Source of the DNA: a virus
Length of the DNA: 64,000 nucleotides
Strand: one strand, 5' to 3'
IMG/VR virus record: IMGVR_UViG_3300046744_000381
Span: 64,001-128,000 of that record
Shown: positions 1-64,000 of the stretch, piece by piece
Layout: each line of letters opens with the position of its first letter
Position numbering within the stretch: position 1 is the first letter of the stretch
Program-made: the position numbers and the translations under genes
Notes under the pieces: model-generated
The model's database searches: none
What the model saw: only the letters and a program-made list of their open reading frames with translations
Told to the model about the DNA's origin: nothing

Positions 1-1
1 A

Positions 2-346
2 AACACTTGTCACGCCTGGGACGGATTGTCATATAAAATCGGAGGCGGCTTTGGTTTTTATGCAAACACAGACGTAACACCAGATCCAGACTTAGAAATA
101 TATCCAACAGATTTTGCAATTACGTTAAGCGATGGAAAAAATTTGCCTAGTGCATTTTGGGATAATCCAACAGGATTAAATTTTGACGGTAAGGGTGTTT
201 TAGCAGTGCCAATTATGAAGTCAAAAGGTTTTACAGAAGCAGAAAAAACTGATATTGATTATGCAGATGAAGGTATGATTATATTTAATAAATCAACCAA
301 AAAGTTTCAAGGATACAATGGAACTAGTTGGGTTGATTTAGGATAG
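2..346 (+). CDS. C-terminal part of a probable fibre/structural protein (runs off the left edge)
   Basis: Frame is open from base 2; ends in EGMIIFNKSTKKFQGYNGTSWVDLG, a terminal motif common in T4-like fibre proteins. Confidence 0.5.
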   Translation, partial: NTCHAWDGLSYKIGGGFGFYANTDVTPDPDLEIYPTDFAITLSDGKNLPSAFWDNPTGLNFDGKGVLAVPIMKSKGFTEAEKTDIDYADEGMIIFNKSTKKFQGYNGTSWVDLG

Positions 347-926
347 GAATAACTGCTTCGGCTTCTGGCCACCTAGTCGAAGATAAAGTTTCGTAAAATT
401 TATCAACATTAATTTTCCAAAAAGTTTGAAATGTTCCTTTGTATTCAAGCTCTACAGGATTTTGAAGAACACCTGCTTTGTGAAAATACTTTGCCCAAAA
501 ATTATGCACTTTATTTTGACTACCGACATCACCGGTGTGTGTGCTAAGATATAAAGGTTTATCTCTACCGATGCCTTCAATACAAGCAGGCAACAAAAAT
601 TGCGAAGCGTGTGAATAATGTATATCGGTCTTCCCTTTAAGACTCTTTACTCTATCTTTTCCGATTAAATGAGTTAACACACAAGTTCTTGCACCGATAC
701 GGTATGCATTTTTTCCTAGTATTCCTAACTCTTCTAATTTATGTGCAACTACTGTTCCTACAACTCTATTATTAAAAAGTAATAACCAAAGTTTTGCATC
801 TTCGTATTTTTTAATATAATCTATAAGCATTTCTTGGCTGCTGTTATTATAGAATTTTTTCTTGTGTGCTTCAATAAAAAAATCAGTTAGGTCTATATCG
901 TTATTGTATAATTTTACTTCAAACAT
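324..926 (-). CDS. Hypothetical protein, possibly GNAT-fold acyltransferase
   Basis: Likely start is the ATG at 926 (MFEVKL), overlapping the radical SAM stop by 8 nt; beta-alpha pattern LWLLLFNNRVVGTVVAH...AYRIGARTCVL is GNAT-like (weak). Confidence 0.35.
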   Translation of the reverse strand: MFEVKLYNNDIDLTDFFIEAHKKKFYNNSSQEMLIDYIKKYEDAKLWLLLFNNRVVGTVVAHKLEELGILGKNAYRIGARTCVLTHLIGKDRVKSLKGKTDIHYSHASQFLLPACIEGIGRDKPLYLSTHTGDVGSQNKVHNFWAKYFHKAGVLQNPVELEYKGTFQTFWKINVDKFYETLSSTRWPEAEAVIPILNQPN

Positions 927-2292
927 AAGTTTCGCATAAATCAAAAAAATCTGCCATTTCAGGAAAAACTTCAATATGATTTACTCCGCGTCGACGATTT
1001 TGTTCTTTAAAAAATTTATGAAAATCCTGTCTTCCTTGTATAATCTTTTCTAATGGATATTCTGTTTTTTCCATATAGTCAACCACACGTCTAAACTTTT
1101 CATACTCAATTGTACTAAACGCATCTTTACGTTCGTCGTCTACATTTTCTTTAATAAATTGCAAATGATCACGCATATAACTAAGATATTCTTTTGGCAA
1201 AATATTCATATCATATTGTAAAGGTTCTTTTAAATGTGGAGTATCAAACCCCAAACGTTGCCATCTATGTGTATCGACATTATTGTATTTTTTGCGCCAT
1301 TCTAATATTTTTTCTAACAGTGTACGGAATGTTGTTACACTAAAAATATTAAATGTAATCATTAAAACCATCGGTGCTTCGCAATTACGCATAAAGTAAT
1401 CTAAGTTGCGTTCAAACACTTCAATGTCTAATCCATCACGAATATATTCTGCACGTTTGCCCCAAGTATCAATACTTGTAAACATTTTAAAACGTCTAAT
1501 CTTATTATTTGTTAACAAGTTGTTTACACGATCTGTAAATTTTGCTAATTGTTTCGGTTTGCCGCCTAAGTTACTGTTACAATTAAGTTCTAATTCTGGC
1601 TTCGGATCTGCATCAAGCATATCAAATAATCTATATGTACTTTGCTGGATAGTCGGTTCGCCACCTGTAATACGTAGTATATGTAAATCTTTACTAAGTT
1701 CGGGCCACCATTTCCAAAATGCATCCAAATATGGATTATTTTCTTCTTCAAATATTTGAAACCAATCAATGTCGCATCTATGATTTTTTACCATATCATA
1801 AGGACCGTGTTGCTTGATCTCTTGATAATATCTGCTACTTGCTTTTGGATGACAATATCCGCAACGGAAGTTGCACTCGTTGCCAAACGAAACTTCTAAG
1901 TATTCTGGATTAACATCAAACTCTGCACCACCTTCTTTAACAGCATTTAATCTATGTTTAAAGAAAATAGTTTGATTGCGTTGTTTTCTGTCACTAACAT
2001 AGTCTTTACCCATTGCTTCAATCTTCCAGCAATAGTTGCATCCACTGGGCTGTTCGCCCTTCATCATAGCAGCACGTTCTGCTTTCTTTTGTGCTGTGTT
2101 GTGTATAGCACTAGGATTTTCCAGTAGCGGTGCTGTATCAATCTTGTGAGGAGCAGGATGATAACAACTGTGTGTTTCACCTGTTTGAAAATATATGTTT
2201 GCGTGATACCATTTAGCAAAACAAAACGTTGGAGATATTTCCTGCGTAATCTTATCGATACGCTTGATTTCTTCGCTTTCGCTACGTTCCAT
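919..2292 (-). CDS. Radical SAM protein with N-terminal SPASM/twitch-like Cys cluster
   Basis: CxxxCxxC (CNFRCGYC, 1852-1875), ITGGEP motif, N-terminal CFAKW...SCYH...CNYCW. Confidence 0.9.
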   Translation of the reverse strand: MERSESEEIKRIDKITQEISPTFCFAKWYHANIYFQTGETHSCYHPAPHKIDTAPLLENPSAIHNTAQKKAERAAMMKGEQPSGCNYCWKIEAMGKDYVSDRKQRNQTIFFKHRLNAVKEGGAEFDVNPEYLEVSFGNECNFRCGYCHPKASSRYYQEIKQHGPYDMVKNHRCDIDWFQIFEEENNPYLDAFWKWWPELSKDLHILRITGGEPTIQQSTYRLFDMLDADPKPELELNCNSNLGGKPKQLAKFTDRVNNLLTNNKIRRFKMFTSIDTWGKRAEYIRDGLDIEVFERNLDYFMRNCEAPMVLMITFNIFSVTTFRTLLEKILEWRKKYNNVDTHRWQRLGFDTPHLKEPLQYDMNILPKEYLSYMRDHLQFIKENVDDERKDAFSTIEYEKFRRVVDYMEKTEYPLEKIIQGRQDFHKFFKEQNRRRGVNHIEVFPEMADFFDLCETYV

Positions 2293-3215
2293 TACTGTTC
2301 TCTATCTAAGAATTGTTTGCTGTTGTCACGTGCAGGGTTTTGATATACTGTTTTAAAAAACTTGCTTTGATTTCCATCAAATGGTTCGGCAGCAATAGGC
2401 AAATCTAGTTCATCTATTAACGAATATCCAAGGTCAACTGTGTCCTGTTCCATTTGATCTTCATCTAACTCTTTGTTGTCCCAATAATTGTTTAGCCATT
2501 TAAAATCACGTACATTTACAAAGTCCCAATCTGTACACATAGTTTTATATAAACCTTCTCTTGCTCCGTAAATAGCCCAACGTCCATTTTCTACATCTGC
2601 ACCAATCATTTGCCAGATGTATAAACGATGCAAGTTTTTCCAATGATTATTTTTAAATTCGTCAACTGTTACACGTAGTCCTTGATCTAGTGCCATCTTA
2701 ACGCCTTCACGGAACCCAGCACGCCACGCTTGATGAGGTGTAGCATTATTATGTACATCGCTAAAAGTTCCGTTCATCTGTACATATTGTGTATTCCAAC
2801 AAAAATCAACTTGAGCGTGTTGATTATCTGCAGGTGCATTTTCGTGTGTACGCATATCAAGAACATATTGCTTTGGCCAACATTTTATTCCTCCATTACC
2901 GTAGCTCAAGCCATTTATAACATTTTTTGCAGTCCAACTTATAACTTTATCTGTTAAATCTAAATTTTCATCAAAGTCTATTGCTTGTGAAAGGAAATCA
3001 TCTCTAATACAATTATCGCCATCAATAGTAATAAATCGATCAGTTTCACTTAATTCAGCACAAGCCTTATGAGCTGCATCAGATCCTTCGACACCGTGTA
3101 CACGTTTTGCCCACGGAACTTTTTTGCACAGATCTGCATAATTTTTTTCTGCATTTGGTTCATCGTAACTAAGATAAACAATATCATAATCAATTACACG
3201 GAATGTATTAGCCAT
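2292..3215 (-). CDS. GT-A fold glycosyltransferase-like protein
   Basis: DIVYLSYDE N-terminal strand, FITIDGD (DxD) motif, AWRAGFREGVK. Confidence 0.65.
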   Translation of the reverse strand: MANTFRVIDYDIVYLSYDEPNAEKNYADLCKKVPWAKRVHGVEGSDAAHKACAELSETDRFITIDGDNCIRDDFLSQAIDFDENLDLTDKVISWTAKNVINGLSYGNGGIKCWPKQYVLDMRTHENAPADNQHAQVDFCWNTQYVQMNGTFSDVHNNATPHQAWRAGFREGVKMALDQGLRVTVDEFKNNHWKNLHRLYIWQMIGADVENGRWAIYGAREGLYKTMCTDWDFVNVRDFKWLNNYWDNKELDEDQMEQDTVDLGYSLIDELDLPIAAEPFDGNQSKFFKTVYQNPARDNSKQFLDREQ

Positions 3216-3768
3216 TTATAACCTCGTGGTAGTATGTAGAAAACTTTCTTATAGTATAAAGGCTTACGTTAATATTGTCAATTTCAAACTTACTGGTAAA
3301 AGGTATTTTTTTTGTTTTAGAGAAATCTAATGTTTTATACAAAACGTTAGGATCGAATAACTTTGTTACACTGTATACCTGATTGCTAGGATTAATAGAG
3401 ATTTTTTGAGATTGCACATAATTTTCAAAGTCTTTGTTCAGTTCTAATTCCCAGCACTTACTTTTGTTATTTTGTTTTATTTTAACTTCGTAAGTGTCTT
3501 TGATTTCTTTTGGTATTTCGTAAACAAAATTTTGTGTATTAAAACTTTCGTTATACTGCTGTTTGCTTTTTAATACATATCTTTTTTCAATAAAGTCATA
3601 TTCAACTTTATAATCACGAAGTGATTCTTTGCCTTCTGCAAAATGACGAACTTGCTCAAAATCTACTAATAAGTTTTCAAAGTTTTCATCAGGGTTGCGT
3701 GTAACTTTATCAATTACACCGTTTTCATCAAAACAAACGTATCTATCAGTGCTAATTGTAATTCTCAT
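3208..3768 (-). CDS. Hypothetical protein in glycosyltransferase operon
   Basis: 186-aa ORF overlapping both neighbours. Confidence 0.6.
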   Translation of the reverse strand: MRITISTDRYVCFDENGVIDKVTRNPDENFENLLVDFEQVRHFAEGKESLRDYKVEYDFIEKRYVLKSKQQYNESFNTQNFVYEIPKEIKDTYEVKIKQNNKSKCWELELNKDFENYVQSQKISINPSNQVYSVTKLFDPNVLYKTLDFSKTKKIPFTSKFEIDNINVSLYTIRKFSTYYHEVING

Positions 3769-4610
3769 TGTATTCCTAAATACTTTTCATATATGTTAAT
3801 TATACGGTCAACTACAAAGTCATCTTCTGTATAATGAAAAACTCCAGCTTGTGTATAATTGCCTATTTTAAGTTGCAAGTCTTCACCTAAATATGTGCCT
3901 ACACGATTTTGCCATTTATCAACTACACTGTTTTGCCAATTTTGTATTCTTGGCTTCATATGTACAAAGCTAGGATATTTAGCACGTGGGTTTGTTACTT
4001 GACTTTCTATGCCCATAATCTTTACAGCAATAGCACTTGATAAATCTATACTGCATTTACGTTGATACATTTTACCGCCGGTGTGTTGTCTATAAAATTG
4101 TTGCCAATTATTTGTTATCATTTCTAGCCAGGTGTAAAACTCGTGTGCAGTATCTGATTTTTTATAATAATGTAATCCACTGTATAGATTTGGTAGTTTG
4201 TTTTTTGCAAATGTGTGTCTATAGTAATCATTTGTTACAAGTTCGTTTCTATAAGTGTAAACATTACTTGTAAAAAACAAATCATAGTTTTTTAAAAAGT
4301 TAAACCAACTGCTAATATCTTGCAAAACAAGCATATCAGTATCCATAACTAATGATTCGTCATATGGAGTTGCGTGATATGTTTTCCATCTATTTTCTAT
4401 TTTCCAATCACTATCTTTAGCGTGATCTCCCCAAGGTATTTCTACAATATCATCGAAAATTTGTTTGTATTTGTCTTGCACTGTATCGTTGGTTATTAAA
4501 CATATTTTTGCATTTTCGTTAGTAGCACGAATACTCATAGCATTTAAATATGCTTGTTGTACATAATCAACATCTGTGTTCTGTGCAAGCATTGTAAAGT
4601 TATTGCTCAT
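3765..4610 (-). CDS. GT8-like glycosyltransferase
   Basis: TPYDESLVMDTDML (DxD), LYSGLHYYKK, FVHMK; paralog of the next gene. Confidence 0.75.
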   Translation of the reverse strand: MSNNFTMLAQNTDVDYVQQAYLNAMSIRATNENAKICLITNDTVQDKYKQIFDDIVEIPWGDHAKDSDWKIENRWKTYHATPYDESLVMDTDMLVLQDISSWFNFLKNYDLFFTSNVYTYRNELVTNDYYRHTFAKNKLPNLYSGLHYYKKSDTAHEFYTWLEMITNNWQQFYRQHTGGKMYQRKCSIDLSSAIAVKIMGIESQVTNPRAKYPSFVHMKPRIQNWQNSVVDKWQNRVGTYLGEDLQLKIGNYTQAGVFHYTEDDFVVDRIINIYEKYLGIQ

Positions 4611-5418
4611 TGATAACTCTCGCTAAACTAAACTTATTCATAACGTGTAAATTACTGCCTTTAAATTTTACAAAAGTGTATTCCCCAAGTCTGTCTCGTT
4701 TTTCTACTAGTAAATCAAATGCATCGTCTTTTATTGATAGAAGTATGTCTCTATCAATTGCATAAAACTTTTTGCCAGGTATTGTACCAACAAAATTGTT
4801 TTCTGTGTATCCAGATAGTATATGCACTGCTATACTAAATGCAAAATCATTTCTGTACACAGTATTTTTAAATTGATACACACCTCTATAGTGTATATAA
4901 TTTTCTTTTATATGTTTAACTAAATTAAAAAAAACTTCACTTGTGTTGTTTTTTCTAAAATATATTACAGTAGCCCAATAAAAATCTATGCCGCCGTCAC
5001 TAATAGATTTAAATTCAGGTGTGCCATTGTGTATTCCTAAATGTGTTGCATCTTTGTATAACAAAAGATCTTTTTGCTGTGTAAAACAATTTAACAATTT
5101 ATCATTTGCTATTATATAATCAGTGTCCATTACAATAGTTTCTTCATAAGGAGATAAGTCGAAACTATGCTCTCTGCCGTAATTGTTAAAATTAAGAACA
5201 CGTTTGTTTAATGAACCATCTCGGTATGCTTTTCTGCTTGTTAATCCATCTTCTACTTTTATAATCTGATCAAAACACTTGTTGTCAACGTCAACATTGG
5301 TTACTAAACTCACAGGTAATTGTAGATATTTTTGTATGCGGTTCGCACAAAAAATAGCTTGGTTTACGTAATTTATACTTTCATTGTTAAATGCAAATAA
5401 TAGTACACCTTGACTCAT
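4600..5418 (-). CDS. GT8-like glycosyltransferase
   Basis: SPYEETIVMDTDYI (DxD), WATVIYFRK, YRNDFAFSIA, LHVMNK. Confidence 0.75.
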   Translation of the reverse strand: MSQGVLLFAFNNESINYVNQAIFCANRIQKYLQLPVSLVTNVDVDNKCFDQIIKVEDGLTSRKAYRDGSLNKRVLNFNNYGREHSFDLSPYEETIVMDTDYIIANDKLLNCFTQQKDLLLYKDATHLGIHNGTPEFKSISDGGIDFYWATVIYFRKNNTSEVFFNLVKHIKENYIHYRGVYQFKNTVYRNDFAFSIAVHILSGYTENNFVGTIPGKKFYAIDRDILLSIKDDAFDLLVEKRDRLGEYTFVKFKGSNLHVMNKFSLARVINEQ

Positions 5419-5762
5419 AAATTCATAATACTTTCAACAGATCTTTCATTCATAAGTTTATTGTATTCTGTTAGGAATCTATTTGAATATGATTGATAAT
5501 TATTAAGAATTGCATTTGTAAATTCTTGTAAGTCTTCGCATTCAACAGGTATATCATTATCATCAATAATAATAGTTGACTCTTGTTTTAATGAAAGTAA
5601 GCTTTGACAAAAACTTATAAGTTCACGAGTAATGGAAAATTGACCGCCTTTGTAATACAAAACAAGATTTTCTTTGTATTGTTCTTTTAAGATTCTTGTT
5701 TGATTATTCAAGGTAACCATATAATTGCTTATCTCAAGGGCTTTTTCAAGACGTTCGTCCAT
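5415..5762 (-). CDS. Hypothetical protein, first gene of the glycosyltransferase operon
   Basis: 115-aa ORF with AGGAG Shine-Dalgarno just downstream of a sigma70 promoter. Confidence 0.65.
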   Translation of the reverse strand: MDERLEKALEISNYMVTLNNQTRILKEQYKENLVLYYKGGQFSITRELISFCQSLLSLKQESTIIIDDNDIPVECEDLQEFTNAILNNYQSYSNRFLTEYNKLMNERSVESIMNL

Positions 5763-5788
5763 AATTTTCTCCTAACTATACCTAGTAT

Positions 5789-5817
5789 AGTATATAACAA
5801 AATTTGATAAATGTCAA
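5789..5817 (-). promoter_or_regulatory. Sigma70-type promoter
   Basis: Minus strand TTGACA (5817-5812), 17 nt, TATACT (5794-5789). Confidence 0.8.
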
Positions 5818-5820
5818 AGG

Positions 5821-6906
5821 TTAAAGTGAACTATCTACTGCACCTGTTGGTGGTGTTTGTACAATAGCATTAAATGTGCTTGCACCGATATTAAATGTAC
5901 TATTAGGAGTAAAAGTATAAAGATTACTTGTCACTGTGCCGCCGACTTGTTCATCAGTGGGCGAACCTTGCTCGCCTGATTCTACCTGATAACCTGTACC
6001 TGTATCACTGTCATCAAATATAATTTCAAATATCATTTGACTGTCGTTTGGGATAACTAAATTAATTTGATATTCGTTATCATCATAAATTTGTTCTACA
6101 GGAATTGCTCCTGTGTTGCCTCCTGAGACACCGCCGCCTACTTTTGTATATAACCTAGTAGCACTATTAAAAAACCCACCACTAGTTGCACTGTTTGTGC
6201 TTATTGAACCTAGTGCATATTCGCTACCAGTTCCGCCTGTTCCTAATGATTCTGTAAAATAATTTGTTGCTTTTTTCCAAAAACGTATTTTACCCATTTC
6301 TGCTAGTATTCTATTCCAGTCCCAATCTTTACTATTTGTAGTACCAGTTGTTCCTCCTGTGAGACTAGCATCAAATCTTATTTGTCCACCTGCATTAAAA
6401 AAATGATTACGTGCATTCGCACTACTCCAACTTACAGTAACTCTATGTCCGATTCTATAAGTTCCGCCTGTGCCCCAAGCAGTTGATCTTGTGCTTGTTA
6501 CAGTTGTAGAACTACTGGTTAGCATACCTGCTTCGTCAAAATTTGCAGAAGGAAATTCTGTTGTATCTCTGTTGAAAGATATTACATCATTGACAAACAA
6601 AGTAAAATCTGTTATATTGGCCCACTGAATTATATCGCCAACATCAACCCTATTCAATGCTATTCTTGTATTATCAGTAGCAAATTGATGTATATGTCCC
6701 GCTTGCAAATCTTTCCATAAATCGTATTGTTGTAAACTTGTAATTACATCGCTAACGCCAGGGGTACTGCCGCCGACAACTAAATCACTTAAAAGTGTAC
6801 GTCCATATCCTAAATCAACATTACTAGTAGTAGGACCAACAATCGGCGACATCAGATTATGGATGCCGTTATAGTCTGATGCTAATATTGGTGTTCCGAC
6901 TGCCAT
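5821..6906 (-). CDS. Virion structural protein (paralog of 6916-8097)
   Basis: Gly/Ser/Thr-rich; shares ARNHFFNAGGQIRF...KDWDW...MGKIRF block with neighbour. Confidence 0.65.
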   Translation of the reverse strand: MAVGTPILASDYNGIHNLMSPIVGPTTSNVDLGYGRTLLSDLVVGGSTPGVSDVITSLQQYDLWKDLQAGHIHQFATDNTRIALNRVDVGDIIQWANITDFTLFVNDVISFNRDTTEFPSANFDEAGMLTSSSTTVTSTRSTAWGTGGTYRIGHRVTVSWSSANARNHFFNAGGQIRFDASLTGGTTGTTNSKDWDWNRILAEMGKIRFWKKATNYFTESLGTGGTGSEYALGSISTNSATSGGFFNSATRLYTKVGGGVSGGNTGAIPVEQIYDDNEYQINLVIPNDSQMIFEIIFDDSDTGTGYQVESGEQGSPTDEQVGGTVTSNLYTFTPNSTFNIGASTFNAIVQTPPTGAVDSSL

Positions 6907-6915
6907 TTGTATTCC

Positions 6916-8097
6916 TTATAACATTTGTATTCTTGTAATTGTAGGAGATGAATTTTCAACATATGGACCTGTTGAACGATATTCAGAGATTACACTGCTC
7001 AACTCGCCTTCTACTCTTTCATCTGCTCCGCCAGAACCGTTTGCATCATCAGTAAATTCAATCTTAAACTGTATTTGTTTTGAACTATTTTCTTTAGCGT
7101 ATATAATATAATCATTTTCGATGTACACTCCGCTACCTGTTTTAGTATACACTACTTGATATGTGCTTGTCAACTCATAATTACCAATAGTGCTGCCTGT
7201 TCCATTATTATTAGAACTTGTTGTATCAGCAAAATTAAATTTTATAGTTCCCATATTTGAAAGCATAGCAGCCCAATCTACTGATTTTTGATAATTCACT
7301 GTACCGCTGTTAGGAAGTCCTGTTAAACTACTTGTAAATCTTAATTCGCCACCTGCGTTAAAAAATCCTCTACGTGCATTACTATCAGCAAATGTAACTT
7401 GAAATTCGTGTATAACTTGCTGAGGTGTTGCTGTTCCGCCCCATAAATCTGTTCTTGTTGCTGTGTCTTTGATGGCCGGATCGGCTTGTGTAGCATCTAC
7501 ATTAAATTTCGCATTTTCACATATTGTGGTTAATGATTCATAAGTTTGATATGATTCTTCACCAATTGTATGCAAAAACGCACCTCCGCTTATGTATGCT
7601 CCCCAACTAGGATCGCCTATTGGAGATGTTAATGGGGTACCTGATGTTCGGTCATATGCATCATATAATTCAAATTCAGTTGCACTTAAAACTTTTGCAT
7701 AGCCTGAGACACCATTAAGTTGTGTCATTCCTTGCACACCAATAATATAGTCTACCCATATTCCTTCAATAAGAAGATGTGCTTCGTTTGTTTGTATTGT
7801 TACAACATTAGAGTTACTTGTGTTAATGGATGCATTTGCGATACTAATTTGTGTGGTATTATCCTTAACTTGCTTAATTAATGATGTCGGTTCGGTACCA
7901 ATTTGATGAGTTCTAATTTTTATAAGGTCTGCATATAATGCATTCATTTCAGTTGCTAATACCACATTTTCTTGAGGAACTTGAGATGAACTAACTGCTT
8001 GATTATATCCGCTAGTTCCAACGCCTACTCCTAAAAGATTACCAATTCTTGATTGTAAAAAATTGTACCTTGCAGCAGAAATTATTTGATTTACCAT
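6916..8097 (-). CDS. Virion structural protein with inserted E1-FCCH-like beta domain
   Basis: ARRGFFNAGGELRF block; insert VQGMTQLNG...KVLSATEF...YISGG. Confidence 0.65.
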   Translation of the reverse strand: MVNQIISAARYNFLQSRIGNLLGVGVGTSGYNQAVSSSQVPQENVVLATEMNALYADLIKIRTHQIGTEPTSLIKQVKDNTTQISIANASINTSNSNVVTIQTNEAHLLIEGIWVDYIIGVQGMTQLNGVSGYAKVLSATEFELYDAYDRTSGTPLTSPIGDPSWGAYISGGAFLHTIGEESYQTYESLTTICENAKFNVDATQADPAIKDTATRTDLWGGTATPQQVIHEFQVTFADSNARRGFFNAGGELRFTSSLTGLPNSGTVNYQKSVDWAAMLSNMGTIKFNFADTTSSNNNGTGSTIGNYELTSTYQVVYTKTGSGVYIENDYIIYAKENSSKQIQFKIEFTDDANGSGGADERVEGELSSVISEYRSTGPYVENSSPTITRIQML

Positions 8098-8118
8098 ATA
8101 CTTTCACCTTTTATATAC

Positions 8119-9624
8119 TTATGTTTTCAAAACACACTCAACTAATTTCTCGTCTTCACTGTCATTAGATTCTAATGCTACTCCAACAAGTGCGGTTGTT
8201 TGTATAGTGCCGCAAACACCATCTTCCCAAGCATATACTGCCTGACCTTTTGCAATAGGACCTTTAACTCTTACAGGAAGTCTTCCTTTTAAACCAATGT
8301 ATTGACCGTCTGCATCACTGTTCATCATTACAGCTGGATCTGTAGATACTACACCAATACACATATCACTTGCTTTTGCTGGTTCTACTTCGTGATCTGG
8401 ATGTCCGCATACTGCAACTGCTGTACCTGCTGGCAATTCTTCAGCAGTGGTATATTTCTCTGCAAGGTCAGCATATCTAGCACGAGTAGCAGTACCAGTA
8501 AAAATATTTGCAACTAAGTTACCGTTTGCATCTCTGACTGCTACTGTATTAGCATCTGCGTTTATAGAGCCAGTTCTATCAACACCATCTACAACTAATG
8601 CACTGGCTTTTGTAGCTGTGCCATTAAATGTAGTTGCGTGTACTGTATTCCAACGTGCGCTAGATGTTCCAATTGTATAAGCATTGTCAATACCTGGGAT
8701 TAGTGCAATATCTGTTCCATTTGTAAATCTAGCAATTTCTAGTAAGCCAGTACCTGATGTGTATGTTTGAAATTTTATTTCATCGCCAATTAAATTAGAT
8801 AATGTTGCTTCATTGCCGTTAGTTACGTGTACTTGGAAGTCTAAACTATCTCCAATTTTTATACCTGCATCGTCTTGAAAATTAACGGCTGTGCCTGCGC
8901 CTGCAGATCTAATAAATTCACTAGAATCTAAACCATCAAATTTGAGAGCATTACTTGCTGATCCCCAAAAGTAAGGCAAAACTGTGTCATCGTCTACACC
9001 TGTAATACCTGTACTAGGTGTTCTAATTAATGTAATACCTTTTTTTACTACCGGAAAATGTCCCGGAATATCATAATCATCTAATGATGCTGGTTGATTG
9101 CTACTAGGTGTAAATGCTGCATCACTAATCATATAAACTGGATTGTTATCGATTAATGCAATTATAACTGGCACAGTTACATCTGATGGCGCTGATGCAA
9201 CATTTGTACTTAATAATTGTGTTGTTCCTGATCCTGCTGCTTGAGGTCCTACTAAAATAAATTCATTTGCACTTGTTCTTGCAAATAATTGATTTGTATT
9301 ACTATTATACCATAGGTCCCCTTCAACAAGGCCTGCTGGTTGTGAAGAACTTACTTCTGCTCCACCTGCTGTTTTCCAAGTTGTTCCTGTGTAATATTTT
9401 AGTTTGTTTGTTGAACTGTCAAACCAAACTTGTCCGCTAAGTGCTTTGCTTGGACTGGTCGAACCTGCAAAACTTTCTAGTAAAAATAAAAAGTTTTCGT
9501 TTTGCGCCTCTCCATAACCACTATAGTTTTTACCAATTAATTTTAAGTCAGTTGTATTATCAACTGTGCCGTCTTCAAGCGATAGTAATTGCTCTCCGCT
9601 AAATCTGTTAATTATGTATGCCAT
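8119..9624 (-). CDS. Tail fibre protein with C-terminal intramolecular chaperone/autoprotease (Peptidase_G2-like) domain
   Basis: YADLAEKY...IGVVSTDP...GLKGRLPVRVKGPIAKGQ C-terminus; N-terminal module shared with the next two genes. Confidence 0.75.
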   Translation of the reverse strand: MAYIINRFSGEQLLSLEDGTVDNTTDLKLIGKNYSGYGEAQNENFLFLLESFAGSTSPSKALSGQVWFDSSTNKLKYYTGTTWKTAGGAEVSSSQPAGLVEGDLWYNSNTNQLFARTSANEFILVGPQAAGSGTTQLLSTNVASAPSDVTVPVIIALIDNNPVYMISDAAFTPSSNQPASLDDYDIPGHFPVVKKGITLIRTPSTGITGVDDDTVLPYFWGSASNALKFDGLDSSEFIRSAGAGTAVNFQDDAGIKIGDSLDFQVHVTNGNEATLSNLIGDEIKFQTYTSGTGLLEIARFTNGTDIALIPGIDNAYTIGTSSARWNTVHATTFNGTATKASALVVDGVDRTGSINADANTVAVRDANGNLVANIFTGTATRARYADLAEKYTTAEELPAGTAVAVCGHPDHEVEPAKASDMCIGVVSTDPAVMMNSDADGQYIGLKGRLPVRVKGPIAKGQAVYAWEDGVCGTIQTTALVGVALESNDSEDEKLVECVLKT

Positions 9625-9643
9625 CTTTGTTCCTCATATAGTA

Positions 9644-9649
9644 TATTTA
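9644..9649 (-). promoter_or_regulatory. gp55-type late promoter (TAAATA)
   Basis: ATAAATA on the minus strand in the short intergenic gap before a GAGG SD and ATG. Confidence 0.55.
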
Positions 9650-9655
9650 TTTGTT

Positions 9656-11629
9656 TTATGGATACGCTACTGTTGATACGTGTTCCCAAGTTCCGGCAAC
9701 TACTTTAAATTTAATAGTATACCTTGTGACAGTAAATGTTGGCGCTATCGGTACAGGACTAATGTTGAAGTCTTGTAATACACTAACGTTTTGTGTACCG
9801 CCGCTATCCACAGCCGTAAAACTTTTATTTAATTCTGCATTCACATCCGCAGTATCAGTTCCTGATGGTGCTATACTACTACCGTGTATTGCAGCTTGCG
9901 TACCATTAGGTATTGTTGAAGGATCAACTAATGAAGTTAAAATTAATAATACATCATTGTTTACACCTGCGCCATTGTTAATTGCTATTGTTAGTCCAGT
10001 AAGATCAAGACCAAAAACAAGTGTTTTAGCACCAATTTCAGTTTCAACATATTGTTTTGTTGCTACCGCATCAGCGTCTGATTCTGTAAGTGCCGGGTTT
10101 TCTGCAACAGCTCTCGGACTTATTGGAGTTTTTACACCTTTTATTTCAACTGGTGTGCCTACCACTTCAATTGGTCCGTTGGATGCTAATTCAATACTTG
10201 CTGCTGTGTTTGTAATTCTGTTTGAATCAATACCAATATTATCAACTGTGATACTTCCTAATGTACCAATGTTAACAAGTCCGGGTGCATCTGTGACAGT
10301 TGCAGCAAGTGCAGTTCTAGTTAATAATGGTGTACCGTCCATCATATAAGCACCATTTATATCTGCAATATCGATATTATCTTCAGTTGTCCAGGCTAGT
10401 GTGCCAATTCTATATGTCCACTTTATACTGCCACCTGTAGTTTCGATTAACAACCCTGCATCATCAATAAATTCGCTAGAACTATCTAACAGTGTACTAT
10501 CCTCTGGAATAGCAAGTTGAATATTTTTATCTGCTATTCTTAAGGATTTAACATCTTCTGTTGTTTGTGTGCCAACACGTAGTTCGCCAGCAACACGCAA
10601 ATCTCCATTTACTATTAGATTGTGTTGATCTCCGTTAGTACCAATTACAACACCTTGTGTAATTGCAGCTACTGGATCGCCTTCACTGTCTATTCTTGAT
10701 ATTGTTGGATCAGGAGCATTGTTAAATATTCCTAATCTATTATTTGTAGCATCAAATTTTAATGCTGAATAGTATGTGCTTGCTACTTTAGAAAGCTTTA
10801 CTTCTAAATCGCCGCCGTTTCGTAAATTTATAATTTCTGAACCAGTGCCTGCTGCTTTAATTTGTATATTTTGTCCTGATGAAACAGTACCTACTTTTAA
10901 TCCCTCAACATTGTTTATAAGTAACGGGCCTACCATTGTATCGCCATTAGTATCGGTAGCACTTACAAAACTATCAACCGTAAAAGAAGTACCAAATTCG
11001 TCAGTAATTGCAAGAGCTTTATCAGCAACACCATCAAATATAAATGAGCTATACGAGTTGTTAATATTTAATCCCATTCTTAAATTAGGAAAACCTGCAA
11101 GTTCGAGCCCTGGGGTAAATGATTCTCTTGCTAATACTGCTAATGGTGTTCCTGCTACGTAAAAAAGTACAATTGTTTTATCTAAACTAAATGAGTCTTT
11201 TATAGTATCAACTTTTATTCCACTCAATCCCTGTGTCTTTGTATATTGAGGGCCTATTAATATCCAGTCGGTTCCGTCCCAAAAATAGACTTGATTATTT
11301 GCACTGTTTATCCAAATATCGCCTACAACTTTTTCCAACGGTGCAGTGCCGCTTACAACGCTGCTATCCGTGCTTCTAAATGTAGATCCATCGTATACTT
11401 TTAATCTATCAGTAACAGTGTCAAACCAAACTTGTCCTTTTATAGGCTTTGCAGGTGCAGAAACATTTGCAAAACTTTCTAATAATTTAATAAAGTTTTC
11501 GTTTATTAATTCACCAAATCCTTGATAATTTTTACCTATAAAAGTTAAATCAGTCGTTGTATTATCAATTTTACCATCAATTAATTCTGTTAATAATGTA
11601 CCGTCGGTTTTGTTTAATCTATAGCTCAT
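9656..11629 (-). CDS. Tail fibre/baseplate-associated structural protein
   Basis: Shared N-terminal module IGKNYQGFGELINENFIKLLESFA...GQVWFD; beta-rich body. Confidence 0.7.
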   Translation of the reverse strand: MSYRLNKTDGTLLTELIDGKIDNTTTDLTFIGKNYQGFGELINENFIKLLESFANVSAPAKPIKGQVWFDTVTDRLKVYDGSTFRSTDSSVVSGTAPLEKVVGDIWINSANNQVYFWDGTDWILIGPQYTKTQGLSGIKVDTIKDSFSLDKTIVLFYVAGTPLAVLARESFTPGLELAGFPNLRMGLNINNSYSSFIFDGVADKALAITDEFGTSFTVDSFVSATDTNGDTMVGPLLINNVEGLKVGTVSSGQNIQIKAAGTGSEIINLRNGGDLEVKLSKVASTYYSALKFDATNNRLGIFNNAPDPTISRIDSEGDPVAAITQGVVIGTNGDQHNLIVNGDLRVAGELRVGTQTTEDVKSLRIADKNIQLAIPEDSTLLDSSSEFIDDAGLLIETTGGSIKWTYRIGTLAWTTEDNIDIADINGAYMMDGTPLLTRTALAATVTDAPGLVNIGTLGSITVDNIGIDSNRITNTAASIELASNGPIEVVGTPVEIKGVKTPISPRAVAENPALTESDADAVATKQYVETEIGAKTLVFGLDLTGLTIAINNGAGVNNDVLLILTSLVDPSTIPNGTQAAIHGSSIAPSGTDTADVNAELNKSFTAVDSGGTQNVSVLQDFNISPVPIAPTFTVTRYTIKFKVVAGTWEHVSTVAYP

Positions 11630-13653
11630 ATAATCTGCCCCGTATATATAATATAATTCATTGCTACAAATGGATCAGTTGTGTTTAACGGAGTATTAGT
11701 TGCACCTGGTATACTACCTGTAGTTGATATTTTAGTACCGTTTGCACCATCAGCTGCACCGCCGCCTGCGCTTGTATTCGAACCTGTCTGTGATGCAATA
11801 GTTGTAGTTGCATAAAATTGATCGCCTGTGTCACTGTCTAGTGAGTGAGTGTGATCTGGTAAGTTAGATTCTGCAATAGTTGAAGTAGGATTACCACTTA
11901 CACCACCTATTGTGCCTGTACCTGAAGTAATTCTATTATTATTATTTGATGGACTTCCGAGTAAACCTACAGGATGTCTACCTGCTAAATCAGGAACTCT
12001 AAATGTTCCTCCGCCTGCATCGCCATATGTTGTGCCAATAACATCAAATAATAAATTATATGTAGTTGTAATATACGAATCACCATTACATATTAACCAT
12101 CCCGAAGGAGCAGTTGTTCCAGCATATGGTGTAACTGTGCCAATTGGAATTGTTTGTATGCTTCCAATAATATCACTTTGTGTTGTTTTATATAAATTAC
12201 TTCCTCTAGCAACTAAAAATTCGTCTGATCCAACAATAGCACTAGGTAAAGCGCCTTTGTTTGTTACAAATGTAGGATCAATAACACTGTTTGCTAGTGT
12301 TTTTGTTAATCCGCCAGTTTGTCCATCAAACGAAAAGCTATCTGCCGAAACTTCACCTTCAAGTCTAAATGTTGTTGCACTATTTAATTTTCCTGCACTA
12401 GTTGCAGATCCAGTTAGCGTTCCTGTTATACTTAAACTACTACCTGCTTTAGGCTGAATAGATGTTGTATTAAGTCTATTGGCGTAAAGATTGTCGTAAT
12501 AAAGTGCCGAAGTACCTAAATTATGTGTATTATTGTTTTCTGGAATAATGTTTTCTGCTGTAATATTACTTGCTACTGTGAGTGTACCGCCGACGTGTGC
12601 ATCTAATGCTACGCCAATACCACCGGGTGTTGTAATCGATCCTGTAATACTACTAGTTGAATTTGTTGTATCAGCAGTTTTAATTGTTCCACTTACTAAT
12701 AAGTTTCCAGTAACATCTAATGCTTCAGTAGGACTCGCATTGTTAATACCAACTGTGTTTACACTTTCGGTTGGCTTCACTCTGATAGCAGGTGTTTGTG
12801 TAACAGTTGATCTAATATCAAGTGTACCTGTTCCAAAATGTTCTAATACGCTATCTGAATCCTCTACAAAAACACTTAATGTTTTTGTTTGACCAAATTC
12901 TATACCTCTGTTATCGCTTACTCTAATAGGAGCATTGATAGTTTGTTTTCCTGCTTCTGCATCGTTCCTTACAAAACTTGTTCCAGACACTGGCAAGTTG
13001 TTTATAACAAGATTATTAGCTTGTTCGGCTGTACCATTTAGAACACTTGTTAAAGATCTATTTAAATTAATACCAATTTTCAGTGGATAAGATGAAGTAT
13101 AGCCAGCAATGTTACTTTTTGGTGCAAATTCTTCATCGCTTATTAATGCAACAATCACATTTTCACTATAAATTGCTGTAACTTGTTTTGCAGGAGTGTC
13201 GTCGGCTCTATCAATTGAGATCGATAAAGCGCCGGTTATAGCTGCACTACTGTAACTTGGTCCTACTAACACATACCCGCTACCTGTGTAGATATACATT
13301 TGACTATTTTCAGTATCTACCCAAATATCGCCCACTGTACTATTATCAACGGCAGGTTGTACTGCTGATTTTTTAACGCCGCCTGCAGCAACCCATTGGG
13401 TGCCGTCATAAATTTTTAATTGGTCTATACCGGCAGTTGTATCATACCATAACTGTCCTTCAACAGGATTACCTGGAGGATTTGGATTAGCAAAATTTTC
13501 TAACATATTTAAGAAGTTTGTATTAACACTACTTCCATAGTCAGTTAAATTTCTTCCTATAAGTTGTAAACTTGTATCAGTATTAATACTACTATCTTCT
13601 ACAGTGATGGTACCTTTGTTTGCCTCATCTGTAAATGGAATTTCATATGCCAT
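11626..13653 (-). CDS. Short tail fibre-like protein with phage tail collar domain
   Basis: IPIGTVTPYAGTTAPSGWLICNG...YNLLFDVIGTTYG...FRVPDLAGR collar motif; C-terminal PFVAMNYIIY. Confidence 0.85.
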   Translation of the reverse strand: MAYEIPFTDEANKGTITVEDSSINTDTSLQLIGRNLTDYGSSVNTNFLNMLENFANPNPPGNPVEGQLWYDTTAGIDQLKIYDGTQWVAAGGVKKSAVQPAVDNSTVGDIWVDTENSQMYIYTGSGYVLVGPSYSSAAITGALSISIDRADDTPAKQVTAIYSENVIVALISDEEFAPKSNIAGYTSSYPLKIGINLNRSLTSVLNGTAEQANNLVINNLPVSGTSFVRNDAEAGKQTINAPIRVSDNRGIEFGQTKTLSVFVEDSDSVLEHFGTGTLDIRSTVTQTPAIRVKPTESVNTVGINNASPTEALDVTGNLLVSGTIKTADTTNSTSSITGSITTPGGIGVALDAHVGGTLTVASNITAENIIPENNNTHNLGTSALYYDNLYANRLNTTSIQPKAGSSLSITGTLTGSATSAGKLNSATTFRLEGEVSADSFSFDGQTGGLTKTLANSVIDPTFVTNKGALPSAIVGSDEFLVARGSNLYKTTQSDIIGSIQTIPIGTVTPYAGTTAPSGWLICNGDSYITTTYNLLFDVIGTTYGDAGGGTFRVPDLAGRHPVGLLGSPSNNNNRITSGTGTIGGVSGNPTSTIAESNLPDHTHSLDSDTGDQFYATTTIASQTGSNTSAGGGAADGANGTKISTTGSIPGATNTPLNTTDPFVAMNYIIYTGQII

Positions 13654-14258
13654 TAGCTATTACCTCCGCTAAGGCTCTGAACTCTTACAGTATAGTCTAT
13701 TTGGATAAGTCTGTTTAATGATTTTTGCACAGGATGAAAAATTACGTGTGTAATAAGTCTACCCGTTCCACTTGAACTATATCCTCTTAAACCTAGTTCG
13801 TCAAATACAAATTGTTGTTCTGTATCTGCTGCTGTGTCAAATGCATCTTGTCCATCTGGTTCGCCGTAATCAAGTAGAGCACTCACGACTACATCTGTAT
13901 AATTTGTTCCGCTTACGTGTCTGGTTTCGATTTTATTTCTTGTAGGATCAGTATTATTTACATTGTTGCTATCTATAACTTTGGTGTAGGTTTGATTATA
14001 TAAGCTTGCGTTTGTACCAGTGCTGTTAGGAGTAAGATATGTTATGATTCCAGTTGGATCGACTATTGTTCCTCCATTACCAAAACTCATTTCACTAATA
14101 AAACCTTGTCCAATATTGCCTAAACTTTCAGCAAGACTGATACTCATATTTTCATAATGAATTGCATTGCGTTTGTCTACAAACACAAAACCTGATTCAG
14201 GGTTATATATTTTAATATGACCCTCTATGTGTACACCGTTATGTTCTTTTTCTATCAT
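13653..14258 (-). CDS. Probable baseplate protein
   Basis: FVFDELGL...LITHVIFHPVQKSLNR...IDYTVRV; sits between wedge and fibre genes. Confidence 0.5.
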   Translation of the reverse strand: MIEKEHNGVHIEGHIKIYNPESGFVFVDKRNAIHYENMSISLAESLGNIGQGFISEMSFGNGGTIVDPTGIITYLTPNSTGTNASLYNQTYTKVIDSNNVNNTDPTRNKIETRHVSGTNYTDVVVSALLDYGEPDGQDAFDTAADTEQQFVFDELGLRGYSSSGTGRLITHVIFHPVQKSLNRLIQIDYTVRVQSLSGGNS

Positions 14259-14274
14259 AATACTATCCTTATTG

Positions 14275-14280
14275 TATTTA
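14275..14280 (-). promoter_or_regulatory. gp55-type late promoter (TAAATA)
   Basis: ATAAATACAATA on the minus strand, overlapping the stop of the giant gene. Confidence 0.55.
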
Positions 14281-17200
14281 TCGGGCGAGCTTATATGTGC
14301 TATCTGTTAGGAATCTGCTTATAGTGTTCTTACTGCTTGCAAGACTTATTCCGTCATCATTCCAAATTTTACCAGTTTTTCTAATTATTCTAATTTCAGT
14401 ATCAGCAAGAGGTGCAGTAACTAATGTTAAAATATTATTTTCAACAGTAAATTCTGCTGGAACTACTACATCTCCTCCTGGACTATCTTGATCTAATGCT
14501 TCGTTGTACTGATAATAATTAGTATCAGCAGTAGAATTATTTGGATCAATTGGTGTAGCTTTTCTTAATCTTGTACCAGCTACAAAAACATCAAATTCAT
14601 TAACACTTGTTGGTGTCCAATTTAAATTAAATGTTTTTGCTGCACCATCACCTGTAAATAGTTGTGTATATGTAGTATCTTGGTAAGGAATAGTCTCGCT
14701 TACACCTTGATGGAAAACTCTGCTATTAGCTGAATGCACATCTTTTACACCAGTTCCTAGTGTTCCTCTTCTTAATTGTCTTAATACATTTCCTTGTTTT
14801 ACAAAATATTCAATTCTTTCACCGTTTATAAAAATTATACCAGGAATTGCAAGCTCTTTATTAGGTTCATCTAAACCATCTGAACTTTTTAAGTTAATAC
14901 TTAGATCATACCAATTTAAATCAACTGCTAAATCATATTCCATTCCGCTGTTAATTCTCTTATAATGATATCTATTGAGAACGTCTTTGAATATTCTATA
15001 TGCAAATTTCTGCTTACTTACATCAGCAGTAAAATATAATATTTCAATTCTATCATTTTTTATTGGGCGCTCACTTAAAATAATTGATTGTCTATTATCA
15101 GATAATGTATAATCTGCTTGCGAAGTTAAAAACTTGCCATTTAGAAATACCCAAGCATATTCAGGACCGGGTATTTTCTTGTCTAGTTTTATTTCACCTC
15201 TGCTAAGTAAGTTTCTTGTAAGATAATTAGCAGATCCTTCTGCTGCATTTGTATCCTCATATGAAACACGTAAACTTAGTCTTTCAAATTCATTTGTATC
15301 GTGATTTGAAAATACATAAATTTTTACATCTTGTGTAGGAATATCTTTTAAACTTAATCTTTCACTATCTACAACTCTGATACTATCAATTTTAAAATCA
15401 GTGCTATCGTCAAAGTATAACGACGGCGTATCGTCTTTAGCAGCAAGTGCTATTAGATCCCTAACATATCCTTGTAACTTAATTGTAACTTCTTGTCCAG
15501 TCTTTGTATATTCCTGTACAGTACCAATTACATTAGTGCTATCATTGAGTGTAAAATTAATTTGATCTAATGGAGCGTAATCAACTAACGTGCCTGCATT
15601 GCTTAATTTAATTACTGTATCTACAAAAAAGTATTCTGCATTGTCTATTAAATATACTCTAAGTATATCTCCAGATTTTCCAATTTCTCTGGTTGTAAAT
15701 TCTATTCTGCCGTTTGTAGTACTGTATATATAATTTATAGGATCAACTAATTGATCATTTATATAAACTAAAATATCTAATTGAGAAATTTTAGTTTGAT
15801 CTAATAATTGCCAATTGTCTATTTCATATGCTCTATCAACTGTCATAGTGTGCTTTTTGACATATCCAGCATCTAAAAATTTATCGCCTACTTTAACTAG
15901 GATATTATGACTAATTGGTTTTTTGTTAAACGGCAGTGGTACTGCACCATTTGATCCAAAAGTGTGTGATCTTTGTGTAGATACAGTTCTATCAAACGTA
16001 TCATCTATTGCAAGTTGACTGTATTGCTTTCCTGTACCTTTATAAAGAGTATATGTTATAATGCTATTAGCCGGTGGCACTTCACCAAATACAAGCATAA
16101 CCTTATTTGCATTATCGCCATATTCAGGTCCTGATGCATCTAATCCAAAAGATGTACTTATGACTCCGTTAACACTTACTACTGCCGTTACGTTTTGTTC
16201 AAACTTATAAAACGTTACAAAGTTAGCAGTGTTACCGTCACCAGTAAACGTATCACTTTCTATTATGTTAGACCCATTTGTACCAATTGTCAAGAAAGAA
16301 AGATGCTTTCCAACTGGTAATAAACTACTATCCGAAATCCTAAGTAGTTTTTCTGAATAATCTATTTCATACTGTGCAGGATCTAAAACAACATTATCTA
16401 ATTTTACAATTACACTATCTTGTGTAGCTGGTAAATTTTCTAAATAGTATTCAGCACTGCCGCCATCTGTTCTAAAATTTTGTACAGTAATTACGCCTTG
16501 TCCGTCATTTACACGCTCGTAAACTTGTAGATCTAGTGTATCTAAAATTTGTCCAGGTACTTGTTCTTCGGTACCTTTACTTGTTGTTGGACTTACAAAA
16601 TCATCACCGTCAATTACAATATTGCCTGCGTCAATGCCTGTTGCTGTACTAAACTGTCCTGCAACATTTGTTAAATCGCCGCCATTTATTTGTGTATCAA
16701 AGATTACGCCACTTGGTGTAACTGCACCATCGCTTGTTTCTTTTCTAACAATTATCGTATCGCCGTCTCTAGTTACTAGTTGATCTTCATCTAGTATAAA
16801 TGTGCTTGTTATTCCGTCACCTGTAATAGTCAACATTATTGAATCTTCTGGTGCTTCTGATGTTCCGTAAGCTTCACTATCAATTCTTACAGGATTATCA
16901 TTAATACCTGCTGTTGCAGCCTTATAATATACATTATATTTTACACCTGCTTCAAATGGCACACTAACAGTTATTGATCCTGTACTACCATCAAGCACAA
17001 ATACTTCATCTTCTAGGTTCCCACTAAATCTATCAAATGGTGTAGAACCAAATAAATCTCCGTTGTTAAAACCTTGTGATGCTCCAAAGCTTGCTGTATC
17101 AATTTGCACACCGCCATAGTCTACGCCATCCATAAGTTGAGATAATTCTTTACCAAACTGACCAGTTGTTGGATTATAGTAAAAATTAATTCTATCTGAT

Positions 17201-20200
17201 GCACTTAGATAATTCACATCTTTGTCGTATTCAATTACGATAGTTTTGTTATTTGATGGTGCATTTGCAAAACTCACTACACCATAATATCTTGGATAGG
17301 TTACAGTTTTATCTAGTATATTACTAATACTGTAATCTGTTGCTAGTTGTTCAACTCCGTCTACTGTGACTGTAATCTTAGAAGGCCTAACATCAATTGG
17401 CCATTTTAAGATAAAATCAATTTGTGATCCTGTACCTGTAAATGTTTGCGTAACATCCAAATCAGTAACAAAATAACTTCCTGTAATCCTATCAAACTTT
17501 ATTAACATATGTGTTGATCTAACCGGAGAATTGCCAATGATAGCAGTTGCTCTAGCTGGCTTGGCTGTACTATAATCTTCTTGATCACCTTCAAATGTTA
17601 AAGTAGGAGCTGTTATATATTTTAAGTTTGCAAAATCAATTACAATACCTGTAACTTTGCCTTCGTTGATAGTGGTAGAACCAATTACTGTTGGGCCGCC
17701 GCCACCGCTCATAACTAATCTAGGTGCATTTGTCCAGCCAGTTCCGCCATCTGTCAATACAACTTCTTTTACTTCAAATCCTACATTGTCAAACCAATTT
17801 TTTTGAGGATAAGTTGTTACAAACTCACTGTAATTTCTAATTTGACTATCTAAGACTTGTGCAGTTTCTGATACAATTTTTTCAGCATTTAAATCATATC
17901 GTGGAGGTAAATCAAAATCAGTTACGTTTGTTTGTGTAGGATCAATATTTTCATAAGCACTAACAAATTCTCTAATTTTTGTGCTATAAGGTTTTACTTC
18001 ATTTACATAGTCGTTGTAGCTTTCTAAACTATCACTCTTGTATGTTGTTTTTTGATCTAATCCACCTACGTTATGTTTTGCTTTTATAAATGCAGTTTTG
18101 AATATCCAATCTATGGTCGGTTGTTCAGCAAGTGCATATCTCACACTACTAAAGAAAAGTTTATTCCACTCTACTTTCAATTCGTCTACAAATATAGTTT
18201 GATTAATTGTGTTTAAAATTATTCTTACTTCTTCGCCTGCATCTCTGTCATACAATGCGCTATCGTAAACTGCTTTGTCGAATCCAAAACGTTCGTTGTT
18301 AAATAACAATCTACTAAATTCTATAGTTCCGTTTTGTCTTCCTATTGTTTCATAGTTTACAGTATAATCTACTTCTAATTGATTATCTATTTTTTTCAAT
18401 AATAACCAACCACCAGAGCCAATAGTTTCTATTTTTATAATATCGCCTAAATTGTCTTTTAGCCCACCGAGAGCATAACTTCCTGGTACTAAGTAATCAA
18501 TATTTGTTTCTTTACTGTAGCCTTCTGCATACCAATCTATGTATTTCCAATAAAGGCTGGCATCATAACTTTGATTATTAATACGTATCCATTCTTTTTC
18601 GGTTGAATTCCAGATATAAGTTGCCCAAAAACCTAACAATGTAGTATCAGTTGTAATTAATGCAGTAAATGGCCTTACAGTAACAGTCGTAGTTGTTGAA
18701 TTATAATTTTTACCTTCATTTATAATATTTGCTTCTATAACTTGACCAAGATTATTAATAACAGTTTCAATTTCAGCTCCTATGCCAGAACCTGTAATTG
18801 TAACTTTTGGACCTCTACGTTTAGTATCAGTTGCACTGTTAAATGCAGGATCAATATAGCCTCTACCTGCATTTGTAATAGTGACTTTTGTCAATCTGCC
18901 ATCTACAATATCAACACTTAATTGTGCTTGGTCTAATTTAGATGTACCGATAAAACGTAACAATGTTTCATTCTCTACAACAGTATCGTATTCTCTTGAG
19001 ACATTAGTAGGTTGTGGATCTTTAGAAGATAGTCCACTTATATCAAATTCATCTACAATTAATTTTTTTGATAAAACAAGATTTATTCTTTCGATAACTT
19101 GCTTTAATGCTTCTGTACGGTTTACAAACATTGTTTGTAAAGGATCATCCAAAATTCCATATCTTCTAGCCGGACTTAAAGTTGTTACAGGTAACAATGT
19201 TCTTTGTTTATCGTATCCTACTAAACTATCTATCCATTTACTTACAACTCTATCATTGGGCTGACTTGTAGCAAGACCTTCTGTAAGAAGGTTGTATTCT
19301 CTATGTATATTATTAATTTTTACTTCTTCAGTATTATAATATTCAAAATGCAAAACAGTGTCAGTGTCTTTTACTAAATTTGTACAATTGTATATTGCAA
19401 AATTATTTCTTCCAAACATACCTAAGAATCTATATCCGTTAGCAGCAGGATCCTCAATTAACGATGCAACAGCATTAGCAGTAATAGTTCTGTTTGTAAT
19501 TGTTGGTAAAACTTTTGAGTTTTTTACCCAATAGTAATATTTTGCCGAAAACAAACCAGTAATTGGATCGTAAACATTTTTTCTTACATATCGTTGATTG
19601 CCGTATCTAGATACACCACTTACACCATCTGCTAAACCTTCTGTGGTATCTGCAATAGCGTCCCATTCGTCTGGTAATAATGTTGAAGATACCCATTCAT
19701 AGATATCAATACTGTAACCAGGTATAATTTTGTTCCAAACATTAGAACTATAATCAGCATTTTTTTGGTATGGATTATACCATTTGACTGCATTCAAATC
19801 CCACAGCAACTCGCCAACACGTTCTTCGCCCCAAGGATTAACTACTCCGGTATTTGTATTACCAATATTATACACTGCTGGATCATAATAAAGTTTATAA
19901 TTTATTTCTCTTTCAGCAGCATTAGCAATTTTACCTTGGATAGGATCTATCAAATCTATATATGTAATTAAATCACTTGTTACACTATCGTATAAAAAGG
20001 CTCCACGCATTTTATCATAATTAATAAAATCTGTTGCTTCGCCAAGCGTGTTCCAGTTTGTAATATCTTTGTCGTGACGTAAATCAAAAATTAAACCAAA
20101 TTTACTATCACCTGTGTCTAATCCTTCAAATCCTAGATACAAGTGATTATTTTGATATAATATTTCTACATCATCGGCAGTTGACAAGTCTCTTTGTAAT

Positions 20201-23200
20201 GTCAGGCCGTTGTCTATATAATATGATTCGTAATCAATAACTTCACTTACAGTGTAAATTTCATTCAAAAGTTCGTAAGTATATGCTTGCGGTCTTCTAC
20301 TTGAAAAATCATATAACTTTGTACTATTATTATCAAAGGAAGTAGCATTTGAATCAAATTGTGTACCACCAATATTTAAACCATTAATACCAATTACACA
20401 TAATTTATTATTACTAAATTCAACCTTATATCCGAATCTTTCATTTTTACTAGAAGCAGGAGCTTGTAACGTCTGTGTGTTTTCAAAAGCAAGCGAAGAT
20501 GAATTATATTTGTAAATATAGACAAGTCCTTTATCTATACCGGTATCGGTATTTGTTTCTATATCTGCTGAATTAGCACCTACTGCTATATAATTTCCAT
20601 CGTCACTTAATGCTACACTTGTTCCCCATAAGATATCTGTATTTGGCGTAGTGATAGCTTCATAAAAAGCATAGCGTCCTTCTTGTAATCTATATACATT
20701 TACTTGAAATTCATCTGTACTAGTATTAAAAGCAGTAAATGTTAAAACTTCACCGTTTGTGCTTACATCAATATTTTTTCCTGCTTGATTCGTATTGTTA
20801 AATGCAGTGCTGTCATTATCGCCTTGAATTGTTGAACTGTAAGGCAAATAACCAAATCTGTCTACATTATTATCAACACTTTCCCATAACGCAATATCTG
20901 TTGGGCCGTTACCGCCTTTTGGAATATCGACTTTTGCTTTATACAGTTGTCCATTTTCTTGAACAATAGCACCAGTTACATATGAATGGAAGTTATCCCA
21001 GTCTCCTCTAAATGTAACATCTATTGTTCCTCTCATTTCCATTATAGAATAAGTTGTGTCGTAAAGATAAACTCTACCGTTATTGCCTTCACTGCGTACA
21101 TAAAGTTTATATGTTTCATCTGTAGTAAATGCAGTTTCCAAGCCAATACCAAATTTTTCATCGCCAGTAGGTTCATTTGAAACAAATTGTTCTAACAAGT
21201 AATATGAGTTATCTAGATTTTTCTTATATACATAAACAATACCTTGGTTGGTTAATCCACTTGCATATCCTTCATCGTCTGCAGGAATTTTGTAGACTTG
21301 TTCCCAATCTCTACTGTTTGTATTAATGCTACTACTATCATCATCTGTAGCCCTTTTTGCTCTCCATAACGTGCCTCTATCGCTTACAATATCATCTTTT
21401 AAAATGTTGAATGATGATTCAGCTTCGCCCCTGTATCGTGTTTTAACATTACTTGCAAGAGGCGCTGCTACGAACATAAACTGACCATCTCCGGAAAATT
21501 TAATTTTTTGGCCAAATGCACTTGCACTATTATGTAAATTTGTAGGTACAATTATTTCTTGTATAAAGTTTAACGTTTGTGTTTCGCTTGACCTAGTATA
21601 AACATAAACCTTGCCATCTATTGGCCTACCGACTGCAAATATACTATTAAAGTCGTTTACAGCAAAACTAGATCCGTATCCGCCGTCTCCGTTTTCTATG
21701 TTAAACAATTCTTGTTTTCCTGAGAAAATTTTGTTGTTTTTAAATACACCAAATTTGTCATTTGCAACATTATCTATCCAGATAGTATTGTTTTCATTTA
21801 ATCCAAATTTATTAATATCTGCATTTACATTACTAGGAGTATCGTAACGTTTTGAAAGTAATTTAGTAATAATACCAGTAGTACTATCATTCAAGTCTAA
21901 AAATTCTTCATTAAAAGTAATATCAGCTACTACACTGACAACAGTACCAGAAATATTGTTTATTTTATAAAATCCGTCGATATTATCGTCAATAAATTGT
22001 ACACCAAATATTTCACCTATAGCTAAATCAGGAATACTATCAAATTTTAAATCAAATCCTGTAGTTGTTTTAGTATATGTTTCAACTCTGTTTGAAATAA
22101 GAGTGTGTTGATATATGTTCCAGCTATTTTTTTCTGACGTTACCCAAATTATATTATCTATCGGGACATTGGCTATATCTAATTCCAAAATATCATTTGG
22201 TGTTTTAGCAAGAAAGTCTATTTGATCTAAACTAACATAGCCAGCAGTTTTAGAATATTCATCTGTGCTATATTTGTAAGGAAATGGATTTTTGGTATAG
22301 TTTTGCGGTTTTATATAAACTTTTGATTCAGGAATTTCATAAACTAAGTCTGTTCTGTTTGTGTCCACAGCATCAACAAGTTCAATTAATTGAGGTTCAA
22401 TTCTAAATTTTGTTTCGTCTAGTTTATATTCAAGTTCATCAAATGTATCAGTTGCGCCGTATTGAGCATTTCTTATTGCCCATTCTTCATAAAACTCTAA
22501 ACTTTCTTGATCTGTACTTCCTAATTTATCAAAGAATTTAGTTAAACTATTCAGTGTTCCTTTTTCTTGGATAAATCCTTGATAAAATTTATATTGGCTA
22601 ATATCATCTTCAATTATATTATCAAGATATTCTCTTTTCTGATAACCAATCAAATGCTGCGCAAGGCGTTGCTGTTCAGTATCAAAATTATCTGTATCTA
22701 AATCATAAAAATCTGCAAACTGATTTACTTTGTAATCAAAGTTTGCTTTGAGACCGCTTTCTGGTCTATCGTCTAATCTATTCCATAAACTGCTGTCAAA
22801 TACAGAATCTCCACTTATAAATATATTGGCTGAATAATAAAATTCTTTATATTTTACTAAATCGCCAAGTGCATAATCCTGCCACTGTTCCCATTCTGTA
22901 ATATTTGCTTGATCGTAAATAAATCCTGGAATATTTAAATTACCATTCCAATTATCTGTTCTATAACCTACAACTTTTATACGTTCTTGTCTATACCCAC
23001 TTGATGGATTATATATTGTATCATTGAACACTGTTTTATTATCTATAATTACCGAATGATCTTTTTGTATCAAACCTAACTTGCAAAAGTAAATTGCATT
23101 GTCAGCAGTGTTTGGCAAAATAGTAACACTATTACCGGTATCTCTACTAATATTAACACTATAATCTTTGACCGCAGTTCCGTCTAAATTAAGTATTTTA

Positions 23201-26200
23201 TAACCAAATATATTTTCCTTAACATTATCTATAACAAAATAATCTTTTCCAAAAGTCAAACTATTTGCACACGGACTTAGTGTAATTATTGTTCCTACAC
23301 TCCAGTTTTGTGTTGTATAGAATAGAAACTCTTTTATGCTTAATGTCCAGTCTTCAACGGCTTCAGTTTCACGGTTAAAAAAGTCAAAAACAAATCCTTG
23401 CTTTTTTAAGTAATCTTCATAACCCTGTATAAAATCTACAACTTCTTGTGCAGTTGCTAATACTGCACCGTAATTAATTGTATTAGTATCGTTGCCAAAG
23501 TTTTTTCTAAGAGTTGCAGTTGCTCCTCCGATAATAGGCAAATTACGTAACGGACTATAGAAACTTGGATCAAATTGATCAGTTGTTGTATGGTTTACAT
23601 TTACTCTATAATATGTATTTTCATATCTTACAATTTTACCTGCAATATATTGTTTATCTTCTGTCCAATATAAAAAGCTTTCACTTATGCCCCCTACATT
23701 AATCGCAATATCATTACTAGATAAAATCGGAGTGCTATAAGTAAATACAGGATTTTCTTTGTCATATCCAGATATTTTGAATCCGTTTGTTCGTTTTTCG
23801 ATAATAACACCGCTATATGTTACAGTTGTAAGTGGAGAACTTTGTACCAAATCTATCTTATAATTTTCAAATGGAACAAAAACATTTCCTTTATTAGAAG
23901 GATTTTTGCTATCTAATACAAGTTTTAATTTTTGTTTTTCACCAAACCCGCCTAACTTGAATGCAATCTTGTGTTTAAGATTTTTTAACTTTTTTGTAAA
24001 ATTTTCATATTGACTAGTTACGTCACTTGCCATATAATCGTAAATGTAGTTACTAAAGCCTGCAGTCAAAATTTGTTCTCCATCTTTTTGTGTGTTGGTA
24101 CACAATAAGTTAGATAATTTTATTCTTTGGCTAGTTTCTCCGTTGTATACAAGTTGCCCTGTTAAATTTCTGCTAATTCTTGATCTATCAAACCCAACAC
24201 CTAATACTTGTGCCGGTCTATTAATCATAATTGCTTTTAATAATGCAAAAGGATATTCGCTACTACGTCTCCAAGCAGTTTCAGTAGGTGTATGATCACC
24301 AAATTTAAATGTTTGGCCATTTTGCACTGAAAAACTAAATTCATTTACATAACCACTGTTTAAAGGACTACGTACATTACCGTTTTGGTCTACAGGAATA
24401 TGTTTTGTTAATCCAGGGCGAATAAATCTTTTATCAGTACGTATTAGGTTGCTAGATCTAATTATACCTTTTTCTAAATCATTCCACAGTACTAGATTAT
24501 TTTGTGTATAAGGTGCAGGGCCGTATTTGCTTTCCCACCACGAAGGCTTTACACTTAATCCAAGCATTTCCCAAGGACGTAAGTTTGGCGAATCAGTATC
24601 ATAAGCATTAATATAAATGCCTCTCCAAAATCCTGCTAACGGTAAATTATTTTTATTGCTTCCAAAACCGTAATTATATGTAAATGTTTGTGTTTCAGAT
24701 ACAAAACTATTATCAGTATAATCAGCATTACCTGCTTTTGTTAACCAGTTTACAAAATCACTAATAAGAATTTTATTTAAATCACCAACTTTTACTTTAC
24801 TATTTCTGTATTCACCACTTACATAATCCCAAATATCAAATATACTCTTGTCATACGAAACTTTTATGTTATTGTAAAATCTTTTTTCTAATTCTAATAA
24901 CAAATTATCTCTATAATCGTTATAACCAATTATTATACTTCCGTCGTGTCCTCTGATCGCTGTTTGCGCTTCTTGATATGTTGTGTCGGAAAATACTTCT
25001 GGCTTGTATGCAGGATACAATCCTAATTTTGTAGGTGTTTGAGGAATATAGCTACCATTAGTAGTTTCATATTCGTATATCTCAATCATATCGTTTAGCA
25101 CTAAATTAAACTCTGTAGTGAATTGCACAAAGCCTTCACTAGTAAAAACATAATCTAAATTTACACAAACTTGCTCACCATTTACATAAACGTTTACAGC
25201 TTTTTCACTTAATGTATCTAGAGTAAACACATTTGATAATGCATAGAATTTAATATCAGGGTCTAAAACTTTGTGTTCTATTTTTTTATTTGCGCCAATA
25301 CCTGTCATATCTGAATGATAAAAAGGCATACTTGATTTTTTATCTTTTACTAATGATAATAAAACTTGATCTACTTGTTCTTTTATTGATCCGTCTAAAT
25401 TTAAATTTTCAGCTTCTTGTACAAACGCCCTTTTAAATTTACTATATTCATTTTTGGCAAAGTTTAGTGCAGCAACTAAATTATTTTCTTTGTTACTGAT
25501 AGTAAATAATGGCAAATTAATCGGTCCACTATGTTGTACAAATTTTCTACCGTATTTTTTTACATTTCCTAGATCACGCAAATTGTTTGCGCCAGGTTGT
25601 GTTCCTACAAAGTTAGGTACTTCTTCTGCAACGCTATCCACGTGGTCGCTGACTTCACCTAAAGTAAATTGTGTAATGTCTTCGTTTAAAGGATTTCTTT
25701 CAAAATTATGAGCAGTTTCATAATATCCTTTACTTGTTTTATTTGCTGTTTTTGAATGAGCTTTAATTATTAAAATATCATCTACATTTAAGTCAGTAAA
25801 AAACTGTACATTTATTCTGTTATTTGCATCAGTGGCAAAATTAAAATCAACGCCTTGTTTTTTTACAATATTGTTTACATAGACTATAATTTTTAAATCA
25901 GCAACAAGAGCACTCTCTTTGAAAACATCAACAATAAAGTTATTTGTACGTTCTTGTCCAGTATATTTTCTTATAACGTATTGTTTACTTAATGAAGGAG
26001 CCTTTACCCAGCCATTAACATAATTAAAATCTACACCTCTATGTTCAAATTTCTTTAAAAATCCAGTTGAGGTAGCAACTTGAAATACTTGATTGTTTAC
26101 TTCATATGTAAATGAATCTTTTAATAAACTAAAATCAAATAAAATATCACCAGTATTGGCTATATTTTTGTAAGACAAAGGAAATCCTAATTCTGGATCA

Positions 26201-28056
26201 TTTACTCCTTCTCCAATAGCATAACTAAAAATTCTACAGCCTTTAAAATCACTTGAAGGATATGTTATTGTATCGGAAAAACTGTTACCATTGGTATCAC
26301 ATAAATCAAACAACGGTGCTTGATTAACACCTGTTTTTTCTTGTGCTACATTCCAAGTCGTACCGTTGTAGTAATACATCTTGCCAGCATTTCGGTTACC
26401 ATCTTTAACAAGCACAGTGTCATTTGTATCAGGAAAAGTATCAGTTGTTTCAACTAAACTAATTTGTCTATTACCTTTAAAATCAAAAAACTTAACTTGT
26501 AAAATTTTTCCATAGACAAAAGAATCTGTATCATTAATAAACATTACTCTCATACCGTCAGATAATTCAATGCCGTCAACACTATAACCGGGTTGTCCTT
26601 CTATTTTTGACTTAACATCATCGGTATAATTGTCTATCAAATCAATATTATTTTTTGCTTTTGTACCAAAGTTAAATAGTTTTAATCCTTGATCAAATTC
26701 AATAATAGGACGTTTTGCTCTGCTATCTTCTGGAAGATCAAATGATTGTCCGTTTAATGCTGCACTCTGTGTAATAACATCTTTATGAAACCATCTATTG
26801 TATCTAGCCCACGGATTTCTGTCTGGACTTGCTTTGTTTACTACTATATAATCTTTTGTTCCAGCAAAACTTTTTGCATCACTAAAAGGAACTCTATCAA
26901 AGCCATTGTTATCAAACGGTACTTTGCTATCAGAAGTAAATATAGCAGGTACTTGTAAATCTTCAGCTGCAACAAGTTTTATTTCATCGCCAACACCTTC
27001 TACATACCACAGCCCTTCAGAATATTTTGCAGGTGTAACTTGACCAATAAAGTATACTTTCATTCCGTTACTTAATGCCCATCCGTCCGATGTGGTATAA
27101 GTTTGCTTGCCAATTATTTCATTGTCTATATCAATTATACTATTAGCATCTATATCTGATATAATTATTCTACTACTAATATTCAAATCGTATTGACTTA
27201 CAAAATATAATGTATCAGGTGCATCATCAGGAATAGTAAATTCTAATATACCTTTTTCGATATAATCTTGTGCAACGAAATCATCTTGATTTAGTAGTAC
27301 ATCATCGGCGTCTGGTGACAGTGTTACACCTTGTGTGTAAGTTTGATTTAGTATAGAACTATCATCAAGTTTTTCGTTTGGATCTACTCCCCTATATAGA
27401 GCAATACTTAAAGGGTTACCCGGAGAATCTATTTCAAACCTATAAGTTTGTCCTCTATATAAATTTAAGTTTGGATTTTTTGTTAAACCATCTGGATGAA
27501 ATAATAAACTAATATCATTATCTTGTTCTAATACCTCGACCCTATATGTGCTAACAACGTCTTTACTTTGACCTCTGACTGCTACTTCTTGCGGTCCATT
27601 AGGCAACCAATAGTATTCTCGGAAGTTAGCAAACTTATCCAGATTAATATTTGGATTCCACGCATAATACTCTTGTTCATTAAGATTACTATGATTTTCT
27701 GTGTTTGCATTGTAAGTCTTAAGCAATCCCATATAGTCATTATAATCACTATAATATTTTGTAGAACCTAAAAAATCTTCGTATATACTGACAGGCTCAA
27801 ACTGATAATCGGTTCTTAATTTAGAAACATCTTCTAAATAATTATCTAAAATAGTTGCTGCTTTTGCTTCTCGTTTTCCAACAAACCCATTTATTTTTTC
27901 AATTACTCCAGGATTAGTCAACTGGTCTAATGTACTACTTAAAAACTTCTTATTTTGTGGAGTTCTAAAAAACCTAGGTAAATGTTCTACACTACTTCTT
28001 TTTTCATTTTTGCCTGCTGGTAACGGAAATTCGTTTTGATCATCATTATATGACAT
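14278..28056 (-). CDS. Giant (4592 aa) multidomain baseplate wedge/structural protein (gp7-like position)
   Basis: Uninterrupted ORF after gp6-like gene; FG-GAP-like propeller blades (FGQKIKFSGDG, WGTSVALSDDG), CBM5/12-like W..Y..G..V motifs, FTGDG Ig-like repeats, C-terminal GERIEY...LRRGTLGT. Confidence 0.7.
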   Translation of the reverse strand: MSYNDDQNEFPLPAGKNEKRSSVEHLPRFFRTPQNKKFLSSTLDQLTNPGVIEKINGFVGKREAKAATILDNYLEDVSKLRTDYQFEPVSIYEDFLGSTKYYSDYNDYMGLLKTYNANTENHSNLNEQEYYAWNPNINLDKFANFREYYWLPNGPQEVAVRGQSKDVVSTYRVEVLEQDNDISLLFHPDGLTKNPNLNLYRGQTYRFEIDSPGNPLSIALYRGVDPNEKLDDSSILNQTYTQGVTLSPDADDVLLNQDDFVAQDYIEKGILEFTIPDDAPDTLYFVSQYDLNISSRIIISDIDANSIIDIDNEIIGKQTYTTSDGWALSNGMKVYFIGQVTPAKYSEGLWYVEGVGDEIKLVAAEDLQVPAIFTSDSKVPFDNNGFDRVPFSDAKSFAGTKDYIVVNKASPDRNPWARYNRWFHKDVITQSAALNGQSFDLPEDSRAKRPIIEFDQGLKLFNFGTKAKNNIDLIDNYTDDVKSKIEGQPGYSVDGIELSDGMRVMFINDTDSFVYGKILQVKFFDFKGNRQISLVETTDTFPDTNDTVLVKDGNRNAGKMYYYNGTTWNVAQEKTGVNQAPLFDLCDTNGNSFSDTITYPSSDFKGCRIFSYAIGEGVNDPELGFPLSYKNIANTGDILFDFSLLKDSFTYEVNNQVFQVATSTGFLKKFEHRGVDFNYVNGWVKAPSLSKQYVIRKYTGQERTNNFIVDVFKESALVADLKIIVYVNNIVKKQGVDFNFATDANNRINVQFFTDLNVDDILIIKAHSKTANKTSKGYYETAHNFERNPLNEDITQFTLGEVSDHVDSVAEEVPNFVGTQPGANNLRDLGNVKKYGRKFVQHSGPINLPLFTISNKENNLVAALNFAKNEYSKFKRAFVQEAENLNLDGSIKEQVDQVLLSLVKDKKSSMPFYHSDMTGIGANKKIEHKVLDPDIKFYALSNVFTLDTLSEKAVNVYVNGEQVCVNLDYVFTSEGFVQFTTEFNLVLNDMIEIYEYETTNGSYIPQTPTKLGLYPAYKPEVFSDTTYQEAQTAIRGHDGSIIIGYNDYRDNLLLELEKRFYNNIKVSYDKSIFDIWDYVSGEYRNSKVKVGDLNKILISDFVNWLTKAGNADYTDNSFVSETQTFTYNYGFGSNKNNLPLAGFWRGIYINAYDTDSPNLRPWEMLGLSVKPSWWESKYGPAPYTQNNLVLWNDLEKGIIRSSNLIRTDKRFIRPGLTKHIPVDQNGNVRSPLNSGYVNEFSFSVQNGQTFKFGDHTPTETAWRRSSEYPFALLKAIMINRPAQVLGVGFDRSRISRNLTGQLVYNGETSQRIKLSNLLCTNTQKDGEQILTAGFSNYIYDYMASDVTSQYENFTKKLKNLKHKIAFKLGGFGEKQKLKLVLDSKNPSNKGNVFVPFENYKIDLVQSSPLTTVTYSGVIIEKRTNGFKISGYDKENPVFTYSTPILSSNDIAINVGGISESFLYWTEDKQYIAGKIVRYENTYYRVNVNHTTTDQFDPSFYSPLRNLPIIGGATATLRKNFGNDTNTINYGAVLATAQEVVDFIQGYEDYLKKQGFVFDFFNRETEAVEDWTLSIKEFLFYTTQNWSVGTIITLSPCANSLTFGKDYFVIDNVKENIFGYKILNLDGTAVKDYSVNISRDTGNSVTILPNTADNAIYFCKLGLIQKDHSVIIDNKTVFNDTIYNPSSGYRQERIKVVGYRTDNWNGNLNIPGFIYDQANITEWEQWQDYALGDLVKYKEFYYSANIFISGDSVFDSSLWNRLDDRPESGLKANFDYKVNQFADFYDLDTDNFDTEQQRLAQHLIGYQKREYLDNIIEDDISQYKFYQGFIQEKGTLNSLTKFFDKLGSTDQESLEFYEEWAIRNAQYGATDTFDELEYKLDETKFRIEPQLIELVDAVDTNRTDLVYEIPESKVYIKPQNYTKNPFPYKYSTDEYSKTAGYVSLDQIDFLAKTPNDILELDIANVPIDNIIWVTSEKNSWNIYQHTLISNRVETYTKTTTGFDLKFDSIPDLAIGEIFGVQFIDDNIDGFYKINNISGTVVSVVADITFNEEFLDLNDSTTGIITKLLSKRYDTPSNVNADINKFGLNENNTIWIDNVANDKFGVFKNNKIFSGKQELFNIENGDGGYGSSFAVNDFNSIFAVGRPIDGKVYVYTRSSETQTLNFIQEIIVPTNLHNSASAFGQKIKFSGDGQFMFVAAPLASNVKTRYRGEAESSFNILKDDIVSDRGTLWRAKRATDDDSSSINTNSRDWEQVYKIPADDEGYASGLTNQGIVYVYKKNLDNSYYLLEQFVSNEPTGDEKFGIGLETAFTTDETYKLYVRSEGNNGRVYLYDTTYSIMEMRGTIDVTFRGDWDNFHSYVTGAIVQENGQLYKAKVDIPKGGNGPTDIALWESVDNNVDRFGYLPYSSTIQGDNDSTAFNNTNQAGKNIDVSTNGEVLTFTAFNTSTDEFQVNVYRLQEGRYAFYEAITTPNTDILWGTSVALSDDGNYIAVGANSADIETNTDTGIDKGLVYIYKYNSSSLAFENTQTLQAPASSKNERFGYKVEFSNNKLCVIGINGLNIGGTQFDSNATSFDNNSTKLYDFSSRRPQAYTYELLNEIYTVSEVIDYESYYIDNGLTLQRDLSTADDVEILYQNNHLYLGFEGLDTGDSKFGLIFDLRHDKDITNWNTLGEATDFINYDKMRGAFLYDSVTSDLITYIDLIDPIQGKIANAAEREINYKLYYDPAVYNIGNTNTGVVNPWGEERVGELLWDLNAVKWYNPYQKNADYSSNVWNKIIPGYSIDIYEWVSSTLLPDEWDAIADTTEGLADGVSGVSRYGNQRYVRKNVYDPITGLFSAKYYYWVKNSKVLPTITNRTITANAVASLIEDPAANGYRFLGMFGRNNFAIYNCTNLVKDTDTVLHFEYYNTEEVKINNIHREYNLLTEGLATSQPNDRVVSKWIDSLVGYDKQRTLLPVTTLSPARRYGILDDPLQTMFVNRTEALKQVIERINLVLSKKLIVDEFDISGLSSKDPQPTNVSREYDTVVENETLLRFIGTSKLDQAQLSVDIVDGRLTKVTITNAGRGYIDPAFNSATDTKRRGPKVTITGSGIGAEIETVINNLGQVIEANIINEGKNYNSTTTTVTVRPFTALITTDTTLLGFWATYIWNSTEKEWIRINNQSYDASLYWKYIDWYAEGYSKETNIDYLVPGSYALGGLKDNLGDIIKIETIGSGGWLLLKKIDNQLEVDYTVNYETIGRQNGTIEFSRLLFNNERFGFDKAVYDSALYDRDAGEEVRIILNTINQTIFVDELKVEWNKLFFSSVRYALAEQPTIDWIFKTAFIKAKHNVGGLDQKTTYKSDSLESYNDYVNEVKPYSTKIREFVSAYENIDPTQTNVTDFDLPPRYDLNAEKIVSETAQVLDSQIRNYSEFVTTYPQKNWFDNVGFEVKEVVLTDGGTGWTNAPRLVMSGGGGPTVIGSTTINEGKVTGIVIDFANLKYITAPTLTFEGDQEDYSTAKPARATAIIGNSPVRSTHMLIKFDRITGSYFVTDLDVTQTFTGTGSQIDFILKWPIDVRPSKITVTVDGVEQLATDYSISNILDKTVTYPRYYGVVSFANAPSNNKTIVIEYDKDVNYLSASDRINFYYNPTTGQFGKELSQLMDGVDYGGVQIDTASFGASQGFNNGDLFGSTPFDRFSGNLEDEVFVLDGSTGSITVSVPFEAGVKYNVYYKAATAGINDNPVRIDSEAYGTSEAPEDSIMLTITGDGITSTFILDEDQLVTRDGDTIIVRKETSDGAVTPSGVIFDTQINGGDLTNVAGQFSTATGIDAGNIVIDGDDFVSPTTSKGTEEQVPGQILDTLDLQVYERVNDGQGVITVQNFRTDGGSAEYYLENLPATQDSVIVKLDNVVLDPAQYEIDYSEKLLRISDSSLLPVGKHLSFLTIGTNGSNIIESDTFTGDGNTANFVTFYKFEQNVTAVVSVNGVISTSFGLDASGPEYGDNANKVMLVFGEVPPANSIITYTLYKGTGKQYSQLAIDDTFDRTVSTQRSHTFGSNGAVPLPFNKKPISHNILVKVGDKFLDAGYVKKHTMTVDRAYEIDNWQLLDQTKISQLDILVYINDQLVDPINYIYSTTNGRIEFTTREIGKSGDILRVYLIDNAEYFFVDTVIKLSNAGTLVDYAPLDQINFTLNDSTNVIGTVQEYTKTGQEVTIKLQGYVRDLIALAAKDDTPSLYFDDSTDFKIDSIRVVDSERLSLKDIPTQDVKIYVFSNHDTNEFERLSLRVSYEDTNAAEGSANYLTRNLLSRGEIKLDKKIPGPEYAWVFLNGKFLTSQADYTLSDNRQSIILSERPIKNDRIEILYFTADVSKQKFAYRIFKDVLNRYHYKRINSGMEYDLAVDLNWYDLSINLKSSDGLDEPNKELAIPGIIFINGERIEYFVKQGNVLRQLRRGTLGTGVKDVHSANSRVFHQGVSETIPYQDTTYTQLFTGDGAAKTFNLNWTPTSVNEFDVFVAGTRLRKATPIDPNNSTADTNYYQYNEALDQDSPGGDVVVPAEFTVENNILTLVTAPLADTEIRIIRKTGKIWNDDGISLASSKNTISRFLTDSTYKLAR

Positions 28057-31000
28057 TAGTAGTTTACGCCTCCGGTAGAAGTTACATCAGAGCTTTGTAC
28101 TCCAACATTCAATATGTCATCGCTGGTTACAACTAACCCCGATGCTTTAAGTCTTGATTGCGTAATCGCATCAATTATTTCTACATCATCCACTGATGCA
28201 CTGCTTATTAGTATTTCGTCATTTTCGCTTTTAATTTCGTACAAGCTACCAAAACTTTGTGTTTCTTGTTTTGGTACTAAAACAACACTAACAATATCCG
28301 GTGCTGATTGATTTATAATATATGTTGCTAATTCGCTAAAATAAAATGTTTCGCCAAAGTCCCAGTTTTCTAATGCAAAGAAAGCATTAACCGAATCTAT
28401 AACACGACTTTTTACATCATTATCATTTACTACTCGGTCACTATTTTTGACTACTTTAATTGTTGCTTGTAAATCCACGTCACTTTTACTGCCCAAAATA
28501 GGTTTATATTTTACAGGATGATAAATTACATCATCACTTATACTTTTAATTGCTTGTACACTAGAGTTATAGTCTAAATACAAATTATCACTGCTAGGCG
28601 GCAAGGGTTTAGTTTGTGTGTTGCCTTTTATATAATCTCTATATTCGTTATCATAACTTTTTGTAAGCAAATATACATCAATAATATTACTACTACTAGG
28701 ATCTATTCTAGCTTGTTCATCAGCAGCGTGTGAATATTCAAATTTAATATCAGTCCTACCAAAATATGCAAGATAATCAGATGTAAACTCTAATGCGTTT
28801 GCAGTTTGATTGTATTTTAAAAATACGTCTCTATCAATTAAGTAAAATACGTCACCATTGTTATACTGACTTAATGCGCCAACTGCGCCCTGACTAGTTT
28901 TTGTATATATAGGCTCTTTATCTGCATCAATATAATTAAATGTTTCAGTTTTATTTACTGTTGTCTTTTTTTGGTAAATGTATTTTGTATTACTGTTAGT
29001 CTCGGGTGCAACAATATGTTCAAATAAATCTGGATCATCAACAACACCATCATTGTCAGTATCAAAAAAACTTATTTCTATCTTTTTGCTATTAATATAC
29101 CCTGCATCATTTTTATACTCTTTAGTAATTTGCCAAGGCCAATCCACAGTAAACGGATTAAGTGCATCAGGTTTTGTATTGATACTCAAAACCTTTATAA
29201 CATCCGAAACTATTGTGCCTGACTTACTGTCATATATTTTATTAGTGCTATCAAAAAAGAACCGTATTTGATCGTTGCTTTCAAATACATATCTGCGTCC
29301 TCTAGCAGTGACAGTATATTTTTGCCCATCTGTTTCAAATAATAATAGCCAACTGTTATCACTTTGTGTGTTTGTACTATCGCCAGTTTTTCCTAATCCA
29401 AATTCTGTACGTGTGTCAAGATTATTAGAAATAATTACACGCCACTGACTATTTTCAAAATCATATCTCAAACCAAATGTTTTAAAAGCAAAAGCTTGAT
29501 CTATAATTTGTGTTTTAACTGCATCAGTTATACTTGTATCAAGCACTGGAATAATTTCAGCTAGGACTGCATTTTGCGGTATTTTATCATTTAAAACAAT
29601 CGGGCCCAATCCTGTATCAGCATTTACTACTGTGCCATTATCTTCTACGCTAATAACCTTTACCCATTTATAAGTCGACGAGCCGGAAGTCGTTGCACTA
29701 CCTAAAGCAAGATCTCCGGTTGATGAAAAATAATAATTATTAGGAGCATCAAATTTTATCAACGCACCCGGAGTGACATATCTCATAATACTTTTTGTAA
29801 AACTAGAAACAGCTATAGGAGTACTATTAATTGTATCTATAAAATATCCAGTCGATCTATTAGTATCAAAAGTGGTAAAATTCCAAGAAAAATTTAAATT
29901 CTTTACACTTGTATTTCTTGGAAAGTTTTTGTAATAAAAGTTTAATAATTTTGTATCTTTTATTGCTGGTATAATTATATTGTTTATTGATGATTCTATA
30001 TCATTCCTAGTTACAAAATCAAAACTATATTTAGAATCTAAATTTTCAGTAAAAAGTATTCCGTCATCGCTGTAAAGCAAAGTATTGCTGTACTTGCCGC
30101 TTGCATCTCTTAAATCAAAATATCTACTGATTCCGCTACTAGTTCTGTTTACAGCTTTTGTTTTTATGATATTTTGATTTATACCTAGTGTTCCTATATT
30201 GTAATCTTCGCCTGTGATTAATCTATTTTGTGTGTAATAGGTACTAGGTGCATTTGTTTTAATTGAAGAATTACTTTCTGCAGCCGCACTGTTATCAATA
30301 ACAGTTTTTAGCTCCATTGTTAACGAAAGAGTTTCTACTTTACCGGCTTTACTTGTATAAGGCACAGTAATTGTTATGCCAGTCATATCACTAGGTACAA
30401 TCTTAAATTGTCTAGCATTACTTGTTCTGTAATAAACTTTAAATTTACCTTTAGGTAATGTACCAAACGTGCCATCACTAAAAATTAAACTAATTCTGTC
30501 TTGCACTCGGCTTAATACACCGTAAATATCTCGCACTTTTTTATTAATACTATTGTAGATAATATTGTTTCCTTCAATATTATCGACCTTGGTCCACAAT
30601 TTATTTTCTAAATTATTACTATCTAATTGATACAACCAAACATCACTGTTGTTTATATTGTCTGTATCAATGTTAATTGTAGTATTTGGAGTAGGGTTGT
30701 CAACAGTCACAACATTATTTTCTAATCTACCTTGTCTAAAATGTAAAAAGAATCCGCTGTTGTTAGAACCTGCTCCTTGACCGTCATCTCTGTATAAAAA
30801 TGCTAGTCTGTTACCTGCCAACGGTTCTTCTTCGTAAATTTTTTCTGCATCTATATCAGTGCTAACAATTTCAAATTGTGTTGTTATGCTATCTACATTT
30901 TTTGTAAAACTGTAAATAGGCAATCCACTATTGCTTATTGAATTTAATCTATATTGTTCTGTTAGAACACTATCGATAGTTTCTTTTTTAATACTTTTAC

Positions 31001-31511
31001 CAAACTTATTATCAGCTGGCAATGCAGAATTCAATATTTTTACAAATTGTTCATACCAGTCTGCATTTGTACTATCATTCCATATTACTGTTTGTCCGCT
31101 TAGATTAGTGCCGTTGCTGTCAATAACATCTTCTGTAGTGCTTATACTGTCAAACTTTAATAATCCGTTAGCTGTTTGATTTCTTTTAACATTATAACTT
31201 ACTAATCTTGCTAGACGTAGAACACTTTCTCTGCGTTCTGCTGTTTCTATGTAGTTCTCACGTGCATTTAAATCTGCACGGAATGCAATATTTTGTCCAA
31301 GGAAAGCAATTAGATCAATTAGTGCAAGGTATTCACTACTTTCAATATAGTCATTGAAATCCTCTGGGTAGTTTTGCCTAATATAGTTTATCATTGTACG
31401 GCGAAGATTATCAAAGTCGTAACTTTGAAAATCGGCATACTTAAAACTTTGATAAACTGTCTTCCAATCTTCTGCTAAAAGAAGTCTATTTTGACGTTCT
31501 GTACTTGACAT
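28056..31511 (-). CDS. gp6: Baseplate wedge subunit gp6-like
   Basis: DFDNLRRTM...FNDYIESSE...ARENYIETAERRESVLRLARLVSY; TQNRLITGEDY. Confidence 0.85.
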   Translation of the reverse strand: MSSTERQNRLLLAEDWKTVYQSFKYADFQSYDFDNLRRTMINYIRQNYPEDFNDYIESSEYLALIDLIAFLGQNIAFRADLNARENYIETAERRESVLRLARLVSYNVKRNQTANGLLKFDSISTTEDVIDSNGTNLSGQTVIWNDSTNADWYEQFVKILNSALPADNKFGKSIKKETIDSVLTEQYRLNSISNSGLPIYSFTKNVDSITTQFEIVSTDIDAEKIYEEEPLAGNRLAFLYRDDGQGAGSNNSGFFLHFRQGRLENNVVTVDNPTPNTTINIDTDNINNSDVWLYQLDSNNLENKLWTKVDNIEGNNIIYNSINKKVRDIYGVLSRVQDRISLIFSDGTFGTLPKGKFKVYYRTSNARQFKIVPSDMTGITITVPYTSKAGKVETLSLTMELKTVIDNSAAAESNSSIKTNAPSTYYTQNRLITGEDYNIGTLGINQNIIKTKAVNRTSSGISRYFDLRDASGKYSNTLLYSDDGILFTENLDSKYSFDFVTRNDIESSINNIIIPAIKDTKLLNFYYKNFPRNTSVKNLNFSWNFTTFDTNRSTGYFIDTINSTPIAVSSFTKSIMRYVTPGALIKFDAPNNYYFSSTGDLALGSATTSGSSTYKWVKVISVEDNGTVVNADTGLGPIVLNDKIPQNAVLAEIIPVLDTSITDAVKTQIIDQAFAFKTFGLRYDFENSQWRVIISNNLDTRTEFGLGKTGDSTNTQSDNSWLLLFETDGQKYTVTARGRRYVFESNDQIRFFFDSTNKIYDSKSGTIVSDVIKVLSINTKPDALNPFTVDWPWQITKEYKNDAGYINSKKIEISFFDTDNDGVVDDPDLFEHIVAPETNSNTKYIYQKKTTVNKTETFNYIDADKEPIYTKTSQGAVGALSQYNNGDVFYLIDRDVFLKYNQTANALEFTSDYLAYFGRTDIKFEYSHAADEQARIDPSSSNIIDVYLLTKSYDNEYRDYIKGNTQTKPLPPSSDNLYLDYNSSVQAIKSISDDVIYHPVKYKPILGSKSDVDLQATIKVVKNSDRVVNDNDVKSRVIDSVNAFFALENWDFGETFYFSELATYIINQSAPDIVSVVLVPKQETQSFGSLYEIKSENDEILISSASVDDVEIIDAITQSRLKASGLVVTSDDILNVGVQSSDVTSTGGVNY

Positions 31512-31534
31512 TTGCCATTCCTTTACTTATATAA

Positions 31535-31540
31535 TATTTA
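31535..31540 (-). promoter_or_regulatory. gp55-type late promoter (TAAATA)
   Basis: TAAATA on the minus strand upstream of gp6. Confidence 0.5.
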
Positions 31541-31562
31541 GCTGAAAAATAAAGTACGCACT

Positions 31563-32003
31563 TTAAATGAGACCTGCAGATTCATCAAAAGTTAAACGCA
31601 AACTTTCAGATATATTGTATGGCAAATATGTTAACGCACACTCAATTTGAATGCCACTTTCAAATGTTTGTATAGTTACATTATCAACACTTACTCTTGG
31701 ATCGTAATTTATAATATCTGTAACATTTTTTATTATTGCTTCTTTTAAAGAATCAGTTAACGGTTCAAAAAGCACATCCCATATAATTGTTCCAAACTCT
31801 GGATTTTCAAGTTTTTCGCCTTGACGAATGTGAAAATGATTTATTATATCTTGTTTTATAAGTGCAAGATCGTATTTTACAAAATTATTTGTTTTGTTAT
31901 TTACTGTGCTAATACCTCTATATTTTTTACTAGTCACAGGAACATTTGTAGATTCTGCACCTACTGTAATATTTTTATAAAGAGATTTTTCGTTTACTGA
32001 CAT
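31563..32003 (-). CDS. gp25: Baseplate wedge subunit gp25-like
   Basis: LIKQDIINHFHIRQGEKLENPEFGTIIWDVLFEP...YDPRV. Confidence 0.9.
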   Translation of the reverse strand: MSVNEKSLYKNITVGAESTNVPVTSKKYRGISTVNNKTNNFVKYDLALIKQDIINHFHIRQGEKLENPEFGTIIWDVLFEPLTDSLKEAIIKNVTDIINYDPRVSVDNVTIQTFESGIQIECALTYLPYNISESLRLTFDESAGLI

Positions 32004-32007
32004 ATTG

Positions 32008-32013
32008 TATTTA
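32008..32013 (-). promoter_or_regulatory. gp55-type late promoter (TAAATA)
   Basis: ATAAATACAAT-ATG on the minus strand; only 4 nt between hexamer and start codon. Confidence 0.55.
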
Positions 32014-32020
32014 TTTCCAC

Positions 32021-33145
32021 TTACCTTGGTAAAACGTAAGATTTACCATTTATAGATTTTACTCTTTCATTTCCGTATATAATTCCATTAAATAATCTTG
32101 CACCTTGTGGTATTATATCTTGTACTATGCCATTTGTGACATTTCTAATATCATTGTTTATATCCACTGGCAAGTTAGTTAATCCAAAGTTAATGCCATT
32201 ATTTGTTGTTAAAACTTTATCAAGTTCTGCTGCGGCAAATTCAGCACTTGCAGCTAAACTTCCAAATACATTATTTCCTGTCTGCGGAAATATTTTTGAA
32301 TCCATCTGTCGAGATGTTCCAGCTATTGCTCTAATATTATTTGCAGGATTAGTAGCAAAACTTATGCCTCCAGCGATAAGTCCAGCAGTAGTAGGATCAA
32401 TACTAGGCAATCCAACTTTATCTAAAACACGAGCACCTACACTAGCAATAGATCCATCAACGATAGCTTTCAATTCAGGATTTAAACCTTTATAAGCTGT
32501 ACTTAATGTATCACCTAAGCCTTTCACAGCCCCTGAAAAATCTTGTACAATTGGGCCCAATCCTGGTATACTGCCTATTGCGCCGCCAATATCTTCAAAT
32601 AATGTTTTTCCTACATCAACAAGTCCATTTGCTAATCCTCCTAATGCATCGCCAACTACACTACCAATAGATCCTACAACATTTCCAAACACATTAGTTA
32701 AACTTGTTGTGCTTAAAAGATTGCCCATTACATTTGGCAATAAGTTTGCAATACCTTGCAAAGCACCGCCTATAATTGAACTTAATCCTCCAGGTAATCC
32801 TTGTAAAAAACTATCTACTGTTGGTTGAATTATTCCAGATAATATATCTTCTATGGATGTACGTTCAGTAAGAAAAAATTCCTCAGGAGCAGGTGTTGTT
32901 CCTGAATAAGTTTGAGGTGTTTCGTCATTGTTAGGAGCAACTGGAGATGCAGCAGCAGCAGTTGTGGCAGGCGGGGGTGTATTTCTTTGATCTCTACCTC
33001 GTGGATCGTTTGCATCTGGATCTACTTGCGAACGTGTTCTACCCATTGCAGCATCTGCTTGTTGTTGATTAGTACGAGAAGATATTCTATCTGCACTGCC
33101 TTTAGTGCCAACTGCTCCATTATTTACAGGCCAAGTATCTGCCAT
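32021..33145 (-). CDS. Gly/Ala/Leu-rich hypothetical baseplate-region protein
   Basis: Disordered N-terminus, then Gly-rich amphipathic repeats; between gp5-like and gp25. Confidence 0.55.
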   Translation of the reverse strand: MADTWPVNNGAVGTKGSADRISSRTNQQQADAAMGRTRSQVDPDANDPRGRDQRNTPPPATTAAAASPVAPNNDETPQTYSGTTPAPEEFFLTERTSIEDILSGIIQPTVDSFLQGLPGGLSSIIGGALQGIANLLPNVMGNLLSTTSLTNVFGNVVGSIGSVVGDALGGLANGLVDVGKTLFEDIGGAIGSIPGLGPIVQDFSGAVKGLGDTLSTAYKGLNPELKAIVDGSIASVGARVLDKVGLPSIDPTTAGLIAGGISFATNPANNIRAIAGTSRQMDSKIFPQTGNNVFGSLAASAEFAAAELDKVLTTNNGINFGLTNLPVDINNDIRNVTNGIVQDIIPQGARLFNGIIYGNERVKSINGKSYVLPR

Positions 33146-33146
33146 T

Positions 33147-34721
33147 TTATTCTTCCTCTTCCGGTACTAAATCATTCATAGGTGTTCTATCTGTTTGCAC
33201 AGTTCTATTTTCATAATGTTTATCTTGGCTTTCTGTATCAACTGCTTCAGTTTTATCAGGTGCAGTTTCTAGTGGATTTAAATTTTCGTGTCCATTCCAA
33301 GGTTCGTGTTGTGGTATACGCTGAGGAAACTTAGCTTTTAAAGGCAATGTAGCATCTTCTGCTGCTTCAGCTGCCGGTCCGTTCATATCAATTCTGTCAG
33401 CAGTTTCTTTGTGGTGTGTTGATTTAATATGTGTTTCGCCTTCGGCTTGTATTCTAGTATTGCCGCCGCTTTTTTGATTTATTATTCCGCCTACTGTTGT
33501 TTTTAAATCTGTAGTTACAGTTGTTTCTAAATTATTTTTGCATTTTATTTTACCATCTACGCCTACTAATAATTCATAATTTTTTGCTACACTTTGATAA
33601 ATGTTTTCATTTACAATCATATTGATATTTCTACCAGCTTCAAAATTTATATCTCTATCTGCTGTAAAATTCATATCATTTTCTGTGTGAAAACTAATAC
33701 TGTCTTTTGCATACACATCTAGCTTACCATTTGCACTCATTTCAATCCAACAAGTTCCTTCACTATTGTTAATGTAAATCAAGTCTTCACTTGTATGCAT
33801 TAATACTTGTGCGCCGGTTCGTGTACGTAATCTAATTAATTCATTGTGCGGTATTGTTACATCACCGCCACCTTCGCTTGCTTCTTTGTTTAGATATTTT
33901 AAAGGTGTATCTTTTGATGATCCGTCTCTAATAAGTTTGTCATCACCGTCATCTATAACAATACTACTACTTCCAAGCCTACTAACTGGAATATTTGCTT
34001 TTGATTCTTTTAAGCCTACTGGTGCTGTTGGTTTTCCACCCCTTTTGTCTAAAGGTCCTGGACTACTAAAGCCAACTACTGCACTAGGTGTTTCTCTTTG
34101 AGCACTAGTAGAAGTAAGACCTCTAATTTCATCTTCAACTAATCCTTGTTCAATAAGTTTATCAACAAATTCATCATTTACTGGTCTTTTGTATTTTATT
34201 ACATTATTAGTATTAGGTTTTGTGATTGCTTTATTATATTCGCCTGCAGGTAAACGTTTTCCTTTTAGTTCACTTGGCACTTCGCCTGTGAGCTGTTCTG
34301 TAGCAGGCTGTCCTCCGGGTAACATAAAAGTCATTCCCTTTTCTGGAATACAAGCAAACCAATAGCCAAAGTCTCTACTGCCTTCAACAAATGTTACTAA
34401 AACTAAACTGCCAGGATCTGGCGGCACTGCCCAAAATCCATAACTTTTTTGTGTACTTGCATAATCTTCGTTTTTGCGAGGACCATTTTGTGTATTAGTT
34501 GTTCCATAGAAAGGACTTGCATAGTAAACTTCTACTGTTTGTCCTAATGTTTCTCCAATATTTCCAGCTTCTGAAGTTTTTAATAATTCAACTCTTAGCC
34601 CACCTAGATATAAACTATCTAAATGTTCAATTACTCTTGCAATATACGGGCCGGGATTTCGTGTTGAACTTCCGTCGTCACTAATACGTGTTACTTCGTT
34701 TTGATTTGGATTATTGTTCAT
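33147..34721 (-). CDS. gp5: Baseplate hub/central spike protein gp5-like (no lysozyme domain evident)
   Basis: N-terminal OB-fold (GPYIARV...SYGFWAVPPDPGSLVLVTF), RLRTRTGAQVLM, C-terminal beta-helix repeats, RIPQHEPW. Confidence 0.75.
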   Translation of the reverse strand: MNNNPNQNEVTRISDDGSSTRNPGPYIARVIEHLDSLYLGGLRVELLKTSEAGNIGETLGQTVEVYYASPFYGTTNTQNGPRKNEDYASTQKSYGFWAVPPDPGSLVLVTFVEGSRDFGYWFACIPEKGMTFMLPGGQPATEQLTGEVPSELKGKRLPAGEYNKAITKPNTNNVIKYKRPVNDEFVDKLIEQGLVEDEIRGLTSTSAQRETPSAVVGFSSPGPLDKRGGKPTAPVGLKESKANIPVSRLGSSSIVIDDGDDKLIRDGSSKDTPLKYLNKEASEGGGDVTIPHNELIRLRTRTGAQVLMHTSEDLIYINNSEGTCWIEMSANGKLDVYAKDSISFHTENDMNFTADRDINFEAGRNINMIVNENIYQSVAKNYELLVGVDGKIKCKNNLETTVTTDLKTTVGGIINQKSGGNTRIQAEGETHIKSTHHKETADRIDMNGPAAEAAEDATLPLKAKFPQRIPQHEPWNGHENLNPLETAPDKTEAVDTESQDKHYENRTVQTDRTPMNDLVPEEEE

Positions 34722-37049
34722 TTATTTAGATCCATATGCAGTATAACTTGTTTGATTAGGTGTAGCATTTGTTACTTTAGTCTTTTGATCACTTGTGCCA
34801 GCTTGTTTAGAGTCTTCTGGCTGATTAGGTCTTCTAAGTAACTTTAAACGTTGTGTAAATTGTCCTTTATCAAAAGTACTTTGTAAAGTTGTTACTCTAT
34901 ACAAGCCGCTAAAGCTATCAACTGGAATAGTTTCTTCTGGAAATATCATACTACCGTTTTCATTATAATCAATCGGTGTTCTAAAGTTTACAATTACATC
35001 AACTTCACTTCTTTGATATTCCATTGATTCGTTTTCGTTTTCATTAAAATTTATAGTTGTAGATGTAAAATTGCCCATTCCGCTATCAAACAAATAATAC
35101 GGATCGCCTACAATTTCTAAGTCTAACATCACTAAATCAGTAAAACTATTAATAATATTATCATTAAACATTTTTGCTATCCGTATTTTACTATTATCTA
35201 TGCCTGCGCCGCCACCGCCTTGTAAACTACTTCTGTTTGTTGCAATTTGTTGTGCAAATCCTGTTCCACTTAGACTATTTGTAGCTTGATTTATGATAAA
35301 GGCATCGGTCTTTTGTCCAGTAATATTTTGTTGTAAGCCGCCACCTTTTCTATCTAGGTTATTTTGTCCTAAATCTGACATTATACTCTTAAAAAATGCT
35401 GCATTTATTTGTATATCAAATCCAAGCACATCAACATTTTGTCCTGTGTAGATATAATTGTATTCTCTTTTTGCAAGTGATTTAAGTTGTTCATAATTTA
35501 ATCCAGGATCAGATGGTTTTTGTAATGCACTACTATGAACTTTATACGGAACTACTCTATAATGATAAGTTTTTGCTGTTGTTCCGTCCTGTTGTTCTCT
35601 AGTAGCACCGTCTTTCACAAAAGTTTGAGCATCTATTCTAAACCAATCAATCATACCGTTTTCGTCTGCAGGTTTATCTTTAAGTTCTGTGGCCCAACTA
35701 GAAGTAGTAACAACTTCTTCAATAATTCTTGTTAATTTTGTATCGCTATCAAAAGTAAAACTTCTTTGAACTGGATCTATAACATTTTTACCTCTAGTAT
35801 AAACTTTGTTTTTCTTATCATATTGTTGTCCGCTTTTTCCCATAGGTACTTTGCCGCCATCATTATAACTTTTTGCAATATCTGCATTACCAATTAAGTT
35901 TATACTACCCGCATCTTGCGCAATTCGAGTTAATCCTTCGCCTATACTACTTTTACTAAAAATTAATCCTGTAACACTACTTAAAAAAGCATCAAAATCT
36001 TGCGGTGCTTGTGCTCCAAGGAAACCAGTAACACTTTGAAATACACTATTGATATCTCCTGACCTAAATGCATTTAAAACTCCGTTAAGAGCACCAAAAT
36101 TTGCTCCGCCGAACGCTCCTCCTAGTGCTCCAACTATACCACCGCCAAGTGCAGCCCTGCCAAGATTTTTTTCTCCGGCAATTGCACCTGCTACTACACC
36201 GCCTATAACACCTTTTGCTAAATTTCCAAACAGCGGATTGCGTGATTTTTTAGGAGTAATAGTTGCTCCTCTATCAACTGTATTAGTTTTTTGTGAATTA
36301 CTTATACTCGATGCAATATCACTTGGAAATGATATTACAATTTCGTCAGCAACGGGAAAATTTCCTTCTGCTCGCAGTTCTTCGTATCTTCCATTTATTA
36401 CAGTTGTTAAACTTTCAGGTCCTGTTTGTAATATTTCTACAACATTTTTTCCTGTAACAGTAATATCGCTATATGTTCTGTCTATCTGATCTATTAATGC
36501 TTGTTCGTTCCACGGAATAGCTGTAACAGAATAAGTTGTGCCTTGGGCAGCTATATTAAATTCAACATTTGCTAATTTTAATGGTATTTTCCTTTGTAAA
36601 TTTTTTGTATCAACTGTAACGGGATTACCGTCGTCATCAAATCCTACAAATTCTATAGTTAACAAAAAAGGCGCTTGAATATAGTTTGTATATCCAGCTT
36701 GTAGTGCTCCAATTTGCAAAGTTTGTAAAAATAATCCCATACTATATGGTTCAATTACTTGAAACTCAATATTTGTTGCATTTGTAAGCCTAGTTTTTGT
36801 ATTTGGTACAACAATTGCTTCAATGTTGACATCTTCGATAAAATATTCTAATTTGCCGCCAATTTGCTCTTCAAAAACTGTTGAAACAAAAGATTCGCTT
36901 TTACCACCACTACGTAAAATCTCTAACTGCGGCGTGCCATTGATATATGTCTCGTCAGGATAATTTATTTCTTCTTTTGTTAATACAGCCAAAGTGAAAA
37001 TACAATTATAACTAGAATAAACGTGTAACGGATTAATTTCTTTTGCCAT
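34722..37049 (-). CDS. Baseplate hub protein (gp27/GpD-like)
   Basis: LDLEIVGDPYY...FSGLYRVTTLQSTFDKGQFTQRLKL, typical hub C-terminus; located between gp53 and gp5. Confidence 0.6.
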   Translation of the reverse strand: MAKEINPLHVYSSYNCIFTLAVLTKEEINYPDETYINGTPQLEILRSGGKSESFVSTVFEEQIGGKLEYFIEDVNIEAIVVPNTKTRLTNATNIEFQVIEPYSMGLFLQTLQIGALQAGYTNYIQAPFLLTIEFVGFDDDGNPVTVDTKNLQRKIPLKLANVEFNIAAQGTTYSVTAIPWNEQALIDQIDRTYSDITVTGKNVVEILQTGPESLTTVINGRYEELRAEGNFPVADEIVISFPSDIASSISNSQKTNTVDRGATITPKKSRNPLFGNLAKGVIGGVVAGAIAGEKNLGRAALGGGIVGALGGAFGGANFGALNGVLNAFRSGDINSVFQSVTGFLGAQAPQDFDAFLSSVTGLIFSKSSIGEGLTRIAQDAGSINLIGNADIAKSYNDGGKVPMGKSGQQYDKKNKVYTRGKNVIDPVQRSFTFDSDTKLTRIIEEVVTTSSWATELKDKPADENGMIDWFRIDAQTFVKDGATREQQDGTTAKTYHYRVVPYKVHSSALQKPSDPGLNYEQLKSLAKREYNYIYTGQNVDVLGFDIQINAAFFKSIMSDLGQNNLDRKGGGLQQNITGQKTDAFIINQATNSLSGTGFAQQIATNRSSLQGGGGAGIDNSKIRIAKMFNDNIINSFTDLVMLDLEIVGDPYYLFDSGMGNFTSTTINFNENENESMEYQRSEVDVIVNFRTPIDYNENGSMIFPEETIPVDSFSGLYRVTTLQSTFDKGQFTQRLKLLRRPNQPEDSKQAGTSDQKTKVTNATPNQTSYTAYGSK

Positions 37050-37355
37050 TTACAATCCTAATTCATCTTTGAGATTACTTTGTTTTGGTAAAAATATCTT
37101 AAGTCCTGATTTTATATCAAATACTGGATCTTTTACTATGTCCATATTGCGCTGCGCAAATACCCACCATAGTTTTGGTGTTCCGTACAAGTCATATGCT
37201 AGTAAATCGGGTCTATGATTGTATTGAGGCTCAACTTCGTATAAAATATCATCATCTTCAGCAGGAATAGGAACTATTTCTAATATTCCTAATTCGCCCG
37301 ATTCGGTTACAGTAGTTTTATTCCAAGGACTTGTTTTTGCATAAGTTGCTACCAT
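37050..37355 (-). CDS. gp53: Baseplate wedge subunit gp53-like (LysM-like)
   Basis: RPDLLAYDLYGTPKLWWVFAQRN. Confidence 0.85.
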   Translation of the reverse strand: MVATYAKTSPWNKTTVTESGELGILEIVPIPAEDDDILYEVEPQYNHRPDLLAYDLYGTPKLWWVFAQRNMDIVKDPVFDIKSGLKIFLPKQSNLKDELGL

Positions 37356-38188
37356 TATAAAAACCCTTCACTATTCAAATCACCATTTACAAATCTATCT
37401 AAACTGAAATTTGCTGCTTTTGCTCTACTGTATGTTGGCTGTAATGTTAAACTTATTGTTGATAATGTTGGCACCCAAGAGTATTCTTCAACACCAGCGG
37501 GTTGATTAGTTCCCCTAAAATTAGTTCTTACAGGGACTCTAATATAATCTACACCATTTTCCAAACTATAATTAAAGTTTTGCACAACACAAGGCACATT
37601 ATTTAAAACATATTGTCCGTATCCATTTACTTTAACAAGTGGCGGCGGAGATCCTTTATTACTAGTATCACCAAATGCCATTTTTGTAATACTTTTAAAA
37701 AAATGAACTGCTGCTATCCAATATCTTCCATCTTCTTCTGTTTGTACAGGAAATTCGCCTGCAATTACAAAAGGTTCAACACTGCTATTCTCATATATTG
37801 GAAAAGGATAATTACTATGTGTAGGAGCTGCTAAACTGTAATTCGCTGTATGCTGAAATGTAATATTAGGTACAAGAGGAAAAACAACATTATTCCCTGT
37901 TTGTACAAGAGGAGCTAGAATAGGACTGGATCTAAATGTACTAATGTCAGGAACACTAATTCTCACTCGCCAATCTTCGCCTACAGATTCGTTGCTAGGT
38001 TTAAAATTAGCAGTAGCATATTTTGCACTTGCTGGTTCTGCACCTGGTGATAAATTACGCTTACGCAGGTTACTCATAAATTGGTTTACATTAGTAAGAA
38101 AATCTGATATACCTTGTTTATTTTGTATATTATTTTGACTACCAATGTTACTGTCAATACCTGTGATTGGATCAATTGCCATTGTCAT
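37355..38188 (-). CDS. Tail tube initiator / baseplate-tube junction protein (gp48/gp54-like)
   Basis: GSPPPLVKVNGYGQYVLNNVPCVVQNFNYSL motif of tube-fold initiators. Confidence 0.6.
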   Translation of the reverse strand: MTMAIDPITGIDSNIGSQNNIQNKQGISDFLTNVNQFMSNLRKRNLSPGAEPASAKYATANFKPSNESVGEDWRVRISVPDISTFRSSPILAPLVQTGNNVVFPLVPNITFQHTANYSLAAPTHSNYPFPIYENSSVEPFVIAGEFPVQTEEDGRYWIAAVHFFKSITKMAFGDTSNKGSPPPLVKVNGYGQYVLNNVPCVVQNFNYSLENGVDYIRVPVRTNFRGTNQPAGVEEYSWVPTLSTISLTLQPTYSRAKAANFSLDRFVNGDLNSEGFL

Positions 38189-38193
38189 ACTCC

Positions 38194-38209
38194 TATAATG
38201 TATTTAGTT
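38194..38209 (-). promoter_or_regulatory. gp55-type late promoter for the baseplate operon
   Basis: AACTAAATACATTATA on the minus strand, followed by GGAG SD. Confidence 0.65.
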
Positions 38210-38236
38210 GACAAAAATAAGTGCGTAGTTTATAAT
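38208..38236 (+). promoter_or_regulatory. Consensus sigma70 promoter for gp55
   Basis: TTGACA (38208-38213), 17 nt, TATAAT (38231-38236). Confidence 0.9.
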
Positions 38237-38256
38237 AGTATAGTAAAGGAACAAAT

Positions 38257-39081
38257 ATGGCAAAACGAGTAAATTATCTTAATAATAAAGATATGTTAAA
38301 AGAAATACATAAAAGCAAAGCTACATTTTGTAGTTATGTTGACCCAGACTACGCTTTATATGATATTATACTACCTAGTGTAGACAAAATTAATGTTAGA
38401 ACAATAGCAGAAGCAAAAAGAAATCGTGCTAAAAAAATGTCAACCGAAGCATATGAAGCAGGTAAAGCAGTTAATAAAAAAGTTAAAATGTCAGAATACG
38501 AAGTTGACTACAAAACTATCAACAAAAATTCTTTAATTTTTAGAGTAATGATGTTTGATCATATCCCAGACGAACCTGGACGCAAAAAAACTCCAAAAAC
38601 TGTTGCTGATACAAAAACAAAACTTAACTTTCCTCCTTTTCAGCATTATAAGTTTGATGAAAATAACGAACTTGTATGTATAGGTAAAAGTCATTGGCAA
38701 GGTGGTATGGAAAATGGGCATTTTGATAAAACTCACGGAAAAGCAACTAATGAGCTTGCACGTATGTGGATGAAACTAGTTGATAGATATGCAACAAGAG
38801 GCAACGTTCGTGGTTATACATATAACGACGAAATGAAAGGCCAAGCAATACTACAATTATCACAAATAGGACTACAATTTGATGAAAGTAAATCTAATAA
38901 TCCTTTTGCATACTACACTGCTGCTGTTACTAATAGTTTTGTTCGTGTTATTAATTTAGAAAAACGTAATCAAAATATAAGAGATGATATATTAGAAATG
39001 AATAATCTCAATCCTTCGCATACTAGACAACATTCAGGCGAATGGGAAGCAGCACTTAAAAGAGAATCAGAGAAGAAATAA
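38257..39081 (+). CDS. gp55: Late transcription sigma factor gp55-like
   Basis: YLNNKDML; RGYTYNDEM...FDESKSNNPFAYYT...SFVRVINLEK; directly before gp47/gp46 as in T4. Confidence 0.85.
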   Translation: MAKRVNYLNNKDMLKEIHKSKATFCSYVDPDYALYDIILPSVDKINVRTIAEAKRNRAKKMSTEAYEAGKAVNKKVKMSEYEVDYKTINKNSLIFRVMMFDHIPDEPGRKKTPKTVADTKTKLNFPPFQHYKFDENNELVCIGKSHWQGGMENGHFDKTHGKATNELARMWMKLVDRYATRGNVRGYTYNDEMKGQAILQLSQIGLQFDESKSNNPFAYYTAAVTNSFVRVINLEKRNQNIRDDILEMNNLNPSHTRQHSGEWEAALKRESEKK

Positions 39082-39083
39082 GG

Positions 39084-39112
39084 TTGATTTTCTGATCAAT
39101 CTACGTTATACT
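39084..39112 (+). promoter_or_regulatory. Sigma70-type promoter for gp47/gp46
   Basis: TTGATT, 17 nt, TATACT. Confidence 0.6.
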
Positions 39113-39134
39113 GCTAGAGAAATGGAGAATATTC

Positions 39135-40148
39135 GTGTTTAACAAAGCCGCAGTGTTTACTGACATACATTTAGGTATGAAGGGTAACTCACGTGTCCAC
39201 AATCAGGACTGTGAGGACTATATCGAGTGGTATATTGAACAAGCTAAGGCTAATAATTGTGAAACTGGCTTGTTTTGTGGCGACTGGCACCATAATAGAA
39301 ACAGTCTTAACCTTACAACTATGGATACAACTATTAGGCTGCTAGAAAAACTAGGTGCTGCCTTTGAAAACTTTTATATGTTTGCTGGTAACCACGACTT
39401 GTACTACAAAGACAAGCGTGATATCAGTTCAACTGAGTTTGCAAGACACATACCGGGCATTACCGTAATAGATCAAATGATGGTCCAAGACGATGTTGCA
39501 CTGGTTCCGTGGTTAGTTGGTGAAGAGTGGAAGAAGATCGAAAAGTTAAAAGCAAAATACTTGTTTGGTCACTTCGAACTCCCATCGTTTTATATGAACG
39601 CTATGGTACAGATGCCAGACCACGGAGAACTAAAAGCCGAACACTTCAAGAATCAAGAATATGTGTTCAGTGGACACTTCCACAAGCGTCAGAAACAAGG
39701 CAAGGTGCATTACATCGGTAATGCATTTCCTCATAACTACGCTGATGCGTGGGACGATGCACGTGGTATGATGATACTGGACCGCGAAAACAATGCAGAA
39801 CCGGAATATATCAACTGGCCGCAGTGTCCTAAGTATCGTACAGTCAAGCTATCAAAGCTGATCGACGAGAAAGATACACTGATCAAACCGAATATGTATT
39901 TGCGAGTTACACTCGACATTGATATTAGCTACGAAGAAGCAAGCTATATTAAAGAAACATTTATGGAACAGTTTGAATGTAGAGAGATTACATTAATTCC
40001 ACAGAAACATATAGAAGAAATTAACACAGACTTGGATATCGAACAGTTTGAAAGTGTAGATCAAATTGTTAGCAACGAGATTCAAGCAATCGACAGCGAA
40101 CAGTTTAATAAGAAACTGTTATTAGACATTTACAACGAGTTAGTATGA
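39135..40148 (+). CDS. gp47: Recombination endonuclease subunit (Mre11/SbcD family)
   Basis: Metallophosphoesterase motifs DIHLG, GDWHH, GNHD, GHFE, SGHFH. Confidence 0.95.
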   Translation: MFNKAAVFTDIHLGMKGNSRVHNQDCEDYIEWYIEQAKANNCETGLFCGDWHHNRNSLNLTTMDTTIRLLEKLGAAFENFYMFAGNHDLYYKDKRDISSTEFARHIPGITVIDQMMVQDDVALVPWLVGEEWKKIEKLKAKYLFGHFELPSFYMNAMVQMPDHGELKAEHFKNQEYVFSGHFHKRQKQGKVHYIGNAFPHNYADAWDDARGMMILDRENNAEPEYINWPQCPKYRTVKLSKLIDEKDTLIKPNMYLRVTLDIDISYEEASYIKETFMEQFECREITLIPQKHIEEINTDLDIEQFESVDQIVSNEIQAIDSEQFNKKLLLDIYNELV

Positions 40149-41920
40149 TAAAAATTAAAGATTTAACCGTAAAGAACTTTATGAGTGTGGGTAATGTGAC
40201 CCAAGCAGTCGACTTTAACAAAGAACAACTGACTTTAGTACTCGGCGAAAACTTAGATCAAGGCGGCGACGATACTGGATCACGTAATGGTACCGGTAAA
40301 ACAACTATAATTAATGCATTAAGCTATGCATTATATGGTACAGCTTTAACAAATATTAAACGCAACAACTTAATTAACAAAACTAACAGCAAAGGTATGT
40401 TAGTAACACTTAATTTTGAGAAGGCTGGTAACAAATACCGCATTGAACGTGGTCGATCTCCAAATATTCTTAAGTTTTACATAAACGATCACGAACAAAA
40501 AGAAGATATAGACGAATCTCAAGGAGATAGTCGTCAAACACAAAAAGAAATTGACAGTTTACTTGATATGAGCCACGATATGTTCAAACACGTTGTTGCA
40601 TTGAACACATATACAGAACCTTTTCTTAGTATGCGAGCAAATGACCAACGTGCAATCATTGAACAGTTACTTGGTATTACTATTCTCACCGAAAAAGCAG
40701 ATTTGCTAAAAGATAAAGTAAAACAAACAAAAGAATATATCACAGAAGAAACATTAAAAATTAATGCTATCGAATCTAGCAATAAAAAGATTGAACAAAG
40801 CATTGAAACACTAGCCGGAAGACAAAAAGCTTGGTTTGCAAAGCAAAAACAAGATATCGAAAGGCTAGATAACGCAATCGAAGAATTAGAAAAGCTAGAT
40901 ATTGATATTGAACTAGATGCACACGATAAATTAGTCAATTGGACTGAACTAAACAATCGTTTAACAAGTTTAAACAAGGAAAAAGCAACACTTGAGAGTG
41001 CATTAATGAGAGCAACTAAAAGTGTTGACAAAGCAGAGAAAGATGTAAAAGAACTTGACGATGCAACCTGTTATACTTGTGGTCAAGCACTACACGCGGA
41101 TAAAAAAGCAGAAATAGAAACAAGAAAACAAAAAGAACTAACCGATGCATTAGCATATCAAACAGAAGTTGCCGATAAACTAGAAAGTACAATGACTTTG
41201 TTAGAGGATATAGGCGATATTAACGGACGTCCAAATACATTTTATGAAAGTGCAAAAGAAGCTTACGAACATAGAAACAATGTAGATAACTTTCGTCAAA
41301 GTTTGGTAAGTAAACAGCAGGAAGACGATCCATATCAAGCACAAATTGACGATTTAACAGATACAGCTCTTCAAACTATTGATTGGCAAAATGTAAATGA
41401 CTTGACTAATGTAAAAGAACACCAAGAGTTTCTTTTGAAATTGTTAACAAACAAAGACAGTTTCATACGCAAAAAGATAATTGATCAAAACTTAGCATAC
41501 TTAAACAACAGGCTCACATATTATTTAGACAGATTAGGCTTACCACATCAAGTTGAATTCCAAAACGATTTAGCAGTTGAGATTACACAACTAGGACAAG
41601 ACTTAGATTTTGATAACTTGAGTAGAGGCGAACGCAACAGGCTAATACTAGGAATGAGTTTTGCATTTAGAGACGTTTGGGAATCATTGTACCAAGGTGT
41701 AAACTTGCTGTTCATTGATGAACTTATTGACAGTGGTATGGATACTGCTGGCGTTGAAGGTGCATTGGCTGTACTTAAAAAGATGGGTAGAGAACGTCAA
41801 AAAAATGTATTCCTTATTTCACACAAAGATGAATTAGTTGGTAGGGTGAACAATGTAATGAAAGTTATCAAAGAAAATGGTTTTACATCTTACGAAAACG
41901 ACATAGAAATTATAGAATGA
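40145..41920 (+). CDS. gp46: Recombination endonuclease ATPase subunit (Rad50/SbcC family)
   Basis: Walker A NGTGKTT, coiled coil with CYTC zinc hook, LSRGE signature, LLFIDE Walker B, ISH. Confidence 0.95.
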   Translation: MIKIKDLTVKNFMSVGNVTQAVDFNKEQLTLVLGENLDQGGDDTGSRNGTGKTTIINALSYALYGTALTNIKRNNLINKTNSKGMLVTLNFEKAGNKYRIERGRSPNILKFYINDHEQKEDIDESQGDSRQTQKEIDSLLDMSHDMFKHVVALNTYTEPFLSMRANDQRAIIEQLLGITILTEKADLLKDKVKQTKEYITEETLKINAIESSNKKIEQSIETLAGRQKAWFAKQKQDIERLDNAIEELEKLDIDIELDAHDKLVNWTELNNRLTSLNKEKATLESALMRATKSVDKAEKDVKELDDATCYTCGQALHADKKAEIETRKQKELTDALAYQTEVADKLESTMTLLEDIGDINGRPNTFYESAKEAYEHRNNVDNFRQSLVSKQQEDDPYQAQIDDLTDTALQTIDWQNVNDLTNVKEHQEFLLKLLTNKDSFIRKKIIDQNLAYLNNRLTYYLDRLGLPHQVEFQNDLAVEITQLGQDLDFDNLSRGERNRLILGMSFAFRDVWESLYQGVNLLFIDELIDSGMDTAGVEGALAVLKKMGRERQKNVFLISHKDELVGRVNNVMKVIKENGFTSYENDIEIIE

Positions 41921-42156
41921 CAGACGACACACACGACAAACTAGTACAAACATATTTAGAATATTTTAGGGCAAACGAAAAGTTTGAACAAAGTCCTAGT
42001 GAAGCAAACAAACGCACAGCTAGAAGAGAACTTAGAAAACTTATTACACTAGCAAAAACAAGGCAAGAAGAAGTTGCAAAAAAATACGAAGAAGTACTTA
42101 GAGGCTACAGAGAAAATCAGAAATGGCAGACTAATAGAAAACATCCGTATACATAA
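41917..42156 (+). CDS. Small basic helical protein (possibly Hc1/histone-like)
   Basis: EKFEQ...ANKRTARRELRKLITLAK; ATGA overlap with gp46. Confidence 0.4.
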   Translation: MTDDTHDKLVQTYLEYFRANEKFEQSPSEANKRTARRELRKLITLAKTRQEEVAKKYEEVLRGYRENQKWQTNRKHPYT

Positions 42157-42159
42157 AGT

Positions 42160-42585
42160 ATGAGTTGGTTATACAAAGGTAAAAAAGTAGACACTATTGA
42201 AGACGAATACGAAGGCTTTGTATATCTAATAACAAACAAAAAGACAAAACAAAAATACGTAGGCAAGAAGTTAGCAAAATTTAAGACAACTAAGCCACCA
42301 TTAAAAGGCAAAAAAAACAAACGCAGAGGTCATAAAGAAAGTGATTGGCGTGAATACTGGGGAAGTTCAGATAGACTGAACGAAGATGTAAAAAATTTAG
42401 GCGAAAAAAACTTTACTCGTGAAATACTTTACTACTGCAAAAGCAGAGCTGAAATGAGTTACATTGAAGCACGAGAACAGTTTGATAGGCGAGTCTTAGA
42501 GACAGACGAATACTACAACGGAATCATCAATGTTAGAGTTGGTGGATCAAATAAACTACGCCAGGCACTACTAGAACAAAAATAG
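42160..42585 (+). CDS. Stand-alone GIY-YIG nuclease domain protein
   Basis: GFVYLITNKKTKQKYVGKK, YWGSS, FTREIL, catalytic E in YIEAREQ, YYN; no C-terminal DNA-binding extension. Confidence 0.85.
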   Translation: MSWLYKGKKVDTIEDEYEGFVYLITNKKTKQKYVGKKLAKFKTTKPPLKGKKNKRRGHKESDWREYWGSSDRLNEDVKNLGEKNFTREILYYCKSRAEMSYIEAREQFDRRVLETDEYYNGIINVRVGGSNKLRQALLEQK

Positions 42586-42601
42586 GCTATATAACGAGCT
42601 C

Positions 42602-42607
42602 TAAATA
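42602..42607 (+). promoter_or_regulatory. Possible late promoter (TAAATA) at start of the non-coding structured region
   Basis: TAAATA immediately before the GC-richer structured block. Confidence 0.4.
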
Positions 42608-42609
42608 AA

Positions 42610-42990
42610 ATCCAAGATCCAGCCGAGGTAATGCTCGTCGCCGGTGGTGTGGTATGCTCGCGTGAAGAAACATACGATAGGTTTTAAAGGATTGTGGCTC
42701 TGAGAAAAAGCAACCACAAGGTAAGTGTTTTCGCTTGTTAGGGAATAACTGCCTTCCGTTGATATGACGAAGCTAGAGTAGGAGGATACAGGTCAACCGC
42801 CTCCACTTAATGTTAAGTCAAAGTAACATTAACTTGTTTAGTGTTAAATTGAAATAACATTAAAATCTCTTTTAATAAGATGGCTGAAGCAACTCGAATA
42901 ATGCTCAAAAGCTACCTTCGCCCGGCAACGGGCGAATTATGACTTCACAATCTGAATAATACTAAAAGCATATGCTTTGCATATGCCTTA
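42610..42990 (+). ncRNA. Candidate large structured ncRNA (family unassigned)
   Basis: No ORF over ~500 bp in a dense genome; stems TTGTGG/CCACAA, AAGGTA/TGCCTT, GGAGG/CCTCC, TTCGCCCG-GCAA-CGGGCGAA (GNRA loop); G-U-compatible stems. Confidence 0.55.
42807..42864. repeat. Two tandem near-identical inverted repeats (31-nt period)
   Basis: TTAATGTTA-n8-TAACATTAA and TTAGTGTTA-n8-TAACATTAA. Confidence 0.85.
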
Positions 42991-43067
42991 TTAATATTGT
43001 TATCAAGAACTAATGATTCGTGTTGAGTGATAACGAAAACACAGTTGAACTTAGTTCAACTCATATA

Positions 43068-43083
43068 AACTAAATACATTATA
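43068..43083 (+). promoter_or_regulatory. gp55-type late promoter
   Basis: AACTAAATACATTATA, identical to the minus-strand copy at 38194-38209. Confidence 0.65.
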
Positions 43084-43101
43084 CAGCTGGAACACTTGTG
43101 A

Positions 43102-44793
43102 ATGAAATTAGTAGAATTATTATCTGAAGAAAAAATTATTATTAAAGAAGAAGCAGTAGATATTCCAAAGCTAACTACTTTGTCTATTGACAATTTAGAT
43201 TATAAATGGAATGGATCAACTTGGGTCAGGGCTACAGATAATGCTCCTGCAAAACCTAGTGTTGTATCTCGACTTACAAAAAGCTGGAAATCAATAAATC
43301 CTCCGACTGCTATGTTTGATCCTGCAAAAGCAGCACCTGTTGCTGTAGGTGATAGGTATATTGTTAATTTAAAAGATCAAAACTTTAGTTTTGCAAAGCA
43401 GGTTGATGCAGACACGTTTACGAAACGATTACGCAACGGATCGTCAGTAACTAGAGCATTGCGTGGATTTGAAGGTGCTTATAGAGAAATAGGCAGAGGT
43501 TTATATAACAAGCTAAAAATTGGTTCGGTAATGACTCCGGAACAAATTAGCACTGCAATGAAAAATCGACCTACATTAACTAAAATATTTGCTGGTACAG
43601 TTATGTCTGGATTTTTTAAACTACTAGGTGTTTTAGGTATTGGCATTGGTTTATTTCAAAGTTTCATAATAAATTATGACATAGTTAGCGAAATGCCTGA
43701 TAGTGAATTTCCTGGCGGACAAGCAGAAAAAGAAGAATTAAAATCTATCATTACAGGATTATTTGTTTCACAATGTATACTAATGCTGTCTATGGCTTTT
43801 AGAGTAATAAGGATAGCAACGCTTATAAATTTAATTCGTTCGCCTATAAGAGCAATGCAAATTGGCGCAGCAGCCACAGGCGCTGGTACTATTCCTAGTT
43901 TGATCACTATGATTATAACTGAAGCTGCATTTTGGGGTGCAACATATTTGCTTACTCGTCCTGCTTTTCAGATGAAATTAGCAGAATTTGTAGCAGGAAC
44001 TGTAGCCGCAAAAGTGTTTGAAGGCGTGGGTAATGTAGCTGATTTAGCAGCATTAGGATTGGATACAATGACTAATGGTGCATTAGGCGGAAGCACATTA
44101 AGAGATGCATTAACATTTGAAGGTGGTGTAACAAAAATGCCAACAGGCACATCATATGCATCCAGTGAATGGGCAAAACTAGCTTTCCAGGATATGATCT
44201 TTCCGCCAGATATGGAAAAAGTAAAAGTTCCTTATTTGATGTTAGGAGATAGAACAGGTGCAATTTTTGATGCATTAGAAATTGATCCAAGCGAACGTCC
44301 AGCAGAAAGCATTGACCCGAAGCCAATGTCATCTGGTCAACTTGGACAATTAAGTGATTATGTATTTCCTTACACGCCAGAAATGGCCGACCAACTAAAA
44401 GACACGCACGAGCTTGTTGCTGTTAGTGATAGGATGGGAGCAAGACCTGGTGGAATGAATCAAGAATTATATCTAGCTCCAACACCGGAAGCTCTTAGAA
44501 GTGGTAAGCCAATTCCAATGCCTGACAATCGTGTACTTACAAGAACCGGTGCTAAGATAGAACGTCCTGAAAACTCAAATGATAATGATGAGTTAATTAA
44601 ACGTGCAAGCGATGCAATTGATAGTGCAGAAAATCCTGTTAGAACACAAAATACTGGACGAAGTAATTCTCCAGTAGTTCCTGCAGCTAGACAAGGCAGC
44701 GGTAGATCAGTTGGACGACCTGTAAATATTAGACCAGGTGACGAAGAGAATGCATTAGATGCAATAGCAGCAGACAGAAATAGATTCAATTAA
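43102..44793 (+). CDS. Hypothetical late protein with several hydrophobic segments; candidate head-internal/ejected protein
   Basis: N-terminus MKLVELLSEE...IKEE, hydrophobic stretches (GFFKLLGVLGIGIGLF, IITGLFVSQCILMLSMAF, IPSLITMIITEAAFWGATY). Confidence 0.5.
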   Translation: MKLVELLSEEKIIIKEEAVDIPKLTTLSIDNLDYKWNGSTWVRATDNAPAKPSVVSRLTKSWKSINPPTAMFDPAKAAPVAVGDRYIVNLKDQNFSFAKQVDADTFTKRLRNGSSVTRALRGFEGAYREIGRGLYNKLKIGSVMTPEQISTAMKNRPTLTKIFAGTVMSGFFKLLGVLGIGIGLFQSFIINYDIVSEMPDSEFPGGQAEKEELKSIITGLFVSQCILMLSMAFRVIRIATLINLIRSPIRAMQIGAAATGAGTIPSLITMIITEAAFWGATYLLTRPAFQMKLAEFVAGTVAAKVFEGVGNVADLAALGLDTMTNGALGGSTLRDALTFEGGVTKMPTGTSYASSEWAKLAFQDMIFPPDMEKVKVPYLMLGDRTGAIFDALEIDPSERPAESIDPKPMSSGQLGQLSDYVFPYTPEMADQLKDTHELVAVSDRMGARPGGMNQELYLAPTPEALRSGKPIPMPDNRVLTRTGAKIERPENSNDNDELIKRASDAIDSAENPVRTQNTGRSNSPVVPAARQGSGRSVGRPVNIRPGDEENALDAIAADRNRFN

Positions 44794-45029
44794 AGCAACG
44801 GCATTTTAGAATTTTTTGTATTTTCTATATTATCTTTTACAATTTTAGATATAATTTCTTGATCTTCCATATCGGTATCGTATAGCAATGTCTCCACAGA
44901 GACACCGCCTCTCATATACCAACTGAGTCTATAGATAGTGTCTTTTATTCTTTTAATATCGTTCTCAAAATCATTGGCTAATACTTCTACAGCACTATCA
45001 TCTAAGTAGATTAGCCTTTTCCGAAAAAA
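44790..45029 (-). CDS. -1 frameshift extension of the gp26-like gene (gp51-like / GT-type chaperone segment)
   Basis: 79-codon open frame FFRKRLIYLDD...LSWYMRGGVS...KMPLL* starting at slippery T TTT TTC, fills the gap exactly. Confidence 0.75.
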   Translation of the reverse strand, partial: FFRKRLIYLDDSAVEVLANDFENDIKRIKDTIYRLSWYMRGGVSVETLLYDTDMEDQEIISKIVKDNIENTKNSKMPLL

Positions 45030-45847
45030 TCTGTTTGATCAATGGTTATGCGTATTTCATTTGTTTCTTCACAAGCAGAACATTGAACAGTTTCTTTTGG
45101 TAACAACCACGTTTCGTATTGCTTATCTATATGTGCTTTTATTGCTTTAAACATATCAACATCATAGCTCTCTATGAAATCATAAATTACTTTTTTATCC
45201 TTTTCAACCTCACCATCAACTTCAATACTGTGAATAGAAAGTAAAATTGATTTCATATTCATTTTAGCTATTGAAGACAATACTGTGTCTTGAAATTTAT
45301 TTTTTTCATCTTCGTCTATGATTTTTGGTAACTGTACAGATAATGCTCTTTGAAAACCGACTGATTCTTTTTGTAAATCTGTATAGTCGGAATACGATAA
45401 AGGAACAAAATTAATTTTGAAATCGTTATACAACATAGTATCTTCAAATTCTAATTTGTTCATATAATCGATATACCTTGAAATATCAATTTCGTATGTG
45501 TTATCTTCATTGCATTTTTTACAACGCTGACTAATTTGCATTTTTGTACCATACGTTGCTAAACGTATTGATAGCAGTAATGCGTCAACATCTAAAGTTA
45601 CTAGGTCAAATGGTTTAAGAATAGACGGAATACAACTTTGTATATTTTTTGCAGTTGCTTGCCCGTTTATCAAAGCATCTGGTGTTCTATAAAGTATTTC
45701 ATCATTGGCAGTCATACTAAAAACTGCTAAATTTGAATACGAATCTTCATATAACACACTATCGCTATAGTATTTGCCTTTGCTTGGCAAATCTATATAG
45801 ATTTTTGGCTGTCTTGTATATTTTTTGAGAGGGCTTTCGTTTTCCAT
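45011..45847 (-). CDS. gp26: Baseplate hub assembly / tail assembly chaperone gp26-like
   Basis: YIDLPSKG...MTANDEIL...DVDALLLSIRLATYG, two CxxC pairs (CKKC, CSAC), ends DFF. Confidence 0.75.
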   Translation of the reverse strand: MENESPLKKYTRQPKIYIDLPSKGKYYSDSVLYEDSYSNLAVFSMTANDEILYRTPDALINGQATAKNIQSCIPSILKPFDLVTLDVDALLLSIRLATYGTKMQISQRCKKCNEDNTYEIDISRYIDYMNKLEFEDTMLYNDFKINFVPLSYSDYTDLQKESVGFQRALSVQLPKIIDEDEKNKFQDTVLSSIAKMNMKSILLSIHSIEVDGEVEKDKKVIYDFIESYDVDMFKAIKAHIDKQYETWLLPKETVQCSACEETNEIRITIDQTDFFGKG

Positions 45848-45861
45848 AATTATTCCCTAGG

Positions 45862-45886
45862 TAAATACTAGTATAGAATATTTATA
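45862..45886. promoter_or_regulatory. Face-to-face late promoters for tape measure (+) and gp26-like (-)
   Basis: TAAATA + at 45862-45867; TATAAATA - at 45886-45879. Confidence 0.6.
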
Positions 45887-45912
45887 AACAAAAAAATGCA
45901 GGAGTATGTCTT

Positions 45913-48030
45913 TTGGCTTCGGAAATAGACGAATTTTTAACTGGTAGTGGCAACGCCTTAAGTTTCTTAGGTAGAGAAGCAAAGGGCGCAGCAAATTCAG
46001 TTGTTGGTTTAGCTGGTAACTTGTTATCAGGTAGTATGAAACTATCTGACTACAGTAAAGCATTAGATAAAAATACAAAAATATTAGGTAACCTTGGTAA
46101 AGTTGTAAATGCTTTAACAATGTTCGCTGAAAACAGTTTAGCAGAATATCAAAGTTTAACAGGAATTGGTGCAAGCTTTGGCAAGCAAATGACAGAGATA
46201 AAAATTGCTGCTGCTGAATTTGGTATGACTGTTGAAGATATGACCAAGATGTTAAAAGACAACACAGAAGGGTTGAGCGCATTTGGTGGTACAACTGATC
46301 AAGCAATCAGTAGGTTTAGACAATTTAGTACCAGTGTGTTACAAAGTGATGTAGGTACTAATTTACGTAGATTAGGATTTACTGTTGAAGACATAAATGA
46401 AAACTTGTTAACATATGCAGAAATTGCTGAACAAGACAATCAATTAGAACGCAGTGTAGGTAGAGATAGAAATGCAAGTGCATTAGAGTTTGCAAAAGAG
46501 TTAGATGCACTTAGTAAACTTACAGGTAAGCAACGTGAGGATCTTGCTGACCAAATGAAAGAGGCAAGACGTCAAGGCGATGTGCAAGCATTCTTAACTG
46601 GACAAAGTGCTGATGCAAGCGAAGCACTTAGTACAGGACTAACAAAAATTGGTTCTACTATGGGGCCACAATTTTCTGAATTGTTTAAAGACTTGTTAAT
46701 ACGTGGTGCTCCTACTACAGACGAAACTAGACAGGCATTTGTTGCATTAGGCGATAGTGCTGATGAATTTCAAGCACAAGTAGATGCATTTAGATCGGGT
46801 ATGAATACAAATAACTTTGATGCATTTGATCAAAGTATATCACAAACACAAGCAGCATTTACAGATTATCTAGGAACCGAAGAAGCTAGACAAATCGGTA
46901 TGTTAGGCAACCTGACAGGTATAAGCCAAGCACAGAATCAATTAAGAGAAGATTCATATGTGTTTGCAAACAGACTAAATGCAGCAGGAGCAGCAGCAGA
47001 AGACACTCTTGTAAAATTGCAAAGAATTACTGCTGAAATAGAACGTCAACAAGAAATCCAAATGGGTGCCGAAGATACAAAAAATCTCATAGATGAAACT
47101 ATTAAATTAAACGAAGCCACTCAAAAAATGGTGCTTGCAACACAACAAACTGCACTTAAAAACTTAGAAGAAATGGGTGTTACTGCATTACAAAAAGTAC
47201 AAGCTGCAATGCCAAGTGCAGGAGAGATTACAACACAACTTGGCGGAGTTGTTGATAATTTATTTAGAGCATCAGAAAACGTTGCAGGAGTATACGAAAA
47301 GGGACGTTTTGCAATCGAGAATTTGCCTAATATGGAAGTCGGTGATGTTGAAAATATGACAGTAAATGATTTAGGTGTACCTGAACTAGCAACAGACGAA
47401 AATGCAAATACAAATGCTGAAACATTATCAGAAGAATTAAGCGATGCAAGAGCACAAGTTGCAGAAACTGAACAAAAAATTGCGCAGCTTAGTGCAAGAC
47501 AAACTGAAGCAATGCTTACAGGACAAACACAACAAGCAGATAGTATCGGTGCAGAAATAGATAAAATGAAATCCGAACTTTCGACTGCTATACAAAAGAC
47601 AGGACAAGCATTTACAAATAGTAGACTTGCTGACTATAAAAGGAGTGGATTTACCGGAAGAGGGTTTGCATCAGGAGGATATATTAGATCAGGCGAAGTA
47701 GGAGTTACAGGAGAAATGGGTCCTGAACTTATTACCGGGCCAGGAAATGTTTTAAGCACTGAAAATACTCGTAATTTACTTACTATGATGCGAGGATTGC
47801 GATCACAGATTGACAATAATGCCACTTCGTCGTATAATAATGATACAGATACGATAAGTAATAGTATTACAGAAACAATGGTCTCTATGCTTGAAGGAAA
47901 ATTAAACACACAAAATTCGCTATTAGAAAGTTTACTAAGAGTAGAAAGTGGTGCAGCTGATACAGGTAAGAGACAATTTAGAGCTACTAAAGGTTTAAGC
48001 GGCAATATGCTAAAAGGAATAGGCACGTGA
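45913..48030 (+). CDS. Tape measure protein
   Basis: Long Ala/Leu/Gln-rich helical protein, C-terminal GFASGG...GVTGEMGPEL motif; TTG start 8 nt after GGAG. Confidence 0.75.
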   Translation: MASEIDEFLTGSGNALSFLGREAKGAANSVVGLAGNLLSGSMKLSDYSKALDKNTKILGNLGKVVNALTMFAENSLAEYQSLTGIGASFGKQMTEIKIAAAEFGMTVEDMTKMLKDNTEGLSAFGGTTDQAISRFRQFSTSVLQSDVGTNLRRLGFTVEDINENLLTYAEIAEQDNQLERSVGRDRNASALEFAKELDALSKLTGKQREDLADQMKEARRQGDVQAFLTGQSADASEALSTGLTKIGSTMGPQFSELFKDLLIRGAPTTDETRQAFVALGDSADEFQAQVDAFRSGMNTNNFDAFDQSISQTQAAFTDYLGTEEARQIGMLGNLTGISQAQNQLREDSYVFANRLNAAGAAAEDTLVKLQRITAEIERQQEIQMGAEDTKNLIDETIKLNEATQKMVLATQQTALKNLEEMGVTALQKVQAAMPSAGEITTQLGGVVDNLFRASENVAGVYEKGRFAIENLPNMEVGDVENMTVNDLGVPELATDENANTNAETLSEELSDARAQVAETEQKIAQLSARQTEAMLTGQTQQADSIGAEIDKMKSELSTAIQKTGQAFTNSRLADYKRSGFTGRGFASGGYIRSGEVGVTGEMGPELITGPGNVLSTENTRNLLTMMRGLRSQIDNNATSSYNNDTDTISNSITETMVSMLEGKLNTQNSLLESLLRVESGAADTGKRQFRATKGLSGNMLKGIGT

Positions 48031-49766
48031 GTTGGAAGAAATTTTTTACACCAGTCCCAACAAGTAATAATTCAAATGGAAGTTATAGTCCATTTACTAT
48101 GAAAGGACAAGCAGGTCCGGGACCAGCTGCTTCTAATTACAGTTCCCATTTACCTGATGTTTATGTAGGTTCGCCTAACCGTATCGAAAGATACAATCAA
48201 TATAATACAATGGATAGTGACAGCGAAGTGAATGCAGCATTAGATATTCTTGCTGAGTTTTGTTCACAAAAAGCTTCTGACAACGATACACATTTTAATA
48301 TAAATTTTAAAAAACAAGCTAATAATTCAGAGGTAAAAATATTAGGAGAGTATCTAAAACAATGGTGTAAAATTCAACAGTTTGATACTCGTATGTTCCG
48401 TATTATACGTAATTCTTTTAAATACGGAGACCAATTTTTTATCAGAGATCCTGAATCACAAAAATGGTTCCACGTTGATCCTAGCCAAGTAACAAAGATT
48501 ATTGTAAACGAAAGTGAAGGAAAACGTCCTGAACAATATGTTGTAAAGAATTTAAATTTTGCATTTGGTGCTTTAGAAGCAACACCTTTAAATCAGCAAA
48601 ACAGCTACGGTCCAGGCGGAACATCGGGCTACCAGACTGTTAGTCAAAAAGCAGCTACAGGATCAGCAACACCTCCATCTGGAACAAGTAGATGGCAAAC
48701 AGACCAAAGCGAAACATTTGTTGATGCAAATAATGTAGTTCACTTATCGATGAGTGAAGGATTGGATCAAAACTTTCCTTTTGGTAATAGTTTACTTGAA
48801 AGTATTTTTAAAGTATACAAACAAAAAGAATTACTCGAAGATGCTATTATTATCTATCGAGTACAACGTGCGCCGGAGCGCAGAGTATTCTACGTTGATG
48901 TGGGCAATATGCCTTCGCACCTTGCTATGCAGTTTGTGGAGCGTGTAAAAACGGAAATACATCAAAGACGCATCCCATCCAAGACAGGTGGCGGAACAAA
49001 TGTCATAGACAGCTCATACAATCCACTGTCAATCAACGAAGATTACTTTTTCCCTCAAACTGCTGAAGGACGTGGATCAAAAGTTGAAACACTACCAGGC
49101 GGTACAAACCTAGGAGAGATTGATGACCTTAGATACTTTACTAACAAATTGGTTCGCGGATTGCGTATTCCTAGCAGTTACTTACCCACAGGCGCAGACG
49201 ATGGGGCAAGTCAATACAACGATGGGCGAGTAGGTACAGCATACATTCAAGAGCTAAGATTTAACAAATATTGCGAACGTTTACAAGGAATGCTTGAAGA
49301 AGTTTTTAACTTAGAATTTAAATTATATCTTAAAAACAAAGGTGTTAATGTTGATTATTCAATGTTTGATTTAGATCTAACACCACCTCAAAACTTTGCT
49401 GCATATAGACAAGCCGAACTTGACAACAATAGAATCAGCACCTTTAGTACTATCCAATCGGTGCCATTTATGTCAAATAGATTTGCATTAAAACGCTTTT
49501 TAGGTATGAGCGATGAAGAAATAGCAGAAAATGAACGTCTATGGCAAGAAGAAAATCAAGACAACTTAGATGCAGCAGCACAGCAGCCCGAAATGGGTGC
49601 AGCAGGATTATCAGGCGCAGGTATTACCGACGACTTTGGAGGCTTAGAAACTGAGCTTGGCGACGAAGGTGATGCAATAGATGCAGGAGAAGGCACTCCG
49701 CCTGAGACTGCAACAGGTGACGATATCGGAGGAGCAGAGGCAGCACCAACTGACCAAACTGTATAA
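48027..49766 (+). CDS. gp20: Portal protein
   Basis: LLEDAIIIYRVQRAPERRVFYVDVGNMP, EDYFFP, VETLPGGTNLGEIDDLRYF, ELRFNKYCERLQ. Confidence 0.95.
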   Translation: MSWKKFFTPVPTSNNSNGSYSPFTMKGQAGPGPAASNYSSHLPDVYVGSPNRIERYNQYNTMDSDSEVNAALDILAEFCSQKASDNDTHFNINFKKQANNSEVKILGEYLKQWCKIQQFDTRMFRIIRNSFKYGDQFFIRDPESQKWFHVDPSQVTKIIVNESEGKRPEQYVVKNLNFAFGALEATPLNQQNSYGPGGTSGYQTVSQKAATGSATPPSGTSRWQTDQSETFVDANNVVHLSMSEGLDQNFPFGNSLLESIFKVYKQKELLEDAIIIYRVQRAPERRVFYVDVGNMPSHLAMQFVERVKTEIHQRRIPSKTGGGTNVIDSSYNPLSINEDYFFPQTAEGRGSKVETLPGGTNLGEIDDLRYFTNKLVRGLRIPSSYLPTGADDGASQYNDGRVGTAYIQELRFNKYCERLQGMLEEVFNLEFKLYLKNKGVNVDYSMFDLDLTPPQNFAAYRQAELDNNRISTFSTIQSVPFMSNRFALKRFLGMSDEEIAENERLWQEENQDNLDAAAQQPEMGAAGLSGAGITDDFGGLETELGDEGDAIDAGEGTPPETATGDDIGGAEAAPTDQTV

Positions 49767-49769
49767 ATA
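49762..49769 (+). promoter_or_regulatory. gp55-type late promoter
   Basis: Exact T4 late consensus TATAAATA, 5 nt before the ATG at 49775. Confidence 0.65.
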
Positions 49770-49774
49770 AAACT

Positions 49775-50020
49775 ATGATACTTAGAGAACTTTTTTACTT
49801 TGACAAAGACAACCTAGAACCAATTGAAGACCTTACTTATAGTCCGGCTGATGATACCAGTGTGATGAAAGTTGATGATTCAAGGAAAACAAGACTTTCT
49901 TTAAAAGATATCAACAAGGCACGTAAAGCCTCAGAAAATCACCAAAAAGAAACTACAAAAGAGTTAGAATTTGTTAAACAAATGTACGGACTGGCCGCAC
50001 AAGCACAAGCCGCAGTTTAA
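49775..50020 (+). CDS. Small head-morphogenesis-region protein
   Basis: MILRELF N-terminus; RKTRLSLKDINKARK...VKQMYG. Confidence 0.55.
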   Translation: MILRELFYFDKDNLEPIEDLTYSPADDTSVMKVDDSRKTRLSLKDINKARKASENHQKETTKELEFVKQMYGLAAQAQAAV

Positions 50021-50033
50021 CAAAAGGTGACAA

Positions 50034-50648
50034 ATGTCAAGCAAAAAAGTAGCGTTTGTGCTAGGAAATGGCATAAGTCGTAAAAAAGTTAATCCATTTG
50101 ATTTAAAACAACACGGAACAATATATGGTTGCAATGCACTATATAGAACGTTTGCACCAGATTATCTTGTTGCTGTTGACACAAAAATGATAATGGAAAT
50201 ACAAAAAACAAACTATCATCATAAGCACCAAGTTTGGAGTAATCCAAACAAACTAACCAAGCAAGATCCTAATATCAATAAATTTAATCCTAATAAAGGA
50301 TGGAGTAGCGGACCCACTGCATTGCATATGGCCAGTATGCACGATAATGCAGAAATATATATTTTAGGGTTTGATTATACCGGGCTTGGTGAAAAACAAG
50401 AGTATGTAAACAACATATATGCCGGCACCCAAAATTATAAAAATACACAAGATAGAGCTACATACTACGGTAATTGGCAGAGGCAAACAATGACTTGTAT
50501 AAATCAGTTTGTCCGTACTAAATACGTTAGAGTTACGGCAAATGAGGAAAGCTATATACCGGACACATTAAAAGATTGTAATAATTTAAAACACATCACA
50601 ATTGATAATTTTATTGATTTTTTTGGTTTAACCCCAATGAAATCCTAA
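50034..50648 (+). CDS. Maf/DUF115- or GT42(CstII)-like Rossmann-fold transferase
   Basis: AFVLGNGISR, YGCNALY, PDYLVAVD, SSGPTAL, EIYILGFD motif series. Confidence 0.55.
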   Translation: MSSKKVAFVLGNGISRKKVNPFDLKQHGTIYGCNALYRTFAPDYLVAVDTKMIMEIQKTNYHHKHQVWSNPNKLTKQDPNINKFNPNKGWSSGPTALHMASMHDNAEIYILGFDYTGLGEKQEYVNNIYAGTQNYKNTQDRATYYGNWQRQTMTCINQFVRTKYVRVTANEESYIPDTLKDCNNLKHITIDNFIDFFGLTPMKS

Positions 50649-50695
50649 AATACGCTGTTTTGACCCCATTTTAAGCGTATATTTTATATAAAGTG

Positions 50696-50701
50696 TAAAT
50701 A
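50696..50701 (+). promoter_or_regulatory. gp55-type late promoter (TAAATA) for the head operon
   Basis: TAAATA upstream of AAGGAG SD of 50741. Confidence 0.55.
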
Positions 50702-50740
50702 TAATAGACAGCCTTGTAAAGATAACTAAAGGAGATAACA

Positions 50741-51703
50741 ATGACTGACAGCAATAAGTTTGAAGAAATGCTTGAGCATCTTGTTAATGAAGATCGCGAA
50801 AAAGCAGCAGAACTTTTCCACGAAATTGTAGTGGAAAAATCAAGAGATATTTACGAATCATTACTCGAAGATGAAGAAGAAGTAGATGAAACAACTGACG
50901 AAGAAGTTGATGAAGCTACTGACGAAGAAGTCGATGAATCAGATGACGAAGATTTAGACGAAGCAACTGATGAAGAAGTTGACGAAGCTACTGACGAAGA
51001 AGTTGATGAAGCTACTGATGAAGAAGTTGAAGAAGGATTCTTTGATGAACCAGCAGTAGAAGCTGACCCAGCAGACGCTATGATAGGCGACATCGAAATG
51101 CCAGATATGGATATGGACGCCGGCGACGATGAAGCAGGCGACGAAATGGGTATGGACGATGCCGACGGCGACATCGAAGATCGTGTAATGGATCTAGAAG
51201 ATGAATTAGAAGCATTAAAAGCAGAATTTGAATCTATGATGGACGATGAAGCACCAGCAGACGATGAAGCAGGTGACGAAATGCCAATGGATATGGATTC
51301 CGAAGAAGGCGACGACGACGATGCTGAAGAAGAAGCATTTGCATACGAAGCAACTGATGAAGAAGTTGATGAAGCAAGTGACGAAGAAGTAGAAGAGTCA
51401 AAAGTTGCCAAGTCAAACACAGAAGTGATGCGTGAATATACTGATAAAGTAACAGCATCAATGGGTGACAACGGTGCTAATGCAAAATCAGTAGTTGCTG
51501 GTGCAAATAATATGGGCGGATCATCTGCAAATATTGCAAAAGGTGGATCAGCTGATGAAAAAGGTACTGGCGCAAGCGCACCAAAAACAGATACCGCTGG
51601 TAACGTAAACGTTCCTGGTGGAAAAGCTGGGAAAATGAACTCAGCAAAAGCCCCTGCAAAGGGAGACAACGGCGCTAATACTAAATCAACAATTGGCGCT
51701 TAA
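50741..51703 (+). CDS. Highly acidic prohead core protein
   Basis: D/E-rich, IEDRVMDLEDELEALKAEFE coiled coil, immediately before prohead protease. Confidence 0.7.
   Translation: MTDSNKFEEMLEHLVNEDREKAAELFHEIVVEKSRDIYESLLEDEEEVDETTDEEVDEATDEEVDESDDEDLDEATDEEVDEATDEEVDEATDEEVEEGFFDEPAVEADPADAMIGDIEMPDMDMDAGDDEAGDEMGMDDADGDIEDRVMDLEDELEALKAEFESMMDDEAPADDEAGDEMPMDMDSEEGDDDDAEEEAFAYEATDEEVDEASDEEVEESKVAKSNTEVMREYTDKVTASMGDNGANAKSVVAGANNMGGSSANIAKGGSADEKGTGASAPKTDTAGNVNVPGGKAGKMNSAKAPAKGDNGANTKSTIGA
50888..51031 (+). repeat. Coding tandem repeat, 6 x 24 bp (EATDEEVD); two more units at 51347-51394
   Basis: Consensus GAAGCTACTGAYGAAGAAGTTGAY read directly. Confidence 0.9.
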
Positions 51704-51713
51704 GGACTAAAAG

Positions 51714-52331
51714 ATGAAACACTTAAACGAACATTTGAGTTTCGACCAGGCTAAGATTGTAGTTGAGTCTGCTAATGACGGCAAAGACCTTTTTATGAAA
51801 GGCATTTGTATTCAAGGCGGAGTCAAAAACGCAAATCAGCGTGTTTATCCCGTAAATGAGATTAGCAGGGCTGTCACCACACTCAACGAACAAATTAGTG
51901 GCGGCTACTCAGTGTTAGGCGAAGTAGATCATCCTGAAGGACTTAATATTAACCTAGACCGTGTTAGCCATATGATTAATGAAATGTGGATGGACGGACC
52001 TAATGGTTACGGAAAACTTAAAGTACTACCAACTCCGATGGGACAACTAGTAAAGACAATGCTTGAAAGCGGCGTCAAACTTGGTGTTTCATCGAGAGGT
52101 AGTGGCGAAGTAGACGGCGGCGGAGAAGTCGCCGGATTCGAAATAATAACTGTGGACGTTGTGGCTCAGCCCAGCGCCCCCGGTGCGTATCCAACACCAA
52201 TTTACGAACATTTAATGAACGAAAGAGGCGGATACAAGGCATTTTTAAATTCAAGAGAAGTACAAGGCGACAAAAAGGCACAAAAGTATTTAAAAGAGAG
52301 TCTATTGAATATAATAGACAGGCTCCAATAA
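51714..52331 (+). CDS. gp21: Prohead protease
   Basis: NANQRVYP, LGEVDHP, LDRVSH, LPTPMG, LGVSSRGSG, DVVAQPSAPGA. Confidence 0.95.
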   Translation: MKHLNEHLSFDQAKIVVESANDGKDLFMKGICIQGGVKNANQRVYPVNEISRAVTTLNEQISGGYSVLGEVDHPEGLNINLDRVSHMINEMWMDGPNGYGKLKVLPTPMGQLVKTMLESGVKLGVSSRGSGEVDGGGEVAGFEIITVDVVAQPSAPGAYPTPIYEHLMNERGGYKAFLNSREVQGDKKAQKYLKESLLNIIDRLQ

Positions 52332-52344
52332 CGAGGAGAAATTA

Positions 52345-53436
52345 ATGTTAGATGCACTCAAAAATCTCTTCGAAAATGACGCACTATCAGAAGAAGTACG
52401 TTCTGAATTAGAGGAAGCGTGGAACGCAAAAGTTAAAGAAAATCGACTTGAAGTTACTAGTGAACTACGCGAAGAATTTGCTAAAAAGTATGAACACGAT
52501 AAAACTACAATGGTAGAAGCCATTGATAGTCTTGTTACAGAAAAACTAGCAGAAGAAATCGCAGAATTCCAAGACGATCGTAAACAACTAGCAGAAGCAA
52601 AAGCAAAATTTGCTGTTGCTCAGCGTAAAAATGCTAATCTAATGAAATCTTTTGTTTCTGAGCAACTTGCTACAGAAATTAAAGAACTGCACTCCGATCA
52701 AAAAGCAATGGCAGATAAATTTGTTGCTCTAGAAGAGTTTGTAGTAGAATCACTTGCGAAAGAACTTGCAGAATTTTACGAAGACAAAAAAGACTTGGCC
52801 GAAACAAAAGTACGTTTAGTACGTGAAGCCAAAGAACATCTTAGTAGCGTTAAGTCAACGTTTATTAAGAAAAGTGCAGCGTTGGTATCAGAAACAGTAT
52901 CAAAGGGTCTCACAAAAGAGATTTCTTCACTGAAAGAAGATATTGAAGCAGCACGTGAAAATGATTTTGGACGTAAATTATTCGAAGCATTTGCTAACGA
53001 ATATCAACACTCATATCTTAACGAGAAGAGTGAAACTTCTAAACTACTAAGGGTTGTAGGTACTAAAGACCAACAGCTTGCAGAAGCAAAAGAAGCAGCG
53101 TCTAAAGCAATCAAACTTGCAGAAGCACAGGCAGCAGAGAACAAAAAGATCACTGAATCTGTGTCACGCAAAGAAAGTATTGATGGTTTAGTAGCTCCGT
53201 TGAGCATTGACCAGAAAGAAATAATGATGGACTTGTTAGAATCAGTTCAAACAGGAAAATTACAATCACAGTTTGAGAAATACTTACCGGCAGTTATCGA
53301 CGGCAAGAGTCCAACGAAGAAGGCAGTTTTAGCAGAGGCAAAAGAAGTAACAGGCAACAGAACAGAAACAACTGATATAACAGCAAAGGCTGATAGCAAC
53401 GTAGTTGATATCAAGCGTTTAGCTGGTTTGAATTAA
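52345..53436 (+). CDS. gp22: Prohead scaffold protein
   Basis: Long E/K/A-rich coiled coil between protease and capsid genes. Confidence 0.8.
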   Translation: MLDALKNLFENDALSEEVRSELEEAWNAKVKENRLEVTSELREEFAKKYEHDKTTMVEAIDSLVTEKLAEEIAEFQDDRKQLAEAKAKFAVAQRKNANLMKSFVSEQLATEIKELHSDQKAMADKFVALEEFVVESLAKELAEFYEDKKDLAETKVRLVREAKEHLSSVKSTFIKKSAALVSETVSKGLTKEISSLKEDIEAARENDFGRKLFEAFANEYQHSYLNEKSETSKLLRVVGTKDQQLAEAKEAASKAIKLAEAQAAENKKITESVSRKESIDGLVAPLSIDQKEIMMDLLESVQTGKLQSQFEKYLPAVIDGKSPTKKAVLAEAKEVTGNRTETTDITAKADSNVVDIKRLAGLN

Positions 53437-53446
53437 GGAGATAACA

Positions 53447-54616
53447 ATGTCAGAACTATTAGAAAGTCGCTGGCAAGAGACTAAAACAGCACTTCTTGAA
53501 GGCCTAAATGGCAATAAGAAAGCAGTTATGGCGTCAACACTTGAGAATACACGCAAGTATTTGGCTGAGACTGCAGGTGCTGGAGCTACCTCTGCCGGCA
53601 ATATCGCAACACTTAACCGTGTGATCCTACCAGTGATCAGACGTGTTATGCCAACAGTGATTGCAAACGAAATCGTTGGTGTTCAGCCAATGACAGGTCC
53701 AGTGGGTCAAATCCACACATTGAGAGTACGTTACTCTGATACAGCAGGCTCAGGCGCAAGCGGAGCAACAGCTGGAGAAGAAGCACTTTCACCATTCAAA
53801 ATTGCTGAAGCATATTCTGGTGCAACCAGTGGTAAAGCAGCAGCAACAGCAGCTCTAGAAGGTGCAGCTGGTAATAAACTTAGCATTCAGATCTTGAAAC
53901 AGACTGTTGAAGCTAAATCACGTAAGTTATCAGCACGTTGGACATTTGAAGCGGCACAAGACGCTCAAAGCCAGCACGGTATCGATGTAGAAGCAGAAAT
54001 TATGGCAGCACTTGCTCAAGAAATTACTGCAGAAATCGATCAAGAGGTCCTAGGATCACTTGCTTCTTTAGCAGGAACAGGTACAGACACTTATAACCAA
54101 GCAGCAGTATCTGGTACAGCTACATTTGTTGGCGACGAACACGCAGCTTTAGCAGTTCTAGTTAACAGAGCAGCAAACAGAATTGCACAGAGAACACGTA
54201 GAGGCGCAGGTAACTGGGCTGTTGTTTCTCCAGCAATTTTGACTGTACTTCAGTCAGCAACAACTTCAGCGTTCGCAAGAACAACTGAAGGTACTTTTGA
54301 AGCACCAACAAATACTAAAATGGTTGGTACTTTGAACGGTGCAATGAAAATCTACGTAAACACATATGCAGCAGATGATGATGTATTAGTTGGATACAAA
54401 GGTTCTTCAGAATCAGACGCAGCAGCGTTCTACTGCCCATACATTCCGTTAATGAGTAGTGGCGTTGTACTTGACCCAACATCATTTGAGCCAGTCGTAT
54501 CATTTATGACTCGTTATGGATATGTTGAGTTGTCAAACACAGCTTCGTCTCTTGGTAACGCAGCTGACTACGTAGAGAAAGTTGAAGTGAACACAGGTAA
54601 CTTGAGTTTCTCATAA
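53447..54616 (+). CDS. gp23: Major capsid protein
   Basis: RRVMPTVIANEIVGVQPMTGPVGQI, VEAKSRKLSARWTFEAAQD, AFYCPYIPL, FMTRYG. Confidence 0.97.
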   Translation: MSELLESRWQETKTALLEGLNGNKKAVMASTLENTRKYLAETAGAGATSAGNIATLNRVILPVIRRVMPTVIANEIVGVQPMTGPVGQIHTLRVRYSDTAGSGASGATAGEEALSPFKIAEAYSGATSGKAAATAALEGAAGNKLSIQILKQTVEAKSRKLSARWTFEAAQDAQSQHGIDVEAEIMAALAQEITAEIDQEVLGSLASLAGTGTDTYNQAAVSGTATFVGDEHAALAVLVNRAANRIAQRTRRGAGNWAVVSPAILTVLQSATTSAFARTTEGTFEAPTNTKMVGTLNGAMKIYVNTYAADDDVLVGYKGSSESDAAAFYCPYIPLMSSGVVLDPTSFEPVVSFMTRYGYVELSNTASSLGNAADYVEKVEVNTGNLSFS

Positions 54617-54634
54617 GCTAAACTTTACAAGTTC

Positions 54635-54661
54635 AAAATAGGCCCTACGGGGCCTATTTTT
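54635..54661 (+). terminator. Intrinsic terminator after major capsid gene
   Basis: AAAATAGGCCC-TACG-GGGCCTATTTTT. Confidence 0.9.
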
Positions 54662-54666
54662 ATGAG

Positions 54667-54672
54667 TAAATA
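54667..54672 (+). promoter_or_regulatory. gp55-type late promoter (TAAATA)
   Basis: TAAATAC right after terminator, before AAGGAG SD. Confidence 0.55.
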
Positions 54673-54690
54673 CCCACAAGGAGTAATATA

Positions 54691-54885
54691 ATGATATACA
54701 AAGGTCAGGTTTATAAGTTTACAGGTAAATGGGGTGTTGTACGTCCAGATGCATTTGGTCAAGTACGTGTTGACGTACTGTTTGATAAAAATCAACATAA
54801 ACTAATTATTGGTGATCGTGTTGAATATGAACAAATTGAAAAAAATAATAGAAGATATGCAGAAAATATTGTAAAAATAGGTTGA
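54691..54885 (+). CDS. Cold-shock-domain-like (OB-fold) small protein
   Basis: KGQVYKF..KWGVVRPD...DVLF...LIIGDRVEYE...YAENI follows the CspA pattern with degenerate RNP motifs. Confidence 0.65.
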   Translation: MIYKGQVYKFTGKWGVVRPDAFGQVRVDVLFDKNQHKLIIGDRVEYEQIEKNNRRYAENIVKIG

Positions 54886-54909
54886 CTTTTATTTTGTATA
54901 TGCTATATT
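54882..54909 (+). promoter_or_regulatory. Sigma70-type promoter (extended -10) for the ncRNA
   Basis: TTGACT, 16 nt, TATATT preceded by TGn. Confidence 0.65.
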
Positions 54910-54915
54910 AAGTAC

Positions 54916-55159
54916 ATAACAAAGACGACGGTCCTAGTTAGATAGTGCAAGGAAGAGAGATAGCAGGTCTCAAACTTGGCTAGTAGTTGTAGTGACAGCG
55001 TATGAGCGTGGAGACACGAAGATGCGACTTTAAACGTAACTGTTTGATACTAGGCTCTTGGTGATTTAGCAGAACAGACTGCAAAGCCGGGTTGTTGGTA
55101 TTCTGAAGTCCAACCTATCAACATTATAGAAAAAGGTCTACTTCGGTGGGCCTTTTTTT
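54916..55159 (+). ncRNA. Candidate ~240-nt structured ncRNA (family unassigned)
   Basis: Own promoter and terminator, no ORF; hairpins CGTG-GAGA-CACG, GTTGT-AGTG-ACAGC, GCAG/CTGC, GGTTG/CAACC; long-range CCTAGT/ACTAGG and GATAG/CTATC. Confidence 0.7.
55130..55159 (+). terminator. Intrinsic terminator with UUCG loop
   Basis: AGGTCTAC-TTCG-GTGGGCCT followed by a T run. Confidence 0.9.
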
Positions 55160-55191
55160 ACGAACATTATAACCCATTTTTTCGAAAAGGA

Positions 55192-55291
55192 TAAATACTA
55201 TTGTCAGATAGTATGCCGCAAGGCGGACTTATGCTGTACCCGCAGCGTAGCTCATAGAACGGGCATCGGACTTCTAAACAGGAGAAAACAA
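55192..55291 (+). promoter_or_regulatory. Late promoter plus structured 5' leader
   Basis: TAAATA at 55192; closing stem GTCAGAT/ATCGGAC enclosing three hairpins; GGAG SD at 55281. Confidence 0.6.
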
Positions 55292-55642
55292 ATGGGAAGA
55301 CCTATTAATAAAAGAAACTTTGGCGCTACTGGAGCCACCACACCAACAATACCAGTTAGATATCACAACGGATCATCAAGTGTAGAAGGTTACATTGTGA
55401 ATCAAAAAGGTACAAACAAATTTACAGTAACAACTAACGGTTCTGATACATTCGTATGCAGACTTGTTAATGAAGTTGCTCCAAATGCAGCAGCAGAAAT
55501 GTCATTAGTTGGCTTAGCAGGCAGTCCTGTTATTCTGAAGAAACTATTCAACAGAACAGCAGTTGATTGGGACGGTAACCGTTATACTTGGACTACTGAG
55601 GACGACTCTACCGAATCATTGTTAAGACTGACAGCCATTTAA
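55292..55642 (+). CDS. Small virion structural protein (putative head/neck accessory)
   Basis: MGRPINKRNFG...GYIVNQKGTNKF; strong SD; late promoter. Confidence 0.55.
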   Translation: MGRPINKRNFGATGATTPTIPVRYHNGSSSVEGYIVNQKGTNKFTVTTNGSDTFVCRLVNEVAPNAAAEMSLVGLAGSPVILKKLFNRTAVDWDGNRYTWTTEDDSTESLLRLTAI

Positions 55643-55653
55643 GGAGTTTCTAA

Positions 55654-56673
55654 ATGGCTCAACGTATCAATAGAATCGGCGCAGATTCTTATGTAATCAA
55701 AGTAGATAATGGCGGAAGCATTGAATTAGATGTAGGACCAGCAGGTGCTGTCACAGTAACCGGTGATCTTGCAGTTCAAGGTGAAAGCACATCTATTGGA
55801 TCTAGTGATCTTGTAGTTGAAGATAATACTATTACTGTCAACGCAGGTGAAACAGGCAGCGGAGTTACATTAAACACAGCCGGTTTAATTGTTGAGCGTG
55901 GAATCGCAAATGATGCTTACTTCTTCTGGGACGAAAGAGTACAAAGTATTAGTGGCGGAATAGCTCGTCAAGGTAGTTGGATATTACAAGACTCAACTAA
56001 TGCTATTAACGGATTAGTTGCATCTAGTATTAGACCAGATACTATAGGAAGTAACAATTTAACTTTACTAGCTGAAGGTACAGGTATTGTTACAGTTACA
56101 GGTACCACTGATTACGAAAAGCAAGTGTATGACTACACAGGCGATGACATTACTACTAATGCCAGTAATCCAACAAAATTAGTTTTACCAAACGACGATG
56201 ACGCATTAGTATCGGCTAGATTACTTGAAGACTTTGTAAGAGGATACACAACACAAAACTTACAAACAGGTATTTCAAAAGGCGATACTACACCTACTAG
56301 TGTAAAAACTTTTGACTTTGAAGTTGATTCATCAACAAGTAGAATTGAATTTAAAATCGATGACAATTTGTTAGCAACAATGTTTGAGAATCGCTTAGAA
56401 ATTGGCAATATTAAAATTACTGCTAATTCTATTACATCTAGCGATGTTAATGGCGATGTTGTTCTTGCAGGAGCAGGTACTGGCGGTGTTAGATTAGATA
56501 CTGCTACTACTATCAAAAAATTAGCAGACCCAGTTGTACCAACTGATGGAGTTTCGTTATATAGTAAACCATTAGCAGATGGAGGAACAGGTATATTTTT
56601 TGTAAATGAAGATACAACTCAAGACGAACTAGCAAGTCGGAACAAAGCACTACTTTTCAGTATAATATTTTAA
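55654..56673 (+). CDS. Fibre-like structural protein
   Basis: VTGDLAVQG...VEDNTITVNAGE...AGLIVERG...FFWDE motif of T4-like fibres; C-terminal NKALLFSIIF. Confidence 0.65.
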   Translation: MAQRINRIGADSYVIKVDNGGSIELDVGPAGAVTVTGDLAVQGESTSIGSSDLVVEDNTITVNAGETGSGVTLNTAGLIVERGIANDAYFFWDERVQSISGGIARQGSWILQDSTNAINGLVASSIRPDTIGSNNLTLLAEGTGIVTVTGTTDYEKQVYDYTGDDITTNASNPTKLVLPNDDDALVSARLLEDFVRGYTTQNLQTGISKGDTTPTSVKTFDFEVDSSTSRIEFKIDDNLLATMFENRLEIGNIKITANSITSSDVNGDVVLAGAGTGGVRLDTATTIKKLADPVVPTDGVSLYSKPLADGGTGIFFVNEDTTQDELASRNKALLFSIIF

Positions 56674-56683
56674 AGGAACAGAA

Positions 56684-57016
56684 ATGGCAATAGTAAACGC
56701 ACAAATAGCAAGCACAGATACAATATTAATTACTGTCCCAGCAGCTAAGAAATATGCTATAACTACAGTTCTAGTGTGTAACAACCAGTTTGATGACTCT
56801 AGTGGTGCAAATGATACAACATTTGATATGCACGTTATACCAGCTGGTCAAAGTAAAACACTTAGAAATTTAGTTTTAAATGACTTAAAAGTTGCAGCGG
56901 CAGATACATTTACATTTAATGTAGAAAGATTGATTTTAGAGGCAGATGACAGATTAGTGTTTGTAGGTGCTAACCCACAAAATTTAAGTGTTACAGTAAG
57001 TTATTTGGAAGTATAA
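56684..57016 (+). CDS. Small beta-rich structural protein
   Basis: 110 aa, RLILEADDRL...VTVSYLEV. Confidence 0.6.
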   Translation: MAIVNAQIASTDTILITVPAAKKYAITTVLVCNNQFDDSSGANDTTFDMHVIPAGQSKTLRNLVLNDLKVAAADTFTFNVERLILEADDRLVFVGANPQNLSVTVSYLEV

Positions 57017-60000
57017 ATGGATTATTTTAAGAGACAGTCGTTACATAGCAGGTTAATAGGAGACACTAGTGTAACATTAACAGCAGATGGCGAAGTCTTA
57101 ATCGAACCAAGCGGTCGCAAGGTTACGATTGACGGCGACTTAGTTGTTACAGGAAACGCAAGCGGTTCTGAAGTTACTGACATACTTTATGTTACCCAAG
57201 ACGGTAATGATTTAAATGACGGTAAAAGTTTAGGACCAGACGGAGCGAAAGCAACAATTAAAAGTGCTGTCGCTTCATCAAGCCCGGGTACTACAATTCT
57301 TGTAGGACCAGGAGATTTCTATGAATCAAATCCAATAACTCTACCAGATTTTGTTACTATTAGAGGTACTGGTGATTTAAGAAATACTAGAATTTTCCCA
57401 AGAAATAATACGCAAACTATTTTCTATATGGGAAATGGTTGTTACTTACACGAACTTACTATGAGAGGGTTAAGATATCCAGGATGGTGTGCTGAAATAC
57501 GAGAAGGCGCACTTGTAACAACATCACCATATATACAAAACTGTACAAATATGAATGGTCCTTGGTTGAATGACGGCACAGAATTTATTCCATTCGAAAC
57601 AGTGCAGATACCAGGAATTGAACCTGGTGCTAAACCATTAATGGTTGAAGATTATCCTGCTTTACCTTCTGGCAAACAAGTTAATGACACAGGCGGCGGT
57701 GGCGGCCTATATGTTGACGGTAATCAATATGATCCTGCATCACTTGTGTTTAGTTTTGTTGCAGATGCATTTACACAAATTGCACAAGGCGGAGTTGGCT
57801 TTTGGATTGATAATTTTGGTTACACACAAATTGTTAGTTGTTTCTCAGTATTCTGTAGTGTTGGTTTTAAAACCACACGAGGCGGCTATCTATCTATTTC
57901 AAACTCTGTAAGTGACTTTGGATTAAAAGGTATTGAAGCAGACGGATTCTATCCACAAGCATATACAACTGCCAGACCACAGCAAGATTATTTTAGTACT
58001 GTTGCAAGTGTTACAATTAATACACCTGGTGCAAATTATACTTCTGCTCCTACTGTTGTAATAGAAGGACCATCAAAAGTTGGAGGCGTAACAGCGACTG
58101 CCACTGCATCAATAGACACTACTTCAGGAAAACTAGCTGCTGTTACAATACAACAAGCAGGTAGCGGTTATACTAGTGTCCCTTTAATTTCATTTAGTGG
58201 AGGCGGAGCAACTGCTCAAGCCACAGGCACAATTAATCTTGCCTCTAATGTCACAGTAACCCTAAACAGTTTAAGAGACAAACCACAAACAGGTAGTATA
58301 ATTAAATTTGAAGGTGACCCTCTTTATTATTATATTACTGGAACTAATCAAATTAATCCACCTTTTGTTTATGATGAGGTAGTATGTAGAAGAGATTTAC
58401 GTAGGATTATTGACGCTGTCACTGCTGATATTGTTTTAGGCACAAGTTATCAATCACAAGCAGCAGCAACAAGTTACTTGAGAGCAACATCAAGTAAAGT
58501 ATTATCAGATCAATTGGCACCAACTGTTTTTGGTATTGAATCGGCTAGAGACGGAATGAAGGCCGAAACTACTAATCTAGCAATGGAAGAGCAAATTGAT
58601 TATTTGTTTAACATAATTACAAGCACAATTAATGAAGGGGACAGTAGTGTACAGCCCGATAATCAAAATGATATTGCTAATACACTAAACGATCTGAATA
58701 CTATCGACCCTGCAAGAATTGCTGCAAAAAATAATGTTTTAGAAAATAGAGAGTTTATAGTAGAAGAAGTTGCAGCATATGTTAATGATCAGTTTACTGA
58801 ACTAAGTTATAACCAAGCTGATTATACTAGTGATATGACAACACTTATTAATGGTATTCAAATGTTTGCAGCGTTAGAAAGTAACCAGCAAATTATTAGA
58901 CTTGCTCAAGAATACGAAGTACGCACTAGATTCAAACCAATGTTGTTGTCTAGTTTTAGATTCCTAAGCGAAAAATTTGAAGCACTAGCCGAAGTACAAG
59001 CAAGTACAATTGCATTAACAAATGTTAAAGAAGGCTTCAACCAGTTTATGAATATTATTGATGATGGTGATAGTTCGGCAAATGTAATTGTATTTCCTGA
59101 ACACGCAGGAGTTGATAGCAATAGAGCAGATGCTAAAGATCAATTACAAGCAAACAAAAACTTTTTGACAACAGAATTTACAACTTTTCTAGCAGCAGAA
59201 GCTCCAGGATTTAGTTTTGATGTGGATAATTACAAATTAGATTTTGAAAGAATAATCGATGCTATGACCTTTGACGTCCTGTACAACGGTAATAGTAGTA
59301 CAGTTTTAGAAGCTAGATATTATTTTGATAATGGTGCAGACGGAACTTTATTTTCAGATTTAACACCTAATGATAGAAATGCTATCGTACAATCATATGC
59401 ACGTATGAGATTTGTAATAGGTAGAGTAGCTAGAGGTTTAGCTGTAACAGCTACAACCGGTAATGGCGTTAGTCAAGATTTTACAAGCAACAATGCAACA
59501 CAGAGTGAAGCTGATTTTCTAGATACATTATTGTTTAACATTGAAGATATGATAGATAATGTAACACTAGATAGATTGCCTTCAACTTTAACATATCCAA
59601 CATACGGGGACGAACCTGCGTTACAGGTAGATGCTGCAAATATTATTGAAGCTAGACGTAACGGTTTTATTACTGATGCTATATCATATAATTTAGCAAA
59701 TAATCCAACACTTACATACAATCAAGATAAATGTAAAAGAGATATCGGTTACTTGGTTGATGGAATTAATCGTGACATACTATTAGGTACTAATCATAAT
59801 AGTATACAGGCAGCTACAGCATATAAACGTGCAAATGTTGCATATCTAAATTCAGAACAAAAACCAGCTACAATTCTTTCATTAAAATATGCAAAAACAT
59901 TAGGAATAGCAGCAGTTACAACTAATGATTTAATCAGAGACGATGTTTCAGCAAAATGGGATATAATTCTTGATATTATAGAATTTGATCAATTACCTAG

Positions 60001-63000
60001 TGTAGGTATTGAATACCCGGATCCTGGTCCTGCAAGTAATGAACTAATTTATGGAGTTGATCAAGTTCTTGCAAATAAAGCATTTTTACAAGAAGAAACT
60101 GTACAATTTATTAACAATCAATATTTTGTATACAATAGTGCTAAGTGTGAAAGAGATACCGGACTTATTATTGATGCAGCAGCATATGACACATTGCTTG
60201 GTACAAACTACAATGCAGTTACAGCAGGATTATCATATCAAAGAGCAAACAGTGCATATGTTTTAAGTGATCAAAATACAGAAACAATCGGCGGTATTAA
60301 TTTTGCAAAAAGTAGATCCAGTGATGCAACAACACATTCGCCCTCGCAATCAGATGTTGAAGCAGCATTTGACGAAGTAATTGATATTATACAAAACGGT
60401 GCAGTAAGCACACCGCAGGCTGCTGATCCACTTACATTTACAGATCCATCAACTGCATCAACAGCCGAAATAAACACAAAATCTCAATTACAAAATAATA
60501 GAAATTTTATTGCTGCTGAAACAGTTGCTTACATAAATGAGAATTACGTTAATTTTACATATGACAGTTCAAAATGTGAAAGAGATATTGGATTAATATT
60601 AGATGCAATATCAAAAGATGTTGCACTAGGAACAAACTATAATACTGTAACAGCAGGATTAGCCTACTCAAGAGCCACCGCTGCAACTAACAAAGCAGCA
60701 CAAGGTTTACAAACACTCGAATCATTTAAGTTTGCACGTAAAGAAACAATCGAAAAAGGATTAAGTGATACTGGAGAAGCAAGGGCATTAGCATCGTGGA
60801 ATGAAGTTATAGATATATTTGAAAATGGCGTTGTTAGTACAGATACCGCAGCCGATGCTATAACATTTACTACTCCGGTTGGTGCAAGCCAAGATCTAGA
60901 AGATGCAAAAGATCAATTACAAGCAAATAGAGATTTTATTGCAGCTGAGATTGTTGCATATGTAAATGATAACACACCGCCGGCAGGTTATAATCAAACT
61001 AAATGCAATCGTGATGTAAAATATATTGTAGATGGTTTATCACACGATATACTTTATGGTGGTAACTCAGCAACTAGACTAGTAGCAGCTAGTTATTTTG
61101 AAGGTGCAGTAGCACAACTTCCTGTAAACCAGCTAACACCAACTACTAATGCCTATACACACTTAAAAGATACTGTGATTCCAGCAATTATCACAAATAC
61201 TCCACTAACACCTACAACTGGCAACACTGAAACTCAAGACACCACAAACGGTGCAGCAACCGCAACAGAAAGTGCAGCACTTGAATTATTGGTAGATATT
61301 ATTATTGATCACATAAATGGCTACGATAATGTTAATCCGTTAGGTGACGAAGTATTACCAAGTGTTACTTGGTCTACATCAGAACTGCAACAAGATTACA
61401 GCACTATTGTTGCACAGAAGTCAAGTATACAAAGTTTGACAACACAGTTTATTGCAGACACTTTTACTGGATTCAACTTTAATAGCACAAAATGCGATAG
61501 AGATACAAAGTATATTGTTGATGCATTAACATATGATATATTATACGGTGGCAATAGTGCTACGCTTAATGCTGCACGTAGCTATTGGGTAGGTACACAA
61601 ACACAAGTTGAAGGACAAAAAGCAGAAACTGCAACAGCGTTAGAATATACAGCAACTATATTAAATAAAATTATACAAGATCAAGCAGTTGATTATACTT
61701 GGCAATCAAGTGAAGCACAAGATACAACTGCTGGTGCAGGAACTACAACAGAAGCAGCAACCGCAGCTAACTTGTTGCAAATTATACAAGATGTTATAAC
61801 TGACGGTCTAGATAATTTGCCTACAGAAGTCAAGCCAGATTATGCAACATTTGCAAATGCAGATGTGATTGCTGGAGTTAATAATTTATTAACAGAAAAA
61901 GATACTATTGTAGCAGATACAATTACCTATATTAACACAACTTATAATGGATTTAGCTATGATCAAGAAGTATGTAAAAGAGACACAGGCTATATTATTG
62001 ATGCTATTGTACACGATGCTTTCTACGAAGCAAACATTAGCACACTAATAGCAACTCGTGCATACTTCCTAGGTAGTACACAATACTTGCCAAATGAACA
62101 AGTTGCTCCTACAGTAGCAGCATACAACCATTTACAAAGTGTAATTGATGATACTATTCAAGGTGTAGCAGTTATTCCACAGTCAGGAAATAGTCTATCA
62201 CAAGTATTGAGCGGCAATTACGGAAATGCAGCAGTAGGAACAACATTTACAAATTTGATTGGTATATTAAAAACAGCAATAACTAATCAAACTTTAATTG
62301 GAACACCGGCTGAAATTGAACCTAATTATACCTGGATTAACCAAGCAACTAGAGACGCAGCAGAATCATTTTTTGTACAAAAATCGTATTATGAAACAGA
62401 AACAATCAAATACATTGAACAAAATATTTTAGGATTCTCATATAATATTGATAAGTGTAAAAGAGATACAGGTTATATTATTGATGCAGCAATATACGAT
62501 ATGATGTATGGTGGTGATAAACAATCTCGTCGAGCAGCATTAGCATATTATAATGGTGCGATACTTACTGGTATAACAGGCGATTATGGAGATCAAACGG
62601 GTATCACAGCATATGCAAATAAGTATCTTGCTTCAATTGTAAACAAAGTTTCAAAAAATGAAACAGTTACAAAAAGTTTTGGTAACCCAGCAACACAACT
62701 ACTAACCATACCAGATGGAAGTACATTATTAGAAACTGGTGAACTTCCTGGAGCCGAACTAGAATTATTAATTGCTAGGGTTGCTGATGCAATTGAAGCA
62801 AAAACAATGGGCGATTGGTTTGAAAGAGAGCACAATTTAACATTAGGTAATTCAATATTTTTACAAGAACGAAATGCAATACTTGATGCTGAAGACGATA
62901 TTGTTGATAATGCCATTAGTTCATTAAACTTAGTATACGGTGGTATTTTTGATATCAACGTATTCCCTGGTGTTATTAGTGTAACCACAGATAAACTTGC

Positions 63001-64000
63001 AGATTTAAATAATGTTAGTACTGTTAGTACAAGTGGACACGCATTTGAGTATGTCGGTGCTGGTATAACCTACAATGCACTTCCATTCTTTGGCGGTACA
63101 GCAATACCTGAAACTGAGATTGTAGAATCAAATCAAGGTAAAATATTTGCTGGTGGTACAGTTGACCAAATTGGTAACTTTAGAGTTGGTAACTTCTTTG
63201 CTGTTAATGCACTTACAGGTGGTATCAGCTTAAATGCTAATGAAATTGACCTAGAAGGTTTGACAAGTGTTGGTCCGTTTATTAGAAACGGTATTCCAGT
63301 TGGTGTTGAATTAAAAGAGGTTAGTGACAACGAAGCATTGTTATCAAGTTTAGGCACACAAGATTTCCAAACAGCACCTACACAAAGAGCTGTTTCAAAT
63401 TATGTTGAAGCAAGATACTTGAACAAAACAACAGGCGGTGATATTGTTGGCGATGTAAGTATGACAGGAGACTTAGCAGTCAACGGTGATGCAATTACAA
63501 GTACAAATACAAGTTTTGAATTCCTTAATACAGGTGTACAAAGCATAGATATGTTAGCTGCGGCAACCACTATTAATATTGGTGCTGCAACAGGTACTGT
63601 TACAATTAATCCAGATGTTACAATAGAAGGTGTTCTAACTGTTAACGGAAACTTAGTATTTGACGGTGATGTTAATATTAGTATACCAGATGAAACATTA
63701 CAAGCATATAGTATTACTGAAGGCACTGAAGATTATATAAGCATCAATACTAGAGAAGGTGAAGAAGCAATTACATTTGGTGAGCAGCCAAGTGTTATTA
63801 TTGCCAACCAAACAATATCAACAAGCAAAGACACTGGTGCATTAGTTGTAGACGGCGGTGTTGGTGTTGAAGGCAGTGTGTTTATAAACACTGATTTAAC
63901 TGTTACTGCAAACGCAAACCTAGGTGCAGATAGAACTACATCCGAACATACTGTTTCAGGTAAAATAGATATCGATATTCCAGATGATAGTATTAATAAT
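57017..64000 (+). CDS. Giant tail fibre/structural protein (>2328 aa, runs off the right edge) with beta-helix region and tandem CxRD helical repeats
   Basis: ATG at 57017 directly after the previous stop; frame open to base 64000 (...KIDIDIPDDSINN); YVTQDGNDLNDGKS...TILVGPGDFYE pectin-lyase-like start; SGHAFEYVGAG...DQIGNFRVG fibre motif. Confidence 0.85.
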   Translation, partial: MDYFKRQSLHSRLIGDTSVTLTADGEVLIEPSGRKVTIDGDLVVTGNASGSEVTDILYVTQDGNDLNDGKSLGPDGAKATIKSAVASSSPGTTILVGPGDFYESNPITLPDFVTIRGTGDLRNTRIFPRNNTQTIFYMGNGCYLHELTMRGLRYPGWCAEIREGALVTTSPYIQNCTNMNGPWLNDGTEFIPFETVQIPGIEPGAKPLMVEDYPALPSGKQVNDTGGGGGLYVDGNQYDPASLVFSFVADAFTQIAQGGVGFWIDNFGYTQIVSCFSVFCSVGFKTTRGGYLSISNSVSDFGLKGIEADGFYPQAYTTARPQQDYFSTVASVTINTPGANYTSAPTVVIEGPSKVGGVTATATASIDTTSGKLAAVTIQQAGSGYTSVPLISFSGGGATAQATGTINLASNVTVTLNSLRDKPQTGSIIKFEGDPLYYYITGTNQINPPFVYDEVVCRRDLRRIIDAVTADIVLGTSYQSQAAATSYLRATSSKVLSDQLAPTVFGIESARDGMKAETTNLAMEEQIDYLFNIITSTINEGDSSVQPDNQNDIANTLNDLNTIDPARIAAKNNVLENREFIVEEVAAYVNDQFTELSYNQADYTSDMTTLINGIQMFAALESNQQIIRLAQEYEVRTRFKPMLLSSFRFLSEKFEALAEVQASTIALTNVKEGFNQFMNIIDDGDSSANVIVFPEHAGVDSNRADAKDQLQANKNFLTTEFTTFLAAEAPGFSFDVDNYKLDFERIIDAMTFDVLYNGNSSTVLEARYYFDNGADGTLFSDLTPNDRNAIVQSYARMRFVIGRVARGLAVTATTGNGVSQDFTSNNATQSEADFLDTLLFNIEDMIDNVTLDRLPSTLTYPTYGDEPALQVDAANIIEARRNGFITDAISYNLANNPTLTYNQDKCKRDIGYLVDGINRDILLGTNHNSIQAATAYKRANVAYLNSEQKPATILSLKYAKTLGIAAVTTNDLIRDDVSAKWDIILDIIEFDQLPSVGIEYPDPGPASNELIYGVDQVLANKAFLQEETVQFINNQYFVYNSAKCERDTGLIIDAAAYDTLLGTNYNAVTAGLSYQRANSAYVLSDQNTETIGGINFAKSRSSDATTHSPSQSDVEAAFDEVIDIIQNGAVSTPQAADPLTFTDPSTASTAEINTKSQLQNNRNFIAAETVAYINENYVNFTYDSSKCERDIGLILDAISKDVALGTNYNTVTAGLAYSRATAATNKAAQGLQTLESFKFARKETIEKGLSDTGEARALASWNEVIDIFENGVVSTDTAADAITFTTPVGASQDLEDAKDQLQANRDFIAAEIVAYVNDNTPPAGYNQTKCNRDVKYIVDGLSHDILYGGNSATRLVAASYFEGAVAQLPVNQLTPTTNAYTHLKDTVIPAIITNTPLTPTTGNTETQDTTNGAATATESAALELLVDIIIDHINGYDNVNPLGDEVLPSVTWSTSELQQDYSTIVAQKSSIQSLTTQFIADTFTGFNFNSTKCDRDTKYIVDALTYDILYGGNSATLNAARSYWVGTQTQVEGQKAETATALEYTATILNKIIQDQAVDYTWQSSEAQDTTAGAGTTTEAATAANLLQIIQDVITDGLDNLPTEVKPDYATFANADVIAGVNNLLTEKDTIVADTITYINTTYNGFSYDQEVCKRDTGYIIDAIVHDAFYEANISTLIATRAYFLGSTQYLPNEQVAPTVAAYNHLQSVIDDTIQGVAVIPQSGNSLSQVLSGNYGNAAVGTTFTNLIGILKTAITNQTLIGTPAEIEPNYTWINQATRDAAESFFVQKSYYETETIKYIEQNILGFSYNIDKCKRDTGYIIDAAIYDMMYGGDKQSRRAALAYYNGAILTGITGDYGDQTGITAYANKYLASIVNKVSKNETVTKSFGNPATQLLTIPDGSTLLETGELPGAELELLIARVADAIEAKTMGDWFEREHNLTLGNSIFLQERNAILDAEDDIVDNAISSLNLVYGGIFDINVFPGVISVTTDKLADLNNVSTVSTSGHAFEYVGAGITYNALPFFGGTAIPETEIVESNQGKIFAGGTVDQIGNFRVGNFFAVNALTGGISLNANEIDLEGLTSVGPFIRNGIPVGVELKEVSDNEALLSSLGTQDFQTAPTQRAVSNYVEARYLNKTTGGDIVGDVSMTGDLAVNGDAITSTNTSFEFLNTGVQSIDMLAAATTINIGAATGTVTINPDVTIEGVLTVNGNLVFDGDVNISIPDETLQAYSITEGTEDYISINTREGEEAITFGEQPSVIIANQTISTSKDTGALVVDGGVGVEGSVFINTDLTVTANANLGADRTTSEHTVSGKIDIDIPDDSINN
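58360..62900 (+). repeat. About ten ~140-165-aa protein repeats, eight with C-x-R-D
   Basis: Cys codons at 58385, 59732, 60146, 60575, 61004, 61493, 61973, 62456; Cys-less copies near 58820 and 59230. Confidence 0.85.

Follow-up and report, generated by a model that had tools for sequence, protein, structure and literature searches.

GOLLD and ROOL are large structured RNAs of phages and prophages, which often lie beside tRNAs and are reported to multimerise. The manA RNAs have been described from marine metagenomes, T4-like cyanophages and two gamma-proteobacteria, where they are placed in 5' UTRs and presented as a riboswitch candidate (Weinberg et al. 2010, PMC2864571). In the same survey the motif is rated as cis-regulatory ('Y') and as a probable switch ('y'), and one of its elements is marked 'pseudoknot?' (Weinberg et al. 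2010, Genome Biol 11:R31, PMC2864571). The alignment of the family was corrected in Rfam 14 (PMC7779021). manA is listed as a cis-regulatory element in a cyanophage paper, and manA RNAs are called putative cis-regulatory elements also in a preprint that deals with their assembly (10.64898/2026.07.01.735769). According to this preprint, manA RNAs assemble in vitro into 8-, 10- and 60-mers, and the pentamer-based decamers and the 60-mer cage have the kissing loops L5-L7' and L8-L9'; for another manA variant the contacts L5-L7', L3-L8' and L6 GNRA-receptor are given (10.64898/2026.07.01.735769). For these in-vitro assemblies the RNA was used at a high concentration in the presence of Mg2+ (10.64898/2026.07.01.735769). 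In the literature on the manA RNA or motif, RF01745 and freshwater-2 we found no paper that presents manA as a stand-alone gene; the papers found for freshwater-2 had no relation to the subject. The family has been a riboswitch candidate without a ligand since 2010, and the copy described here has the predicted anatomy of an independent gene.

The window analysed is a stretch of 64,000 nucleotides (positions 64,001 to 128,000) of the IMG/VR phage record IMGVR_UViG_3300046744_000381, which is 136.9 kb long and has a completeness of ~38% by CheckV. A major capsid gene of the Gp23 type was found at 53447-54616 (Pfam PF07068, E 1e-99), and its protein shares 65-70% identity with its counterparts in the giant phages Vibrio 2.275.O, Sinorhizobium Phosso, Pseudomonas PA5oct and Serratia BF. 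The DNA runs in which all sampled words were present are marine or seawater metagenomes, and the source sample may be among them. The source is an uncultured marine giant phage. A hairpin with a T-run stands behind the capsid gene, and the upstream neighbour of the RNA is a 64-aa ORF (54691-54885) with a weak, sub-threshold match to the cold-shock domain (CSD). The downstream neighbour is a 116-aa gene (55292-55642). Its leader is a freshwater-2 RNA (RF02980) at 55212-55294 on the + strand, which scored 68.1 bits (gathering score 49.9) and has its 3' end at the start codon of the gene. This leader was the only RNA reported by Rfam in the window at gathering thresholds, and with cmscan it was above its own cut-off in 8 of 20 loci. 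Between these neighbours, 54916-55159 (+) is likely to be a stand-alone gene whose product is a folded RNA of ~244 nt that belongs, as a divergent member, to the manA family. The features of the predicted gene are listed in Table 1.

Table 1. Predicted features of the RNA gene and its borders (positions in the window).
Feature	Position	Strand	Details
Sigma70-type extended -10 promoter	54882-54909	+	-35 TTGACT 54882-87, TG 54901-02, -10 TATATT 54904-09
Predicted transcript	54916-55159	+	~244 nt; start placed ~7 nt after the -10, end at the U-tract of the terminator
P1, 5' hairpin	54917-54940	+	TAAC/GTTA outer, GAC/GTC inner, GACG loop; hairpin in 29/29
manA-type RNA core	54921-55124	+	Full-length, sub-threshold RF01745 match
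P2, closing stem	54941-54945 with 55115-55119	+	GATAG/CTATC; 94.8% paired (helices 2-3)
P3 domain	54948-54978	+	CAAG/CTTG outer, GAGAT/GTCTC hairpin inner (loop L3); helix 4, 94.8% paired
P4	54980-54985 with 55048-55053	+	CTAGTA/TACTAG, encloses P5-P7; helix 7, 91.4% paired
P5	54986-54996	+	Loop L5 GUAGU; inside P4
L5/L7 complementarity	54991-54993 with 55039-55041	+	L5 AGU, L7 ACU; helix 9, 89.7% paired
P6	54999-55026	+	GAGA GNRA loop 55011-55014; GNRA loop in 28/29
P7	55032-55045	+	Loop L7 GUAACU 55036-55041; inside P4
P8, long hairpin	55057-55091	+	Apical loop L8 AACAGA 55073-55078; hairpin in 29/29 single folds
L8/L9 complementarity	55075-55078 with 55102-55105	+	L8 CAGA, L9 UCUG; complementarity in 16/18 sequences of the window's sub-clade
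P9	55094-55114	+	GTTGG 55094-98 / CCAAC 55110-14, 11-nt loop L9 55099-55109; 100% paired
Intrinsic terminator	55130-55159	+	A-tract, GGTCTAC-UUCG-GTGGGCC 55135-52, 7 T 55153-59; -9.1 kcal/mol
ATAAATA-type promoter-like motif	55190-55198	+	GATAAATAC; outside the RNA gene, delimits it

With E-value reporting, the manA model RF01745 matched the core of the RNA over all of its positions (1-192 of 192) with 29.7 bits and an E-value of 1.1e-5, and a search of the whole record gave the match at the same place. The score is below the gathering score of 55.2 bits, and the window copy is missing from the gathering scan. Searches with the proteins of the capsid gene and of the 116-aa gene yielded 123 related IMG/VR loci, in which homologues were recovered by blastn and nhmmer with the window RNA as query. 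Iteration of nhmmer from the window RNA converged at 41 hits in the 123 loci, all of them on the + strand between the capsid and 116-aa genes and ~150-210 nt before the latter. Nine exact duplicates and four hits cut by contig ends were left out; the remaining 28 together with the window copy form alignment A1 (n=29), the sequences of which show 40-73% identity to the window.

RF01745 was also run on 34 related records. A match at the syntenic site was obtained in 24 of them, and eight were above the cut-off (79.9, 78.6, 75.4, 60.4, 57.1, 56.4, 55.5 and 55.5 bits); in an independent cmscan, 5 of 20 loci were over it. One single nhmmer profile grown from the window RNA gave 133 bits for the window and also hit loci with scores over the Rfam cut-off (101 bits for L117, 122 for L015, 128 for L039, 113 for L103 and 138 for L097), all of them in the same syntenic position. 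Since syntenic homologues score above the cut-off and one profile spans them and the window copy, the RNA is very probably, as judged from its sequence, a divergent member of manA which is overlooked in routine annotation with Rfam. It adds a sub-threshold member to a known family and does not make up a new class. At its cut-off the Rfam model does not pick up this sub-clade, and the seed could be enlarged with the 29 aligned sequences.

The conserved nucleotides of manA were found in the near-invariant columns of A1, which are the GTG of GTGCAAGGAA, GT.GT, TTG..GGT and TCC..CC. The consensus secondary structure was found as well, with the 5' hairpin, the closing stem and the multi-helix core in the order of the model. 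Thus in common with manA the RNA has a 5' hairpin with a GACG-type loop, a closing stem followed by GUG, P3, P4 around three hairpins, a long P8 and P9; the motifs GU(A/G)GU(G/A), the GNRA loop and UUG-nnGGU...UCCnn-CC are shared, and both occur in phages of aquatic bacteria. Unlike the catalogued manA RNAs, the window copy falls short of the family cut-off and has a weakened P1. It is carried by a giant phage with a capsid like that of PA5oct, Vibrio phage 2.275.O and Serratia phage BF instead of a T4-like cyanophage, and it forms a promoter-to-terminator unit instead of a 5' UTR. No match was obtained when 54880-55300 was compared by blastn with 50,697 GenBank phage records. RF01745 gave no match at E <=1 in any of the four cultured phages whose capsids are closest (Vibrio 2.275.O, PA5oct, Phosso and Serratia BF), where the controls were equally silent and the gaps behind the capsid gene are only ~100-150 nt. 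A tRNA or tmRNA was considered and rejected, with none found in the window by ARAGORN.

Next we consider the fold. The manA-type structure was written onto a plain MAFFT alignment of the 29 sequences, which is blind to structure, and the pairs were counted without a covariance model of our own. In this fold 80.9% of the cells were paired as compared to 64.7% in shuffled alignments (n=29), and double changes were present in 47 of 58 pairs (35.5 in shuffles). The covariation score was 0.438, against 0.176 for shuffled alignments, and none of 500 shuffles reached it; when the structures were slid by 1-3 columns the score was 0.096-0.119. The predicted nine-helix manA-type fold is strongly supported by this covariation. 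The plain MAFFT alignment under-counts the hairpin tips, which are variable (helices 5, 6 and 14; 46-59% paired). The tips of P3 and P8 were poorly aligned by MAFFT, yet they formed hairpins in 27/29 and 29/29 single-sequence folds, respectively. Taken singly, the + strand of the window RNA folds only modestly better than chance (z = -1.97), and the - strand does not (z = +0.31).

Changes on both sides were seen in all 6 pairs of P1 (helix 1), in 6/6 pairs of P4 and in all 5 pairs of P8 (helix 13). P2 showed compensatory AU/UA/GC swaps, with variants such as GCTTTG/CAAAGC and GGAATTG/CAATTCC. In P3 the outer pairing is CATC/GATG in one locus (L051), and the domain closed end to end in 27/29 single-sequence folds. 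Within the enclosure of P4, pairing was 98.3% for helix 8, 78.6% and 94.0% for helices 10 and 11 and 71.4% for helix 12. Two pairs of P9 (helix 15) covary (UA/GC/GU and AU/UA), and this helix fits the manA consensus UG-ugGGU...UCCca-CC.

A sequence-only reading of the same DNA had proposed several of these elements and had suggested that covariation be looked for among homologues, which was borne out by the scores above. Its long-range pairing GATAG/CTATC is the closing stem P2, its hairpin CGTG-GAGA-CACG carries the GNRA loop that was kept throughout nearly all of the alignment, and its GAGAT/GTCTC and GCAG/CTGC lie within hairpins that fold in 27/29 and 29/29 sequences. Two further hairpins, GTTGT/ACAGC and GGTTG/CAACC, turned out to be window-specific or out of register, the conserved helix being GTTGG/CCAAC. 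The pairing of CCTAGT (54933-38) with ACTAGG (55049-54) was present at 67.5% as compared to 67.4% in shuffles, and CCTAGT forms part of the 3' half of P1. The region 54978-83 had been offered as an alternative partner of CTAGTT. This segment is part of a conserved helix, in which CTAGTA (54980-85) is the true partner of 55048-53, the 3' strand of P4. As CCTAGT/ACTAGG fails and P4 is the true pairing, the crossing pseudoknot that had been built from CCTAGT/ACTAGG and GATAG/CTATC is rejected.

The same reading had not recognised the RNA, and had thought of a ribozyme, a protein decoy or an antitoxin mimic. An RNA class unrelated to manA with a role of this kind is highly improbable. It would agree with the score of the window copy under the family cut-off, and manA is a family without known function, which leaves room for decoy-type roles. 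However, an unbroken chain of syntenic homologues leads up to 79.9 bits on RF01745, the order of the helices and the conserved motifs are common with the model consensus, and a match to a known ribozyme was absent at E up to 10 in 54600-55400. Nothing in the analysis speaks for any of the three proposed roles. The RNA was identified as manA by the Rfam covariance search, and since a match to a known family had been named beforehand as removing the novelty, the novelty is gone.

The flanks of the RNA suggest that it is transcribed by itself. The -35 element of the promoter overlaps the stop codon of the 64-aa ORF. The promoter (TTGACT-16-TATATT with TG) scored 10/12 and ranked in the top two of the 8 sites found in 53000-57000. 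In the homologous loci, TTGA[CT]-17/18-TAnnnT was found in 29/29 and the upstream TG in 28/29, and between the end of the -10 and the closing stem there are 34-43 nt, which places the -10 just ahead of P1 (29 loci). In loci without the 64-aa ORF the promoter comes right after the capsid gene's own terminator. Over the whole 136.9-kb record this promoter type occurs four times on the + strand, as compared to zero times in the reversed control; apart from the site at the RNA, the three remaining ones are 6-39 nt ahead of + strand ORFs.

In the window, 15 nt separate the closing stem from the terminator. A scan for consensus terminators did not report any in 53000-57000, despite the evident hairpin and T-run. 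In 24 of the 29 loci a GC-rich hairpin with a T-run was present 30-70 nt behind the closing stem. Two other loci (L090 and L117) have terminator-like hairpins which were present but missed by the thresholds. In two loci (L016 and L047) a tRNA-Gly(UCC) starts directly behind the RNA and replaces the terminator, and in L006 and L096 other sequence is inserted there. No ORF of at least 30 aa was found on the + strand between 54886 and 55291, and the only ORF in the gap is a 34-aa frame on the minus strand with a TTG start (54980-55084). A coding reading of the RNA was rejected, as the 29 segments have stop-free frames of 34-72 codons on either strand with no conserved frame, and the substitutions in the stems are compensatory. 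Downstream, an ATAAATA motif was found within 130 nt of the RNA in 27/29 loci; in the window it is GATAAATAC, which we take to resemble the T4 late promoter TATAAATA.

The conserved promoter and terminator, together with the lack of an anti-terminator signal described below, indicate a gene of its own and no leader switch, and from the features of the flanks the arrangement is promoter, RNA and terminator, followed by a separately promoted mRNA. A stand-alone RNA gene is therefore predicted with good confidence. The sequence-only reading had seen here a self-contained non-coding RNA gene with a sigma70-like promoter, an ORF-free stretch and a UUCG terminator (55135-55159), and these points stood up in the homologous loci or in the window.

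Four RNA-library runs (Logan contigs) were compared with 53400-56700; such contigs give no information on start, end, strand or level, and DNA may be present in the libraries. In two oligo-dT runs of one study (X15 and X17) exact contigs were found over 54696-55256 and 54767-55073, and those over the RNA were 151-179 nt long with a depth of 2-4. One of them (54819-54969) crosses the promoter and another (55106-55256) crosses the terminator, as DNA carry-over or read-through would. Two metatranscriptomes (X16 and X18) gave contigs on the capsid gene and on 55217-56623, and none on 54621-55064.

The contig over the promoter spans the putative start of the RNA, which would be expected if the RNA had no promoter of its own and were a 3'-UTR or processing element, for example a stabiliser, of the transcript of the capsid gene or the 64-aa ORF. 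Its position behind the capsid gene, and directly behind the CSD-like ORF in 12/29 loci when the window is counted, would also agree with such an element. Yet the -35/-10 pair is kept in every one of the loci while its surroundings vary, where the CSD-like ORF is missing it directly follows the capsid terminator, and the same promoter type stands before ORFs elsewhere in the record, so that we regard this explanation as very unlikely. The CSD-like neighbour was also considered as an obligate partner of the RNA and was set aside, being adjacent to it in only 11/28 homologous loci.

The catalogued role of manA would make the RNA a cis-acting riboswitch or attenuator, in which an aptamer (54921-55124) and an expression platform (55135-59) gate the read-through into the structural operon of the 116-aa and 339-aa genes. 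The ratings of the 2010 survey and the placement in 5' UTRs speak for this, as do the constant position of the RNA upstream of the same 116-aa gene on the same strand, the terminator close behind it and the one RNA-library contig that crosses the terminator. However, when the 5' arm of the terminator was compared with the last 70 nt of the core in 24 sequences, the longest complementarity was 5.33 as compared to 5.46 for shuffled arms, and a mutually exclusive pairing of the 3' part of the aptamer and the terminator was not found in these 24 sequences. The sequence that separates the terminator from the closing stem varies and is AT-rich, and in the loci named above a tRNA replaces the terminator or other sequence is inserted behind the RNA. 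The 5'-UTR position that Rfam gives to the family (type Cis-reg) was not found here: the RNA has a promoter and a terminator of its own, and the gene behind it comes with a separate conserved ATAAATA motif and a separate leader RNA. Based on these results a cis-acting switch is improbable.

For the free-standing gene, the following course of events is proposed. The host RNA polymerase would make the RNA as a discrete, stable molecule, probably early in infection, a timing suggested by the host-type promoter alone, and the RNA would act without cis regulation of its neighbour. Most likely the loops L5/L7 and L8/L9 would pair with further copies of the RNA and form closed homo-oligomers. Such an assembly might, as a guess, serve as a scaffold or as a sequestering particle.

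Both loop contacts were seen in the alignment. At the first pair of L5/L7, 13 sequences have AU, 13 have GC and 3 have another combination, and the Watson-Crick complementarity comprises 4 pairs in 16/29 sequences and 3 in 5, with none in register in 8. This complementarity would fit the one that the 2010 survey marks as 'pseudoknot?'. In the sub-clade of the window, the reverse complement of the 4-mer in L9 was found in the cognate P8 tip in 16/18 sequences, as compared to 5/256 non-cognate combinations. Five different complementary 4-mer pairs make up L8/L9; as relatives share both loops, the independent L8/L9 switches number about five and not sixteen. Covariation is blind to whether a contact is formed within one molecule or between molecules.

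The GNRA loop on the sixth helix, kept in 28/29 sequences, allowed us to equate the 5'-to-3' numbering of the helices with that of the preprint (10.64898/2026.07.01.735769). With this mapping of the numbers, which we infer, the covarying L5/L7 and L8/L9 should be the interfaces of the cage. The RNA is thus like the cage-forming manA_A0F1 in the numbers of its contacting loops and in the GNRA loop on the sixth helix, a likeness read here from sequence and with loops that are presumably equivalent. Self-assembly through L5/L7 and L8/L9 in vivo may be put forward tentatively, at somewhat less than even chances. The mutual complementarity of L5/L7 and of L8/L9 would be maintained by selection throughout this phage clade. 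If the contacts are intermolecular as in manA_A0F1, RNA-only, pentamer-based shells might be formed in the infected cell from the strong host-type promoter, although this further step is rather doubtful. If it were true, the RNA cage made in vitro would be a real viral structure, such as a compartment, a sponge for host factors or a scaffold, and the whole manA family would be an assembly RNA miscatalogued as a riboswitch candidate. The gene-like anatomy and the two covarying loop contacts speak against a riboswitch, the role under which manA is catalogued, and they would fit a family of trans-acting, possibly self-assembling RNAs.

Like GOLLD and ROOL, the RNA is a structured non-coding RNA of a phage and a candidate for an RNA-only multimer, and it is adjacent to a tRNA in two related loci. 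Unlike it, GOLLD and ROOL are much longer and differ in their folds, and they gave no sequence or model match to the window RNA. In the second sub-clade of the alignment the L8/L9 complementarity is weak. By eye, an L3 loop (UACCA) seems to complement UGGUA of L8 there instead.

The position of the terminator of the manA-type RNA was found to be taken by a tRNA-Gly(UCC) in two related phages (loci L016 and L047). As the tRNA lies directly behind the RNA in the terminator's place, this suggests that in these two phages the manA-type RNA and the tRNA are co-transcribed and that the 3' end of the RNA is processed at the tRNA.

Loop contacts were compared in the alignment of 28 homologous RNA sequences and the window. 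One homologue, from locus L010, carried an identical 7-nt word in the helix P8 region and in loop L9, instead of complementary words, so that the L8/L9 complementarity rule is broken in this RNA. In a second sub-clade (loci L039, L086, L015, L103, L064, L002, L051, L090 and L117), inspection by eye revealed UACCA in loop L3 and UGGUA in loop L8, and from these sequences an L3-L8 contact is possible in this group. The candidate contact resembles the L3-L8' interface of another manA variant, as described in a preprint (10.64898/2026.07.01.735769).

Features.
Feature	Sequence	Positions	Remark
Promoter type GTTGAC-N13-15-TGnTATAnT	G000:C1 (whole phage record)	20956-20985, 21420-21449, 29539-29568 (+)	Outside window
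tRNA-Gly(UCC)	L016	4499-4573	Immediately 3' of manA-type RNA
tRNA-Gly(UCC)	L047	4366-4439	Immediately 3' of manA-type RNA
Glutamine riboswitch aptamer (RF01739)	L103	2308-2359	
Glutamine riboswitch aptamer (RF01739)	L017	4234-4281	
Glutamine riboswitch aptamer (RF01739)	L005	4236-4282	
64-aa ORF	Window	54691-54885	Weak cold-shock-domain match (PF00313)
Freshwater-2 RNA and preceding motif	Window	55190-55294	Leader of 116-aa gene; RF02980 match

On the upstream side, the stop of the 64-aa ORF overlaps the -35 element of the manA-type RNA promoter. Its Pfam match (E 0.0045, 17.3 bits) stayed under the 27-bit cut-off, and a homologue of this ORF was the immediate upstream neighbour in 11 of the 28 related loci. 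In three of 20 related loci, the interval from the capsid gene to the manA-type RNA contains a glutamine riboswitch aptamer, with scores of 43-56 bits (cut-off 35); the window has no RF01739 aptamer. The three additional copies of the promoter type each lie 6-39 nt upstream of an ORF of at least 132 aa, and no Rfam match (E up to 0.01) was detected behind them.

Downstream, the freshwater-2 match in the window scored 68.1 bits compared to the Rfam cut-off of 49.9. A conserved GATAAATAC motif precedes the start of the freshwater-2 RNA by about 14 nt, and the same arrangement was present above the cut-off in 8/20 related loci. Three genes downstream begins a reading frame (window 57017-64000) that stays open for over 2328 aa and extends past the window end.

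Follow-up and report, generated by a model that had tools for sequence, protein, structure and literature searches.

Tandem phycobiliprotein-like domains with a conserved bilin-attachment motif in a predicted giant fibre protein of a putative jumbo phage

The window, the whole stretch of 64,000 nucleotides of viral DNA that was analysed, ends within a giant open reading frame (ORF) whose central 1,520 aa very probably form ten globin-fold domains descended from bilin-binding globins, the phycobiliproteins (PBPs) and their kin; this judgement concerns fold and ancestry alone. The whole statement, a fibre or baseplate-appendage protein with PBP-descended domains that still bind bilin, is given a probability of about 0.5. 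In PBPs, the C-x-R-D motif binds the bilin through a thioether at its Cys, its Arg and Asp holding the propionate and the pyrrole nitrogens. Because eight of the ten units, and about 91-97% of related units, keep this motif, we infer that the domains have most likely retained the ability to bind a linear tetrapyrrole. The ORF shows the following distribution of features, all on the + strand:

57017..64000, then 5,506 nt beyond the window end, +: giant virion fibre-type ORF (ORF list, translation, PHROG tail-fibre families)
57017..58354, +: N-terminal region, aa 1-446, preceding the repeat array (tail-fibre N-terminal matches phrog_17885, aa 8-178, and phrog_3442, aa 48-142)
58355..62920, +: ten tandem PBP-like globin units, aa 447-1968 (HMM built from seven units; alignment A1), with the limits below in HMM register
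58355-58786, +: first unit
58796-59191, +: second unit (weak)
59201-59689, +: third unit (Cys replaced by Tyr)
59699-60115, +: fourth unit
60113-60538, +: fifth unit
60539-60967, +: sixth unit
60968-61456, +: seventh unit
61457-61936, +: eighth unit
61940-62419, +: ninth unit
62420-62920, +: tenth unit
58385..58396, +: C-x-R-D motif 1, Cys457
59732..59743, +: C-x-R-D motif 2, Cys906
60146..60157, +: C-x-R-D motif 3, Cys1044
60575..60586, +: C-x-R-D motif 4, Cys1187
61004..61015, +: C-x-R-D motif 5, Cys1330
61493..61504, +: C-x-R-D motif 6, Cys1493, within the singly modelled unit
61973..61984, +: C-x-R-D motif 7, Cys1653
62456..62467, +: C-x-R-D motif 8, Cys1814
61349..61831, +: one structural domain modelled alone, aa 1445-1605 (AlphaFold2, 141 units as alignment, pLDDT 93.1, pTM 0.86)
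62921..64000, +: start of the C-terminal fibre region, aa 1969-2830, which extends beyond the window (phrog_9851, aa 2001-2136; phrog_701, aa 1490-2317)

The ORF starts with an ATG at 57017 and its frame is still open at the window end; read from the longer contig, its full length is 2,830 aa (genome 121017-129506). It matches the PHROG tail-fibre and virion-structural families phrog_5342 (8e-92), phrog_4527 (1e-82), phrog_701 (4e-40) and phrog_9851, and the portal, prohead protease and major capsid genes are located just upstream. By these profiles and this structural gene block, the product is a predicted tail-fibre or other virion protein. No Pfam family matched its last 1,168 aa. One homologue (P0026) shows a DUF1565 match at aa 71-127. 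The next ORF, outside the window (genome 129605-136876+, at least 2,424 aa), contains two more C-x-R-D motifs and about four units. Judged from its capsid and portal, which are nearest to those of RaK2/PA5oct/Atu_ph07-type jumbo phages (the capsid of Vibrio phage 2.275.O is 70% identical), the source phage is a putative uncultured jumbo myovirus of that lineage, of about 350 kb, represented by a contig of 136.9 kb that is 38% complete.

The initial annotation had described about ten repeats spaced 410-500 nt apart, eight of them with the motif, and both counts hold. The units of the array, ten in tandem, measure about 140-165 aa, and the motifs are separated by gaps of 414-489 nt plus one gap of 1,347 nt, which encloses two degenerate copies: one at aa 594-725, weak with the HMM from seven units (E 0.51), and one at aa 729-891, with Y-x-L-D in place of C-x-R-D. 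The same HMM gives domain E-values from 7.6e-16 to 3e-64 for the other nine units. The eight C-x-R-D copies have flanking strings identical to those first quoted. Composition alone predicts 0.027 copies against the eight observed, and among 20,000 shuffled controls 511 contained at least one C-x-R-D and none more than two. Beyond residue 300, in the last 2,530 aa, the protein has no Cys other than the eight of the motifs. Since the structural domain begins about 48 aa ahead of each Cys, the HMM register is permuted with respect to it.

The PBP family profile, PF00502, shows no match at E<=1 in the first 2,327 aa of the fibre protein and none in a six-frame search of the contig. None of nine of its own units tested singly reaches Pfam significance, and a profile of these nine units found no PBP in the PDB. 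Homologues of the protein do pass this threshold: a precomputed PF00502 match is present in 33 of the 120 homologues listed, and seven of eight rescanned homologues scored above the cut-off (30.4-50.1 bits against 22.2; E 4e-7 to 4e-13). These matches span stretches holding C-x-R-D units and cover 75-125 profile positions, such as 25-149 and 27-153 of 155. When 141 single units were scanned, 11 matched PF00502 at E<=0.01, and every other family was matched by one unit at most. The fibre protein aligns to PF00502-bearing homologues with E-values down to 0; since the Pfam threshold is passed by homologues and not by the protein's own units, its family membership would rest on transitive homology.

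Profile searches of the PDB point to the same family. With the two-unit profile A2, 14 of the 16 matches at E<=10 were phycocyanin alpha or phycoerythrocyanin, and the top match (6jpr_A, E 0.0028) aligned the unit Cys to chain residue 84; the best E-value with profile A3 was just 0.078. HMMER places the C-x-R-D motif on residues 81-103 of the phycocyanin alpha chain and pairs its Cys with the bilin-binding Cys, so that by alignment the unit Cys appears to stand at the alpha-84 chromophore position. The phycocyanin helix motif cited in the initial annotation agrees with these alignments to solved alpha chains, which read K-C-x-R-D-I/V-G-Y ... G-G.

Two template-free AlphaFold models were obtained, one of two units (pLDDT 74.4) and one of a single unit (pLDDT 93.1). 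The single-unit model shows helices at residues 11-22, 24-38, 46-66 (the Cys is model residue 49), 70-77, 91-109 and 133-152, and a short hairpin at 80-85. For the two-unit model, PBPs are 31 of the 36 Foldseek matches among those listed (probability 1.00, target TM about 0.6), and VIA-align ranks 1-8 are all PBP or ApcE (Z 15.5-12.6, rmsd 2.2-4.8 over 118-161 residues). For the single-unit model, all Foldseek matches listed to rank 30 are PBPs, five of the six chains at Z>=8 out of 48,161 in VIA-align are PBP or ApcE, and the nearest structures are allophycocyanin, phycoerythrin and ApcE. For the single-unit model the alignments begin at PBP residues 25-49, and for the two-unit model, which may possibly borrow the helix of a neighbouring unit, at residue 1-2; each domain seems, in these models, to be a globin core from which the N-terminal X-Y hairpin is absent. 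The predicted fold is thus the globin-like fold of PBPs. A structural comparison of this kind had been proposed in the initial annotation, and with PBPs and ApcE at the top of both searches a non-globin fold did not arise. Its central claim of PBP-like domains that keep the attachment motif is borne out by the homologues above the PF00502 cut-off, the phycocyanin alpha matches in the PDB and the PBP-like models.

About 1,680 units were found in 120 proteins, with the Cys conserved in 91%, the Arg(+2) in 91% and the Asp(+3) in 97% of them. Homologues range from 800 to 6,400 aa and contain 5 to 37 matched stretches each. The units are only about 26-30% identical to each other otherwise, with further strongly conserved positions at Asp+9, Asp+14, Asn+20 and Tyr+30. 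To our knowledge, these four positions are not features of PBPs, and with them the pigment site may be remodelled. Exactly one Cys is present in 99 of 135 sampled units, and no second conserved Cys is available for a disulfide. The units occur in viral contigs and are next to absent from cellular genomes. The literature searched contained no published account of PBP-like domains in phage fibres.

The initial annotation had suggested that the fibre may be a sink for phage-made bilins and proposed a search for heme oxygenase (HO), ferredoxin-dependent bilin reductase (FDBR) and lyase genes in the genome and its relatives. The HO/FDBR part stands in close relatives. G021 (353 kb, 98% complete) and G022 (345 kb, 94%), with capsids 84% and 82% identical to that of the source phage, show HO, FDBR and giant unit-bearing ORFs and no psbA; G004 (capsid 79% identical) shares this gene content. 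The FDBR of these relatives is PcyA-like, with a score under the PcyA cut-off. An FDBR is found in the same genome as the units in G004, G007 and G021-G025, away from the fibre genes, with tens to hundreds of kb between the HO/FDBR cassette and the latter. Units are present in all five of the longest FDBR-bearing viral records; the cassette is present in two of the 20 longest unit-bearing records, all just 15-65% complete, and in none of nine clade fragments picked by capsid gene. The co-occurrence is biased, because records with both were mostly picked through the FDBR. On the other side, the 136.9-kb contig itself, at 38% completeness, shows no bilin-synthesis or PBP gene and no lyase gene of the CpeT type; ten related records, which include two of at least 94% completeness, yielded neither CpeT nor CpeS (lyases of the T and S types); and the cultured phages P-SSM2 and Pelagibacter phage Mosig have bilin genes and no such fibres.

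If the domains do bind bilin, a linear tetrapyrrole would be attached to the units in the infected cell, during virion assembly, probably without a lyase, as in the bilin biosynthesis-associated globins (BBAGs) of heterotrophic bacteria. A phage cassette of HO and a PcyA/PcyX-like reductase, such as the near-complete relatives carry, would supply the bilin, and this cassette may be located in the missing 62% of the source phage genome. The fibres of a virion would then bear tens to hundreds of chromophores.

A tenable though doubtful alternative is that the domains descend from PBPs or BBAG-like globins and have lost their pigment: rigid helical spacers that fix the length of the fibre, in which C-x-R-D would stabilise the fold, mediate contacts between domains or chains, or hold a different ligand, a metal ion for instance. 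Unit numbers from 5 to 37 are what length-setting modules would show, and the additional invariant acidic and polar residues on the motif helix, which are not known as PBP features, the contig and ten relatives in which no lyase was found, the absence of bilin genes from most unit-bearing contigs, and the bilin genes of P-SSM2 and Mosig, which need no such fibres, also fit it. However, packing alone hardly explains a lone Cys in 91% of the units with exact Arg and Asp partners on so divergent a background, a disulfide lacks its second Cys, and HO with FDBR occurs in near-complete relatives without psbA.

It is very improbable that a generic helical bundle shares a short motif with PBPs by chance. 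Structural alignments to PBPs show just 7-19% sequence identity, no Foldseek match of either model reaches E<=0.001, numerous unrelated two-helix matches appear at Z of about 6, and the ESM Atlas gave unnamed viral clusters only; the single-domain scores (Z 9.4-7.8, rmsd 3.5-5.1 over 116-141 residues) are in a range where, as the tool warns, helical bundles can score too. Against convergence, the PF00502 alignments in homologues extend beyond the motif, PBPs and not other helical proteins lead two independent structure searches for both models, and every full-length match to the single-unit model above Z 6.5 is a globin-fold protein.

Most improbable is that the units bind bilin-related molecules of the host, for example by PBP mimicry to recognise a host surface or antenna component: all 57 isolated phages with unit matches, among 50,697 records, are cyanophages, but phycobilisomes are cytoplasmic and unreachable for a fibre, a jumbo clade that lacks psbA has the units in abundance and its type of contig occurs in bins of non-cyanobacterial MAGs, and P-HM1 and P-HM2 infect Prochlorococcus, which according to a passage of one review (PMC2984593) is without standard phycobilisomes.

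Returning to a bilin-bearing fibre, the pigment might, speculatively, make it light-responsive, with gated adsorption as one example. In a set of five cultured cyanophages whose phenotypes have been described, which amount to only about four independent cases, the units are present in the three that need light to adsorb and absent from the two that adsorb in the dark. That the fibres are bilin photoreceptors, whose PBP-like domains shift conformation with their pigment in light and so gate adsorption, is an unlikely extension. If true, this would be the first virus particle to sense light. Cyanomyoviruses such as S-PM2 and P-HM2, whose adsorption depends on light but not on photosynthesis, would gain their missing photoreceptor, and bilin synthesis by giant phages without photosystem genes would have a reason.

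The T4-like cyanophages, another phage lineage than that of the source phage (RaK2/PA5oct/Atu_ph07-type), share homologous units in giant proteins: S-PM2p088 and the 4,458-aa and 3,682-aa ORFs of P-HM2. By tblastn, S-PM2 shows nine unit matches and P-HM1 and P-HM2 four each. Depositors labelled these cyanophage homologues as tail fibre, short tail fibre or gp7-like, and that of S-PM2 is flanked by annotated virion structural proteins; no published annotation in the literature searched mentions their relationship to PBPs. The light-harvesting PBPs (PF00502; subunits of phycocyanin, allophycocyanin and phycoerythrin) are alike in the predicted globin-type fold and in C-x-R-D on the E helix. PBPs are free subunits of about 160-180 aa, whereas the phage units are fused in tandem, 5-37 within a virion protein. 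The phage units also seem to lack the X-Y hairpin used in alpha-beta pairing, and show a Thr/Gly/Asn-rich loop of about 25 aa between the last two helices, a short hairpin, the extra invariant Asp, Asp, Asn and Tyr, and no lyase nearby. ApcE, the core-membrane linker, likewise contains a PBP-type domain inside a very large multidomain scaffold, and its chains are among the top structural matches (4xxi_A, 7eyd_19, 7sc7_BD, 9wg7_N2); it differs in having a single PBP domain followed by unrelated linker repeats, in being a component of the phycobilisome and in having its chromophore Cys located elsewhere. BBAGs are single-domain cellular proteins encoded beside a reductase, whereas the phage units are tandem modules of a virion protein with the reductase cassette at a distance. 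According to the study of these globins by Rockwell, Martin and Lagarias (2023, PMC10151467), CXRD is common to PBPs and BBAGs, and the latter are non-antenna relatives of PBPs, each able to take up several kinds of bilin independently of a lyase. BBAGs occur with PcyA-type reductases, and the relatives of the source phage carry a PcyA-like FDBR.

The giant ORF starts with an ATG at 57017 on the + strand, directly behind the stop codon of its upstream neighbour, extends past the window end and encodes a protein of 2,830 aa at its full length in the viral record. This protein shows eight C-x-R-D motifs (aa 457, 906, 1044, 1187, 1330, 1493, 1653 and 1814), with a motif spacing of 414-489 nt, and the number expected by chance from its composition is 0.027; among 20,000 shuffles, 511 contained at least one motif and none contained more than two. 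The eight motif cysteines are the only cysteines beyond residue 300. An HMM made from seven units delimits ten tandem phycobiliprotein (PBP)-like units between aa 447 and 1968 (nt 58355-62920): the unit at aa 594-725 is weak, at E 0.51 with this HMM, and another shows Tyr in place of the Cys. The eight motifs and the approximately ten repeats with their spacing, as reported in the initial annotation, are confirmed in full; the residues flanking the motifs were identical to those it had quoted. Two other large ORFs of this genome are:

Genome 129605-136876 (L005:3605-10876, past the window): the next ORF, truncated where the contig ends (>=2,424 aa), with a further two C-x-R-D motifs and roughly four units
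Window 14281-28086, - strand: another giant ORF (4,602 aa); aa 1474-1501 match the carbohydrate-binding module CBM_5_12, and there is a weak match to FG-GAP

Since the next ORF contains the same units, the phage encodes two or more fibre proteins of this kind. The C-x-R-D units are absent from the 4,602-aa ORF, which is probably another virion appendage.

The viral record has 136,876 bp, of which the window spans bases 64001-128000, and a completeness of 38% (CheckV). The giant ORF belongs to PHROG tail-fibre and virion-structural families (phrog_5342, 8e-92; phrog_4527, 1e-82; and phrog_701), and megablast with it against 50,697 phage records gave zero matches. Genes encoding the portal, the prohead protease and the major capsid protein, together with a scaffold-like ORF, are located 5' of the giant ORF, and genes encoding a gp55-like late sigma factor and an SbcCD-like nuclease lie farther upstream. 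A SegE-like GIY-YIG homing endonuclease ORF (window 42160-42585, + strand) separates the SbcCD-like genes from the structural block. The capsid matches Vibrio phage 2.275.O at 70% and the portal matches Sinorhizobium phage Phosso at 53%; a T4-like cyanophage identity was rejected, since both proteins are closest to jumbo phages of the RaK2/PA5oct/Atu_ph07 type. Outside the window, eight radical-SAM ORFs, three of them with SPASM domains, form one block (L003:7284-19063 and L004:1096-3374, genome ~43-57 kb), adjoined by two nitroreductase-family and three Asp/Arg-hydroxylase-type ORFs (genome ~38.9-45.8 kb); the whole resembles a peptide-modification cluster and is unusual for a phage. A 644-aa ORF (L002:9605-11539, genome 27605-29539) encodes a subtilase fused to a plastocyanin/azurin-type copper-binding domain and is followed by a fatty-acid desaturase ORF.

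A tblastn search with aa 1318-1968 gave 57 matches among 50,697 isolated phage records, all of them Synechococcus, Prochlorococcus or 'Cyanophage' records, where the matching proteins are annotated as tail fibre, short tail fibre or gp7-like. In IMG/VR, the motif pattern matched at least 713 stretches, with 697 confirmed. Of 1.84 billion protein clusters, 1,661 match a broader one-unit profile (A3) at E<=1e-3, and a single protein can hold as many as 37 units. When 596 Gb of prokaryote genomes were scanned with a stringent DNA version of the motif, only eight stretches matched, all on MAG contigs of mixed taxa, so the domain is essentially viral. None of the papers listed by the literature searches describes PBP-type domains in phage fibres or virions.

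For the giant ORF protein alone, the PBP sequence signal is weak: PF00502 matches neither the protein nor its nine own units, a profile of these nine units recovers no PBP from the PDB, where phmmer with the protein itself likewise gives nothing relevant, and the ESM Atlas returns unnamed viral clusters only, every score being <0.9. Family-wide, the signal is specific and consistent. The giant ORF has 1,249 homologues at E<=1e-3 among 7,998 candidates scored; 33 among the 120 homologues listed carry a precomputed PF00502 match, and seven of the eight rescanned are over the curated cut-off of 22.2 bits (30.4-50.1 bits, E 4e-7 to 4e-13), the eighth being under it at 15.7 bits. The matched stretches are the C-x-R-D units and extend over as much as positions 25-153 of the 155 in the profile. 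PF00502 is found at E<=0.01 in 11 of 141 diverse single units, and no other Pfam family is matched by more than one of them. Against the PDB, a two-unit profile of homologous repeats (A2, 34 rows) gives 16 matches at E<=10, 14 of which are phycocyanin alpha or phycoerythrocyanin (best E 0.0028), and A3 (141 rows) gives five, of which four are PBPs (best E 0.078). HMMER places the repeat's Y-D-x-x-K-C-x-R-D-x-G-Y...G-G on residues ~76-103 of the phycocyanin alpha-type chain, and the unit Cys therefore falls on the chromophore Cys.

AlphaFold2 models were template-free, with an alignment of phage sequences only. For the two-unit model (aa 1400-1760; pLDDT 74.4, pTM 0.59), 31 of the 36 matches listed by Foldseek against the PDB are PBPs (probability 1.00, target TM ~0.6, E 0.03-0.3), and for the single-unit model (aa 1445-1605; pLDDT 93.1, pTM 0.86) all those listed through rank 30 are PBPs (probability 0.82-0.99, TM ~0.5, E 0.2-0.8), no E-value of either model being <=0.001. 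VIA-align does not rely on Foldseek, so the two structure searches are independent. Among 48,161 representatives, and with Z below ~13 attainable by helical bundles, it ranks PBPs or ApcE 1-8 for the two-unit model (Z 15.5-12.6), followed by other globins (Z 8-11). For the single unit, six chains show Z>=8, five of them PBP/ApcE and one a sensor globin, and every full-length match down to Z 6.5 has the globin fold, two-helix matches being lower. The repeats had been read initially as PBP-like domains, and this reading holds: the modelled repeats are predicted to be globin-fold, PBPs and ApcE lead both searches of the two models, and homologues pass PF00502. Unlike in PBPs, the F' helix of the modelled unit is followed by a short hairpin, and a loop of ~25 aa lies ahead of the last helix; the single-unit structural alignments begin only at about PBP residue 25, which suggests that the X-Y hairpin is missing. 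Fold and sequence evidence together suggest that the units very probably share ancestry with bilin-binding globins, and we give a probability of about 0.9 to their being PBP-superfamily domains that retain the attachment motif.

In PBPs, the Arg and Asp of C-x-R-D touch the bilin. Among ~1,680 units in 120 proteins, the Cys is present in 91%, with mostly Tyr otherwise, and is accompanied by Arg at +2 (91%), Asp at +3 (97%), Asp at +9 (86%), Asp at +14 (97%), Asn at +20 (84%) and Tyr at +30 (97%), against an identity of only ~26% per alignment column elsewhere; 99 of 135 sampled units contain exactly one Cys. To our knowledge, PBPs do not share the conserved residues at +9, +14, +20 and +30, and the unit site may therefore be remodelled. 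According to a passage of Rockwell et al. (PMC10151467), CXRD with the attachment Cys is common to PBPs and to the bilin biosynthesis-associated globins (BBAGs) BBAG-1 and BBAG-3, and the latter bind bilins without lyases. The constraint on C-x-R-D is the chief argument that the units still bind a bilin, which is plausible and, judged from this conservation, close to an even chance. The main rival explanation, that the units are pigment-free structural modules of PBP descent, is possible but somewhat less likely; the motif constraint argues for binding, and the bilin genes described below bear on both explanations.

This record shows no gene for a PBP, heme oxygenase (HO), ferredoxin-dependent bilin reductase (FDBR) or CpeT, and Pfam found no photosynthesis or bilin gene among its 110 other ORFs. 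An adjacent HO-FDBR pair (the cassette) is present in two of the 20 longest unit-bearing records, which are 15-65% complete: G004 (230 kb), with a capsid 79% identical to that of this phage, and G007. Their FDBRs have 225 aa and are PcyA-like, well under the PcyA cut-off. In G004 (L126, C1:42001-54000), a small heat-shock protein gene and a ClpS gene precede the pair, and a CsgG-like secretion protein gene and a curlin-repeat-like ORF lie ~1.6 kb downstream. G007 (L127:703-2204) shows a RecA-like gene apparently split by an intein, since two neighbouring ORFs match the N- and C-terminal splicing regions. The five longest records found via the G004 FDBR all contain HO and giant ORFs with units, a co-occurrence sample biased by its selection through FDBR, and none contains psbA; three of them, with capsids 84%, 82% and 80% identical to that of this phage, clearly belong to the same clade, and two clade records among them are near-complete (G021, 353 kb at 98%, and G022, 345 kb at 94%). 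Nine clade fragments picked by the capsid gene, 16-53% complete, show units in seven and the cassette in none, which says little because in G021 and G022 the cassette is ~135-185 kb away from the capsid gene. A search for near-complete genomes led by two fibre homologues (P0015 and P0094) yielded only fragments of up to 85 kb.

No CpeT or CpeS lyase was found in 10 related records. The complete Pelagibacter phage Mosig (MT647606.1, 141 kb) contains HO and FDBR, and P-SSM2 is stated, in a passage of PMC2984593, to have pebA (now pebS) and pcyA; searches with the A2 or A3 profile found no PBP-like unit in Mosig or in P-SSM2 (NC_006883.2), and phage bilin synthesis therefore has at least one use not involving these fibres. 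The proposal that the fibre is a sink for phage-made bilins is thus retained in part: clade relatives combine units, HO and FDBR, but the cassette is absent from this record and the two phages carry bilin genes without units.

Passages of Liu et al. (PMC6628666) state that darkness prevents the adsorption of P-HM1 and P-HM2 but not that of P-SSM2 and the podovirus P-SSP7, and, citing Jia et al. 2010, that S-PM2 adsorption is light-dependent yet independent of host photosynthesis; the literature search found no other phages with a described dark-adsorption phenotype. A3 gives four matches in each of P-HM1 and P-HM2, nine in S-PM2 and none in P-SSM2 and P-SSP7. All five cyanophages are concordant, a tiny comparison in which P-HM1 and P-HM2 belong to a single species and the podovirus is without giant fibres anyway, and this is a pointer to the units going with light-dependent adsorption. 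That light would gate adsorption via bilin-bound fibres is unlikely.

The purpose of phage HO and bilin reductases is described as unclear in passages of PMC11480375 and PMC2984593. Two questions become testable with the PBP-like units: why phages have these enzymes, even some whose presumed hosts are heterotrophs, and which light sensor is behind the photosynthesis-independent, light-dependent adsorption of some cyanophages. PBPs are familiar from the photosynthetic antennae of cyanobacteria and red algae. Their non-antenna kin, the BBAGs, were described only in 2023 (PMC10151467). A third, virus-borne branch, seen in at least 1,661 protein clusters as arrays of 5-37 domains, would broaden the known biology of the PBP family and, if the units are apo-proteins, would still be an unusual instance of a photosynthetic-antenna fold reused to build virus fibres.
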